A DNA stretch of 63,488 bases from Nemertoderma westbladi (Eukaryota; Animalia; Xenacoelomorpha), in the NCBI GenBank assembly GCA_032718475.1, contig JAUCBJ010000480.1, forward strand, positions 1 to 63,488, in the 5' to 3' direction. Positions 1 through 63,488 of the stretch are shown here, piece after piece (within the stretch, counting starts at the first letter, position 1; every line of letters begins with the position of its first letter). A model generated the notes under the pieces. The model was not told the DNA's origin. It worked only from the letters and a program-made list of their open reading frames with translations, and ran no database searches. A program made the translations under genes and the position numbers.

Positions 1-217
1 TTACCAACCAATTGAAAAGTTTTTTGGTAACTTTGTAACACAGCACATCATTCAACAAATATACCTCTCTATGTGTTTGTAATTTGGGATCCGGTCCCAA
101 ATGGTCTGACCGGGATTATTTTCTCTCTCGGCGCTCGGGATCCCTTTTGATCACTAGGCCTAATCAATAAGCCGAACGGTACCGGTATAATTATATTTGT
201 GGCGATATATTTTGTAG

Positions 218-333
218 ATTTGAGGAGGATTCTCTTTGCAGTTGGGCCACGGAATCCGAATCGCAGTGCACCAACTGGCGAGGGTGGAGACGGAATCTGA
301 GCTCCCAGGGTTCCCAGGACGTCGGCGATGTTG
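218..333 (+). CDS. ZSWIM8: ZSWIM8 coding exon (N-terminal; preceding exon lies upstream of window)
   Basis: tttgtag|A acceptor and G|gtaagt donor. Translates (R)FEEDSLCSWATESESQCTNWRGWRRNLSSQGSQDVGDV(G), matching the ZSWIM8 N-terminal FEEDSLCS...NWRGWR motif. Phase joins the exon at 11716. Not in the ORF track. Confidence 0.9.
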
Positions 334-685
334 GTAAGTGACCTAATAGAGCAGTAGTAGTAGAGTGATATATTGTTGTTCATCTCACTCTTTTGTTCCA
401 TAGCTTTAACATTAACTTATCAAATATAGTAAGTAATGTAGTTTTGTTCGATAAAACATGTTTTGGAAGACGCACTTTGTGTGAGAGTTTTAAATTTACC
501 GAAATTCTATATTTTTGTCTATTATTATGTAGATGTACCGGTACTATATATATATATATACTGTATTTAATTACTGTTCATAAATTTTGTCCAACGAAAC
601 TATAGAAACTTTTCCTTTTGTTGATTTTTTTTTGGTTTGCCCTTTACCACTTAAAGCTTCTTGCTAAAATGGGTGGGGGGACCGG

Positions 686-778
686 ACCCCATAGCTGTCT
701 TGAGACGCCTCTTAAAAGACATTATCTCGCTAGAGCCATGGCTGATAGGGAAATATGGCGGCTCAATTTTGATAAGTA
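686..778 (+). mobile_element. Short degenerate LINE 3'-end fragment (same family as 9900-11017)
   Basis: gagacgcctcttaaa...atctcgctagagccatggctgataggga...ggcgg...ttgataag resembles 10790-10900. Confidence 0.5.
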
Positions 779-1343
779 ATTTCGATTTTAATCTTATTTT
801 AATTGTGATGATGGTATAGAATTCTTCTTACGTTAGGCATTGCGCGATTAAAAAATGTGGGGGTTACAAAGAAATCAACTGTTATATTGACCACATCTAC
901 CACTACCAGTTTCTAATGTCATGGAGTTTCTGTGTGTAATTCGAATCGAATTGTATGGATTTCTTCTAAAGTTGCCTATATTGTTCCTTCCATTTTGTAT
1001 CTGATGTATAATACATAATTTAGTTTCCCCGTGTACTTTCACCCACTCCCATATCGAATGTATTTGTCCGGCCTATCTGTATATCAGGCAGCTGTGATTC
1101 TGTTTTAATTCAGTAAATGACTCCACCCATTTTCGTGGTGGCCACTTTACTGGACGGTTTCAGGATCTAACAATAATAAATTATGTTTGTTCGTTACTTG
1201 GTTCCTAATTTTATATGGATAAATTTATAAGTTGTATATGTGACGTTTATCTTTTTGTTATTTACTTTCTTTATTATATTTATATTAAATTCTTATTATA
1301 TTGTATTCTTAGAATCACCTTTCCATCCTTCCGACTTTATAGA

Positions 1344-1750
1344 TGTTACAAACTGCCCTTAAATCCTGCTGGTTATCGCTTGGTAGTTTAGCCCATCGTT
1401 ACACTAGCTTAGGTATATTAGTGCAATACACACCGTTTATGTTACACTGCTTCCCTGTAGGAAGGTTGCCCCATGGCCCTGCTTTCTGTATCTGCCAATA
1501 GGATTTGATAAAACTTTAATAGGCCTATTCTACCTTATTCTTAACGTGTTTTGCACCAGTAATTCTTGTATTTTTTATTCTTAGTAGAACCGATCTGGAG
1601 ATACCCTATGTACTGATGTAAAACTTATTTCAATATACGTAACTTGACATAATTATAACTACGTCTTTTCAAGATTAAATAGGCCTAATGAAATAACGAT
1701 CCCGACGAAACTCGAAACCACAACGCCAATTCCAAATTCTGTGGTTTACA
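1344..1750 (+). repeat. 5' LTR (407 bp)
   Basis: TGTTACAAAC...GGTTTACA; identical by eye to 8743-9149. Confidence 0.97.
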
Positions 1751-1753
1751 TTC

Positions 1754-1771
1754 TGGTTCCGATGCCGGGAA
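1754..1771 (+). promoter_or_regulatory. Primer-binding site, probably tRNA-Glu
   Basis: TGGTTCCGATGCCGGGAA lies 3 nt after the LTR. It is complementary to a tRNA 3' end ...TTCCCGGYATCGGAACCA, recalled as Glu-type. Confidence 0.75.
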
Positions 1772-1869
1772 ACCTGGTCTAAAGGTTTCCACGTCACAGA
1801 TTATCCTTACCCTCGGAGTATCCACAATCCATCGCTGGACAGTTCAACTATCCGTTGCCTTCTCTCGAT

Positions 1870-4800
1870 ATGTCGGACGCGGAGTCTGACATCGTTAGTG
1901 GAGCCACGTCGGGTGGTCTCCCCGCCAAAGGGAATGGTTCGCTTCATGGTAGTCTGAGCTCTCCTCGACTCGGCGATGGAACTACGACATCCGATGGTGA
2001 GGATAAATCTCGACTTGAACCCTTGGAATCCCGACCCGGTTCGAGTGATACCGGTACGCGTTTCGAGGGTTTCGATACCGCGGACCTAGAGGTCCTAGAC
2101 CCTGATATTGCGTTCTATCCTGCGGATGATTTAGAGGCTAGCCCTGCAGTTACCGACAGCCAGCGACCCATCCGATTGAAAGACGCGAAGATTACTCGAG
2201 CCAATACCAAGCGGAGGCTCACTTGTTTGGCTGCCAAGCTTCATTCTCTAGTCGATTCCCGTGGCAGTCGCACCTTAATCCAGGGCTTCCTAGGGGAACT
2301 CAACGAGGACTTTGACGACTGTGTTCGATCTCACAGTAAGTGTCTTCAGTATCTGGATCCCGGAACCGATTCTAAGTCTAAAGCCATAGAGGAGGAATGG
2401 TTGGCTGCCGTCCGCGAGGGTTATCGGCGCTGTCGGAGTGAAGCTGAAAGTTACCTCGCCTCCCGGAGAGGCGAACCTTCTTCAGCTGGTGGAAGTAAAT
2501 CCAAGGTATCCTCCTCGCGATCCCCGGGAGGTGGTATTAACTCCTCGAAGCGGCAACTGGAAGAGAAAAGATTAAAACTCCAGCAGTTCGAAAGGGATCG
2601 GGAGCTTCGCGAGAAGGAGCTAGCGCTCAACAATAGGAAGCAGCTCCGTCGCCTCCAGAACGAGGTGGAGCTGCTCGAGTTGTCTGTTCGTACCGAGGAA
2701 ATAGAAAACAGGGAGGCCGGAGTTGCGAACCTCAGGGAACGGGTTCTCGCTGATTTCCTTGAGGATGAGGACTCCAACCGGGCCGGCGGGGTCCAACCGG
2801 TTCCCAATTATCCTCTCGCATCCAGGAGATCGAATCCTTTCCCAGGTCATCCGTTATCCGATCCAGTGACACAGCTCACGGTTGAGTCACCCCGTTACCC
2901 GCCTAGTAACGTACCGGTAATTCATAGTTCTAATGAAATTACTAGTAATAATATATTACAGAGTTCGTGTCAATCGTGTCCTATTATTGATACAGTGTTT
3001 AAACCGTCTCAATGTAATTCTAGCTTAGCTACTAATACTGTAAGTGATTGTAATATGAATAGAAAATCTGGTGTTATATTTAGTATCTCCAGCGGTTCAT
3101 TTGTGCAGTCATTACCGGTACCGATTATTAGTAGTGTAGAATCTGTCCCGCTCCGTGTACTCAATAAGGATACCACCGGTAATAATTTTATAAATATTTC
3201 AGTGCCAAACTTTGTAGCTGTAGAACACCCAACCACGGCAACTCTGCCCCGCTTTAACCAGCGAACTATTTTTCCATTTGATAGTAATTCAATAAATAAT
3301 TATAAACCTTTAAGTAACTGTAATAGCACTTGGGCTTTATCTAGCCCTGAGTTTGTACCCCGTGGATTTGCCTCGCCTGATTCTAATTTGGTTAGCGGAT
3401 TGAAGGGAGTGTGTGCCCCTGTGAGTTATATGTATGGTGGCTCTACCAATGATAGTGTACATTGTGTGCCATGTACTGCGACTGGTTTGCGTCCTGAGTA
3501 TGCGTCTGACCCTGTGTATCGCCCGAGCGGCCAACCCTTTGGGGGTCCTGAGAGGTGTCCGGGTCGGCCCATTGTTAACGGGCCGGCTAGTGAGCCAGTA
3601 GTGTCGGCCACATATGACCTTCCTTCGTTTTCATCTCGTCCAGTTAATAGATCCAAAGTATCTGGGCGTGTAGATGATTGGATTGACTCTCCTGACTCCG
3701 ATGACAGAAGTGACGCGCTTTTTGGTGGTCATGGTCCGATAGATTTGCAGGCTCTATTTAAGGTACCAATCGATCCATTTGATGGCTCACCCATTAAATG
3801 GCCTGGTTTTATTTCATCATTCCGTGCTTTAGTGCATGATAGAATTCCAAACGACGCAATTCGTCTCTCTATTCTTAGGAATTTATTATCCCCTGAGATT
3901 CGTAATAGTGTAGCTGCTACTATAGATGACCCTACATTGTATTATGAAACATTGAGAGATATTCGCAGAATTTATGGTGATAAACATCTCATTGCTTCTA
4001 GCCATATTAAACAGCTTTTTTCTGTCCAAAATGTTAACTCAAGCGATTTCGAGTCATTAAAATCCTTTTCGCTTAAATTGCATGGCTCAGTATCTGCTTT
4101 AGATAAATGTGGATATAAAGATGACCTTTATTCCGCAAATAATTTAAATGTTTTAGTTGACAAATTGCCAAACCCGCTACAACATGAGTGGAGCAAAAAA
4201 GTAGTTGCAATTCAACCTGGGCGTCCGTCTTTAAAGGATTTTGATGACTGGATTTCGTATAAAGTTAGTTGTGGTCGTGCTATAGAGTCTACACTTAAAA
4301 TTAGACCCAGTTCTAATACATCTCAGCCCCAGTTTAAACACAATAATAACCCTAGAATATTGCGTGAGAAATCTAAAGCAGTAACCCCTAAGTCATCTAC
4401 ATTTTCTCCAACAGTTCTAGCAACGGGGGGAGGACCCTCTAAGCAACTAGAAAGCGAAAAATGTAGTTGCTGCGAACTGTCCCACACTGTAGAAGATTGT
4501 GATAAATTTAAAAAATTATCCCTTGCTGAGCGTGCAGAACTAGTGCGTGAAAAGGGCATGTGCTTTGTGTGTTTAAAAACTCGGCACCGAGCAGCCGACT
4601 GCTCCATAAAGGAACCATGTAAAGCCCCATCTGGGTGTAAGAAAAGGCATCATACATTATTGCATGATGCTCCTCCAGTTTACGGTAACTCGAAATCCTC
4701 CCGTTTCCGCTCTAAGCATGTCGGATCGACTAGCTGCGACTCTACCCCGTCTACCGTGGCGCTACAGATTGTCCCGCTTCGTGTACGATCCTCCGCTGGC

Positions 4801-7800
4801 AAGGTTGTAGAAACTTTCGCCTTATTGGATCCTGGTAGTCAAATATCAGCTGTCGATCAAAAGTTAGCCAATGAGCTCGGCCTAAAAGGTAAAGAAACCT
4901 CGATTAAAATAGGCACAATCAACTCGGAAGGTAAACCAATAAAGTCTCTGTTAAGCTCCGTGGAGGTCTTGCCCACAGATGGTGATAGCTCGTTTGAAAT
5001 ATCTGACACCTGGGTATTACCCAAACTTAATATTACACGTCAGCGATTTGATTGGCCAAAAATCAAGGGTTTTTGGACTCACTTACGCGATTTGAATTTA
5101 CCGCGCATTGATTCGGATAAAGTGAGCGTTCTATTGGGTGCTGATGTATTTAATATTATTCGCCAGTTAGATTATAGGTCTGGTCCACCTGGTTCACCAT
5201 CTGCTGTTCTTACTAATTTTGGTTGGGCTTGCACCTCGAATGTTCCGCTATTCCCATTGTGTGATAGTGAGCGGAGAGATATTTTACATACACATGTAGA
5301 AACTACCTCGAGTGCTCGTTCGCTGGTTAATCCAAAGTCCTCAGGTAGTTTGCATGATCTCGTAGCCGAATTCTGGAGAACAGAATCATTCGGTGTTAAC
5401 CGTGGTGGTGACCTACCTCTTTCTAAGAAAGATGCCTTGGCTCTGGAGATGTTGAGAGACACCACTAGTTGCATAGATGGTCGCTATGAGACTGGCCTAT
5501 TGTGGCGCTCCCCGTCTGTTTATCTCCCTGATAATTACCAGTCTGCTCTTAGGCGTTTAAAGTCCACTGAGAGACGCTTAAGTCGCGATTCCTCATTAGA
5601 AGTGCGCTATGACGAGATATTGCGAAGCTACATTGATAAAGGATTCGCAGTTAAAGTTCCACCAGGAGAGCTAGAGGGCCCCCCTGGTCGTGTTTGGTAT
5701 TTGCCCCACCACCCAGTAATTAATCCGAATAAACCTAGTAAGATTCGAATAGTATTCGATGCCTCGGCTCGTTACCATGGTGTTTCCCTAAACGATAAAC
5801 TCCTCCGTGGCCCGGATTTTCTCGCCAGTTTAGTAGGAGTCTTGTTGCGCTTTCGAGAGAAACATGTGGCGATTTCCGGAGACATTACTGCGATGTACCA
5901 CCAAGTAGGAGTGCGGCGTGAAGACCAAGATTGTCTTCGCTTTCTCTGGGGTGGTGTTAAGCGTGATGGCCCGCCTGCGGTTTATAGGATGTTGAGACAG
6001 ATTTTTGGTGCCATAGACTCCTCGTGCATCTGTTTTTACAATCTCCTTCGTACTGCTGAAGATAACAAATCTATATTTCCAGATGTAGCCCCCAGAGTGG
6101 CTCTGTGTTTTTATGCTGACAATTATTTCGATTCATGCAATACTGAATCTGAGGCGATTGAGCGTGTATCTCAGATGAAAGCGCTTCTCTCTTTGGGGGG
6201 ATTTCATCTTGGGCAGTGGGTCTCATCATCTCGCCAAGTTCTAGGTTCTGTCCCTTCTTCTGATCTTGCAGACCCTTTGTTGAATCTTGATTTGGACGAA
6301 TTACCGGTTGAGAGAGCGTTGGGTGTTCGGTGGAACTGTTCGAGTGATTGTTTTGTCTTTGAGCACAAAATTTCAGATTCTGATGCGCCCCCTAGCAGGC
6401 GGATTGTGCTTGCTAAAGTTGCCTCGCTATTTGACCCATTGGGGCTTATCTCCCCGGTTGTATTGGTTGCCAAGGTGCTCCTTCAGGATATATGGAGGCA
6501 AGTTACATCTTGGGATACCAAATTGCCTGATAATTTAGTTCTCCGTTGGCAGTCATGGCTCAAAGACTTGCCCAATATTGATCAAGTGTCGATCCCTCGT
6601 TGTTTATTTAATGATAATACCTTTAATTCCAGCACTCAACTTCATTTATTTTCAGATGCTTCTGAACTTGGTTTTGGTGCTGTGGCCTACATTCGTACTG
6701 TGTATAGTTGTGGAGACATCAGTGTCTCGTTTACTATGTCTAAATCCCGTGTGGCGCCTGTGAAACAATTGTCCATCCCCAGACTTGAGCTTCAAGGCGC
6801 TATAACTTCCGTCCGACTGTCTGGACTTGTACAAAATGAACTAACTATTGAGTTTAATGATGTTTATTTTTGGGTGGATTCAGTAACTTGTTTGCGTTGG
6901 GTATTTTCGCAAAACTGCCGGTTTATGCCATTTGTTGCCCACCGTATTGGTGAGATATTGGATACCGCTGAGCCCCGGCAGTGGCGCTACGTACCTACTG
7001 CTGTGAACCCCGCTGATTTCTGTAGCCGTGGTATGAATGCGTCTGATTTGACACCTGATCACCCGTGGTTTTGTGGTCCCGATTTTTTGAAATTATCTGA
7101 GTCCGAGTGGCCTGATTTCCCTGTGGTTGATTTGAGACCTGATCCGGATGATTGTGAAATTAAAGTCACCTTTACTATAAGCTGTGACGTTATTTGGATA
7201 TGTGAGTACATAAAACGTTTTTCTAATCTCGCACGATCTCGTATATTCCCCAATTTACAGCGGTGCATTGCCTGGATTAGCCGTTTTATATTTAATTCTC
7301 GCAATAAAGACTGCAGGTCCGGTCCTCTGTCTGTCAGTGAGCTTAACGATTCTTTAACCTTATTAATTAAAGCTGTTCAGTCGTGTGAATACCCCAATGA
7401 ATTAGGAGACCTGCGCTCAGGAAAGGAGTTGTGTTCCAGTAGTTTCTTGTTATCTCTGTCCCCTTTTCTTGATGAAAATGGTCTGCTTAGAGTTGGGGGC
7501 CGTATAAAGTCCGCAGACTTACCATATTCTACTCGTCACCCTATCATTCTTCCACACGACTCACACTTGACTAGACTGATTATCTATGATTTGCACGAGT
7601 CTATTGTCCATGAGGGTGAGGAATACACTCTAAATGTATATCAACAGCAATACTGGTCGCCCAGAGGTCGGTCCCTTGTACGTAAATTGATCAATAGGTG
7701 CACTTTCTGTAGAAAACGTAGAGCCCATCCTGAACCCCCGCTGATGGCCGCTCTCCCCCGCTCCCGTCTCTCACCCGCCACCTTTCCCTTCCTCAATGTA

Positions 7801-8733
7801 GGTTTGGATTTCTGTGGTCCGTTTCTCGTTCGGCATTTCCGAAAAACTGTGAAACGTTATTGCCTTCTAGGCACCTGTCTATTAACTCGTGCGGTTCACT
7901 TAGAAGTAACCCATTCGTTAGATACTGATTCATTTTTATTGGCCTTCCGTCGTCTGATTGCTCGCCGCGGTTCGCCCAGAATTGTCTACAGTGACAATGG
8001 TACGAACCTTGTAGCAGGTGAGAAAGAGCTCCGTGTGTGCCTTAAGGAGCTTAATCAGACAGTAATCTCTGATACTTTGTCTCAAAGAGGCATCCGTTGG
8101 GTTTTCTCCCCTCCTTCTGCACCACACTTCGGCGGCGTATGGGAGAGGCTAGTTAAATCCTCTAAGAAGGCCTTGAGAGCTGTACTCGTAAATCAGTGTG
8201 TAGGAGATGAACTGCTGCATTCTGTTATAGTTGAAGTTGAACACTTGCTAAACAGCCGTCCCTTGACCCACGTCAGCGTAGATCCTGACGAACCTGAAGC
8301 TCTAACGCCGCATCATATTTTGCTTGGTAGACCAAACCCCAATCTACCTCCAGTTCTGGTTGACGATTCAGACATAAGTTCTCGTCGTCGTTGGCGCGCT
8401 ACTCAGGCCTTGACTAATCAGTTCTGGTCCCGTTGGATGAGAGAGTATGTCCCGTCTCTGATTGAGAATAGGAAGTGGTTAAAGTCCCGCCGTAGCTTGT
8501 GTAAGAATGACATTGTGCTTGTCATTTTCTCTGACACACCGCGCGGTCATTGGCCCTTGGGTCGTGTTCTAGAGACCTTTCCCGGACGTGATGGAATCGT
8601 CCGGACCGTGCGTGTGCTCGTGCGTGGTAAAGAATATACCCGTCCAGCTGTGAAAGTGTGCCTGTTGGAAGAGGCAGGCGAGGTGGGCCACTTTGAAACT
8701 GAAAGTAAATGTAACTCTACTGTCGAGAGTTAG
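1870..8733 (+). CDS. BEL/Pao Gag-Pol polyprotein (Gag, three Zn knuckles, aspartic protease, RT, RNase H/Peptidase_A17, integrase)
   Basis: Uninterrupted ORF, first ATG at 1870. Motifs: FDGSPIKWPGF (Gag), CSCCELSH...C / CFVCLKTRHRAADC / CKKRHHTLLH, ALLDPGSQIS, WYLPHHPV..KIRIVFDAS, FYADN, LHLFSDASELGFGAVAY, H..H..CTFC, GLDFCGP / SDNGTN / GGVWERLV. Domain order PR-RT-RH-IN. Confidence 0.97.
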   Translation: MSDAESDIVSGATSGGLPAKGNGSLHGSLSSPRLGDGTTTSDGEDKSRLEPLESRPGSSDTGTRFEGFDTADLEVLDPDIAFYPADDLEASPAVTDSQRPIRLKDAKITRANTKRRLTCLAAKLHSLVDSRGSRTLIQGFLGELNEDFDDCVRSHSKCLQYLDPGTDSKSKAIEEEWLAAVREGYRRCRSEAESYLASRRGEPSSAGGSKSKVSSSRSPGGGINSSKRQLEEKRLKLQQFERDRELREKELALNNRKQLRRLQNEVELLELSVRTEEIENREAGVANLRERVLADFLEDEDSNRAGGVQPVPNYPLASRRSNPFPGHPLSDPVTQLTVESPRYPPSNVPVIHSSNEITSNNILQSSCQSCPIIDTVFKPSQCNSSLATNTVSDCNMNRKSGVIFSISSGSFVQSLPVPIISSVESVPLRVLNKDTTGNNFINISVPNFVAVEHPTTATLPRFNQRTIFPFDSNSINNYKPLSNCNSTWALSSPEFVPRGFASPDSNLVSGLKGVCAPVSYMYGGSTNDSVHCVPCTATGLRPEYASDPVYRPSGQPFGGPERCPGRPIVNGPASEPVVSATYDLPSFSSRPVNRSKVSGRVDDWIDSPDSDDRSDALFGGHGPIDLQALFKVPIDPFDGSPIKWPGFISSFRALVHDRIPNDAIRLSILRNLLSPEIRNSVAATIDDPTLYYETLRDIRRIYGDKHLIASSHIKQLFSVQNVNSSDFESLKSFSLKLHGSVSALDKCGYKDDLYSANNLNVLVDKLPNPLQHEWSKKVVAIQPGRPSLKDFDDWISYKVSCGRAIESTLKIRPSSNTSQPQFKHNNNPRILREKSKAVTPKSSTFSPTVLATGGGPSKQLESEKCSCCELSHTVEDCDKFKKLSLAERAELVREKGMCFVCLKTRHRAADCSIKEPCKAPSGCKKRHHTLLHDAPPVYGNSKSSRFRSKHVGSTSCDSTPSTVALQIVPLRVRSSAGKVVETFALLDPGSQISAVDQKLANELGLKGKETSIKIGTINSEGKPIKSLLSSVEVLPTDGDSSFEISDTWVLPKLNITRQRFDWPKIKGFWTHLRDLNLPRIDSDKVSVLLGADVFNIIRQLDYRSGPPGSPSAVLTNFGWACTSNVPLFPLCDSERRDILHTHVETTSSARSLVNPKSSGSLHDLVAEFWRTESFGVNRGGDLPLSKKDALALEMLRDTTSCIDGRYETGLLWRSPSVYLPDNYQSALRRLKSTERRLSRDSSLEVRYDEILRSYIDKGFAVKVPPGELEGPPGRVWYLPHHPVINPNKPSKIRIVFDASARYHGVSLNDKLLRGPDFLASLVGVLLRFREKHVAISGDITAMYHQVGVRREDQDCLRFLWGGVKRDGPPAVYRMLRQIFGAIDSSCICFYNLLRTAEDNKSIFPDVAPRVALCFYADNYFDSCNTESEAIERVSQMKALLSLGGFHLGQWVSSSRQVLGSVPSSDLADPLLNLDLDELPVERALGVRWNCSSDCFVFEHKISDSDAPPSRRIVLAKVASLFDPLGLISPVVLVAKVLLQDIWRQVTSWDTKLPDNLVLRWQSWLKDLPNIDQVSIPRCLFNDNTFNSSTQLHLFSDASELGFGAVAYIRTVYSCGDISVSFTMSKSRVAPVKQLSIPRLELQGAITSVRLSGLVQNELTIEFNDVYFWVDSVTCLRWVFSQNCRFMPFVAHRIGEILDTAEPRQWRYVPTAVNPADFCSRGMNASDLTPDHPWFCGPDFLKLSESEWPDFPVVDLRPDPDDCEIKVTFTISCDVIWICEYIKRFSNLARSRIFPNLQRCIAWISRFIFNSRNKDCRSGPLSVSELNDSLTLLIKAVQSCEYPNELGDLRSGKELCSSSFLLSLSPFLDENGLLRVGGRIKSADLPYSTRHPIILPHDSHLTRLIIYDLHESIVHEGEEYTLNVYQQQYWSPRGRSLVRKLINRCTFCRKRRAHPEPPLMAALPRSRLSPATFPFLNVGLDFCGPFLVRHFRKTVKRYCLLGTCLLTRAVHLEVTHSLDTDSFLLAFRRLIARRGSPRIVYSDNGTNLVAGEKELRVCLKELNQTVISDTLSQRGIRWVFSPPSAPHFGGVWERLVKSSKKALRAVLVNQCVGDELLHSVIVEVEHLLNSRPLTHVSVDPDEPEALTPHHILLGRPNPNLPPVLVDDSDISSRRRWRATQALTNQFWSRWMREYVPSLIENRKWLKSRRSLCKNDIVLVIFSDTPRGHWPLGRVLETFPGRDGIVRTVRVLVRGKEYTRPAVKVCLLEEAGEVGHFETESKCNSTVES

Positions 8734-8742
8734 GGCCGGCGA

Positions 8743-9149
8743 TGTTACAAACTGCCCTTAAATCCTGCTGGTTATCGCTTGGTAGTTTAGCCCATCGTTA
8801 CACTAGCTTAGGTATATTAGTGCAATACACACCGTTTATGTTACACTGCTTCCCTGTAGGAAGGTTGCCCCATGGCCCTGCTTTCTGTATCTGCCAATAG
8901 GATTTGATAAAACTTTAATAGGCCTATTCTACCTTATTCTTAACGTGTTTTGCACCAGTAATTCTTGTATTTTTTATTCTTAGTAGAACCGATCTGGAGA
9001 TACCCTATGTACTGATGTAAAACTTATTTCAATATACGTAACTTGACATAATTATAACTACGTCTTTTCAAGATTAAATAGGCCTAATGAAATAACGATC
9101 CCGACGAAACTCGAAACCACAACGCCAATTCCAAATTCTGTGGTTTACA
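8743..9149 (+). repeat. 3' LTR (407 bp)
   Basis: Direct repeat of 1344-1750, starting 10 nt after the stop codon and followed by the ATAGA TSD. Confidence 0.97.
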
Positions 9150-9899
9150 ATAGATATAGTTTGTCGTATTTAAGGTTGCTTTTTTAGTCCTTTTAGGCTA
9201 GTGAACGGCTCTCATATAAATTTATAGGATGTATATTCTGCCGTCCTTGTATGCCTCGTGTAATCGATGTGAGTGTGTGTCAATAGTCATCCGTGTGTGC
9301 AACAGTGGTGGTCAACGTCTGACCCAAGCCCGTAATGACCATACCCGGGCCAGGGATGGCATGAAGGTGGTGTCTACATCCGTACCGCCGGCAACCTCAA
9401 CCTGCACGTATACTGAGCGGCCCCGAGGTTGACCTCCCAGTATATGGGTTCTGTCGCCGCCGCCGTAACGAGCATGTATCACACAGACTCCAAGAAACAG
9501 ATCGAACTGGAAGATGCAAACCAATAATGACTTGCATCAACCAAACAAACTGCCTCCTGTTTAATGTAATACACACACAGTCGTATAAGCAGACAAATCG
9601 CAATCACTAATCGTGCGATGTGTGAAATGTTATCCCGATCCGCAACCTTGGAAACTGCCCCAAAGATCAGTTTACTCTGCTAAGTATTTCCATGAAAATA
9701 AGTGGATTTATTTAAATTCTTTGCCGGGATTCCATCCCTCCACTTCTAGCTTGCTTGTCACTTGTTCTATCAATTGAAATGAGCCTCCAGACCCGAAAAC
9801 AAGCACTCGTAGCGAGTGGTTAAATAACTTCTCAGAAGGGCAACCTAGCACTCTGGGGGTCTTTTCGGCGAATCCCATCGACCCCGATTGCTCCAAAGC

Positions 9900-11017
9900 T
9901 ATACAATAGAATTATATTAAATCGCATCAGGGATACCATTGAGAGACTGCTACGTGGAAATCAGAATGAGTTCCGCAAATGTCGTAGGACCATGGAGCCT
10001 ATTCTGGCACTTATGAGGATAATTGAAGAGTTATCAAAAAAGAATGTGATGATGATGGGGTGATGATAACTCCACCTACTGGCTCCGGAAGTCGAGGAAA
10101 TCCTGCCAAGTACCTAACTGATCTAGACTTTGCTGATGACTTAGGAGTACTCTCAGAATCACTAGAGGGAGCCCAACTCCTCATCAGCTCATTAGAACAG
10201 GCTGCCTCTAGTGTTGGTCTTTTTACTTTTTATTAACTGCAAAAAGGCCAAATTTTGACAGTTAACTTTGAATGTCCTCAGCAAGTCTGTGACCGGATGA
10301 GCATAAGCTCAAAGGATGGTATGCTTGAGCATGTGGACGACTTCTGTTACCTGGGATCATGGATCCGGAATTCAGGTGAGGACAGTCGAATACGTAAGGA
10401 AAGGCATGGGCAGCATTGAATGGGCTTTCCAGGATTTTGAAGTCACAGAGAATTAATCGGAAACTTAAGGTCCGATTATTTAGAGCAGCAGTAGTTCCAG
10501 TACTCCTCTATGGGAGTCCATGCTGGGCTCTAACTGCTGAGGACACCAAATCTCTGGATGGCACATTCACAAGAATGCTACGCCGGGTTCATTGTGTCAA
10601 GTACAATGCACACATCTCCAACCAGACACTATATAACATTGGAGGTGTCTCATTGGTTCTTCCAAGTTTGACACTTGAACAAATCCGCCTCCGCTTTGCA
10701 AGACATTGTTTTCGCCGTGAGGACCAGCCTGTGCATAATCTTGTACTTTGGCAGCCTCATGGAGTGAATAAGCATGGTGGACAGCCCATGACTTTCGTGA
10801 GACGCCTCCTAAAGAACACTGACTATGAAGATGCGGATAATCTCGCGAAAGTCATGGCGGTTAGGGAGTTGTGGCGGTGCGACTTTGTTGATAAGCCGGC
10901 ATAGCATTCTTATTGCACTTGCATTAAGCTTGCCAATTGTGGATTGTATGGTGGTGACAAAACGTTTTTGTTAAGCTGGCATAACATCTCAATGTGCAGC
11001 ATCAATGCAGCAGGCCG
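9900..11017 (+). mobile_element. Degenerate, internally deleted RTE-like LINE (RT remnant plus C-terminus)
   Basis: Broken frames give LLRGNQN.FR...MEPILAL..IIEELSKK, then YLTDLDFADDLGVL (~10110-10150). ORF 10416-10904 gives KVRLFRAAVVPVLLYGSPCW...LDGTFTRMLRRV. Confidence 0.85.
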
Positions 11018-11715
11018 ATTATAGATATATATATGGCTTACATCTTACAATTAAACGCTTGAGTGTAACTCCGCAATTCGCCGTCAAAATGCAATTTGCG
11101 AGTATAATAAATTTCTTTAAAAACAAATAAGCTTGTTTCCCCTGATGATGTAACTGTTTAATAATAATTAATGTAATACGAATAACATGTATAAGTGTAA
11201 TTCTTGTTTGAGATTCAAAATGTTTTAAGAGAGATCTTTTAAACATTTATTACTCTTCCCAATATTGGAGAGAGGGGAGTTATTCGCTTGTACCGTAATT
11301 GGACTCGTCTACTTCTGGTGAACCTGTGAATGAGTGAGTAAGGAAATTATTTTTTCCATTAGGGAAAAAGTTAAACAGTGGGATATAGTAAATTTATTCC
11401 CGTGAAAAAAGTCAAATAATAATCAACATGATAACATTTTTAATGGAATTTGAATGAAATCCACGGCTCTCTGCAAGTACGGTAGTAACTTTGGAATTAC
11501 ATTAGGGTTGGGTGTAAGATATATCCAAAAAGAGGCTAGAACTTGTGTAGATATAAAGGAGGGGGGGGGGGGTGCGTGAATGGGGTAACTATTGTAAAAA
11601 CATCATACTGGTCACTTCATGCACCAATTACTGTAAGAAACTGTAGTAACAAAAGTCCTAGTAATGACTCACCTGGTGTTTCTGACGTATTCTCTACACG
11701 TATTAACTTTTGCAG

Positions 11716-11964
11716 GTCCTTGTATTAAACCGCTTGTTGAACTTGCCGCCAAGGAGGTGGCCCGCCACTTCCCGTTCGAGGTCGTCGAGAAGGTTTACCC
11801 AACGATCCCGGAACAGTTGCAACTCCGTATCGCCTACTGGAGCTTCCCGACCTGCGCCGAGGATATCCGACTCTACAGCTGTCTGGCCAACGGAAACGCC
11901 GAGGAATATATACGGGGGGACAACTTCCTCAATAACAAAGGCGTTAGGGATGTCATACAAATAG
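11716..11964 (+). CDS. ZSWIM8: ZSWIM8 coding exon (BC-box/cullin-box region)
   Basis: ttttgcag| acceptor and ATAG|gtaaga donor. Translates PCIKPLVELAAKEVARHFPFEVVEKVYPTIPEQLQLRIAYWSFP...DIRLYSCLANG...DVIQI(G). Confidence 0.95.
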   Translation, partial: VLVLNRLLNLPPRRWPATSRSRSSRRFTQRSRNSCNSVSPTGASRPAPRISDSTAVWPTETPRNIYGGTTSSITKALGMSYK

Positions 11965-14040
11965 GTAAGATCTCATACAAATAGGTAAGATCTCATACAA
12001 ATAGGTAAGTTCTCATACAAATAGGTAAGTTCTCATACAAATAGGTAAGTTCTCATACAAATAGGTAAGTTCTCATACAAATATGTAAGTTCTCATACAA
12101 ATAGGTAAGTTCTCATACAAATAGGTAAGTTCTCATACAAATAGTTAAGATCTCATACAAATAGGTAAGATCTCATACAAATAGGTAAGTTCTCATACAA
12201 ATAGGTAAGTTCTCATACAAATAGGTAAGTTCTCATACAAATAGGTAAGTTCTCATACAAATAGTTAAGATCTCATACAAATAGGTAAGATCTCATACAA
12301 ATAGGTAAGTTCTCATACAAATAGGTAAGTTCACATACAAATAGGTAAGTTCTCATACAAATAGGTAAGTTCTCATACAAATAGGTAAGTTCTCATACAA
12401 ATAGGTAAGTTCTCATACAAATAGGTAAGTTCTCATACAAATAGGTAAGTTCTCATACAAATAGGTAAGTTCTCATACAAATAGTTAAGATCTCATACAA
12501 ATAGGTAAGTTCTCATACAAATAGGTAAGTTCTCATACAAATAGGTAAGATCTCATACAAATAGGTAAGTTCTCATACAAATAGGTAAGTTATCATACAA
12601 ATAGTTAAGATCTCATACAAATAGGTAAGTTCTCATACAAATAGGTAAGTTATCATACAAATAGGTAATTTCTCATACAAATAGGTAAGTTCTCATACAA
12701 ATAGTTAAGATCTCATACAAATAGGTAAGTTCTCATACAAATAGGTAAGTTATCATACAAATAGGTAATTTCTCATACAAATAGGTAAGTTCTTATACAA
12801 ATAGGTAATTTCTCATACTAATAGGTAAGTTCCCATACAAATAGGTAAGTTCTTATACAAATAGGTAAGTTCTCATACAAATAGGTAAGTTCTCATACAA
12901 ATAGGTAAGTTCTCATACAAATAGGTAAGTTCTCATACAAATAGGTAAGTTATCATACAAATAGGTAAGTTCTCATACAAATAGGTAAGTTATCATACAA
13001 ATAGGTAATTTCTCATACAAATAGGTAAGTTCTTATACAAATAGGTAATTTCTCATACAAATAGGTAAGTTCTCATACAAATAGGTAAGTTCTCATACAA
13101 ATAGGTAAGTTCTCATACAAATAGGTAAGTTCTTATACAAATAGGTAATTTCTCATACAAATAGTTAAGATCTCATACTAATAGGTATGTTCTTATACAA
13201 ATAGGTAATTTATCATACAAATAGGTAAGTTATCATACAAATAGGTAAGATCTCATACAAATAGGTAAGATCTCATACAAATAGGTAAGTTCTTAAAGAA
13301 ATAGGTAAGTTCTTATGCATATCGGTAAGTTCTTATACAAATCGATAAGTTATTATACAAATAGGTAAGTTCTTAAACAATTCGGTAAGTTCTTAAACAA
13401 TTCGGTAAGTTATTATACAAATCGGTAAGTTCTTATACAAATCGGTAAGTTCTTAAACAATTCGGTAAGTTCTTACACAAATAGGTAAGTTCTTATACAA
13501 AAGGTAAAGTTCTTATACGAATAGCTAAGTTCTTATAAAAATAGGTAAGTTCTCATACAAATCGGTAAGTTCTTATATAAATCGGTAAGTTCTTAAACAA
13601 TTCGGTAAGTTCTTACACAAATAGGTAAGTTCTTATACAAAAGGTAAAGTTCTTATACGAATAGCTAAGGTCTTATAAAAATAGGTAAGTTCTCATACAA
13701 ATAGGTAAGTTATTATACAAATCGGTAAGTTATTATACAAATCGGTAAGTTCTTATACAAATCGGTAAGTTCTTAAACAATTCGGTAAGTTCTTACACAA
13801 ATAGGTAAGTTCTTATACAAAAGGTAAAGTTCTTATACGAATAGCTAAGTTCTTATAAAAATAGGTAAGTTCTCATACAAATAGGTAAGTTCTTACACAA
13901 ATATATAGGTAAGTTGCTAAGTTCTTATACAAATAGGTAACGTTCTTATACAAATCGGTAAGTTATCATACAAATAGGTAAGTTCTTACACAAATTGATA
14001 CGTTCTTATACAAATAGGCAAAGTTATTATACAAATACGT
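11953..14040 (+). repeat. 20-bp tandem satellite TCTCATACAAATAGGTAAGT (~100 copies) containing the exon end and 5' splice site
   Basis: Exact 20-nt periodicity. The first unit overlaps the last ~12 nt of the exon, and units degrade after ~13300. Confidence 0.97.
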
Positions 14041-14055
14041 ATACATGTGTGATTT

Positions 14056-16622
14056 TGTAATACAAGAGTAGAAAAGCTCACAGTTTTTGGCAATGTCGAG
14101 GTTACCTGTAATACAAGAGTAGAAAAGCTCACAGTTTTTGCCAATGTCGAGGGTACCCGAGTAGAAAAGCTCACCGATTTTGGCAATGTCGAGGTTACCC
14201 TGTAATACAACAGTTGTAGAAAAGCTCACAGTTTTTGGCAATGTCGAGGTTACCCTGTAATACAACAGTTGTAGAAAAGCTCACAGTTTTTGGCAATGTC
14301 GAGGTTACCCTGTAATACAACAGTTGTAGAAAAGCTCACAGTTTTTGGCAATGTCGAGGTTACCTGTAATACAAGAGTAGAAAAGCTCACAGTATTTGGC
14401 AATGTCGATGTTACCTATAATACAAGCGTAGAAAAGCTCACAGTTTTTGGCAATGTCGAGGTTACCTGTAATACAAGAGTAGAAAAGCTCACAGTATTTG
14501 GCAATGTCGAGGTTACCTGTGATACAAGACCCTGTCATATAAGAGTAGAAACACTCACAGTTTTTGGCAATGTCTAGGTTACCTGTAATACAAGAGTAGA
14601 ACAGCTCACAGATTTTGACAATGTCGATGTTATCTGTAATACAAGAGTAGAAAAGCTCACAGTTTTTGGCAATGTCGAGGTTACCTGTAAAACAAGAGTA
14701 GAAAAGCTCACAGTTTTTTTGCAATGTCGAGGTTACCTGTAATACAAGAGTAGAAAAGCTCACAGTTTTTGGCAATGTCGAGGTTACCTGTAAAACAAGA
14801 GTAGAAAAGCTCACAGTTTTGGGCATTGTCGAGGTTACCTGTAATACAAGAGTAGAAAAGCTCACAGTTTTGGGCATTGTCGAGGTTACCTGTAATACAA
14901 GAGTAGAAAAGCTCACAGTTTTTGGCAATGTCGAGGTTACCCTGTAATACAACAGTTGTAGAAAAGCTCACGGTTTTTGGCAATGTCGAGGTTACCTGTA
15001 ATACAAGAGTAGAAAAGCTCACAGTATTTGGCAATGTCGAGGTTACCCTGTAATACAAGGAGTAGAAAAGCTCACGGTTTTTGGCAATGTCGAGGTCACC
15101 ATGTAATACAAGAGTAGAAAAGCTCACAGTTTTTGGCAATGTCGAGGTTACCCTGTAACACAAGAGTAGAAAAGCTCACAGTTTTTGGCAATGTCGAGGT
15201 CACCCTATAATACAAGAGTAGAAACACTCACAGTTTTTGGCAATGTCGAGGTTACCTGTAATAAAAGAGTAGAAAAGCTCACAGTTTTTTGGCAATGTCG
15301 AGGTTACCTGTAATACAAGAGTAGAAAAGCTCACAGTTTTTGGCAATGTCGAGGTTACCTGTAATACAAGAGTAGAAAAGCTCACAGTATTTGGCAATGT
15401 CGAGGTTACCCTGTAATACAAGGAGTAGAAAAGCTCACGGTTTTTGGCAATGTCGAGGTCACCATGTAATACAAGAGTAGAAAAGCTCACAGTTTTTGGC
15501 AATGTCGAGGTTACCCTGTAACACAAGAGTAGAAAAGCTCACAGTTTTTGGCAATGTCGAGGTTACCTGTAATACAAGAGTAGAAAAGCTCACAGTATTT
15601 GGCAATGTCGAGGTTACCCTGTAATACAAGAGTAGAAAAGCTCACAGTTTTTGGCAATGTCGAGGTTACCCTGTAATACAACAGTTGTAGAAAAGCTCAC
15701 GGTTTTTGGCAATGTCGAGGTTACCTGTAATACAAGAGTAGAAAAGCTCACAGTTTTTGGCAATGTCGAGGTTACCTGTAATACAAGAGTAGAAAAGCTC
15801 ACAGTATTTGGCAATGTCGAGGTTACCCTGTAATACAAGAGTAGAAAAGCTCACAGTTTTTGGCAATGTCGAGGTTACCCTGTAATACAACAGTTGTAGA
15901 AAAGCTCACGGTTTTTGGCAATGTCGAGGTTACCTGTAATACAAGAGTAGAAAAGCTCACAGTTTTTGGCAATGTCGAGGTTACCCTGTAATACAACAGT
16001 TGTAGAAAAGCTCACGGTTTTTGGCAATGTCGAGGTCACCATGTAATACAAGAGTAGAAAAGCTCACAGTTTTTGGCAATGTCGAGGTTACCCTGTAATA
16101 CAACAGTTGTAGAAAAGCTCACGGTTTTTGGCAATGTCGAGGTTACCTGTAATACAAGAGTAGAAAAGCTCACAGTATTTGGCAATGTCGAGGTTACCCT
16201 GTAATACAAGGAGTAGAAAAGCTCACGGTTTTTGGCAATGTCGAGGTCACCATGTAATACAAGAGTAGAAAAGCTCACAGTTTTTGGCAATGTCGAGGTT
16301 ACCCTGTAACACAAGAGTAGAAAAGCTCACAGTTTTTGGCAATGTCGAGGTTACCTGTAATACAAGAGTAGAAAAGCTCACAGTTGTTGGCAATGTCGAG
16401 GTTACCCTGTAATACAACAGTTGTAGAAAAGCTCACAGTTTTTGGCAATGTCGAGGTTACCCTGTAATACAACAGTTGTAGAAAAGCTCACAGTTTTTGG
16501 CAATGTCGAGGTTACCTGTAATACAAGAGTAGAAAAGCTCACAGTTTTTGGCAATGTCGAGGTTACCTGTAATACAAGAGTTGAAAAGCTCACAGTTTTT
16601 GGCAATGTCGAGGGTACCCTGT
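14056..16622 (+). repeat. ~51-bp tandem satellite (GTAATACAAGAGTAGAAAAGCTCACAGTTTTTGGCAATGTCGAGGTTACCT, ~50 copies)
   Basis: Units of 51-55 nt run to within ~10 nt of the acceptor AG at 16629-16630. Confidence 0.97.
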
Positions 16623-16630
16623 GTTTTCAG

Positions 16631-16796
16631 GATTCCATCTCAGTGGCACCGTGTTTGGACAAGGGATTATGGTTGTTCAAAAAGGCATCTACAATGTTGC
16701 TGTGGTATTCGATAGAAGGCGTATTACCTCGTGCAGTTGCACTTGTCAATCAACAGCGTCCTGGTGCTGCCACGTGGTAGCTCTGTGTCTTTACAG
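16631..16796 (+). CDS. ZSWIM8: ZSWIM8 coding exon (SWIM zinc finger)
   Basis: ttttcag| acceptor and AG|gttagt donor. Translates (G)FHLSGTVF...YNVAVVFDRRRITSCSCTCQSTASWCCHVVALCLY(R), containing the SWIM CxCx(n)CxH motif. Confidence 0.95.
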
Positions 16797-17401
16797 GTTA
16801 GTCACGTGCTTTATATGTCTTTACAATAATAATTGTCCAGTGGCAGAAAGTGTGCTAAAATAATTTCGCAAATTTCTTTAGCGATTATAAGTTTCTCAAT
16901 ATCTTGTCGGTGTATTTGTATGTTGAATGGTTTGTTTGAAAGATCTTTTAAATATCTACATTGTAAGTAACAAATCGCTGATGCATTTATGTAACGCCGA
17001 TAGCTATTTTGAAAAATAGTTTTAGAATTGTATACTTTGGGTGTATCAGTATACTTTGAGGTTAGCTTTAAATACTAAATTGTAGAATCGTATTTCAAGG
17101 AGTGGAAACTTTTTAACCGATGGTGGCTATTGTCAGTAAAGCCATAATTATTCAATGTTGACAGCAACAACGTGTTGGCAAGCTGTATTTTTCGAGGTGT
17201 TTGTTATTATACATTTATTATAGGAAGGGGTCTAGGGGTCTTAACCTCGAATGATAAGTTTATTTTACCGAAAATAACTTATCTTTAATTGGCGCAATTG
17301 TAGGACTAATCCCATCACATGCGTACTTTTTTAACCGGGTAGTGAAAAAATTTAGGAATCGCGTAATTTTTCTTGAAATTAATATCTCATATCTCTCCAA
17401 A

Positions 17402-17442
17402 CCACGTACGCGTTTCGACCTTACTGGGTCTCATCAGCGTGG
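17402..17442 (-). ncRNA. Minimal type I hammerhead ribozyme
   Basis: Minus strand reads CCACG-CUGAUGA-GACC(cagtaa)GGUC-GAA-ACGCGU-A^CGUGG. Stem I is CCACG/CGUGG, the core is intact, stem II is GACC/GGUC, stem III is the palindrome ACGCGU, and the cleavage triplet is GUA. Confidence 0.88.
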
Positions 17443-17500
17443 TGTCGGATTCGAACCTGGGACCTCGAGGTGGAAGCCGAGACTACAACCACTAGGCTAC
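17441..17500 (-). promoter_or_regulatory. tRNA-derived Pol III promoter (A and B boxes), SINE-like head
   Basis: Minus strand GTAGCCTAGTGGTT...GGTCCCAGGTTCGAATCC. There is no proper acceptor stem, so it is not called a tRNA gene. Confidence 0.75.
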
Positions 17501-17900
17501 AGGTTCTTGAGATATGGAGTATTAATTTCAACGTGGTTTGGAGAGATATGAGATATTAATTTCAAGAAAAATTACGCGATTCCTAAATTTGTACACTACC
17601 CGGTTAAAAAGTACGCATGTGATGGGATTATTCCTACAATTGCGCCAATAAAAGATAAGTTATTTTCGGTAAAATAAACTTATCATTCGAGGTTAAGACC
17701 CCTAGACCCCTTCCTATAATAAATGTATAATTATTCAAGGTATATATATATACCTAACCATGAAGAAGTGTCTATACTGACCGGACCCATTGACCGGGCC
17801 CTCTAATTGCCGTATTGAAGCTTTTTGATTTATATTTTACTTGTGTATTATTGACAGGACCCTTATTACCTCAACTTCGTGAGCGGACCCTGATAAGTAA

Positions 17901-20539
17901 TAACTGATAGTTATATTTTTGGTAACTGATAGTTATATTTTTGGTAACTGATAGTTATATTTTTGGTAACTGATAGTTATATTTTTGGTAACTGTTAGTT
18001 ATATTTTTGGTAACTGATAGTTATATTTTTGGTAACTGATAGTTATATTTTTGGTAACTGATAGTTATATTTGTGGTAACTGATAGTTATATTTTTGGTA
18101 ACTGATGGTTATATTTTTGGTACTGAAGTTATATTTTTGGTAACTGATAGTTATATTTTTGGTAACTGATAGTTATATTTTTGGTAACTGATAGTTATAT
18201 TTTTGGTACTGATAGTTACATTTTTGGTAACTGATAGTTATATTTTTGGTACTGATAGTTATATTTTTGGTACTGATAGTTATATTTTTGGTAACTGATA
18301 GTTATATTTTTGGTAACTGATAGTTATATTTTTGGTAACTGATATTTATGTTTTTGGTAACTGATAGTTACATTTTTGGTAACTGATAGTTATATTTTTG
18401 GTAACTGATAGTACATTTTTGGTAACTGATAGTTATATTTTTGGTACTGGTATTTATGTTTTTGGTACTGAAGTTATATTTTTGGTAACTGATAGTTATA
18501 TTTTTGGTAACTGATAGTTATATTTTTGGTAACTGATAGTTATATTTTTGGTACTGATAGTTATATTTTTGGTACTGATAGTTATATTTTTGGTACTGAT
18601 AGTTATATTTTTGGTAACTGATAGTTATATTTGTGGTAACTGATAGTTATATTTTTGGTACTGATAGTTATATTTTTGGTAACTGATAGTTATATTTTTG
18701 GTAACTTATAGTTATATTTTTGGTAACTGATAGTTATATTTTTGGTAACTGATAGTTATATTTTTGGTAACTGATAGTTATATTTTTGGTAACTGATAGT
18801 TATATTTTTGGTAACTGATAGTTATATTTTTGGTAACTGATAGTTATATTATTGGTAACTGATAGTTATATTTTTGGTAACTGATAGTTATATTTTTGGT
18901 AACTGATAGTTATATTTTTGGTAACTGATAGTTATATTTTTGGTAACTGATAGTTATATGTTTGGTAACTGATAGTTATATTTGTGGTAACTGATAGTTA
19001 TATTTTTGGTACTGATAGTTATATTTTTGGTACTGATAGTTATATATTTGGTAACTGATAGTTATATTTTTGGTAACTGATAGCTATATTTTTGGTAACT
19101 GATAGTTATATTTTTGGTAACTGATAGTTATATTTTTGGTAACTGATAGTTATATTTTTGGTAACTGATAGTTATATTTTTGGTAACTGATAGTTATATT
19201 ATTGGTAACTGATAGTTATATTTTTGGTAACTGATAGTTATATTTTTGGTAACTGATAGTTATATTTTTGGTAACTGATAGTTATATTTTTGGTAACTGA
19301 TAGTTATATGTTTGGTAACTGATAGTTATATTTGTGGTAACTGATAGTTATATTTTTGGTACTGATAGTTATATTTTTGGTACTGATAGTTATATTTTTG
19401 GTAACTGATAGTTATATTTTTGGTAATTGATAGCTATATTTTTGGTAACTGATAGTTATATTTTTGGTAACTGATAGTTATATTTTTGGTAACTGATAGT
19501 TATATTTTTGGTAACTGATAGTTATATTTTTGGTAACTGATAGTTATATTTTTGGTAACTGATAGTTATATTTGTGGTAACTGATAGTTATATTTTTGGT
19601 ACTGATAGTTATATTTTTGGTAACTGATAGTTATATTTTTGGTAACTTATAGTTATATTTTTGGTAACTGATAGTTATATTTTTGGTAACTGATAGTTAT
19701 ATTTTTGGTAACTGATAGTTATATTTTTGGTAACTGATAGTTATATTTTTGGTAACTGATAGTTATATTTTTGGTAACTGATAGTTATATTATTGGTAAC
19801 TGATAGTTATATTTTTGGTAACTGATAGTTATATTTTTGGTAACTGATAGTTATATTTTTGGTAACTGATAGTTATATTTTTGGTAACTGATAGTTATAT
19901 GTTTGGTAACTGATAGTTATATTTGTGGTAACTGATAGTTATATTTTTGGTACTGATAGTTATATTTTTGGTACTGATAGTTATATATTTGGTAACTGAT
20001 AGTTATATTTTTGGTAACTGATAGCTATATTTTTGGTAACTGATAGTTATATTTTTGGTAACTGATAGTTATATTTTTGGTAACTGATAGTTATATTTTT
20101 GGTAACTGATAGTTATATTTTTGGTAACTGATAGTTATATTATTGGTAACTGATAGTTATATTTTTGGTAACTGATAGTTATATTTTTGGTAACTGATAG
20201 TTATATTTTTGGTAACTGATAGTTATATTTTTGGTAACTGATAGTTATATGTTTGGTAACTGATAGTTATATTTGTGGTAACTGATAGTTATATTTTTGG
20301 TACTGATAGTTATATTTTTGGTACTGATAGTTATATTTTTGGTAACTGATAGTTATATTTTTGGTAATTGATAGCTATATTTTTGGTAACTGATAGTTAT
20401 ATTTTTGGTAACTGATAGTTATATTTTTGGTAACTGATAGTTATATTTTTGGTAACTGATAGTTATATTTTTGGTAACTGATAGTTATATTTTTGGTAAC
20501 TGATAGTTATATTTTTGGTAACTGATAGTTATATTTTTA
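17901..20539 (+). repeat. 22-bp AT-rich tandem satellite TAACTGATAGTTATATTTTTGG (~120 copies)
   Basis: Direct periodicity of 22 nt with 21-nt variants; variant units recur at 350- and 941-bp spacing. Confidence 0.97.
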
Positions 20540-21019
20540 GTTCTATCTTAAATAGTTAATAGATTTATATCTTCCGACGGCGAATGAATAAACTAAATTA
20601 ACTTTAGTTATAGGACATTGAGTGTTTTGGATAGGAATTTTTTAATTATCATGTTGAAAAATCATGTTGTCCGTCCATAAACTACGTATAAAATTGTATA
20701 CCTTGAATATTCAGTATACCTTGGGGAGTATTATTGTATACCTTGGTCTACAAAATAGATGTTCCTTTAATAACTTTTGACCACATAACTGGCTATAATA
20801 TATTCTGATGTCAGATTCGGAATCAGCATAAAAAATCTATTCTAATGATATACAAAAATCGGAAACGTTGTGCTAAGGGGCGCCTCAAAGCCGATAGTCC
20901 TGAAGAACGTGTTGGGAAATGTAAACATCACTTCAGCTATACTTGCTTGGGCAGCCACCAAACATCGAGGTCAGCCCTACAAGGAAAATATATGCAAGAC
21001 GCTACCTAAGAAACACGGG

Positions 21020-21650
21020 ACTTCACAGCCGCCGAACGCCAAAGAAGCGTGTCCAAGCATAAAGCAAGTGGATTAGATGAAATCCCTGCAGAGGTATGGA
21101 AAACAGGAGTGTGCTAAACAGACAATTATTGGATGTTTGCAATCGGATGCTGAAAGGGGAAAAGCCACCACCAATTTGGACTAAAGTTCAAGTAAAGCCT
21201 CTCGCTGAAAAATGAGACCTCGTTATAGCAACACTCTATCGTGGGATCTGTCTGCTTGTGGTAGATGTTAAAATATACAACAAAATGATTCTATATAGAA
21301 TTTGACCTCACATAGAGAAACTGCTGCGTAAGAGCCAAAACGGATTTCGACCAAGTAGATCAACAATAGCTCAGATACTTGCACTACGGAGACTAATTGA
21401 AGGAATTAAGTCAAAGAATCTCCCCGCAGTCATGACTTTTGTGGACTTCAAGAAGGGATTCGACTCCATCCATAGAGGTAAAATGCTTGAAATCCTAAGA
21501 GCTTATGGAATACTAGAGGTAATTGTGACACAAAAGCTCAGGTACTCTCACCAGGTGGTGAAACTGAGTTATTCTCAATCCTGGCTGGTGTATTGCAAGG
21601 TGACACATTGGCGCCATTACTATTTGTAATTGTACTGGAGTACGCAAATC
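21020..21650 (+). mobile_element. Degenerate RTE-like LINE reverse-transcriptase fragment
   Basis: Broken frames give KASGLDEIPAEVWKTG, YRGICLL, QNGFRPSRST, TFVDFKKGFDSIHRGKM and GVLQGDTLAP. Confidence 0.85.
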
Positions 21651-21979
21651 CCTTGAACACCGAATTGATGAACTGATTGAACACCGCTCGACCTTGTAGT
21701 AGTAGTACTTATATAAAATCTGCCGCGATCCGTTAAAAAAAAATAATTTTTTCACATTTTCTGCCACTTGTATGTGTTTTCCAAGTAATTTCCTGATTGA
21801 AGGCCAGAAAAAAATTCGTTGCGAGGGCGATGCTGGCACCGCAAAGTGTATCGCTGAACGCACTTTATTGTGTCGTCTTCTTTTACGGGCCGTACTTATT
21901 TTATAAGTTTTGGGATATAGAGAAACTCATCCAACTTATGTGAAGCTTTTGATATTATATTTATTTTTCCGTTGTGTAG

Positions 21980-22097
21980 GATTCAATACAGTTGCGAGAT
22001 TTGTCTACGAGCTCCGCTCTCAGAAAGTCTATCGAGGCTTCACAGAGATCAGTTGCAGAAGTTTGCTCAGTACCTTATAGCTGAGCTACCACAGCAG
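21980..22097 (+). CDS. ZSWIM8: ZSWIM8 coding exon
   Basis: gtgtag|G acceptor and CAG|gtgggt donor. Translates (R)IQYSCEICLRAPLSESLSRLHRDQLQKFAQYLIAELPQQ. Not in the ORF track. Confidence 0.93.
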
Positions 22098-22113
22098 GTG
22101 GGTGGGGCTCAAT

Positions 22114-22368
22114 AGTACGTGGTGGTCAGCACTTTAGTACATGTTGGTCAGCACCTTAGTACGTGGTTGTCAACACCTTAGTACGTTGTAGTCTGCACCT
22201 TAGAACGTGTTGGCAGCACCTTAGTACATGTTGGTCAGCACTTTAGTACGTGGTGGCCTGCACCTTGTGAGCACCTTAGTACGTGATGATCAGCACCTTA
22301 GTATGTTGTGGTCAGCACCTTAGTACGTGATGATCAGCACCTTAGTATGTTGTGGTCAGCACCTTAGT
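22114..22368 (+). repeat. Degenerate ~24-bp tandem repeat (GTGGTCAGCACCTTAGTACG core) just after a splice donor
   Basis: About 10-11 imperfect copies of cagcaccttagta. Confidence 0.85.
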
Positions 22369-22528
22369 TTAGTGTCCAACTATGTAGTCTTGCAACTGCA
22401 TATTTACAGGACCTGGCGTGAATCTGTATTTATCTGAATAATTTAAATTTTTATAATAGATAATAGAAATACAATATAGTCCAAAGGAATTCGTTCTATA
22501 GTATATTTTCCCGGGTTTTCATCCGCAG

Positions 22529-22734
22529 CAAATCCTACCCGCCGCACAGCGGCTTCTAGATGAACTGTTGAATAATCACGAGTCCACTATTAACACGGTG
22601 TGCGGCGCTCCTGATCCCACTGCTGGACCCTGTGCAGCAGACCACTCGGCCTGGTGTATGGATGAATCCATGCTGCACGACAACGTTAAGAAGATACTCG
22701 TCCGCTTCTGTGGCCCATCACCAATGGTATTTAG
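22529..22734 (+). CDS. ZSWIM8: ZSWIM8 coding exon
   Basis: ccgcag| acceptor and AG|gttagt donor. Translates QILPAAQRLLDELL...INTVCGAPDPTAGP...FCGPSPMVF(S). Confidence 0.95.
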
Positions 22735-23104
22735 GTTAGTGAAGAACCGACTTAGCACTTTTATTGCACAAGTTCCATTAATAGTGCACAACTTATTAAA
22801 AAACTGGGATGTTTTTTGGCATTAGTGATAGTGAGTTATATTTATTACGCTATATAGTAAGAATAGAATTGTAATAAAATTACTAGGACTTCCATTTTAG
22901 TACACAACACACAAAAACTTTTATAGTTAGTTTAAGGCTATACTGCCTTCACTATAGCCTTCATAATGATCTGTTAAGGGAGCGGCTGCAGAAACAGTTC
23001 CTGTATACCCCCAAAGCACCCTGGACTGACCACAGAATTCGGAAGTGCCAAGAGGATCTCTACTATTATAATCGGCCTTTAATAGTCAATAATAATCAAC
23101 TATG

Positions 23105-24420
23105 CTAATTTTCTCCATGGGGCTTCCAAAGCACAAGATTGTGCACAGGCTGGTCCTCATGGCGAAAGTAATGGAATAAGGCAACGATTTTGAACATTTC
23201 TTCGGCGAACATCGCGAAATTTCGCAAACATTGCGATTTTTGCGAAAATCGCGAAATTTTGCAAACGTCGCGATCTTTTGTGTTTACCAAATTCAATAAT
23301 AAGCTGATAATATATCTCAATATCAGCATCAGTCAGTATATTATTTATATAATACAGTAATATATAGTCATTATGTATAATTTTGATACATAGAATAACA
23401 CAGGCCAGCAGGCCATTAACACGGTATACTTACATAGCAGTACAGCAGTACTGCAGTAAGACGGTATGGTACGCACACGACTCCTACCGGTACCCGTTAC
23501 ATGAACTCTCCATTATACAGTACAACAGTTCATACCAAATACTATAGGGTGGAGCTTCGTAAACGTCGCGATCTTCACGATATTTTGTGTTTACCAATAC
23601 TATAGGTGGAGCTTCGCAAACGTCGCGATCTTCGCGATATTTTGTGTACGTCGCGAAGTTTTGTGTTTACGAATAGAATACTATACTGTAGGTGGATAAT
23701 CTTAGAAGAAATCTCGACGTTTGCGAAATTTCGCGATCTTCGCCTAGAAATGTTCAAAATCGTTGCCCTAATGAAGCAATTTCATGCAAAGCTGAGGCGG
23801 CCTTGTTTAAGTGAAAGCTTGGGGGAACCAATGAGACACATACAATGTTATATAGTGTAGGATTGCCGATGCGTGCATTGTACTTACTACTTATACAATA
23901 TACAATGAACCCGACGTAGCATTCTTGTGAATGTGCCATCCAGAGATTTGGTGTCCTCAGCATTTAGAGCCCAGCATGGACTCCCATAGAGGAGCACTGG
24001 AACTACTGCTGCTCTAATTAATCATAATTCATACCCTATGTGTGACTTCAAAATTCGTGATTAAAATTCAATGCTACACCTCCCCTTTACGTATAATGTA
24101 TTAATAATTAATTAATAATAATAATAATAATAATTAATAATGTTAATGTATTAACCTGACTTCCGGGTACGTGATCCCAGGTAACATAAGTCGTCCACAT
24201 GCTCAAGACATTTCCTGAGGTGCTGAACATCGTGAGCGAGAGACTGAATCGAAGGCCTTGGAGAAGTTTACAAAGAAAGATAACAGCCAGATGTCTGTCT
24301 TTCTTTTTTGATAACTCCTCAATTATCCTTCTAAGTGCCAAAATGGGCTCCATGATGGTTCCACGACCTATACGGAACCCGTACTGATTTCCATGTAGCA
24401 GTCTCTCAACCATCATTATT
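23105..24420 (-). mobile_element. Fragmented RTE-like LINE (family of 9900-11017), interrupted by a MITE
   Basis: Minus-strand ERLLHGNQYGFRIGRGTIMEPILALRRIIEELSKK and FRHEDQPVHNLVLWKPHG match the 10-kb copy. Confidence 0.8.
23177..23770. mobile_element. MITE with ~55-bp TIRs
   Basis: TAAGGCAACGATTTTGAACATTTC...GCGAAATTTCGCAAAC pairs with GTTTGCGAAATTTCGCG...GAAATGTTCAAAATCGTTGCCCTA; internal acgtcgcgatctt repeats. Confidence 0.8.
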
Positions 24421-24585
24421 GTCCTACCAGTCAGTGCAGTGCACCGGTTTCTGTACAATTCAACAATTGCCTTAATTGGCTCGTTTGCTAATATACAGAC
24501 TTAGTGTAAAAAAATAACCGAATGGTATCTCTGATGTGATTTTCCCCTGACGGCGGGTTTACTTTATAAGTACAATGCACATAAA

Positions 24586-24935
24586 ACCGCCTCCGCTTTG
24601 CAGGGCATTGTTTTCGCCGTGAGGACCTGCCTGTGGACAATCTTGTGGTTTTGCAGCCCCTTGGAGAAAATAAGCATGCTGGACAGCCCATGACTTTCGT
24701 GAGACGCCTCCTAAAGGACACTGGCCTTGAAGATACGGATATTCTCGCGAAAGTCATGGGGGATAGGGAGTTGTGGAGGTGCAACTTTGTTGATAAGCCG
24801 GCATAGCATTCTCAATACACGCTGCATTGTGCATGCCAATTGTGGATTGCATTTTGCATGGTGGTGGCAAAATAATAATTTTTGTTATGCCAGCACAGTA
24901 TCTCTATGTGCAGCTTCAATGCAGCAGGCCGATAA
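24586..24935 (+). mobile_element. 5'-truncated LINE 3' end (family of 9900-11017)
   Basis: Colinear with 10685-11017 (ccgcctccgctttgca...tcaatgcagcaggccgat). Confidence 0.85.
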
Positions 24936-25194
24936 CAATAGTAGTATTCGCCTAAAATTGTAATTGTAATAAGTTTTTGGTTATGAAATTAAACACGACG
25001 GAGAACTCAAAGAGCGCACCAGACTAAAATCACAAATATACCTAACAATAATCAATGTAAACGATTTAAAAATATCAAATAATATCAATTAAATACAAAA
25101 TTTAATATTAAAATTATGCATGAAATTGATTTAAAAAAAATAAAGAAAAAAAACTAAAAATATAAGCGGTAAAAATGTATTTTGTTTTAAATTT

Positions 25195-25430
25195 ATTTAT
25201 GATGTTGATATGCTTGGATCATGCCAATGAGAGAGTTTGACTGCCCAGACCGAATAGCAGTGTATCCGTTTATGTGTATCCAGGTTCGTCCGGGATTGTC
25301 GACAAAAATCTGTCTAGTCGCGAAATGTATATTTCCAAGGAGCATCCGGATAGTTCTCGGATGCTACTCGGAAGAGCATTATAAGCAGTTTCGTTCCAAA
25401 CACAGTAAAGATCGTTTCTACTAACGATTT
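25195..25430 (-). mobile_element. CR1-group LINE 3'-terminal fragment
   Basis: Manual minus-strand translation YNALPSSIRELSGCSLEIYISRLDRFLSTIPDEPGY resembles the CR1-like ORF2 C-terminal motif. Confidence 0.65.
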
Positions 25431-26450
25431 TACTTTAGGGCTGCGTTTATGATAGAGAATGATCTCCACTTGGTGAAAACTCATATATGAGAGTAAGTTG
25501 TACTTGGTGGGAACTTTTCCTTCAATCTATTCTGACTTTGTGAAAACTCATATAAGTTACAGTAAAACCATTCTGACTTGGTTTCAACTCACATGAGTTT
25601 CGTCTATACTTTTGGTTATCAGCTGCCAGGAAGGTAGCATTGACTTTTCTGTCAACGTCACCAGGCCCATTGTAGTTGAATGGCTCCAGATGATCAGTAT
25701 AGGCTAAACAACACGGTATTAAAGCGTGGGAAAATTGTCTAATTTCAACTAATGGCCGTTTCGTTGTTTAAGTCACAGAAACAAACTGTATGCACCAATT
25801 GGAAGGTAATTTTATCCTCTTTCAGATGATATATAACGGTCTCTGAAGTTGAAAATTACGCAGTATATCGCTAATTTACTAATTCGCAGCTATTTTAAAA
25901 TAATTAGTCTTATGAATAATTTTCAAGCCATTCTTTTCACCAAGGAAGAATAGCAGAAAAATATAATCTCTACCAAGTCCAGACGTTGGCTCGTAAACTC
26001 ATGAGTTTTCACCAAGTTAACTAATTCTTATTAAAAAAGCCCCACCAAGAGGGAATATACTTGCGATAACTCAAATATGAGTTCTCACCAAGTCAGATAA
26101 GTTTACTACCATTAGAATTATAAAAATTCCCTCCAAGTGGAATTGGCCGTCCCAAAACTCATAAGTTTACACTAGTTTAAGGGTTAATACTTTATTACTT
26201 AACTTAATACTTTACCCCGCTGTGGGTGTAGAGACAGCGAGAAAAAAATCATTGGAAAAATGGGCGAGTTATTAATTTTATAATGTCAATTTTATATCAT
26301 TTTATATTGTACCTTTACAAATATCCCTTCAGCGTATAATAAAATGTAGAGTAAGCTATCACACCATTGTAATAAATAGTACTCTTGTATTGGTAGAGAT
26401 TTAATAATATAGTAATAATTGTTTATTTATCTATGTCTTCGTTACCATAG

Positions 26451-26652
26451 CGACGTGAATTCCCTTTACCTGAGTTCTACGGCGCCGCCCGCGGCTGCCG
26501 AATGGGCCACGTTGCTACGACCTGTGCGTGGGCGGGAACCCGAGGGGATGTGGAACCTTCTCTCTATAGTTCGCGAGATGTTTAAACGGCGAGACAGAAA
26601 CTCTGTGACCCTTCTCGAGGTTCTCACCGAGGAGTGTATCGCATCCGACCAG
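26451..26652 (+). CDS. ZSWIM8: ZSWIM8 coding exon (last one found in the window)
   Basis: accatag|C acceptor and CAG|gtacgt donor. Translates (S)DVNSLYLSSTAPPAAAEWATLLRPVRGREPEGMWNLLSIVREMFKRRD...EECIASDQ. Confidence 0.95.
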
Positions 26653-26693
26653 GTACGTGTCTCTAAGTTGTAACCCCATTGTAACGCCTTTGG

Positions 26694-27587
26694 TACACTA
26701 TGTCCCGGAATATAGTGTCGATATAAATCCCCCCACCAAGAAGAAAATCTTAATGAGATTGCATGAAATTTCAACCAGAGTTAGTTTCACCACCCTCCTC
26801 CTTACTGGGTGAGCCAGAATTTTTATTTTCGCTTTAATTCTTTAGCTACAAGCGTTTGAAAAAAGTGTTTCCGACGATATTGCACCAGTCGTACTGCTGT
26901 TATTCTTGAATCTTAAGCGATTTGTTGGTACCAATGGAAAGCTGGGCATGCAAGCAAGGATGTAAAAACATTTGATTCTTGGGCTAGAGTTTCGTATAAA
27001 ACTGCAATTTTAAAACATATGTCATTGTTACTATGGCAACATTGAAGAGTTTTAGAACAATAGAAAAGTATTATATACTATTCTGGAACATAAATAAGAT
27101 AAGAAATAATAATGTTCTAAAACATATAGCTAGTTTTTTTAATTTAGAAATAGCTCTTAAATTTAACAAATAATACAATTTTTTACCGGTAGATACATTT
27201 TTTAATAATAATATAAATAAATAAATTTTTTTTTATTACTAGCTATTTTAAATTTAAAAAATTACTAGCTATATGTTCTAGAACAATAATTTTTTTATTT
27301 TATTTTTGTTCTAGAATAGTGTATATTACATATTTTTTGTTCTAGAACTCTACACTGTTGCCATGGTAACAATGATTTATGTTTTAAAAATGCAGTTCTA
27401 TATGGAACTGTTACCGATTTTTGGTTGGGAAATAGCTGAGTTTATGGGCATTCGAAAGTAGCATGTTGTATTTGCTTCCCCTGTAGGCCATTTATTCTAT
27501 TTAATAAATACACCCCAGTTCTAGAACATTTTCCTTATCATGTACCAATCCCATCTCCATGATTATCCAGGTTTATCATTAATTATC
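26694..27587. mobile_element. Diverged left arm of the 30774-31701 MITE family, with a nested ~420-bp palindromic MITE (~26989-27408)
   Basis: Shares ...aatcttaatgagattgcatgaaattt...ctgggtgagccagaatttttatttt with 30774+. The nested element has arms aactgca.ttttaaaacat...atggcaaca and tgttgccat...atgttttaaaaatgcagtt. Confidence 0.7.
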
Positions 27588-27624
27588 GCTTTTTGTTTAC
27601 ATATTGCTGGGGCAACAAACCAGT

Positions 27625-30600
27625 ATTTTTTTTTTTTTTTTTATAGCTACACCCCGTGTCGGGGTAAAAGTTTTATTTAATAATTAATTGATAAAATATA
27701 AATAAGAATTAATATAACTCAATAAAAGTAATTTATAATAGCGTATCCCAGTAATATATGTCACATCTTGGCCAGTTCGGATAGTGAAGGGCAGAGTTGA
27801 CATGCTAAAGCGTGGTATCGGTCAGCGCAGGGCAGACTGCAATACCGGCAGATGCAGGAATCGGCAGGTTCGTGGAAACCTATCCCCGTCCCACACAGTC
27901 GGTGATGGAAGCCGTGGACTGTCGCCCTCGTGACTACATGTCGGTTTCGCTGTCCAGCTGTACGCCACGTGGAAGACTGAAAAGCTGGGCCCCTGGTGTA
28001 ACCTTCGTCGATAAAGTTCTGTTGGCGCTCGTCACGAAATTGTCTGTACTGTTGAAATACATCTGGGTTAAAAGCGTTGGGATATTTCCGGATAATGTCG
28101 TCGGTACACGTAGATTCCCCCACTAAGTTTAATGCTAAAGTCGCTGATGATGACGTATGTATCCTGAGCAGCCGTTTGATAAAAGCGGCTTTACATTTGT
28201 CGATTTCTTTTAAATTTCGCAAGTTCAGAAAGGGACCAAATTCTTGTATACAGTATGTCATAATGGGAAGTATTTTACCGTGAAATATAATCATGCCAGA
28301 CCGGACTGACATTAAGTGTAATTTAGTTAGACTCCCAATAATCTTGAAAATATTCAGTTTCTTCTCCGCAATATGTTGAGAAAAGGATAGTGAGGTCTGC
28401 AAAGTCAAGCCCAGATACTCGTAATCATTCACTATTTCTATCAATGAGTCACCAAAATAAAATTTGTCTGTGTTGGCTATGCGACCAGCTTTTCGAAATT
28501 TGACCATCTTAGATTTCTTCATGTTAACAATCATTCCATTTTTAATACACCAATTATATAATACATCCAGTGCTCTTCTAATCAATTCAGGATTCTCAGA
28601 GTAAATGACAAGGTCATCTGCGTAAAAAATAAACAATAGGTCGTTGCCAATTTCTCTGAGACTATCTGCTAGGTCTACTAAGAATAAAATAAAACATGTT
28701 TGGCGAGAAGCAGTCACCTTGGAGTATACCTCGCAGCTGCTGAATAAATCTAGAGAAACGTAGACCATCAAAGACGATAATATAATTCTGGAGCAGGTTC
28801 TTAATTAAATTGAAGAGTTTACCTTTTATTCCGAAGTTATATAACTTTACCAGTAATAGAGAGCGGTTGACCATGTCAAAGGCCTTTGTGAAGTCTACAA
28901 AAAGTACGTACATTTTGTTACCCGATCGACCCGAGATTGCAGAGAGTAGTTTAGAAACCGCCTGACGAGTTGACCTTCCTTTAGAGAAACCAAACTGTTC
29001 CGGAGGTATTTTTTCTTTTAGAAACTCGCAGACCCTCGAGTTTATGATTGATGTTAAGACTTTTAGCATAGTACATATGAGAGCAATGCCGCGGTAGTTG
29101 GATGGATCCGTTAACCCACCTCTGCCCTTGTAAAGCAACTTAATTATGCTGTTTTTCCAAGCCGAGGGTAATTTCCCAGCAGATAAACATAGATTAAATA
29201 ATGTGCATAGAGTTACAATTAATAAAATTCCCAGGTGCTTTAAGTGTTCGTAGTAGATCCCGTCTGGGCCACTGGCTTTTTTGTTAGGTGTTTCCTCGAT
29301 AACGCTTCGAACTTCTGCATCCTTAAAATCTCTGTTGTACCATGCGTCTTTTGATAGTTCATTGTCATCCGGTTTTGGAGTATCTAGGGTTTGTGGGCCA
29401 AGCCCTGGAGACCCTAGCAACTCACTGAAATGTTTTTCGATGACATTGGCATCAATGGGCGCAACTCTATGACTGCTTGACTTATGCAGTAACCATGGGT
29501 TCATATTTGAATCTTTAACTTTTTCACTCAGTTCAGTCTGTTCATAGCCCGCACGCTTAGATTTCACTAGATTATTATATCGTCGGCGTAAACCCCAATA
29601 GACCAGTTGATTGTCATGTCTACGTCTGAATACATCCATTAACTCTCCCTTTAGTTGCCTGCATTCACTGTCGAACCAAGGTTTGTGGTGGGAAAAGCGC
29701 TTTGTGGAAGACGTTGAATCGGTGATTGCCCTTGAGAGAGACATACAAGCGGCGTCTATGTCACCCTCTTCCAGATACTCCATGGTATTAGCAGTTTGTG
29801 CGTGTCCAACAAACTTTCCGTATGAAATGCGCCGAGAGTAATTCCGTTTAAAATCATTTGTAGTAGGGGTTGCTGATACTGAGTACTTGCATGTTATAGT
29901 AACAGGCCAGTGTTTGCGCATTGATGTTGGCATGACTAGTGCCGGGTTTGTATAATTGGCTTGACTTTGGTTATTCATAATCGGCCTGACGAACAGCAAA
30001 TCTATTACACTGTCTCCCTGGGGTGAGTGATAAGTAATTTCGTTTTTGTCGGAGACGCATATCAGTCCAAAAGATTCCAGGCATCTAACTAGTCTGTCTC
30101 CACGGTTTCCCTTGTCTAGGCGGCAGTTAAAGTCACCGCCTATGAGAATAGATTTATCCGGGTCAAGCTTCGAGATTTCATTTGTGATCTGAAGGCATAT
30201 TTCCTCCACTGGTTGGTTAGGCTGGAAATAAAACACCATATACTGTGACGTAGTTGTATTTATTGCAACATGATTACTTGATTGGTTAATTAGGTTAGGA
30301 TTTAGCCAAGGTTTCACCAGTATGGCAAGGCCTCCGGAAGGACGCGCACTATTGGGTTTGACAGCTGGTTGCATATAAGCGTAGTAACCGGGAATCCTGT
30401 TAGACAAATCTGTTGATGTATATAACGTTTCGGTGCACAGCATCACATCAGCGTTGTTAGTAACTAATTCTGATGAGAAATGATCAGTTAAATATTGTAA
30501 ACCTTCCACGTTCCACAGTCTCACACTAATGGTTGCCATAATTGGTTGATTATTGCATCCTCCAGTAGGGGGGGCTGCCACGCTGTGGGGGGCTGTAGGA

Positions 30601-30722
30601 TCGCCTGGCGAGGTGGCAGACGCGCCATTGGGCGCGAGTTGGGCGCTGAATCCGGGGGGGACCACGGCGGTGGACGTGGGCACACGTTGGGGGTTGAGTC
30701 CGGGGGGGACCACGGCGGTGGG
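27625..30722 (-). mobile_element. 5'-truncated APE-RT non-LTR retrotransposon with poly(A) tail and 37-bp TSD
   Basis: Poly(T) on + at 27626-27642. Direct repeat GCTTTTTGTTTACATATTGCTGGGGCAACAAACCAGT at 27588-27624 and 30723-30759. Confidence 0.93.
27761..30539 (-). pseudogene. LINE ORF2 (AP endonuclease, RT, C-terminal Cys/His motif), frameshifted near 28700
   Basis: APE motifs LWNVEG, LCTET, GGDFNCR, SVIDLLF, HWP. RT motifs KASGPDGI, NYRGIAL, FVDFTKAFD, GILQGDCFSP, then a frame change to FYADDL. C-terminus CRYCSLPC...HALAC. Confidence 0.9.
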
Positions 30723-30773
30723 GCTTTTTGTTTACATATTGCTGGGGCAACAAACCAGTGTTATATCCGTATT

Positions 30774-31701
30774 CACCATGTCCCAGAATAGTGTCGTAAT
30801 TCAGTGACACGCCCCCCCCCCCCCCCCCCCCCTAATTTTTCTACAAATCTTAATGAGATTGCATGAAATTTGAAACAGAGATAGTTTCACCTCCCGACCA
30901 CTGACTGGGTGAGCCAGAATTTTTATTTTTGCTTCCAATCTTTAGCTACATGCATTTAAAAAAATGTCTCCAGCGATATTACACCAGTTACACCGCAGTT
31001 ATTCTTCTACCTTATAGCTGTTTGTTGGTACCAATGGAAAGCTGGCCATGCAAGGATTCCAAATATGTAACACAATTTGAATTTCGTTGAAAAATAGCTG
31101 AGATATGGGCGTTCAAATGTTGCATGGTTTTGCACCTGCGCGAGGCTATTTTATTATATTTAATAAATACATCATAATCTGGAATATTTTGTTTATCCAA
31201 ATACGTAGCTGGGCAACAATGCATTACATCTTTAATCATACTATTACGTAGTTACATTTAAAAGATTTATAGATACATTTAAAAAATGTTCCAGAATATG
31301 GTTTATTTATTAAATAGAATAAAATAGCCCCGCGCCGGTGCATAACCATGCAACATTTGAACGCTCATATCTCAGCTAATTTTCAACGAAATTCAAATTG
31401 TGTTACATATTTGGAATCTTTGCATGACCAGCTTTTCATTGGTACATAAGGTGGCTTTTCATAAGGAGGTAGAAGAATAACTGCGGTGTAACTGGTGTAA
31501 TATCGCTGGAGACACTTTTTTTAAACGCTTGTAGCTAAAGATTGAAAGCAAAAATAAAAATTCTGGCTCACCCAGTCAGTGGTCGGGAGGTGAAACTATC
31601 TCTGTTTCAAATTTCATGCAATCTCATTAAGATATGTATAAAAATTAGGGGGGGGGGGGGGGGTGTCACTGAATTACGACACTATATTCTGGAACATGGT
31701 G
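30774..31701. mobile_element. Palindromic MITE, ~930 bp with ~420-bp arms
   Basis: CACCATGTCCCAGAATAGTGTCGTAATTCAGTGACAC(C)n pairs with (G)nGTGTCACTGAATTACGACACTATATTCTGGAACATGGTG. Confidence 0.9.
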
Positions 31702-32348
31702 TAATATTTATAATTATTAATTTAATTAAACAATTAAAATATACGCAAATAACAGATGACTACTTTCTATATATCTATATATATTCTATATATATATATA
31801 TATTCCACATATTTTATATATTCTATATATATATATATATTCCACATATTTTATATATTCTATATATATATATTCCCTATATTCTAGGGCATGCATGATG
31901 TACTCCTGATTTTTCGAGGTTATTTACTTCAAACATGAATTTATTCAAGATTGTGATATATTATGAGATTATACTAGCTAGTAATTATTGATTGTACTAA
32001 AAAAACTATATATTTAAAACGCTGCTACGCAAGGTGGAACTGCGATGGAAGTAGCTAAATTTAACCTCCATTTTTGTACTGTACTGTGTACTAAATTACT
32101 AGCTACCATCTTACTGACAGAAGGTCAAATATTTGTTATAGAAAAAAAACCTCATGATAAAAGCCTTTTTCATACGAAAACAATTGGTCAAACTATCATG
32201 GGTACCCAAGGTGTACCGGTGAGGTTACATCGCGTTTCGGCAACAGTCGCGATTCGCAAAAAAGTTGCGATTCGGCAAAAAGTTTTGTTTTTTAATAATT
32301 AAAATTGGAGTGGTCTTCATGACAAATATTATGCGGTATTAATAAGTA

Positions 32349-33140
32349 TCTTCGAGACGCGTATCAAAAATCTTCATTTTTGAAGAAAATGCTTGGCTTG
32401 CCACTAAATGCCTCATCAACCCTAGCTCACAACCTTGTCGGCGAGAAAACCCTCACTGAGACTACTCTACTTAAATTCCCGAACTCGTTCAACTCCGATT
32501 CCATTTCACAATACAAAGCCTTCAGAACCGAACGCCAGAACGCTTTCATTGCTGAAGGTTTTCTTAATGGCCCTGCGTTTTCCAACACCGCATGGAGAAG
32601 AACCGGACAGAAAAACCGTCACGTCATCACAAGAACCACCTCACATGGTTTTCATCACAAGCTTTGCACCAACACTCGCCTTTTCCATGACCGCTCCGTC
32701 TCTTGTGTTTGCAAATTCTCTAACCTAAGTTGCGAAGACAAGTACCACGTGCTATCATGCTCCTCATCCCCATCTCTCTCCGCACTAGCAAACGAATAAT
32801 TTAACTTTGTAAACCTTTATATTTTTTTTTCATTATCTAACCCACTCTCAATTTTACTGAAAATTTTTATATAATAAAATATATATTTTATATTATTTTA
32901 TATTATTTTATATTATGTTGGTTGAGAATAAACTGTTTTTATCATTTGTGCTTTTAATGATATGTTATATATTAAATTAATTGAGACTCTTAGATTACTG
33001 TACCATAAATACTGATAGATACTCGTATAATTTGTGCACTGTATGTAAATTTATTCCATATATTCACTGTTGATTCTACCCTGACAAATTGAGCTAATAT
33101 ATTTGCCCCGCACGGGGGCGTATCTTTCTTTAAAAAAAAA
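32349..33140 (+). mobile_element. 5'-truncated LINE related to 27625-30722
   Basis: ORF 32380-32799 (GPAFSNTAWRRTGQKNRHVITRTTSHGFHHKLC) parallels the 27761 ORF C-terminus. Ends in a GCCCCGCACGGGGC hairpin and A-tail; possible AATAAGTA TSD. Confidence 0.85.
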
Positions 33141-33239
33141 ATAAGTAAACTAATATAATTTTATTCTTAAATTGTTACTTTTTCGCTCGAATATACCCCA
33201 ACATCGGGAGAAAAGGTTACGGCTAATCTCCCAAAAAAT

Positions 33240-34567
33240 TAGCCGTAACGCGACAGTAACCGTAACGCGACAGTAACCGTAACGCGACAGTAGCCGTAAC
33301 GCGACAGTGGCCGTAACGCGACAGTAGCCGTAACGCGACAGTAGCCGTAACGCGATAGTAGCCGTAACGCGACAGTAGCCGTAACGCGACAGTAGCCGTA
33401 ACGCGACAGTAGCCGTAACGCGACAGTAGCCGCAACGCGACAGTAGCCGCAACGCGACAGTAGCCGTAACGCGATAGTAGCCGTAACGCGACAGTAGCCG
33501 TAACGCGACAGTAGCCGTAACGCGACAGTAGCCGCAACGCGACAGTAGCCGCAACGCGACAGTAGCCGTAACGCGACAGTAGCCGTAACGCGACAGTAGC
33601 CGTAACGCGAACAGTAGCCGTAACGCGACAGTAGCCGTAACGCGACAGTAGCCGCAACGCGACAGTAGCCGTAACGCGACAGTAGCCGTAACGCGACAGT
33701 AGCCGTAACGGGACAGTGAGCCGTAACGCGACAGTAGCAGTAACGCGACAGTACCGTAACGCGACAGTAGCCGTAACGCGACAGTAGCCGTAACGCGACA
33801 GTAGCCGTAACGCGAACAGTAGCCGTAACGCGACAGTAGCCGTAACGTCAGACAGTAGACGTAACGCGACAGTAGCAGTAAAGCGACAGTGACCGAAACG
33901 CGACAGTAATCCTAACGTCAGTACATACCGTAACGCGACAGTAGCCGTAACGCGACAGTGAGCCGTAACGCGACAGTAGCCGTAACGTGACAGTAACCGT
34001 AACGCGACAGTAGCAGTAAAGGGACAGTGAGCCGAAACGCGACAGTAGCCGTAACGCGTACAGTACCGTAACGCGACAGTAGCCGTAACGCTACAGTAGC
34101 TACGTAACGCGACAGTAGCAGTAAAGGGACAGTGACCGAAACGCGACAGTAATCCTAACGTCAGTAAACATAACGTAACGCGACAGTAGCCGTAACGCGA
34201 CAGTAGACCGTAACGCGACAGTAGCAGTAAAGGGACAGTGACCGAAACGCGACAGTATCCGTAACGCGGACAGTACCGTAACGCGACAGTAGCCGTAACG
34301 CGACAGTACCGTAACGCGACAGTAGCCGTAACGTCGACAGTAGACGTAACGCGACAGTAGCCGTAACGGGACAGTTGACCGTAACGCGACAGTAATCCTA
34401 ACGTCAGTAAACATAACGTAACGCGACAGTAGCAGTAAAGGGACAGTGCCGAAACGCGACAGTAGCAGTAAAGGGACAGTGACCGAAACGCGACAGTAAT
34501 CCTAACGTCAGTAAACATAGCGTAACGCGACAGTAGCCGTAACGCGACAGTGAGCCGTAACGCGACG
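33240..34567 (+). repeat. 17-bp CpG-rich tandem repeat AGCCGTAACGCGACAGT (~75 copies)
   Basis: Direct 17-nt periodicity, degenerating toward the 3' end. Confidence 0.95.
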
Positions 34568-35220
34568 ACACCCTTTTTTCGCACGAAAATACAATAAGTG
34601 CGTGAAAAAAAAACGAACATGCTGGTTCCAAAAAATGTGGTATCGGAAAATAAAAATGGAATATAACAGAGTAGTCTTTTTAGTTAAATTTTCAAAATCT
34701 TTATTACGTGCTGCGCGAAGGCCCCACTTCTTGTATAAATAGTTTGTGTTCGTTGTTTATATAGAGAAAAGAAACATAAAGTATACCGATATCACCGTTA
34801 ACAAAAACGTTTCACTGATTATAGACTTAGTTTCGTTTTGTTTCACCTGCCCTGTCATTGCCTCGTTTCCATTACCGTATTCACATTGGTGGTTCCATCT
34901 GTAACGGCATCCACTACAGTGTCGTCGACTTCCACCATCACCACACATCGACTATATTCATCTCGCGATGATTCCTCATTTACCGACACGATATAATTTG
35001 CGAAGGAAGATGAGCGATAGTCGCTCTCTATGCTGTGTCTGTTGCGTCGAACTCTTGGTATTTCTCTGTCTAAAGAATTTTCGGGATTTGGTAGGCCTTT
35101 TAAATCCACTATATTATTTTAAGTTTACTGCACAATCCTTTATTTTATGTCAGAAAAATATTAATATATTATATATCAATTATTTTTATTATAATTTATT
35201 ATGGTCATAAATAATTTAAT

Positions 35221-37363
35221 TAGGAACCGAGAGGTTCATTACTGTAAGAATTGTTGGCTGATTGACTGGCTGGTTAATCTATAGCCAAAACTACTCTAAC
35301 GATTTTGATGAAATTTTCACAGCGGCTGGATACCGCGATTCTAAGGTCCCTGGTATGTTCCGCTATTTCGTCCATGAGCCGTGGGCTCGAAAAATAGACA
35401 TAAACGAAAAAACGCCATAGGCGCAATGATAAAAACACCAGCTGGCACTCATGAAAAAATGGATAGAGATGGCCTATAGCAATGGTATTCTATAGGAATG
35501 GCCACCTAACAAGGAAATGCTTTCTGTGCCAAGTATTATCCTCACTCTACAACTCAGACACTAAGCAAACATAAGCTGTGGGCTTCTAATGTATTACATC
35601 ATAAGCTGATTGCTCTCCCAATAGCCCTCACACACTCACTGAATCTAATGAAATCGAATATGGATTATCTATTAGCTTAATGCGAATAGCTGGTAAGCTG
35701 AATGCCATTTTAGTTATTGTGAACTGTTGACTGTAGAGTTGACTGCTAGGTTGTATGCATTTAATTAAAATCATTTTCGTAGAGGGAAGTTAATTTGGGA
35801 TTACTCTCTATCTGATGTAAGCAAAGCTGTTCAATCAATGGGGTGGGTCATGGAACCCAAATATAATACATTATGCATGGCAAACATTAATAAAATCATT
35901 CAGTCAACCTGAAGGGTATTTGCTTTAGTTAACTACTGTGTGAAAAGCGAATTTATAATGTTACCAATACTTCAGGTGAATGAATTTTTAGATATTTGTA
36001 CTGGAGGCAAGGATTTCTGATATAATTAAATATATATTTCGATATTATGTAGTTGCGCCCTTCTAGCAGCACGTGAGATAATCAAGTAATAGACACAATG
36101 TTTGACTTTGTCCCTTCAAGCAGCACGTGAGTTTTGCTTTGACCCTTCGATATATGTATTTGCGCCCTTCGAGCAGCACGTGAATTACATCAAATAATAG
36201 ACACATTGTTTGACTTTGTCCCTTCGAGCAGCACGTGAGTTTTGCTTTGACCCTTCGATATATGTATTTGCGCCCTTCGAGCAGCACGGGGAGTCGACTC
36301 AGACCGAGCCGAGCCCAGCCGAGCCGAGCCGAGCCGAGACGAGCCGAACCGAGCCGAGCCGAGCCGAGCCGAGCCGAGCCGAGCCGAGCCGAGCAGAGCC
36401 GAGCCGGCCGAGCCGAGCCGAGCCGAGCCAAGCCGAGCCGAGCCGAACCGAGCCGAGTCGTGCCGAACCGAGCCGTGCCGAGCCGAGCCGAGCCAAGCCG
36501 AGCCGTGCCGAGCCGAGCCGAGCCGAGCCGAGCCGAGCCGAGCCGAGCCGAGCCGAACCGAACCGAACCGAGCCGAGCCGAGCCGAGCCGAGCCGAACCG
36601 AGCCGAGCCGAGCCGAGCCGAGCCGAACCGAACCGAACCGAGCCGAGCCGAGCCGAGCCGAGCCGAGCCGAGCCGAGCCGAGCCGAGCCGAGCCGAGCCG
36701 AGCCGAGCCGAACCGAGCCGTGCCGAACCGTGCCGAGCCGAGCCGAGCCGAGCCGAGCCGAGCCGAGCCGAGCCGAGCCGAGCCGAGCCGAACCGAACCG
36801 AACCGAACCGAGCCGAGCCGAGCCGAGCCGAGCCGAGCCGAGCCGAGCCGAGCCGAGCCGAGCCGAGCCGAGCCGAGCCGAGCCGAGCCGAGCCGAGCCG
36901 AGCCGAACCGAACCGAACCGAACCGAGCCGAGCCGAGCCGAGCCGAGCCGAGCCGAGCCGAGCCGAGCCGAGCCGAGCCGAGCCGAACCGAGCCGTGCCG
37001 AACCGAGCCGTGCCGAGCCGAGCCGAGCCGAGCCGAGCCGAGCCGAGCCGAACCGAGCCGAGCCGAGCCGAGCCGAGCCGAGCCGAACCGAACCGAACCG
37101 AACCGAGCCGAGCCGAGCCGAGCCGAGCCGAGCCGAGCCGAGCCGAGCCGAGCCGAGCCGAGCCGAGCCGAGCCGAGCCGAACCAAACCGAGCCGAGCCG
37201 AGCCGAGCCGAGCCGAGCCGAACCGAACCGAACCAAACCAAACCGAACCGAGCCGAGACGAGCCGAGCCGAGCCGAATCGTGCAAGACCGAGCCGAGCTC
37301 GTTGTCTCTTTTATTTGAAATAAAAAGTCGGTTCCTTATCGGGCCGCTAGGCCTGTCACTAGT
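35221..37363 (+). mobile_element. Non-autonomous Helentron/Helitron2-type element (HINE/DINE-1-like), copy A
   Basis: 5' subTIR AGGAACCGA with hairpin GAACC-gaga-GGTTC, a (GGCT/GACT)n microsatellite and a gattttgatgaaattttcac block. 3' subTIR TCGGTTCCT, GC hairpin and CTAGT. Confidence 0.85.
36303..37297 (+). repeat. (GAGCC/GAACC)n pentanucleotide microsatellite, ~1 kb, inside HINE copy A
   Basis: Direct 5-nt periodicity. Confidence 0.97.
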
Positions 37364-37697
37364 TAGCAAGTCGTAGGACTTGATTACTGTAAGAATTGTT
37401 GGCTGATTGACTGGCTGGCTGGCTGGCTGACTGGCTGGCTGGCTGGCTGGCTGATCTACAGCCAAAACTACTCTAACGATTTTGATGAAATTTTCACAGC
37501 GGCTAGATACCGCGATTCTAAGGTCCCTGGTATGTTCCGCTATTTCGTCCATGAGCCGTGGGCTCGAAAAATAGACATAAACGAAAAAACGCCATAGGCG
37601 CAATGGTAAAATAACACCAATGACAGCTTGTTGATGGAATTTACATTTGATTGATGACTTCCGACTTGCTTAACGGCGTCTTGACGCCGTCTCTAGT
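37364..37697 (+). mobile_element. HINE copy B (334 bp) with alternative terminal sequences
   Basis: Same 5' body as copy A, but subTIRs are AGCAAGTCG/CGACTTGCT and hairpins are CAAGTC-gtag-GACTTG and ACGGCGTC-tt-GACGCCGT; ends CTAGT. Confidence 0.82.
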
Positions 37698-38755
37698 TAG
37701 GAACCGAGAGGTTCATTACTGTAAGAATTGTTGGCTGATTGATTGATTGACTGGCTGGCTGATCTACAGTCAAAACTACTCTAACGATTTTGATGAAATT
37801 TTCACAGCGGCTAGATACCGCGATTCTAAGGTCCCTGGTATGTTCCGCTATTTCGTCCATGAGCCGTGGGCTCGAAAAATAGACATAAACGAAAAAACGC
37901 CATTGGCGCAATGGTAAAATATCACCAATAACAGCTGGTGTCGTGATGAAAAATGGCTTATGTAATGGATTTCTACACAAGGCTTAGTATAAATCGATGA
38001 GGTTGCCAAGATTATTGTACTCAAGATTATTGTACTCAGTACACCCATACTGTTTGTTTAGGCCCTGTCAAAGCAAATATAAACTGGTTGGTTTAGTTTG
38101 AAATCTATTATTGCCTCAGCTGAATAACTCTTCCCAATGCATTCTAGTTGAGTATCCAAGTTTCTCCCTCTGCTAATGTAAGCTGAATGACGGTTTAGTA
38201 CACAGTAGTGTGTTGGCTACATTAATGCCAACATTATTGCAAAATGTTTTATTGTTGGATTACTCTCTGTCAGTCTCCCCTTCAGAACATTGTATAGGGA
38301 ATTTACTTTAGTTTACTCTACTGTGCCATTCAGCTGAATGGATTTGAGCGATTGCCAAGTTACAGAGTTGGATCATTCTCTGACCATAGGCAAAGACATC
38401 AAATCTTTTTAAAAAGATACTTTTTCTATGTTTTTTTTTCTGACCAAAAATTTCAAAAAAAATTTTTTGTAGCCAGTACTGCCAATCGATTCGCCATCAA
38501 AAATAACGCAAAAAATTTTTTTTGCAAAATTTTAAATTACTGTAAATTTTTGGCGACTGGGGGAGGTCTTCACTAGTTGCAGGTCGATTTTGTTCTAGAA
38601 TTGAGCAACTAATAATAGATCGAATTTATTAATAATTATTGTATGAAATATGATTGTATTTTTACATAATTATTAGTTCTATACTAATTCTCGTTGTCTC
38701 TTTTATTTAAAATAAAAAGTCGGTTCCTTATCGGGCCGCTAGGCCCGTCACTAGT
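37698..38755 (+). mobile_element. HINE copy C
   Basis: TAGGAACCGAGAGGTTC...GTCGGTTCCTTATCGGGCCGCTAGGCCCGTCACTAGT, with a different internal filler from A. Confidence 0.85.
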
Positions 38756-38770
38756 AATCGATAGTGTAGT

Positions 38771-40950
38771 TAGGAACCGAGAGGTTCATTACTGTAAGAA
38801 TTGCTCGAGACTGGCTGGCTGACTGACTGATCTACAGCCAAAACTACTCTAACGATTTTGATGAAATTTTCACGGCGGCTAGATACGGCGATTCTAAGGT
38901 CCCTTGTATGTTCCGCTATTTCGTCCATGAGCCATGGGCTCGAAAAATAGACATAAACGAAAAAACGCCATAGGCGCAATGATAAAAACACCAGCTGGCA
39001 CTCATGAAAAATGGATAGAGATGGCCTAGTAATGCTATTCTATAGGAATGGCCACCTAACGAGGAAATGCTTTCTGTGCCAAGTATTATCCTCACTTTAC
39101 AACTCAGACAGTAAGCAAACAAAAGCCGTGGGATTCTAATCCGTATTACATCATAAGCTGATTGCTCTCCCAATAGCCCTCACACACTCACTGAATCGAA
39201 TGAAATCGTATATCTATTAGCTTAATGCGAATAGCTGGTAAGCTGAATGCCATTTTAGTTATTGTGTACTGTTGATTGCAGAGTTGACTGCTATGTTGTA
39301 TGTATTTAATTAAAATAATTTTCGTAGAGGGAAGTTAATTTGGGATTACTCTCTATCAGATGTAAGCAAAGCTGTTCAGGGGTGGGTCGTGGGACCCAAA
39401 TATAGTACTATTCATGGCAAACATTAATAAAATCATTCAGTCAACCTGAAGGGTATTTGCTTTAGTTAACTACTGTGTGAAAAGCGAATTTATAATGTTA
39501 CCCATACTTCAGGTAAATGAATTTTTAGATATTTTGTACTGAAGGCAAGGATTTCTGATATAATTAAAATACAAGACAGGGCTTGTTTCGATATATGTAG
39601 TTGCGCCCTTCGAGCAGCACGTGAGTTAATCAAATATTAGACACAATGTTTGACTTTGTCCCTTCGAGCAGCACGTGAGTTTGGCTTTGACCCTTCGATA
39701 TATGTATTTGCGCCCTTCGAGCAGCACGTGAGTTACATCAAATAATAGACACACTGTTTGACTTTGTCCCTTCGAGCAGCACGTGAGTTTTGCTTTGACC
39801 CTTGATATATGATGTTGTGCCCTTCGAGCAGCACGTGAGTTACATCAAATAATAGACACACTGTTTGACTTTGTCCCTTCGAGCAGCACGTGAGTTTGGC
39901 TTTGACCCTTCCAGCAGCATGTGTCAATCGAGCCGAATCATACCGATCGAGCCGAATAGAACCAATCGAGGCGATCAAGCCGAGTCGAGCCCAATCGAGC
40001 CGAACGGAGCCGAGTTGAGCCCAATCAAGCCGAGCGAGCCAGACTGAGCCGATTCAAGCCCAATCGAGTCGAGTCGAGCCCAATAGAGCCGAGTCGAGCC
40101 CAATCAATCCTAGTCGAGCCCAATTGAGCCGGACTGGGCCAAGTCGAGCCCAATCGAGCCAGACTGTGCCAAGTTGAGCCAAATCGAACCGGGTCAAGCC
40201 CAATCAATCCCAATCGAGCCGAGTTGAGCGGATTGAGCCGAATCGAGCCCAATTGAGCCAAGTCGAGCCGGACCGAGCCAAGTCGAACCGAATCGAGCCG
40301 ATTGAGCCGAATCGAGCTGAGTCGACTCAGACCGAGCTGAGCCGAAACCAATCGAGCCGAGTCGAGCCGTGACATGCCAAATTGAGCCGGACTGAGTCGA
40401 GTCAAGACCAATCAAGCCGAGTCGAGCCCAATCGATCCGGACGGAGCCGAGTTGAGCCTAATCAAGCCGAGTCGAGCCCGACTGAGCCGAGTTAAGCCCA
40501 ATCGAACCGAGTCGAGCCCAATAGAGCCGAGTAGAGCCCAATCAAGCCTAGTCGAGCCCAATTGAGCCGGACCAAGCCCAGTCGAGCCGGACTGAGCCAA
40601 GTTGAGCCAAATCGAGCCGAGTCAAGCCCAATTAATCCCAATCGAGCCGATTCAAGCCCAATCGAGCCGAGTCGAGACCAATCGAGCCCAATCGAGCTGA
40701 GTCGAGACCAATCGAGCCGAGTCGAGCCCAATTGAGCCAAGTCGAGCCGAACCAAGCCGAGTCGAACCCAATCAAGCCGATTGAGCCGAATCGAGCTGAG
40801 TCGAGTCGAGCCCAATCGAGCCAAACCGAGCCGATCAAGCCAAGTCGAACTGAATCGAGCCCAATCATGCCAGACCGAGCCGAGCTCGTTGTCTCCTTTA
40901 TTTGAAATAAAAAGTCGGTTCCTTATCGGGCCGCTAGGCCCGTCACTAGT
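38771..40950 (+). mobile_element. HINE copy D (colinear with A; degenerate GAGCC-derived array ~39925-40885)
   Basis: Same termini as A and C; body aligns with 35221-36290. Confidence 0.85.
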
Positions 40951-41042
40951 AAATAGATATGTAAAAGCATCTCCAATATCTCGGTTATCACTCATTAATT
41001 TGTTTGTTTTGGTTATCGTCTCGTTAACAATCTTCTCCAATT

Positions 41043-41806
41043 AATAATTAATATATGGCGATATTTCAGACCCTTATTGCCAGCGAAGCTCTTAAGATTA
41101 ATAATACCATGATTGAGAGTTGTCATGAATTGAGCGCCGTAGCGATAATAATATAAACAGATAGAGAATGACGTTAGAATGACGTTTTATAATTTATTTA
41201 TATAAAATATAATATAAGTAATATAATAATAAAAATGTATATAATTTTACTATTAGTTTTTTCTTGTGCAGAAGAAGGTTTTGATTGTTTATGTTGTTAG
41301 CGCATTTGACAAAAAAGACGTTTTTAATCTCTGTTTTCATATATTTTGATTCTTTCCGATTATTTATTAAACCATGCGAGAATGAGAGAAAAATGTCCGG
41401 TCTGAGACACTGAAACGGTAATTGCGCTAGTGTACCTTCAACGGAAGGCCGTTCTAGTGTATCACTTTATTTCCCCTTTCTCCCACGATGTATTGATTTG
41501 CTCAATGTTTCTCTCAGTCTAATACGGTATTTGATCATCTATTATATTTCACTAGTATACAGTACCGAGAGGGTGTGGCAACACAATACAACAAGCAAAT
41601 GTCTGACTAATTAATTATTAAGTCTGGCGATTGTGTTTCCCTTTAGAGGAAACGTATTGCTGTATCTGTTCTGTATCTGTATCTGTATCTGTTTATATTA
41701 TTATCGCTACGGCGCTCAATTTATGACAACTCTTAATCATGGTATTATTAATCTTAAGAGCTTCGCTGGCAATAAAGGTGTGAAATATCGCCATATATTA
41801 ATTATT
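41043..41806. mobile_element. MITE/foldback element with ~120-bp TIRs
   Basis: AATAATTAATATATGGCGATATTTCA...GAGCGCCGTAGCGATAATAATATAAACAGATA has its reverse complement at ~41685-41806. Confidence 0.85.
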
Positions 41807-42539
41807 TATTGAGTTAGAGGTAATACAACACACGTAGATCTGACACAATTGTCCAGGTTATCAATAATGCTTAGCTATAGAGGGAGACCTACCTGAGTTT
41901 AGGCGTGTGTAAAATGTCTTTAATCTTGGAATATCGGCGATATTATATTAACCAACAAATTGAGTTTACCGATACGATATCAAATATTATAACCGGTAAT
42001 TATAACCAAATGTATAATTTAATTGTAAACAGAATGAGTATAGTAATAATCACCAGTCAATTAAAGCTTGACCGGATTTTTACCCTCTCCATGGATAAGT
42101 ATGACTCCACTAAACAATTAATGACAACGGTAATAGCAGAAGTGACAGAAATGCATTGGGTGAATGGCTATATACATCCCAAGGCATGTAGGGTAGCGCC
42201 ACCACCAAACAAGGCTTCTAAGTTAAACTGATTATGTATATAACGACACTAGATGGCGTCAGGTCGCAATTAATAATTCTGAGTTAATGAAATAAGAATA
42301 TTATTTATATATTATATTATATTATATATATATATATTGCAACTACGTAGGCCACTGTGCATACAACCGTTCACCCTGTGTTATAACAATCGAAGTGATA
42401 GTATTTGTCTCGGAATTCAAGTATTATTAATTATTAATCTTATTATTAAATTAAATTAATATATAATATCTTCCTATTAATATGCAATTTTCCAGGGGAA
42501 AAATCATTAAAAATCATACAAAATTATTAATTTCTAATA

Positions 42540-43130
42540 ATTCATTAACCAATAAGATTACAAAGAATGTTCTAAGTAACAAACATTAATGGTATAAAAT
42601 ATTAATCGAATCTTTACAGTACAATAGCAATGACCCATTAGCACAGAATGAGAATTCTCAATCGACCAGAAACAGCGACAAAGTTTCATACATTCCGTAA
42701 GATAATTAATCCTAATCTCTCCGCACTATCGAGTTACTCCTCTCTGAACCCTTTCATTCCTGATTATAAACGAGTCCATCTCACCCGGTTACGCGTCATG
42801 GCCCATAAACTTAGAATCGAGACACGACGGTGGAGTCGGACTCCTATGGAGCAGCATGCTGCGTGTGTGCGGCTGTGACGGCGTTAGTGTCCAGGATGAA
42901 ATCCACGCTGTTTTACTATGTCCGCTAACTCAGAGTTTTCGCGAAAAATGTGATCTACCTAAGTACAAAAATCTAACTGAGCTGTTTTTAAATGATAACA
43001 AGAAAATGGTGTGTGAGCTTATTGAGAATGTTGATTTTTTCCTATCTAATACGGTACAACTACGTGTAATGCAAATTTATGTTAATACATATTATACAGT
43101 ATTTCTTACTTTTTGTGCTATTGTTTTATA
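42540..43130 (+). mobile_element. Degenerate LINE ORF2 C-terminal fragment
   Basis: LTRLRVMAHKLRIETRRWSRTP, then after a frameshift CGCDGVSVQDEIHAVLLCP; a typical LINE C-terminal zinc-binding motif. Confidence 0.7.
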
Positions 43131-43643
43131 AAGTATATCTAGAATATAAAGTATATCTTTAGTCTATTTCGTGGTTTACATTCAGTACGTGTATAAAGTA
43201 TATTGGTATTCTACTCAGATTACATTAAGTATAGTATTGTGATGGTAATACTTTAAATCGAATTGACGGGCCGGACGGGCCGCCAAACCGTCACTACTAA
43301 CTAATAAACGTGAATCTACATAAGTGTGTTAGATTTCGGAGAGAGAAAAACAATCAATATAATTATAGTATTATTATGTTTTACTTTTTACGTAGAGAAA
43401 ACTGTTACGTGATACTGCCGCATAGTGGTCTTGCAGTGTTAGCACCTATCACTTTGTTAAGTACCGGTACACGAAAGCAGGGGCGTGTTTTCAACGGCGC
43501 AGCCAAGGGGGGGGCTAAGGGGGCTCGAGCCCCCCCCTTAACAGTTTGTAACTCTGTAAGCGCCCAGCATCATCATTATACTTACACAACCACACGTCGC
43601 TCGCCAACAAGGCAATGATAAAATTTACTGGGGATGAAATTAA

Positions 43644-46600
43644 GGGGAGGGTATACCATAATTTGACAAAATTGTCGAAAAACTTTTTATTGGCTGATTA
43701 AGAGCAGAATTTAATGCTGAATCCAGTGCTAAAATCCGTTTTCACTAATTCGAAGTAGTTTTTGAGATATACCCCAAAAACCAAACAAAAGTCGGAACCG
43801 CATCCACTAAACACACTGCAATAGTATGCCGTTCGACATAAATTGAATTTTGTTCAAGAGACATTGTAAACAAAAATAATGAAGCTGCGGCGGTTACAAG
43901 AGGTGCCCTGCCCTTGTAACAGCAATCACAAGTGGAGGTAAATTTGAAGTATAGAAATTGTACAGGCAGACAGGCGATGATGTGTACATACAGTAACAGC
44001 CCAGTCAGAATACCATGTACTGTACTCGTTTCCTGTTTCTTCATTCACAGCTTTACAATCAGACCATACCATTGAAGAAATATCTCTGGTACCGGTTCCT
44101 TCAAGTTAGTTATTCATTATGGCAGTAACAACAAACCTATCTAGGTCTATTACAGTGCCGGTACCCATACTGGTATGCTTTTTATTCTAATCACACCTGA
44201 ATTGTACCGGCACCGTACCCTAATCATTGCTCGGGTTCCTGTGGGTCTCGTACCCGTCACTCCTTATAACTGTTCGGCCTACTACCGGTGATTACTGTAT
44301 ATCTACTAACCTGACTGTTTTGGTGCACGATGATTCCATTGGATTTGGGGTTAGGGTTAGTATGGCTGGTCCGTAACCCACCCTAATTGGAGGATCTGGT
44401 TTTGGCCCATGACAAGGGGGCCCCAGGGCCAGGGCCCCCTGTCATGGGCCAAAACCAGATTAAAAATTTTGTCCTGACGGGCACCAAACCCACAAATACC
44501 ATTCAGCCATTGCTCGTACTGGCACCTTAGCTAAACTAATTGTATGCCCAGTGCCCACTGTTCAACTGGTAGGCTACTACAAGTTTAGACTGGCAGCATG
44601 TACCTGTACGTACCGGTACAGATAGAAAATCTTTTATTTTGTGGGCATAATAAATTGAAAATTGAGTTGATTTTACAAATATTTCCTTCCTATTTTATTT
44701 TTATCAATACTTTGCCTAATCAATACTAATATTATGCCGACCCCAGGGAAGAGTAAGAAGGTATTTTGTGCCAAACAGTTTGGACGTTCTGAATCTGGCA
44801 AATGGATTTCCTTGTCTTCAGATATCACTGACCTGTTGCCGGATATACCTGAAGATATACCGGTACCAATTTCTGAAAATAAAATAAAATTGGCAACAGA
44901 TGACACTTTACCAGTAGCACAGGAAAGAGATGAAAAACTAGTCACAGGATACAGAATCATACATTGTGACAATTTGTTATCCATTATAAAAGCTGCCCAT
45001 AATTGTGAAGAGACATCTAAGCAGCTAGCTGACAAGTGCAATGGAGTTGACAGTGTAATTCATTACAGCTGCTCGAAGTGTGATTTCGATTATAAACTTC
45101 AGTGTTCCCGTAATGGTACAGGTATATATAACTCAAAAAAGTCTAAAGACCTAAATCTTCGTTTGGCTTTTGGAGCTACAGAATTTGGTGGTGATCTTGA
45201 ATCGTTGTACACGCTATCAACTGCACTTGACATACCAATAAGCATGCATCAGGCCAGTTTTTCGAAATATATCAATGATCTTACAGACATCAGCACAGAG
45301 CTTGTTGGTGAAGACATGACTTCAGCGAGGAAAGAAATCAGAAGATCTGATGAATTGCCTGTTGAAACTGCAGTTTCATTTGATGGTTCATGGGCCAAGA
45401 GGGGTCACACATCGGATTATGGCTATGGTGCAGTAATCTCTATGGAGTCTGGCAAAGTGCTTGATTATGGGTTCCGTACCAAGGTCTGCAATCAGGTTAC
45501 TTTCAATCCCCTGAACAAGCAATCTAAGGATTATAAAGTATGGCTTGAGAGCCATACTAAAGATTGCTCAACATGTCAAACAATTCATACAGGATCAAGT
45601 GGTTCAATGGAGGCCAGTATTGGCATTGAGTTGTTTAGTCGTTCAAACTCTGGTCTGATGGGTGTAAATCATGGATTGATGTTCAAGGAACTGATATGTG
45701 ATGGAGACAGCTCAACATATAAGAATGTTTGGAATGTCTATGGAGCCTGTGATAGCTGTGAGAAGTATGAGCCTATGACAAAAGCTCAAAAAGAGGAATT
45801 CGACAGTTCAGATAGGGGAAAGGAACATTGGTCTCAACACTCCGATAGTACTGTCGATTGCAACAGAGTAAATAAACTGGATTGCATAAACCATGTGCAG
45901 AAGCGCCTCCATAAAGCCCTTCGAGATGTTAGAGAGAACAACAAAGGCAAACTCTCTGATGGCAAGTTTGTTGGAGGCTCCAAACATAGACTTACTCTCC
46001 CAACTTGTGAACGTCTATCAAGATATTATGGCAATGCTATTAGAAAGAATGTGGATGCTACAGCAAAAACTCCAGAAGAAAAAGAGCGATGTCTCTGGAA
46101 GATGAAAAGGGACATTCTCGCAACAATCGTTCATAGCATTATGCTGCCAAAACCTGAAGTACGCCACAAATATTGTGACAAAGGAGAATCTACTTTTTGC
46201 AAGTTTCAGGCAGGTAAAAAATTCACAGACAAACCTCACCACCTCGATCCTGTGTTTCTACCACTGCTACTTCCAGTCTATAGACGACTCTCAGATCCAC
46301 TTCTCCTTCAGCGATGCTTACCGGGATATACCCAGAACCAGAGTGAGTCTCTGAATGGCGCAGTGTGGAGTAGAGCTCCTAAACATAAATTTCATGGCCA
46401 TAAACGCATAAAACTAGCCATCAACAGTGCCATATTGAGTTTCAACAATGGAGCATCTGGTAGATTGAAAATTCTAAACAAAATATCTCAGAATGACCTG
46501 ACCAGCAACACCCATAGTCGACGAAGTATCGATCGCAAGAACCGCAAGCGCGTTAGCTATGCCAGGTACCAAGGGAAGAAGAAGAGGGAGCGTATGCATA

Positions 46601-47326
46601 AGAAGATTGCCCGAGCCAAGAAAGAAGAAGTAGCCTTACTAGAAGAAGCAGGACCATCATACATCAGTGGAGGATTTGACTGACAGAACACTTTCATTAT
46701 AATATTACTTACTTGGTTGTATTTGTTGCAGTTTATCGGTTGTACAGTCTATTCATTTGTGCATAAAACTTTAATGCTTGATTACCGCTAATTGTAATTT
46801 CGATGGAACGGAATAACTAAAATGCCCATCAGATTGCCAATTCTTCATGAAATCATCTGAAATTTGGCCAGAACATCCAGAAATATGCCTTCTGGAAAAT
46901 TGTCGGTCAAAATTTCCATATCTTTTCGTATGTTAAAGTTTTGATACATTTTGTAAAAAATGAATGCAATTTTATCGCGGAGTGCCAGTTTCTCTCATTT
47001 GAATGGCCCTGGTTTCGTTTTAGGGCTGAAATTGAGAATTCTGACCGACAATTTTTCAGAGGAGGTCTAAAGGATGTTTCCTAAACAGTTATCAGCAAAA
47101 ATCATGTTGGTCTTCAAAATTGATCATCAATTTGGGAAATCACACCATTTTCGACACTTATATTTGTCTGCTAATGGACCTGGTTGAATCTGGGTGTCAG
47201 TGCATGTTTCATATTAACCCAAATCATATACGAAATGCTCATACCAAATTTCAAGTAAATTCATCAACCTGATCCAGAGTTATGGCACTTTTGGTCTTCG
47301 GAGTCCGATTATGGTATACCCTCCCC
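43644..47326 (+). mobile_element. Complete Kolobok-type (TTAA-target) DNA transposon, 3,683 bp
   Basis: Perfect 19-bp TIRs GGGGAGGGTATACCATAAT (43644-43662 and 47308-47326), TTAA on both sides (43640-43643, 47327-47330), and an internal intact transposase ORF. Confidence 0.9.
44734..46683 (+). CDS. DDE transposase (Mutator-like-domain/Kolobok-Hydra type), 649 aa
   Basis: Motifs VSFDGSWAKRGHTS, ICDGDSSTY, KLDCINHVQKR, TQNQSESLNGAVW and C-terminal YISGGF. The ORF is intact between the TIRs. Confidence 0.88.
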   Translation: MPTPGKSKKVFCAKQFGRSESGKWISLSSDITDLLPDIPEDIPVPISENKIKLATDDTLPVAQERDEKLVTGYRIIHCDNLLSIIKAAHNCEETSKQLADKCNGVDSVIHYSCSKCDFDYKLQCSRNGTGIYNSKKSKDLNLRLAFGATEFGGDLESLYTLSTALDIPISMHQASFSKYINDLTDISTELVGEDMTSARKEIRRSDELPVETAVSFDGSWAKRGHTSDYGYGAVISMESGKVLDYGFRTKVCNQVTFNPLNKQSKDYKVWLESHTKDCSTCQTIHTGSSGSMEASIGIELFSRSNSGLMGVNHGLMFKELICDGDSSTYKNVWNVYGACDSCEKYEPMTKAQKEEFDSSDRGKEHWSQHSDSTVDCNRVNKLDCINHVQKRLHKALRDVRENNKGKLSDGKFVGGSKHRLTLPTCERLSRYYGNAIRKNVDATAKTPEEKERCLWKMKRDILATIVHSIMLPKPEVRHKYCDKGESTFCKFQAGKKFTDKPHHLDPVFLPLLLPVYRRLSDPLLLQRCLPGYTQNQSESLNGAVWSRAPKHKFHGHKRIKLAINSAILSFNNGASGRLKILNKISQNDLTSNTHSRRSIDRKNRKRVSYARYQGKKKRERMHKKIARAKKEEVALLEEAGPSYISGGFD

Positions 47327-47549
47327 TTAAGGGGGTTATACTTATATTGGAATTGGTTTCTTAACTAGGCGCCCCTATAACAGGATGACTGGTATAGTAT
47401 TCTACAAGATGGCCGTAAAAAGGACGCCGTTTACTGATTGGTTGGAATTATATAGATACACAATACCCATACTGAGAGGGCAGTGGGCAAGGACATGCAT
47501 TGTATAGAGATGTAATACTACACTACACACCTAATAAATAGAAGCTACA

Positions 47550-48600
47550 GGTTGTGGGGCGAGCCACGAAGTTGGCGGAGCCTTAGCGAATTGACACTGT
47601 TAGGGGGTGGGTCAATTTATGCAAATAGTTGTCGTCGTCGTCGTCGTCGTCGTTGTCGTCGTCGTCGTTGTCGTCGTCGTCGTTGTCGTCGTCGTTACGA
47701 TTTTGACATGCTAATAACTTTGTCGGATTTAAAGCTGCCAAGTTGAAAATTTGTAGGTATCAATATGAGCAAAAGTTGAGATTTTTGAGAGACTTTCAGA
47801 CACCATCAGTGCAATGGTCTCCCGCTAGAGGGCCACATGTCTAAACATTAAATGCCCTCCCATTTCTTTGCTTTTAATCCGTTTAAGCTGAAACTTGGCA
47901 GATATGTATTAGACCATTAGCTGTGACTTTCAAAGGAGGCGAATCCATCTGCAGTTCTCCAGTCTGCCGCTAGAGGGCCAAATGTCTGAAAGTGAAATCG
48001 TTGTCGTCGTTATGATATTGACATGCTTATAACTTTGTCGAATTTAAAGCTGCCAAGTTGAAAATTTGTAGGCATCAATATGATCAAAAGTTGAGACGTT
48101 TGAGAGACTTTCAGACACCATCAGAGCAATAGTCTCCTGCTAGAGGGCCACATGTCTAAACGTTAAATGTCCTCCCATTTCTTTGCTTTTAATCCATTTA
48201 TGCTGAAATTTGGCAGATATGTACTAGACCATTAGCTGTGACTTTGAAAGAAGGAATTGAATTGAATTGAAGGCTAATCCGTGTGCAGTTCTTCAGTCTG
48301 CCGCTAGAGGGCGAAATGTTTGAAAGTGAAATCTTTCTCCCATCTCGTTATTTATGATCCGTTCAAGCTGAAACGTAGCAGATATGTAGTAGAAGTCGGC
48401 CTGAGTCTTTGGTGGGCAGTAAACGGTCTGGAGTCCTCCAGTCTGCCGCTAGAGGGCGAAATGTATAACTGTCCCCAATTCCTTGATATTAATTTATTTA
48501 AAGTGAATATTGGCATATGTACTAGAGCACATGCTGCGTCTTTCTGAGGAAGATGGTCGATCTGCATTTCTCCAGTCTGCCGCTAGAGGTAAGCGGAATT
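47550..48600 (+). mobile_element. Probable second HINE/DINE-like family (GTC microsatellite plus ~150-bp internal repeats); related sequence resumes at ~53120-53696
   Basis: (GTC)n at 47631-47695, a taactttgtc...aagttgaaaatttgtagg block and repeated ccgctagagggc. The distal segment ends ACTAGAAGGCTTTCTAGT. Confidence 0.55.
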
Positions 48601-50135
48601 TCAAGACGCTGGTCACACTACTAAACGCATTATTTCAACATTCTCAAATATACGCTCCATAAATATTTCACGTTACTATTTTATTGATAATCAAGATATA
48701 AACCAAGCGGAATTGGGGTGTAAATGTTAAGCAGACACCTGGTGCAGACACCTGGTGCAGACACCTGGTGCAGACAGTTAGGCAGACCGGTACTGAAATG
48801 AATTACACAATAGCCTACATTCGCAGAAAAGCCTTTCTAGAATTATCACTTATGACTACTTATTTGCGTGCATTTTTCACTGGGATTGGCTGCGTGCGTG
48901 TCTAGCGTCGTCTCTTTGATTACGTTGAACCATTGGCAATATACAGAATGTTTTGATTGGACCTATAGGACTAGGAACTTTGCGTGGAAGAATATAATGG
49001 TAGAAATCATAACAAATAATACTCATATAACTTATATTTCGGCAGTTCTTTTAAATATGTAAACCTCTACCGGACTGCTGATTCATATACATTCCTAACA
49101 CTCCACACCACATTCCAATCTGACATCCCAATCCAATCTACCAGTCTCCACCCTATGGACCCCCCAATGAAAACCGGCCTGTCCGTACAAGCTATTATAT
49201 AAGCATGTGATCAAGGTGTGTAGTGTAGTGTTCCCAGCATGTCCAGTTGTTGTGGTCTTTAGTGTTAGTTGTTCAGTTGAGATATTTCTATGTTTAAAAC
49301 CCAATCTGCCAATTAATTGCATTAGTTAAACCGGCCTCTCATTAATACTGTGGTAAGATTATTAGCCATTCACAGTGCCTTATTGGGGAGGGTGGACGGC
49401 CTAGCTTGAGGTAGAGGAGCCGGTGTCTGTATATATATATAGGGCAGTTGGATTGGTAATTTGTGTGATATTTTATTGTCTCATTTATAATTATTTATTA
49501 TCTTATAACTTCTGAACTTATTAGCTTATCCTGTTGAGCGTTATCCTATAACTCCTACCGCGGTAGCGGTATAGTTATCTGATTGTAACTGTTCTAAGAT
49601 AGTTCTTGGCCTACTCTCTTCTACATGTGGATTTGAAGACTGCTACTGGAATATGCCCCTCTTGATGGGCTGGCTTGAAAGTTGAGGTATGTATTGGGCA
49701 GTTGGAAGCATATTGAGTTATACTGTGATTTATTGTTGTTACTGGTACACTTATTTTTGTTGAATTGGACTGTTAATTATTATATTGTTTCATAGTTATT
49801 TTTTTTATTTACTTTAACTGTGATACAGGCCTGGCCTATCCTACTTATGCATACAATGCGAATATCTTTGACAATATTCTTTTTCTTAACTAGGCCTACA
49901 ATGTAGCCTACTGTATAATACTGCTGTAATAAATATATTTCAATGTATTTATTCCGCCGTACATTAAATTTATTTATTTATAATTACACTCGATTACCGG
50001 TAGGTACCGGACCGGTAACCAAAATTTAAAATAAATAAATAGGCCTAAGGTGATTAATTAGATTAAATTAAAAAATAAATCATTAGGCCTAAGTAAATGT
50101 AGGCCCTAATATTTATTGGTAGATTTTTTATTGAA

Positions 50136-50442
50136 GGCGGGCGCGGGGTAGCTCAGTTGTTGAGCGCCATGTGCCACTGTGCGTGCCAGGCTTCAGGCTC
50201 ACTATCTATTGCTGGTTGTAGGATGTAGGTTCGAGGTTCGAACCCCGCCAGTGCTAGGGTCCACTCAGCCTTTCATCCAATGGCTGAATGGCGTCGAGAA
50301 AATGAGTACCAGTTGAATTACGGTACTGAGGAGAACAAAACTAGGGATACTGGGATACATGAGTAGCGCCCACCTCTACCTATATGACCTAGCAGCTACC
50401 TGTATAAAAATGGGGCCGGCCTCCGCCTCCGGTTTCTTTTTT
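50136..50442 (+). mobile_element. tRNA-derived SINE
   Basis: A box TAGCTCAGTTG (50149), B box GGTTCGAACCC (50235), a central block CCACTCAGCCTTTCATCC...AAAATGAGTACCAG like conserved metazoan SINE core domains, and a T-run end. Confidence 0.75.
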
Positions 50443-50499
50443 TAAATGTAACATTCAATCTAAATGCCTTTATACTTACTATTATTACCGGTATCAAAT

Positions 50500-50700
50500 C
50501 AAATGGCATACAATATAATTTTTAGGAAGCTTCATCGGTTACCGTACCATATAATTGCAGTGCTTCTGAAATGTTTATTATCAGTTTATGTTTCATTGGG
50601 CTGTAGGGTGAAGGGCAGTAGGTTGCTTAGTTCTATCTGTATCCATCAATCAAGTTTAAGTACCACCGGCGACATCCGACATGTATATTGTGAAAGTCTC
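50500..50700 (+). mobile_element. Possible LINE C-terminal remnant
   Basis: AYNIIFRKLHRLP...CSASEMF across broken frames resembles a LINE ORF2 C-terminal motif. Confidence 0.45.
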
Positions 50701-51130
50701 TGAGTTTATATATTCCTTTATTTTTTACATTTAGATATGTGCGAATTACATAAAAGCAAAGGATATTTATTTCAAGATGTACCGGTACCTTTAAGTCATA
50801 CAAGATTCTGAAGAAACAAGTCCATCTTCTGTACTCCACTGTCCAGAGTCCAGCTACTATTACTATGGATGCGGAAGCTGTACAAGATTCACCACTAAGG
50901 TTGGTTACTTTACTTTCTTCATGTTTCTGTGAAGTTGGTTCAATGCACTTTCAGGTACTAACAGTTTCATCTACCGTACTGGTAGTATTATACTGTAACT
51001 TGACTGTCTGCCATAGCTGCCACTACGAAGTCTATTGTGGGCCACACCTTGCTGTCTTAGCTTTTATGGGATATTTGGTTTGTTATTTTGGTTAGGGTTA
51101 GTTGGTCAGGCCTCAAACATAAGTAAAACT

Positions 51131-53119
51131 GTGGAGTTGGGGACGGGAGTTGGGAGTGGGACGGAAGTTGGGAATGGGACGGGAGTTAGGATTGTGGTGG
51201 AAGTTGGGAATGGGACGGGAGTTGGGAGTGGGACGGAAGTTGGGAATGGGACGGGAGTTGGGAGTGTAGTGGAAGTTGGGAATGGGACGGGAGTTGGGAG
51301 TGGGAGGGAGTTGGGAGTGGGACGGAAGTTGGGAATGGGACGGGAGTTGGGAGTATGGTGGAAGTTGGGAATGCGACGGGAGTTGGGAGTGGGACAGGAG
51401 TTGGGAGTGGGACGGAAGTTAGGAATGGGACGGGAGTTGGGAGTGTGGTGGAAGTTGGGAATGGGACGGGAGTTGGGAGTGGGACGGGAGTTGGGAGTGG
51501 GACGGAAGTTGGGGATGGGACGGGAGTTGGGAATGGGACGGGAGTTGGGAGTGTGGTGGAAGTTGGGAATGGGACGGGAGTTGGGAGTGTGATGGAAGTT
51601 GGGAATGGGGCGGGAGTTGGGGGTGTGGTGGAAGTTGGGAATGGGGCGGGAGTTGGGAGTGTGGTGGAAGTTGGGAATGGGATGGGAGTTGGGAGTGGGA
51701 CGGAAGTTGGGAGTGGGACGGAAGTTGGGAGTGGGACGGGAGTTGGGAGTGTAGTGGAAGTTGGGAATGGGGCGGGAGTTGGGGGTGTGGTGGAAGTTGG
51801 GAATGGGGCGGGAGTTGGGAGTGTGGTGGAAGTTGGGAATGGGATGGGAGTTGGGAGTGGGACGGAAGTTGGGAGTGGGACGGAAGTTGGGAGTGGGACG
51901 GGAGTTGGGAGTGTAGTGGAAGTTGGGAATGGGACGGGAGTTGGGAGTGTAGTGGAAGTTGGGAATGGGACGGGAGTTGGGAGTGTGGTGGAAGTTGGGA
52001 ATGGGACGGGAGTTGGGAGTGTGATGGAAGTTGGGAATGGGGCGGGAGTTGGGGGTGTGGTGGAAGTTGGGAATGGGGCGGGAGTTGGGAGTGTGGTGGA
52101 AGTTGGGAATGGGATGGGAGTTGGGAGTGGGACGGAAGTTGGGAGTGGGACGGAAGTTGGGAGTGGGACGGGAGTTGGGAGTGTGGTGGAAGTTGGGAAT
52201 GGGACGGGAGTTGGGAGTGTAGTGGAAGTTTGGAATGGGACGGGAGTTGGGAGTGTGGTGGAAGTTGGGAATGGGACGGGAGTTGGGAGTGTAGTGGAAG
52301 TTGGGAATGGGACGGGAGTTGGGAGTGTGGTGGAAGTTGGGAATGGGGCGGGAGTTGGGGGTGTGGTGGAAGTTGGGAATGGGGCGGGAGTTGGGAGTGT
52401 GGTGGAAGTTGGGAATGGGATGGGAGTTGGGAGTGGGACGGAAGTTGGGAGTGGGACGGAAGTTGGGAGTGGGACGGGAGTTGGGAGTGTAGTGGAAGTT
52501 GGGAATGGGACGGGAGTTGGGAGTGTAGTGGAAGTTGGGAATGGGACGGGAGTTGGGAGTGTGGTGGAAGTTGGGAATGGGACGGGAGTTGGGAGTGTGA
52601 TGGAAGTTGGGAATGGGGCGGGAGTTGGGGGTGTGGTGGAAGTTGGGAATGGGGCGGGAGTTGGGAGTGTGGTGGAAGTTGGGAATGGGATGGGAGTTGG
52701 GAGTGGGACGGAAGTTGGGAGTGGGACGGAAGTTGGGAGTGGGACGGGAGTTGGGAGTGTGGTGGAAGTTGGGAATGGGACGGGAGTTGGGAGTGTAGTG
52801 GAAGTTTGGAATGGGACGGGAGTTGGGAGTGTGGTGGAAGTTGGGAATGGGACGGGAGTTGGGAGTGTAGTGGAAGTTGGGAATGGGACGGGAGTTGGGA
52901 GTGTGGTGGAAGTTGGGAATGGGACGGGAGTTGGGAGTGTGGTGGAAGTTGGGAATGTGACGGGAGTTGGGAGTGGGACGGGAGTTGGGATTGGGACAGA
53001 AGTTGGGAGTGTGGTGGAAGTTGGGAATGGGACGGGAGTTGGGAGTGTGGTGGAAGTTGGGAATGGGACGGGAGTTGGGAGTGGGACGGAAGTTGGGAGT
53101 GTGGTGGAAGTTGGGAATG
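51131..53119 (+). repeat. G-rich 18-bp-based minisatellite (GGGACGGGAGTTGGGAGT / GTGGTGGAAGTTGGGAAT), ~2 kb
   Basis: Alternating 18-nt units with extreme G-strand skew. Confidence 0.95.
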
Positions 53120-53231
53120 ATTTTATTATTTTTAATCCTTTCCAGCTAAATACTTGGAAGAGCTCTACACCACACCATAAGCTTCGTATTTGGAAGGAGG
53201 CAGACCACTCTGCAGTTGGATTTTGGATATA

Positions 53232-53440
53232 GGACAATTCGGCCCCGGACAATTGGGACCTGGACAATTCTGACCCGGACAATTCGGACTCGTACAAAAA
53301 ATATTATTTTAAACAATGGGTCCGAATTGTCCAGGTCCTAATTGTCCGGGTCCCAATTGTCCGGGGCCCAATTGCCCTAGGTCCCAATTGTCCAGTTCCA
53401 TTAAGAAACCGGATAATTGGGACCGGGACAATTCTGACCC
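53232..53440. repeat. Short direct and inverted ~16-bp GGACAATT repeat cluster (MITE-like remnant)
   Basis: Four ggacaatt(c/g)gg.cc copies followed by several aattgtcc copies. Confidence 0.6.
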
Positions 53441-54029
53441 ATGCAAAAATATGATTTTAAAATGGGTAAAATGGATTTTAAAATGGTCATAAATTCACCA
53501 GTTGGCCGTTTAGAGGCGAAATTTTTGAAAAGAAAAACCTTCTCCCAATTTATTGTTTAATCCTTTGGAGCTGATATTTTGGCAGATAACTTACAGCATA
53601 ATTCGTATGTTGTAGTAGCATGCCAAGTAGATCTGCCTTTGTTCATTAATAAATTGAAATGTTGAACAAGCTTGTACACTAGAAGGCTTTCTAGTCTATG
53701 AATTAACTATCTGTCTGTAATCAGCTATACGCTCGAACCAAGGTACACCTTGGCTCGAACCCATCTCTATGAAATCTCGCTTACTATAGCTTGTTAGAAA
53801 GGTCTCTGCCTAACTCGTTCCAGCGTAATACCAAGAGCCATCTGAAGTTCTCCTGTCTACCGCTCGAGGGCGAATTAACCGATAGAGATTACCTTATCTA
53901 TGTTAGGATCTTGACTTTCAGAGTAAAAGTTACCGGTGAACGTGTGAAACACCAAACAGTGGAGGCGACCGGAACCGGAAGGCTCCTCTCTCTGTTACGC
54001 TGTTGCCTTTAAGTTTCCGTCGATATTCC

Positions 54030-54836
54030 ACAGGTCGACTGCAGTTATTCTTCAATCTTATAGCGATTCGTTGGTACCGTGCAGTGATTCTAAATACGTA
54101 ATAAGATTTGAATTTCGTTGAGAAATAACTGAGATGGGCATTCGTAAATTTCATGCATTTGCTTCCGCTGCAGACAATTAATTAAAATATTTAATAAAAT
54201 ACACCATATTCTACATCATGTTATTTATGTATGAATACCCTCGTACTAGTAATATTATATAGGCATTACATTTTGTATTTCTTAAAAAGACAAAATGCCT
54301 GCAACGGAAGCAAATGCATGCGACTTTATAAAACGAATATAGCTATTTTGCAATGAAATTCATCAGATTTTATTACACATTATTCACTATGAAGTTGAAG
54401 AATAACTGCGGTGTAAGTGGTTCAATATCGACGGAGACACTTTTTTAAACACTTGTAGCTAAAGAATGAAAGCAAAAATAAAAATTCTGGCTCACCCAGT
54501 AAGTGGTCGGAGCTCGGAGATGTAACTATCTCTGTTTTAAATTTCATGCAATCTCATTACGATTTGTAGAAATATTTTTATTTTGGGTGGGGGGACCAAA
54601 CTACTGAATTATTATTATTATTTTATTTTATTCAAACCATCAAGGTTCATATAATACATACTATATTAAGCATAAATCGCATAAAATATATAAATTATAA
54701 TAAATCTTAAGGGTGTAGTAAATTGTATTAAAATATAATAGGCCTAAATAATGCGCGATTAATTATTTTATAAGTAAGAAGTAAGTCCTATCTATATCGA
54801 ATTTAATTAAGACATTATATTCCAGGGCGTGGTGTA
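54030..54836. mobile_element. Diverged partial copy of the 30774-31701 MITE family (mainly right arm)
   Basis: gaagaataactgcggtgtaa...ttctggctcacccagt...atttcatgcaatctcatta...tatattccagggcgtggtgtaa. Confidence 0.7.
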
Positions 54837-54914
54837 ACAGTTCAATTGCAGTCACCTATCACTGCTTCATTATTCATATACTATTATTATTTATATTTAT
54901 TTTGTTTTAGATTT

Positions 54915-57900
54915 ATGTGTGATACTTGCCAACGGCCGTTTAATTCGGGACGTGGACTTAAAACCCATCAAGTGCGCTCCAAGTTATGCAAAATTCATTC
55001 CTTACGTATTGAAGCTCGGGAGAAAATGCAAAAAAGGCGATTCGATCCTGCTGTGAAATCTACTGAGCGTTTATCAAAAAGTACGAAACGGTTAGATCCT
55101 GAAGTTAGATCGGCTGAACGATTATCAAAACGTACAAAGCGGTTAGATCCTGAAGTTAGATCGGCTGAACGATTATCAAAACGTACGAAACGATTAGATC
55201 CTGCTGTTCGTTTAGCCAACCGGGAATCTATGCGGAAGAAACGGTTAGATCCTGAAGTTAGATCTTCTGAACGATTATCAAAACGTACGCAACGGTTAGA
55301 TCCTGAAGTTAGATCGGCTGAACGATTATCAAAACATACAAAACGGTTAGATCCTGAAGTTAGATCGGCTGAACGATTATCAAAACGTACAAAGCGGTTA
55401 GATCCTGAAGTTAGATCGGTTGAACGATTATCAAAACGTACGAAACGATTAGATCCTGCTGTTCGTTTAGCCAACCGGGAATCTATGCGGAAGAAACGGT
55501 TAGATCCTGAAGTTAGATCTTCTGAACGATTATCAAAACGTACGCAACGGTTGGATCCTGAAGTTAGATTGGCTGAACGATTATCAAAACATACGAAACG
55601 GTTAGATCCTGAAGTTAGATCTTCTGAACGATTATCAAAACGTACGCAACGGTTGGATCCTGAAGTTAGATTGGCTGAACGATTATCAAAACGTACGAAA
55701 CGATTAGATCCTGCTGTTCGTTTAGCCAACCGGGAATCTATGCGGAAGAAACGGTTAGATCCTGAAGTTAGATCTTCTGAACGATTATCAAAACGTACGC
55801 AACGGTTGGATCCTGAAGTTAGATTGGCTGAACGATTATCAAAACATACGAAACGGTTAGATCCTGAAGTTAGATCGGCTGAACGATTATCAAAACATAC
55901 AAAACGGTTAGATCCTGAAGTTAGATCGGCTGAACGATTATCAAAACGTACAAAACGGTTAGATCCTGAAGTTAGATCGGCTGAACGATTATCAAAACGT
56001 ACAAAACGGTTAGATCCTGAAGTTAGATCGGCTGAACGATTATCAAAACGTACAAAGCGGTTAGATCCTGAAGTTAGATCGGCTGAACGATTATCAAAAC
56101 GTACGAAACGATTAGATCCTGCTGTTCGTTTAGCCAACCGGGAATCTATGCGTAAGAAGCGGTTAGATCCTGTGGTGAGATCAGCTGAACGAATTAAAGC
56201 TTACTATGCACGTGTACGTTTCAGACAACCGAACGCATCTCCATTGGTGCAATGTCAAAAGGATGGCATCTCCAGTGCGTCCGCTTCTATATCTGATTGT
56301 AGTGTATCCAATAAAGTGAAGAAGAAAAATATAGCTGGTTCCTCCTTAATTCCTTCTCCTGCGTCCTGGACTGATAGAATGAAATTTTCAGAAAAGTGCC
56401 AATTTTTCTGCAAACTGGAGGGTGAAGTTAATAAATTAAAGAATTCTCTAAACAATTGGGGAATACCTCGAGACGATGAAATAATAAATATTCAACTTCA
56501 GAATGTGGATCCGAATGAAAATGAATGTGGCGTTTTTGAGGATGTTATTCTTCCTGAGGCACAGCAACAATCAAACCAAATGCAAATTCCATTATGGCCT
56601 TGGGATCAGCGGCCCAGAGATCATACTAAATTTTTGAATGATGCTGAGCAAAAGGAAGTTGATAAAATAAGGTCCCAAGATTCACGATATGTACAATACG
56701 TTATGAGAAAGGCTGTTGAGGACTGGTCTACTGGTTGGAAATTAAAACATTGTACAACTTGTTGTGAAATATATCTAGAGTTAAATTATGACTCATCTAA
56801 ATTTAAAGAATGTAAACGGTGCCAAGCTAATTCTAGGAGAGCACGCAGTAAGAAGACTTCTAGTGTGAGGGATATTGCTCTAAGTACAACTGAACCAGCA
56901 GCAACATTTCAAGCCAATGTCGGGAAGCTTCCACTTTGCACACCAGCTGAACGTTGCCTTATAGCAAAACAACAGGCATTTACAAGTATAATGTTTAATT
57001 ATAACCGTAGACAAGTATTTGGAAGCCATTGTTTAGTTGTTGGCCATAAAATTCGAAATACACTGAATCATGTTTTACCTCATCTCGAACATTCATGTGA
57101 TGTTTTAATAATGTCTGAAAGGATGGATGGCTCGAGTTTTCGGAAACTTCCAGTGCGGTCAGATGTTGTCAAATCCTGGACAACTCATCTCTTGAACAAT
57201 AGAGAAGGATACAAAGATATATTCACCATTAATCATGATTTATTAGAAACACTGAGTGTTCAGTGTACAGATGACATCGTGAATACTATTGATGTTGCCC
57301 CAGCAGCAGTTAGAGCAGTCCAAGATGATATGTATGCCCAGTCAGACGCTTCACAGCATAGCATGTATCGACTTAATGAAAGTTTAGGTGGTTATTTGCA
57401 GACGAGTGTCCGACAGGCTATGGAGAGTGAGTTGGTAGGTTCCCCGATTAAGATAAATCTCAGGAATATGTGGGACGGAAAGTTGTCATCTTTTCATTGG
57501 AAACTGGAGGAGCAATTTCCAGATTTACATTCTGATGGCCAGCATTCATTAACATCTATTATGTATAGGGAAGATGATGATGGACATGTGAAATTTGCTG
57601 GAATCAATGTTCACAAGCAAGCACTAGCTCACCAGTTGCGATATGCAGTATTTGGCAATGATGGTAAGCTAAGATGGCCATATGCTGAAGATCCTGTTTA
57701 TGCTTTTGTTGCTTATGACCAAATGCATTTAGCATATTCCTTGGACAGTATACAGTTTTATCTCAACACACAAAATGAACTTGATGAAGTTAATGTCAAA
57801 ACACTATTAGATAAATTTAAAATGGGCAATCCTGAAACCGTTGCACCGATGCTTATTGCCCATCTAAGACGATATCCCCATTCCGCCCAACGGTGGAAAC

Positions 57901-60900
57901 ATATGAGGCAAGAGTTATATTCTGTTTGTACCAACTCAGGGTTTCCAAATGTGTTTATCACATTCAATAATAATCTGCGAACAGATTATGGTGTGAGGCG
58001 GCTGGTATTTTTATCAGAATATGGCTTGGATGCTGTATTTCAACACTCTTGGTTTGAAATAAATCGAAAGGTTTGGGATAAATTGCTTGATAAACACGCA
58101 GCAATTATAGAGCAATACCTCCGTTTAAAAATGGAGATTATGACCAATGCATTCTTCAGAAAAGTTTGCAGCATCAATTCAAGAGACAGTTGGCATTGGG
58201 GAAGAGTAGAATGGGGTCCAACACGTGCTGTACAGCATTGGCACTTTCTTGCTAGGTTACCTCACATATTCGAATTAATTCTACTGGCTCATTTAATTCA
58301 TAGAATGCGAACTGTAAGAAAATATTGGTTGCAAGGAAGAATGACTGAAGAATTTAGGAGTGAGGCAATACATATTGTTAATACTGGTTATCTTGCTGAA
58401 AGATACATGACGGAAGTGTATGATAGCCTGATTCAAACTGATTTTTGTGATGATAATGGAGATTTGATCGATTTATATAAACTGCTGAAAGATTGGAATG
58501 AACTTCCTGATGACACAAAGTATACTCCTCAAAATCATCCCCTGATGAGAGATACAGTTAATACTTTAGAACACTGCAATTCAGAAAACAAGGAGAGTGC
58601 ATTGCTTGCCGCAATAGTGCAAATGCATAATTGCTATCCTGAGACATGTGGTGGAAATGTAAAAGGGGATGGTTGTCGACATGGCGGTATTAAGCCTAGA
58701 AGAGATATTACAAGAGTTGGATTTGCAAAGACAACAGAGTCAATGTTATTTACAGAATGTCATGTGTTGACAAAACGTCGACACAAATCATTTACTCGCC
58801 TTAATAATGTTAATAGAATTCTACAGCTGTATTGGCGTGCAAATAGTGATCTCACTGTTATAAGTTGTCCATTTGCATTGCTACGTTATACCCTCAAATA
58901 TGTCTCCAAATGCACAAGTATGCTTTCTTGTGTTGATGATGCTGTAGTAAAATTAATGGAGGTTGTAGAAAGCGAACCAGATATTTCTATCCAAAGTGTG
59001 GTTAAGAGACTAACTATTGCCCATGTTTTCAATCCGAAAGATATGTCGAGACGGGAGTTGATGTTTCATGCCCTTGGCTTGAGTGATGTCATTAAATGCA
59101 TGCCACGTATTGTCCCATTAAAGTGTTCTAGTGGTGCACCTATTTTATGCCAAATAACTCCATCAGTGAACAATCCATCTGAAGATGTAGCAACTAATGA
59201 AGAAGATGAACCTATAGTGAATGTTGAACAAGCTGATACGAATGAAATTACAAACTTTCAGGTAAAAAAATTGTTTATATTGCCTCCGAAATCGTCAGTG
59301 ACAGCATATGTCAAACGGTGTTCAGATGATTGGCCAGGTGGTCTCATCCCTTCTGATAAAATTACGTATTTCGAATTTCTGTCGCTGGTGGATTTCAAGC
59401 CTCACACTGAGCAATCTAAATTTACGTATAAAGGAATTAAAGATACCAGAATCCCACATTTCATTCCACATTTAATCACCGGACGTCCTGAATCCCTTTT
59501 ATTTGACGATAGTCTCACGTGGAACACCATTGATAACCATTTTAAAAATTTGCTACAAAATGTCAGATTAGAATGTATCGCATTTATCCCATTTTCTGGT
59601 AATGTTAGTGATTACTTTATATCAGAGAATTTGCAACAACAAATATCCAATGGTGAGAAAGATATAATTCTAATTTATAAGGCATTTCATAATAAATGGA
59701 TGGAATTACTTCACCACAGGAGTATAAATGGAACATTTGATGACCCTTGTTTTCGATTTCGTGTCTTTCAAAATACATATGGGTGTGAAATGGATCATAA
59801 AAAGGCAATGTACAAAATAAGATCCGAGTTAAATTGTATTCCCATAGAAGAGCCAGATGGAACTGGAGAAACTATTGATATTGTAGACGAACCTTTGATT
59901 GATTTAAATGTAGAATCACTTTCTATTGATTGTATACTTAGTGATGCATTTGATTTTGATGCATATATGGATCCATATCGAATTTTGAGTTCTGCCATAG
60001 AAGAACTAGATGACAGAAATGCAGATTCGTTTTTAACAATTAATTTGCAATCCCCCTTGTATTCCCAAATTCAACAAAAGTGGAAATTGCTTTGTAAATC
60101 ATCAAAGACATTTAAAGGTGGACCTAAGATTCCCATAAATTTCAATGATTTGCCTAAATTGGATGATACTCAACAACTTGTTGTCAATTTGATGATTAAT
60201 GACACTATCAATAACAAGCCTACACCTCAGACAATATTTTTACATGGACCTGGTGGTTCTGGTAAAACCGAAGTAATAAAGAGAATTTATTATCATCTTG
60301 GTGAAAAGGTCTTGTTATTAGGTATCAGTGGAGCTGCTGCTGCAAATTTGTATTGCGCAACACTTGAAGGTTTTTTTGGCTTGTATAACAACAAGACTCA
60401 ATGGGATCAGAATACCGACAAGGTAACTTCACGTCAAACTCTCATTGTGAAATATGTTCAAAGTGTTGATTTTGTCATAGTAGATGAAATTTCTATGTGC
60501 CAACCAGGAACATTAGCGTTGTTGGACTCATCATTACGCCATGCCAGTGGTAATCCAGACATTCTGTGGGGCGGCAAAAAGCTTCTACTGGTAGGAGATA
60601 TGGGACAACTCCCACCTGTTTCATCACGCCAACTGTGGAATGCACCCTCGCAATCTGAAGTTGTTTCCCCTGGTGCTAGAATTCGGCTTAGAAATCGTCA
60701 AGGTAAAGCTCATTCGTTATATGGTCATCAATTATATGCCTCTCATATGCGTCCGAATGTTATCTGCTTAAGGAAAGTTTACAGGTCTGATGATGAGCTA
60801 GCTAAACTAACCAGTCGTATTAGGAATGGGGAGCAAGATGAAATAGACTACAGGACGGTTTTTCATTCAATAAATGAACTTGGTAACACACCAAGCATGG

Positions 60901-63281
60901 CGACGCTGGGGGAGCTTCCAGTTTGTATAATGTATGACAATGTTACGAGAATGCTTAATAATGCCAAATTATCAGTTGATCAGATTTGTTCACTTGATCA
61001 AACATTATTCATTTCCAAGTCGATATATAATGCAACTTTCACCAATCTAAATAGATTGAGCCCATCAGAATTTGATGTAATGTTGGAGGACTGTATTCCA
61101 TTATATGTTGGCCTGAAAATTATATTTGTTGATAATGTCAGTGTCCAAAGGCGCATAGCCAATGGTACCCAAGGAACTGTGATACACATCGTTTTTAATG
61201 AAAGTGATGCTGCTGCTGTGTTGAATGGTGAACATCCCCAACCAGACCATGTCATTGTTGACATTCCAGATTTCAATGAGGAGGGTATATCTGATTGCGA
61301 GTTTCCTTTAAATCCTACATTTGTCCGAATATTCCCAATATCTGCAAGACTCACAGGTAAAAAGAGACGGCGATTTGCAGAAAGAATAAGTCGAACGCAG
61401 TTCCCCTTTGTGCCACTTCACGCAATCACAGTACACAAATGCCAAGGAAAAGAATACCGTGAGAAACCAGTTTATGTTAATCTAAATGCAGATAAATTAG
61501 TACAAACAAACATATCACTGTTGAGCCAACTTGTTCAGGTAGCATTTACTCGTGCCGATAGCTGCCGTAACCTCTTTGCGGAGCCATTCTCTCTGGAGAC
61601 ATTTTTGAAGTTGAGTAATTCTAAAATGGACATTAAACGTCGTGCTGAGGAATCTGTTTTATCAGTTAATAGTGATAAGTTCATTGTAACGTTTGGAATT
61701 GATAATATTATTGAAAGGTTTGGAATTTATGTTAGGTCTACTAACGCAATTAGTCCTGGTAGTAGTTCCTACACAATCCGTTCCATTGGTATTGATCCTG
61801 GTGTCGTAAATATGGCAATAGCTGTATGGCATTGTGAACAACGAAAGGCTCCAATGTTGGTCTACTGTGTAAAATGTAAGCTTTCAGAACATGTTGATAA
61901 ATTTACTTCAGAGTCTACACTGATTGAGGTGTTATTACAATCTCATCCTTCACTTTCTGGAATACTTCTTGACAACAAGTCCACAGATAATCCATTCTTG
62001 CCAATATGCAATGAACTCTCAATAGCAGTAGAGCAGTTTCCCGACCATGCAAGTTTGCGTTGGATGACTAAGCGGTTAGTTGATGGTTTGCGAACCTATT
62101 TGGATAATGTATCACCATTCAGTCTTAAAGATTCCTCATTGAGAGTATTCCATAGTTCTGGATTTTTACTACACGCTACCAGAGGTCCATTAGTTTATTT
62201 ACCGAAAATTATCCAGTATTTGGGAATTTCCTTATATGTGCGACGACCGACATATCATGATACTTTTGAAGGTGTTGATGAACAGGAAGCAGCAAGAAGG
62301 CAAGACAGAATACAAAGAAAGAAGCAAACAGCAGTTCTTGCACGGTCATTATTAACGGGACGAACATTACAATATAGTCAAGAGATAACTGTATCAAAAG
62401 AAGTAATTACTTTATTTAAAGATACGGATTTATCAAAGGCAGATGATTATGGTGATGCCATGATACACGGATTATATAGACCTTATTTTCGTAGTGAACA
62501 TTGTACAGATTCAGCGCATATTGTTGAAATTACAAAACGGCAAACACTTTTCATGCTTGGTGTAATACGCATAATAGTTCTCAGTCCAGGTCCGAAGTTC
62601 ACCATAGTTACAGCAATGAAATGGAGACCAAATGCTAAGACTGCAATCGAACGTTTTTTTCTGGTTAATTCTCCATATAACCAATTTGTTGATGACTTAT
62701 CAACTTCTGCTGTAAATTTATCTCAATCAGCGCCTTTGGATCAACGATTGGAAGCTTGGCGCAAAACATTTCCAGATGGCTTCCTTCAACATTCAATGTC
62801 TTGTGAAAAATCCGAACTTTTCGCATTTGAAGAAACAAAATTTGTTCTCTTTCTGTGCCGGAACATTCACCAACATCATGTTTACCAGAGATTTATCCAA
62901 AAAGATATGGTAGAATTATTCTCTAAATCAATACCAGATAATTGCCATTATAAAACATTTAATGGGTTATCAAACATTTGGCGAATGATTGGTGGTACAG
63001 AACCGTACATCCATCAAGCATGGGATGTTTTACCGGAAGTCATTTCGAAAATACATGGATATACTTTAATTGATGAAAAGGTAACCGACTCCTTCCAAGT
63101 TCTTCTCGACAATTCTGATTTTCATTATTTTGAATTTACAGAAAGAGCTGTAAGCGATCTTAAAGATTTTATATCTAATAATTTACAAAAACGTCTAATT
63201 GAATCACTACTTTTCGGCACTTATTATCTAAAGAAACAGAAACACTCGAAACATAAATTGAAGAAAGTTAATTCAAACTAG
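54915..63281 (+). CDS. Helitron-like (Helitron2/Helentron-type) Rep-Pif1 helicase with C-terminal RuvC-like resolvase domain, ~2,790 aa
   Basis: Frame open 54846-63281; ATG at 54915 follows an acceptor-like ttttag, so an upstream exon is possible. N-terminal CxxC..H zinc finger and 17-aa repeats. Rep motifs GFPNVFITF, VEW...QHWH (HUH, 58236) and YTLKYVSK (58887). Pif1 motifs GPGGSGKT (60246), IVDEISM, VGDMGQLPPV, NGTQG, RTQFP..AITVHKCQG, VAFTRA. C-terminal GIDPG..E..DDYGD. Confidence 0.92.
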   Translation: MCDTCQRPFNSGRGLKTHQVRSKLCKIHSLRIEAREKMQKRRFDPAVKSTERLSKSTKRLDPEVRSAERLSKRTKRLDPEVRSAERLSKRTKRLDPAVRLANRESMRKKRLDPEVRSSERLSKRTQRLDPEVRSAERLSKHTKRLDPEVRSAERLSKRTKRLDPEVRSVERLSKRTKRLDPAVRLANRESMRKKRLDPEVRSSERLSKRTQRLDPEVRLAERLSKHTKRLDPEVRSSERLSKRTQRLDPEVRLAERLSKRTKRLDPAVRLANRESMRKKRLDPEVRSSERLSKRTQRLDPEVRLAERLSKHTKRLDPEVRSAERLSKHTKRLDPEVRSAERLSKRTKRLDPEVRSAERLSKRTKRLDPEVRSAERLSKRTKRLDPEVRSAERLSKRTKRLDPAVRLANRESMRKKRLDPVVRSAERIKAYYARVRFRQPNASPLVQCQKDGISSASASISDCSVSNKVKKKNIAGSSLIPSPASWTDRMKFSEKCQFFCKLEGEVNKLKNSLNNWGIPRDDEIINIQLQNVDPNENECGVFEDVILPEAQQQSNQMQIPLWPWDQRPRDHTKFLNDAEQKEVDKIRSQDSRYVQYVMRKAVEDWSTGWKLKHCTTCCEIYLELNYDSSKFKECKRCQANSRRARSKKTSSVRDIALSTTEPAATFQANVGKLPLCTPAERCLIAKQQAFTSIMFNYNRRQVFGSHCLVVGHKIRNTLNHVLPHLEHSCDVLIMSERMDGSSFRKLPVRSDVVKSWTTHLLNNREGYKDIFTINHDLLETLSVQCTDDIVNTIDVAPAAVRAVQDDMYAQSDASQHSMYRLNESLGGYLQTSVRQAMESELVGSPIKINLRNMWDGKLSSFHWKLEEQFPDLHSDGQHSLTSIMYREDDDGHVKFAGINVHKQALAHQLRYAVFGNDGKLRWPYAEDPVYAFVAYDQMHLAYSLDSIQFYLNTQNELDEVNVKTLLDKFKMGNPETVAPMLIAHLRRYPHSAQRWKHMRQELYSVCTNSGFPNVFITFNNNLRTDYGVRRLVFLSEYGLDAVFQHSWFEINRKVWDKLLDKHAAIIEQYLRLKMEIMTNAFFRKVCSINSRDSWHWGRVEWGPTRAVQHWHFLARLPHIFELILLAHLIHRMRTVRKYWLQGRMTEEFRSEAIHIVNTGYLAERYMTEVYDSLIQTDFCDDNGDLIDLYKLLKDWNELPDDTKYTPQNHPLMRDTVNTLEHCNSENKESALLAAIVQMHNCYPETCGGNVKGDGCRHGGIKPRRDITRVGFAKTTESMLFTECHVLTKRRHKSFTRLNNVNRILQLYWRANSDLTVISCPFALLRYTLKYVSKCTSMLSCVDDAVVKLMEVVESEPDISIQSVVKRLTIAHVFNPKDMSRRELMFHALGLSDVIKCMPRIVPLKCSSGAPILCQITPSVNNPSEDVATNEEDEPIVNVEQADTNEITNFQVKKLFILPPKSSVTAYVKRCSDDWPGGLIPSDKITYFEFLSLVDFKPHTEQSKFTYKGIKDTRIPHFIPHLITGRPESLLFDDSLTWNTIDNHFKNLLQNVRLECIAFIPFSGNVSDYFISENLQQQISNGEKDIILIYKAFHNKWMELLHHRSINGTFDDPCFRFRVFQNTYGCEMDHKKAMYKIRSELNCIPIEEPDGTGETIDIVDEPLIDLNVESLSIDCILSDAFDFDAYMDPYRILSSAIEELDDRNADSFLTINLQSPLYSQIQQKWKLLCKSSKTFKGGPKIPINFNDLPKLDDTQQLVVNLMINDTINNKPTPQTIFLHGPGGSGKTEVIKRIYYHLGEKVLLLGISGAAAANLYCATLEGFFGLYNNKTQWDQNTDKVTSRQTLIVKYVQSVDFVIVDEISMCQPGTLALLDSSLRHASGNPDILWGGKKLLLVGDMGQLPPVSSRQLWNAPSQSEVVSPGARIRLRNRQGKAHSLYGHQLYASHMRPNVICLRKVYRSDDELAKLTSRIRNGEQDEIDYRTVFHSINELGNTPSMATLGELPVCIMYDNVTRMLNNAKLSVDQICSLDQTLFISKSIYNATFTNLNRLSPSEFDVMLEDCIPLYVGLKIIFVDNVSVQRRIANGTQGTVIHIVFNESDAAAVLNGEHPQPDHVIVDIPDFNEEGISDCEFPLNPTFVRIFPISARLTGKKRRRFAERISRTQFPFVPLHAITVHKCQGKEYREKPVYVNLNADKLVQTNISLLSQLVQVAFTRADSCRNLFAEPFSLETFLKLSNSKMDIKRRAEESVLSVNSDKFIVTFGIDNIIERFGIYVRSTNAISPGSSSYTIRSIGIDPGVVNMAIAVWHCEQRKAPMLVYCVKCKLSEHVDKFTSESTLIEVLLQSHPSLSGILLDNKSTDNPFLPICNELSIAVEQFPDHASLRWMTKRLVDGLRTYLDNVSPFSLKDSSLRVFHSSGFLLHATRGPLVYLPKIIQYLGISLYVRRPTYHDTFEGVDEQEAARRQDRIQRKKQTAVLARSLLTGRTLQYSQEITVSKEVITLFKDTDLSKADDYGDAMIHGLYRPYFRSEHCTDSAHIVEITKRQTLFMLGVIRIIVLSPGPKFTIVTAMKWRPNAKTAIERFFLVNSPYNQFVDDLSTSAVNLSQSAPLDQRLEAWRKTFPDGFLQHSMSCEKSELFAFEETKFVLFLCRNIHQHHVYQRFIQKDMVELFSKSIPDNCHYKTFNGLSNIWRMIGGTEPYIHQAWDVLPEVISKIHGYTLIDEKVTDSFQVLLDNSDFHYFEFTERAVSDLKDFISNNLQKRLIESLLFGTYYLKKQKHSKHKLKKVNSN
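55035..56195 (+). repeat. Coding 51-bp tandem repeat (KRLDPEVRSAERLSKRT, ~22 copies) in the Helitron ORF
   Basis: In-frame 17-aa units with a periodic AVRLANRESMRK variant. Confidence 0.95.
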
Positions 63282-63488
63282 ACGGCATATTCATCAATGT
63301 AAACTCAAATATTATCGTGATGGCTGAATCCCGTCTTGTTGTCTTGACTTCCGAACACGAAAATGTAGTTAATCTAAAATCTCGAATCACCATTCGGCAC
63401 CACAGCCTTCTAGGGTTGTTCATACTACTCTTTGGCATTGCAATGCCAAATCACTGCTGCTGTACCATACGTGCCACCCGGAGACACA

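Follow-up and report, generated by a model that had tools for sequence, protein, structure and literature searches.

A Helitron-like transposase of Nemertoderma westbladi carrying a predicted A22/Ydc2-type resolvase domain and a second, predicted inactive resolvase fold

In Helitrons, the Rep domain of the transposase nicks and joins one DNA strand through a tyrosine, the Pif1 helicase unwinds the DNA, and circles are formed that can reinsert. For Helraiser, peeling-off of the plus strand, formation of circles, and use of double-stranded intermediates have been reported (PMC5876387). The Helentrons and HLE2 elements encode a single ORF with zinc-finger-like motifs, a Rep domain containing HUH and Y2 motifs, a Pif1 helicase, and a C-terminal nuclease (PMC4067079, PMC11417382). 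The role of the accessory nucleases in Helitron-like transposases is stated to be unknown (PMC8788227, PMC4067079), and a nicking role has been hypothesized for the APE endonuclease of Helentrons (PMC4067079). The HELIANO survey of 404 genomes reported 20 captured domains and, for a single family of HLE2, a GIY-YIG domain. No resolvase is among the domains named in its section 22, and the words resolvase, RuvC and RNase H do not occur in its text (PMC11417382).

Resolvases of the A22/NCLDV type (fowlpox Fpr, PDB 6p7a/6p7b, PF04848) are free proteins of approximately 150 aa with an RNase H-like fold. The poxvirus enzyme is a homodimer that cuts bulges and Y junctions in addition to four-way junctions; in the fowlpox resolvase D7, E60, D132 and D135 are catalytic, and N12, Q62 and K129 are required for cleavage (PMC6962361). 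Ydc2/Cce1 and TEFM are stand-alone mitochondrial proteins, and TEFM shows that a resolvase fold can occur without resolvase activity (PMC3105396). An HUH endonuclease, a helicase and an A22-like RuvC resolvase are found together in one rolling-circle replicon in the mriyaviruses, where they are encoded as separate genes, the helicase is of SF2/SF3 type rather than Pif1, and the replicon is a capsid-encoding virus (PMC10962738). The literature that pairs Helitrons with RuvC concerns mostly Fanzor/TnpB. In the Fanzor-carrying Helitron2 elements, a RuvC-fold nuclease travels with a Helitron; Fanzor is RNA-guided, carries a C4 zinc finger plus an RD motif, and is described as a separate gene with several exons, located in non-autonomous elements (PMC3627910).

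The locus analyzed here lies in a 63,488-nucleotide stretch of Nemertoderma westbladi DNA (contig JAUCBJ010000480.1), which is referred to as the window. The reading frame is open from 54846, has its first ATG at 54915 and a single, terminal stop at 63281, and encodes 2,788 aa. This bears out the claim of a first-pass annotation that an unbroken frame of about 8.4 kb carries Rep-Pif1 with HUH, Y2 and Walker A/B motifs. The features of the locus are as follows.

54881-54910, + strand: T-rich tract whose final AG lies four bases upstream of the ATG (sequence)
54915-63281, + strand: Rep-Pif1 transposase ORF ending in two successive resolvase-fold domains (frame reading)
54918-54989, + strand: N-terminal C-x2-C-x12-H-x6-C motif (pattern match)
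55063-56121, + strand: 51-bp (17-aa) basic tandem repeat, about 21 copies, in frame (repeat detection)
56928-57224, + strand: DUF6570-like region (Pfam, E 5.5e-5, 24.1 bits against a cut-off of 24.3)
57738-58250, + strand: Helitron_like_N / Rep domain, including the HUH motif (Pfam E 6.5e-8 and motif)
58197-58244, + strand: Rep HUH motif WGRVEWGPTRAVQHWH, with HWH itself at 58236-58244 (motif search)
58887-58910, + strand: Rep Y2 motif YTLKYVSK, Y-x3-Y-x2-K (motif search)
60159-61556, + strand: Pif1-family SF1B helicase with Walker A/B and later motifs (Pfam PIF1 E 9.7e-17, motifs, structure matches)
60246-60269, + strand: Walker A (motif search)
60477-60497, + strand: Walker B (motif search)
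ending at 61556, + strand: last Pif1 motif, VAFTRA (motif search)
61770-62489, + strand: D1, A22/Ydc2-type RuvC-family nuclease domain, predicted active (motifs, ESM Atlas, Foldseek, conservation)
62553-63254, + strand: D2, Ydc2/TEFM/A22-like fold, predicted catalytically dead (structure model and alignment)

Judging from the sequence, the T-rich tract is likely a splice acceptor, and a leader exon may lie upstream of the ATG. In X4, one of several sequencing runs (X1-X4) of the same organism, a contig of 773 letters aligns from 54909 only, and its other 570 letters do not align here. The cysteine-histidine motif immediately after the ATG is a probable zinc finger. The DUF6570-like match lies just below its cut-off; DUF6570 upstream of Rep has been described as a marker of HLE2 elements (PMC11417382).

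The Rep domain contains the HUH motif and both tyrosines, and these are also kept in P0005, a relative described below. Between E and H, the HUH motif counts 8 residues where the consensus has 7, and Q-x-R-G-S-P is missing; relative to HLE2 motif 2, (V/I)ExQxRGSPHxH, the aromatic-x-R lead-in fits loosely as W-G-R-V-E (W-S-R-V-E in P0005). A Pif1-family helicase is fused behind Rep, which is the RepHel arrangement, and the helicase region matches Pif1 structures, including that of Helraiser (7lcc, E 2.3e-7). No Pfam match to Exo_endo_phos, the APE endonuclease, was found in this ORF, and the same scan detected Exo_endo_phos in a LINE of the window. Because of this result, and because the tail models as RNase H-like folds, the protein does not show the APE feature of Helentrons. 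The locus differs from Helentrons and HLE2 in that its predicted nuclease is of RuvC/A22 type rather than APE, and in that two resolvase folds are present.

The first-pass annotation had placed about 600 aa after the last Pif1 motif; a long in-frame tail is indeed present, and its length is 574 aa. The fusion of Rep, Pif1, D1 and D2 is real and conserved. A search with 61764-62510 against 1.84 billion representatives returned three proteins (P0002-P0004, 43-57% identity), all on contigs of 1-2 kb, of which P0002 opens with the helix that closes Pif1 and continues into D1-D2. A Rep-Pif1 query among 5,156 candidates returned two more proteins. One of these, P0005 (1,783 aa, encoded on an ENA contig of 7,651 bases), carries Rep, Pif1, D1 and D2 in one frame and is 40% identical over 1,793 columns; the other, P0006, is a Hypsizygus (fungal) protein with DUF6570, Helitron_like_N and PIF1 and without the tail. 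The tail-bearing family in this analysis has five members: the whole fusion recurs in P0005, and three further fragments carry the tail. Identity to P0005 is 46.8% in D1, 46.7% in Pif1, 43.6% in Rep and 28.3% in D2.

An assembly chimera, or chance read-through of two neighboring genes, could produce such an ORF, and the tail is present in just one of the two full-length matches, P0006 being the exception. This explanation has a negligible probability and is refuted by the P0005 alignment, which shows the same order at 40% identity, and by contigs from a second study of the same organism that bridge the Pif1-D1-D2 junction with 0 gaps (X2, 59928-63388, 1 difference; X3, 58079-63183, 5 differences). 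Among the differences listed inside the ORF, which number at least 11, there are 5 synonymous, 6 missense and 0 stop changes. GC3 is also alike across the domains of the ORF (0.26-0.31).

Further searches added little to the family. A word-seeded tail search of proteins of 1,533-4,879 aa gave 0 of 5,056 candidates, a size range in which P0005 lies, and tail alignment among 7,883 candidates recovered P0002 alone. Since P0005 was recovered only via Rep-Pif1, tail-seeded searches miss true members. Locus scans of metagenome contigs, viral contigs, prokaryote genomes and phages confirmed no relative, the viral scans being ones that need exact short patterns.

D1 is very probably an A22/Ydc2-type nuclease under selection for catalysis, and we infer that it is active. 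Its acidic set consists of D2294, E2373, D2511 and D2514, encoded at 61794, 62031, 62445 and 62454. The Asp at 61794 and the Glu at 62031 had been named in the first-pass annotation; the Asp that it placed at 62442, within KADDYGDAM (62436-62462), is the first of the DD pair, and comparison with the spacing of fowlpox K129-D132-D135 identifies 62445 and 62454 as the catalytic positions instead. The local spacing of D1 (Asn at D+5, and K-x2-D-x2-D) agrees with fowlpox D7/N12 and K129/D132/D135, and a Glu ends strand 4 in both; fowlpox Q62 (E+2) is without a counterpart in D1. D1 is larger (approximately 240 aa), is fused to a transposase, and is followed by a predicted dead fold. Its D-to-E distance is 77-87 compared to 53 in A22, and its E-to-K distance is 130-135 compared to 69. 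The D, N and E are kept in all four sequences that cover them, and K-x-D-D-x-G-D-A in all five. An ordered A22-like pattern was found in 0 of 20,000 shuffles of the tail, a result whose significance is overstated as the pattern was drafted post hoc; conservation is the stronger evidence for the catalytic set.

Structure-based and embedding-based comparisons point in the same direction. The top three ESM Atlas clusters for D1 are Pox_A22/Ydc2 (PF04848/PF09159) clusters of Nucleocytoviricota that are more than 90% viral, with 173 of 256 features and a score of 0.90, which 4-10 in 100 shuffled proteins also attain. In a Foldseek comparison with viral models, ranks 2, 4 and 7 (E 6e-5 to 2e-4) went to Holliday junction resolvases from Pithovirus and medusavirus, with TM-scores of only 0.27-0.36. 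Together with the fowlpox-like motif spacing, these results support the A22/Ydc2 assignment made initially. The model of D1 alone has a pLDDT of 60.1, with the catalytic last helix below 50, and its matches among solved structures are generic RNase H-like folds rather than family-specific ones (CoaX Z 9.2, terminase 8.2, Ydc2 6.2). Profile searches with HMMER and phmmer (Pfam, PHROGs, NCBIfam, PDB sequences) gave no Pox_A22, Ydc2 or RuvC match for D1 or D2, and Pfam over the last 570 aa of the ORF gave nothing convincing. Capture of the domain from a large DNA virus, as suggested in the first-pass annotation, is conjectural: the nearest look-alikes of D1 are Nucleocytoviricota clusters, but no sequence-level A22 match was found.

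The tail might also be read as an RNA-guided RuvC nuclease of the Fanzor/TnpB type. Such nucleases travel with Helitrons (PMC3627910, PMC10530073), and the RuvC domains of Cas9 and Cas12 are among the fold matches at Z 6-8. However, the Fanzor motif D-x(125,275)-[TS][TS]-x-x-C4-x(5,50)-RD (PMC3627910) is absent from all five proteins, which largely refutes this identity, and the last motif of the tail is K-x-D-D-x-G-D-A, in a domain for which the Atlas points to Pox_A22/Ydc2. A Fanzor/TnpB identity is therefore very improbable. The models agree with the RNase H fold expected at the outset. Both D1 and D2 show the order of three strands, helix, strand, helix, strand, and all of their top structural matches are RNase H-like, the models being of moderate confidence.

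D2, the last approximately 240 aa of the ORF, was missed when the tail was first described as a single resolvase; that description stands for D1. D2 forms the second such unit in the two-domain tail model (mean pLDDT 50.9, pTM 0.39). Compared with 48,161 solved chains, it matches Ydc2 best (Z 10.7, rmsd 4.8 over 191 aligned residues), followed by TEFM (Z 10.1, rmsd 4.1 over 172); terminase nucleases and kinases rank below these, at Z 8.9 or less. Against the fowlpox resolvase, D2 gives Z 9.7 and rmsd 3.6 with 138 of 149 residues aligned. ESM Atlas gave no usable match with D2. Unlike the free mitochondrial proteins that it most resembles, D2 lies in cis behind a predicted active domain.

D1 has the acidic tetrad (D, E, D-x2-D) together with the N at +5 and the K at -3, and D2 does not. 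At the end of strand 1, D2 has S-P-G in all five members where D1 has D-P-G (here Ser at 62583 for Asp), and at the end of strand 4 it has R/K-N in all five where D1 has E (here Arg at 62859 for Glu); these residues were assigned to the catalytic positions by secondary-structure order, not by residue-level superposition. On this model D2 would lack the first catalytic Asp and the Glu, and it is predicted to be catalytically dead. Three invariant acids are retained (D389, E433 and E488, P0001 numbering). With 30 of 234 invariant columns compared to 67 of 240 in D1, D2 is less conserved, yet it is present in all five members. HHalign detected no sequence similarity between D1 and D2 (probability 0.4%), so that an origin of the pair by duplication would be speculative.

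The assignment of the locus as a transposon rests on the protein, not on termini. A left end with Helitron-type termini (TC...CTRR plus hairpin, or asymmetric TIRs with hairpins) was not recognized in the window, beyond which the right end lies, and no second copy of the element was found within the window. We weighed a 190-bp repeat (54383-54576) as a candidate left end and rejected it, as its three other copies in the window are without an adjoining RepHel. Contigs from X1, X3 and X4 run 1,184-1,188 bases past the window and all stop at the same place, which is possibly the right end or a repeat. In X4, there is no cover over 56150-62799, yet both ends of the ORF are present at approximately 99% identity; an internally deleted derivative is a lead here, with no joining contig among those listed. 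Contig depth over the ORF compared to the left flank was 86-120 versus 70 in X1, 108-162 versus 71-78 in X2, and 290-420 versus 6-15 in X3, depths that are not copy numbers. The surrounding window is repeat-rich eukaryotic DNA with BEL/Pao, LINE and Mutator-like ORFs and satellites. An Rfam scan of 53000-63488 detected two miRNA-like hairpins below threshold, both within 53242-53367, and nothing 3′ of the ORF, where only 207 bases separate the stop from the window end, so that this result has little bearing on a guide RNA.

Instead of an active transposase, the ORF could be a remnant of a virus or plasmid-like element that replicated by rolling circle, or a gene domesticated by the host; Rep, helicase and resolvase would then serve replication or repair. 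The viral look-alikes of D1, the deviation of the HUH motif from the Helitron/Helentron consensus, and the result for termini and second copies in the window are consistent with such an origin. We regard it as highly doubtful, as Helitron_like_N, PIF1 and the near-threshold DUF6570 make up the HLE2 layout, and the only named relative is the fungal protein with the same three domains. In addition, the other long ORFs of the window that have a Pfam identity are transposon proteins with no viral family among them, and the three viral-contig scans, which required exact short patterns, confirmed no relative.

Our preferred reading, to which we assign a probability of roughly 0.5, is that D1 and D2 form an active-plus-dead pseudo-dimer that nicks one strand of a branched rolling-circle intermediate. 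D1 and D2 would fold onto each other within one chain. Because RuvC/A22 enzymes bind branched DNA as dimers, D2 would supply the partner subunit in cis, leaving one active site, that of D1. The favored substrate would be the looped heteroduplex or flap that remains after one-strand insertion, because a nick there, in the opposite strand, would permit fill-in synthesis that fixes the insertion on both strands. The unrelated APE and GIY-YIG domains in the same slot of other Helitron-like elements suggest a shared nicking job.

In the first-pass annotation, the element was proposed to resolve its own branched, cruciform or concatemer intermediates. The branched substrate is retained in the present proposal; the predicted loss of catalysis in D2 favors a one-sided nick over a symmetric double cut. 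If resolution were symmetric, the D1 domains of two transposase molecules would dimerize, their paired cuts would fall in cruciforms, in the junctions of concatemers or in interlinked circles, and D2 would only bind DNA or protein. D1 keeps the full A22 acidic set, A22 resolves poxvirus concatemer junctions (PMC6962361), Helitrons are known with head-to-tail junctions and in tandem arrays (PMC5876387), and the mriyavirus gene set offers a parallel. However, a second resolvase fold is carried in cis by all five members and would be expected to lie at the dimer surface, and the solved Helraiser transposase is called monomeric in the title of a publication. Overall, we consider symmetric resolution to be unlikely, although it deserves serious consideration.

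It is also conceivable that D1 begins transposition by nicking plain duplex DNA, at the target or in the donor flank, with no need for a branch, as hypothesized for the APE domain of Helentrons. In Helentrons, APE takes the slot that D1 occupies here (PMC4067079, PMC8788227), but RuvC/A22-family enzymes are described as branch-specific (PMC6962361), and this role for D1 appears quite improbable.

The architecture seems to be new among Helitron-like elements. In agreement with the initial statement that no resolvase fusion was known, no description of a RepHel-resolvase fusion was found in the literature; Repbase and Dfam lie outside that coverage, so prior cataloguing is possible. D1 is the kind of domain that Pfam-based Helitron surveys would overlook: HELIANO would miss it, as Pfam was used at E 1e-3 and HMMER is blind to D1.

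Through D1, the rolling-circle transposons of eukaryotes are connected with resolvases found in large DNA viruses. Our broader proposal, which is tentative and which we hold at less than even confidence, is that a transposon lineage took a resolvase of the large-DNA-virus type and built from it a single-chain, one-active-site, branch-specific nickase that finishes the element's own insertions. If this is true, it would be the third independent nuclease fold, after APE and GIY-YIG, to serve an unrecognized second-strand step of Helitron transposition, and it would be a natural single-chain nickase of the RuvC family. The pairing of an intact domain with a dead one suggests how a dimer-dependent enzyme can operate inside one transposase chain. 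A nuclease family with well-defined branch specificity makes the question of the accessory nucleases testable, and the substrate preference of this enzyme would indicate which intermediate needs to be cut.

Other transposon ORFs are present in the window:

1855-8733 (+), a BEL/Pao LTR retrotransposon polyprotein of 2,292 aa in a frame without a break, with matches to Peptidase_A17, DUF1759, DUF5641 and an integrase zinc domain.
27761-30713 (-), a LINE with an APE endonuclease and a reverse transcriptase, spread across two overlapping frames.
44734-46683 (+), a Mutator-like transposase, an ORF of 649 aa that matches PF20700 (E 1.2e-38).

Several satellite arrays were also observed, located at 11953-20538, 33240-34566 and 36304-37276, and these jointly contain units of 20 bp (105 copies), 51 bp (40 copies), 22 bp (121 copies), 17 bp (77 copies) and CCGAG (195 copies).

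A G-rich repeat of ~2 kb (51140-53119), which is built from GGGAGT-like hexamers and has a GC skew of ~0.5, ends at its 3' edge 1.8 kb upstream of the Rep-Pif1-resolvase ORF. At 53222-53442, 15-bp units in inverted orientation result in a foldback with arms of 68 nt that are 87% complementary, and its miRNA-like matches in Rfam were sub-threshold. On the other side of the ORF, a perfect 20-bp palindrome (63431-63450) is located 150 bases 3' of the stop codon.

A dispersed repeat of ~190 bp was found at 54383-54576, with further copies at 31458-31646, 30834-31017 and 26745-26910, and the identity among the copies is 83-86%. Part of this repeat pairs as an inverted repeat with 54038-54066. The summed contig depth over the repeat, which is not a copy number, was very high in all four sequencing runs of the same organism. 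The dispersed repeat is possibly a non-autonomous element.
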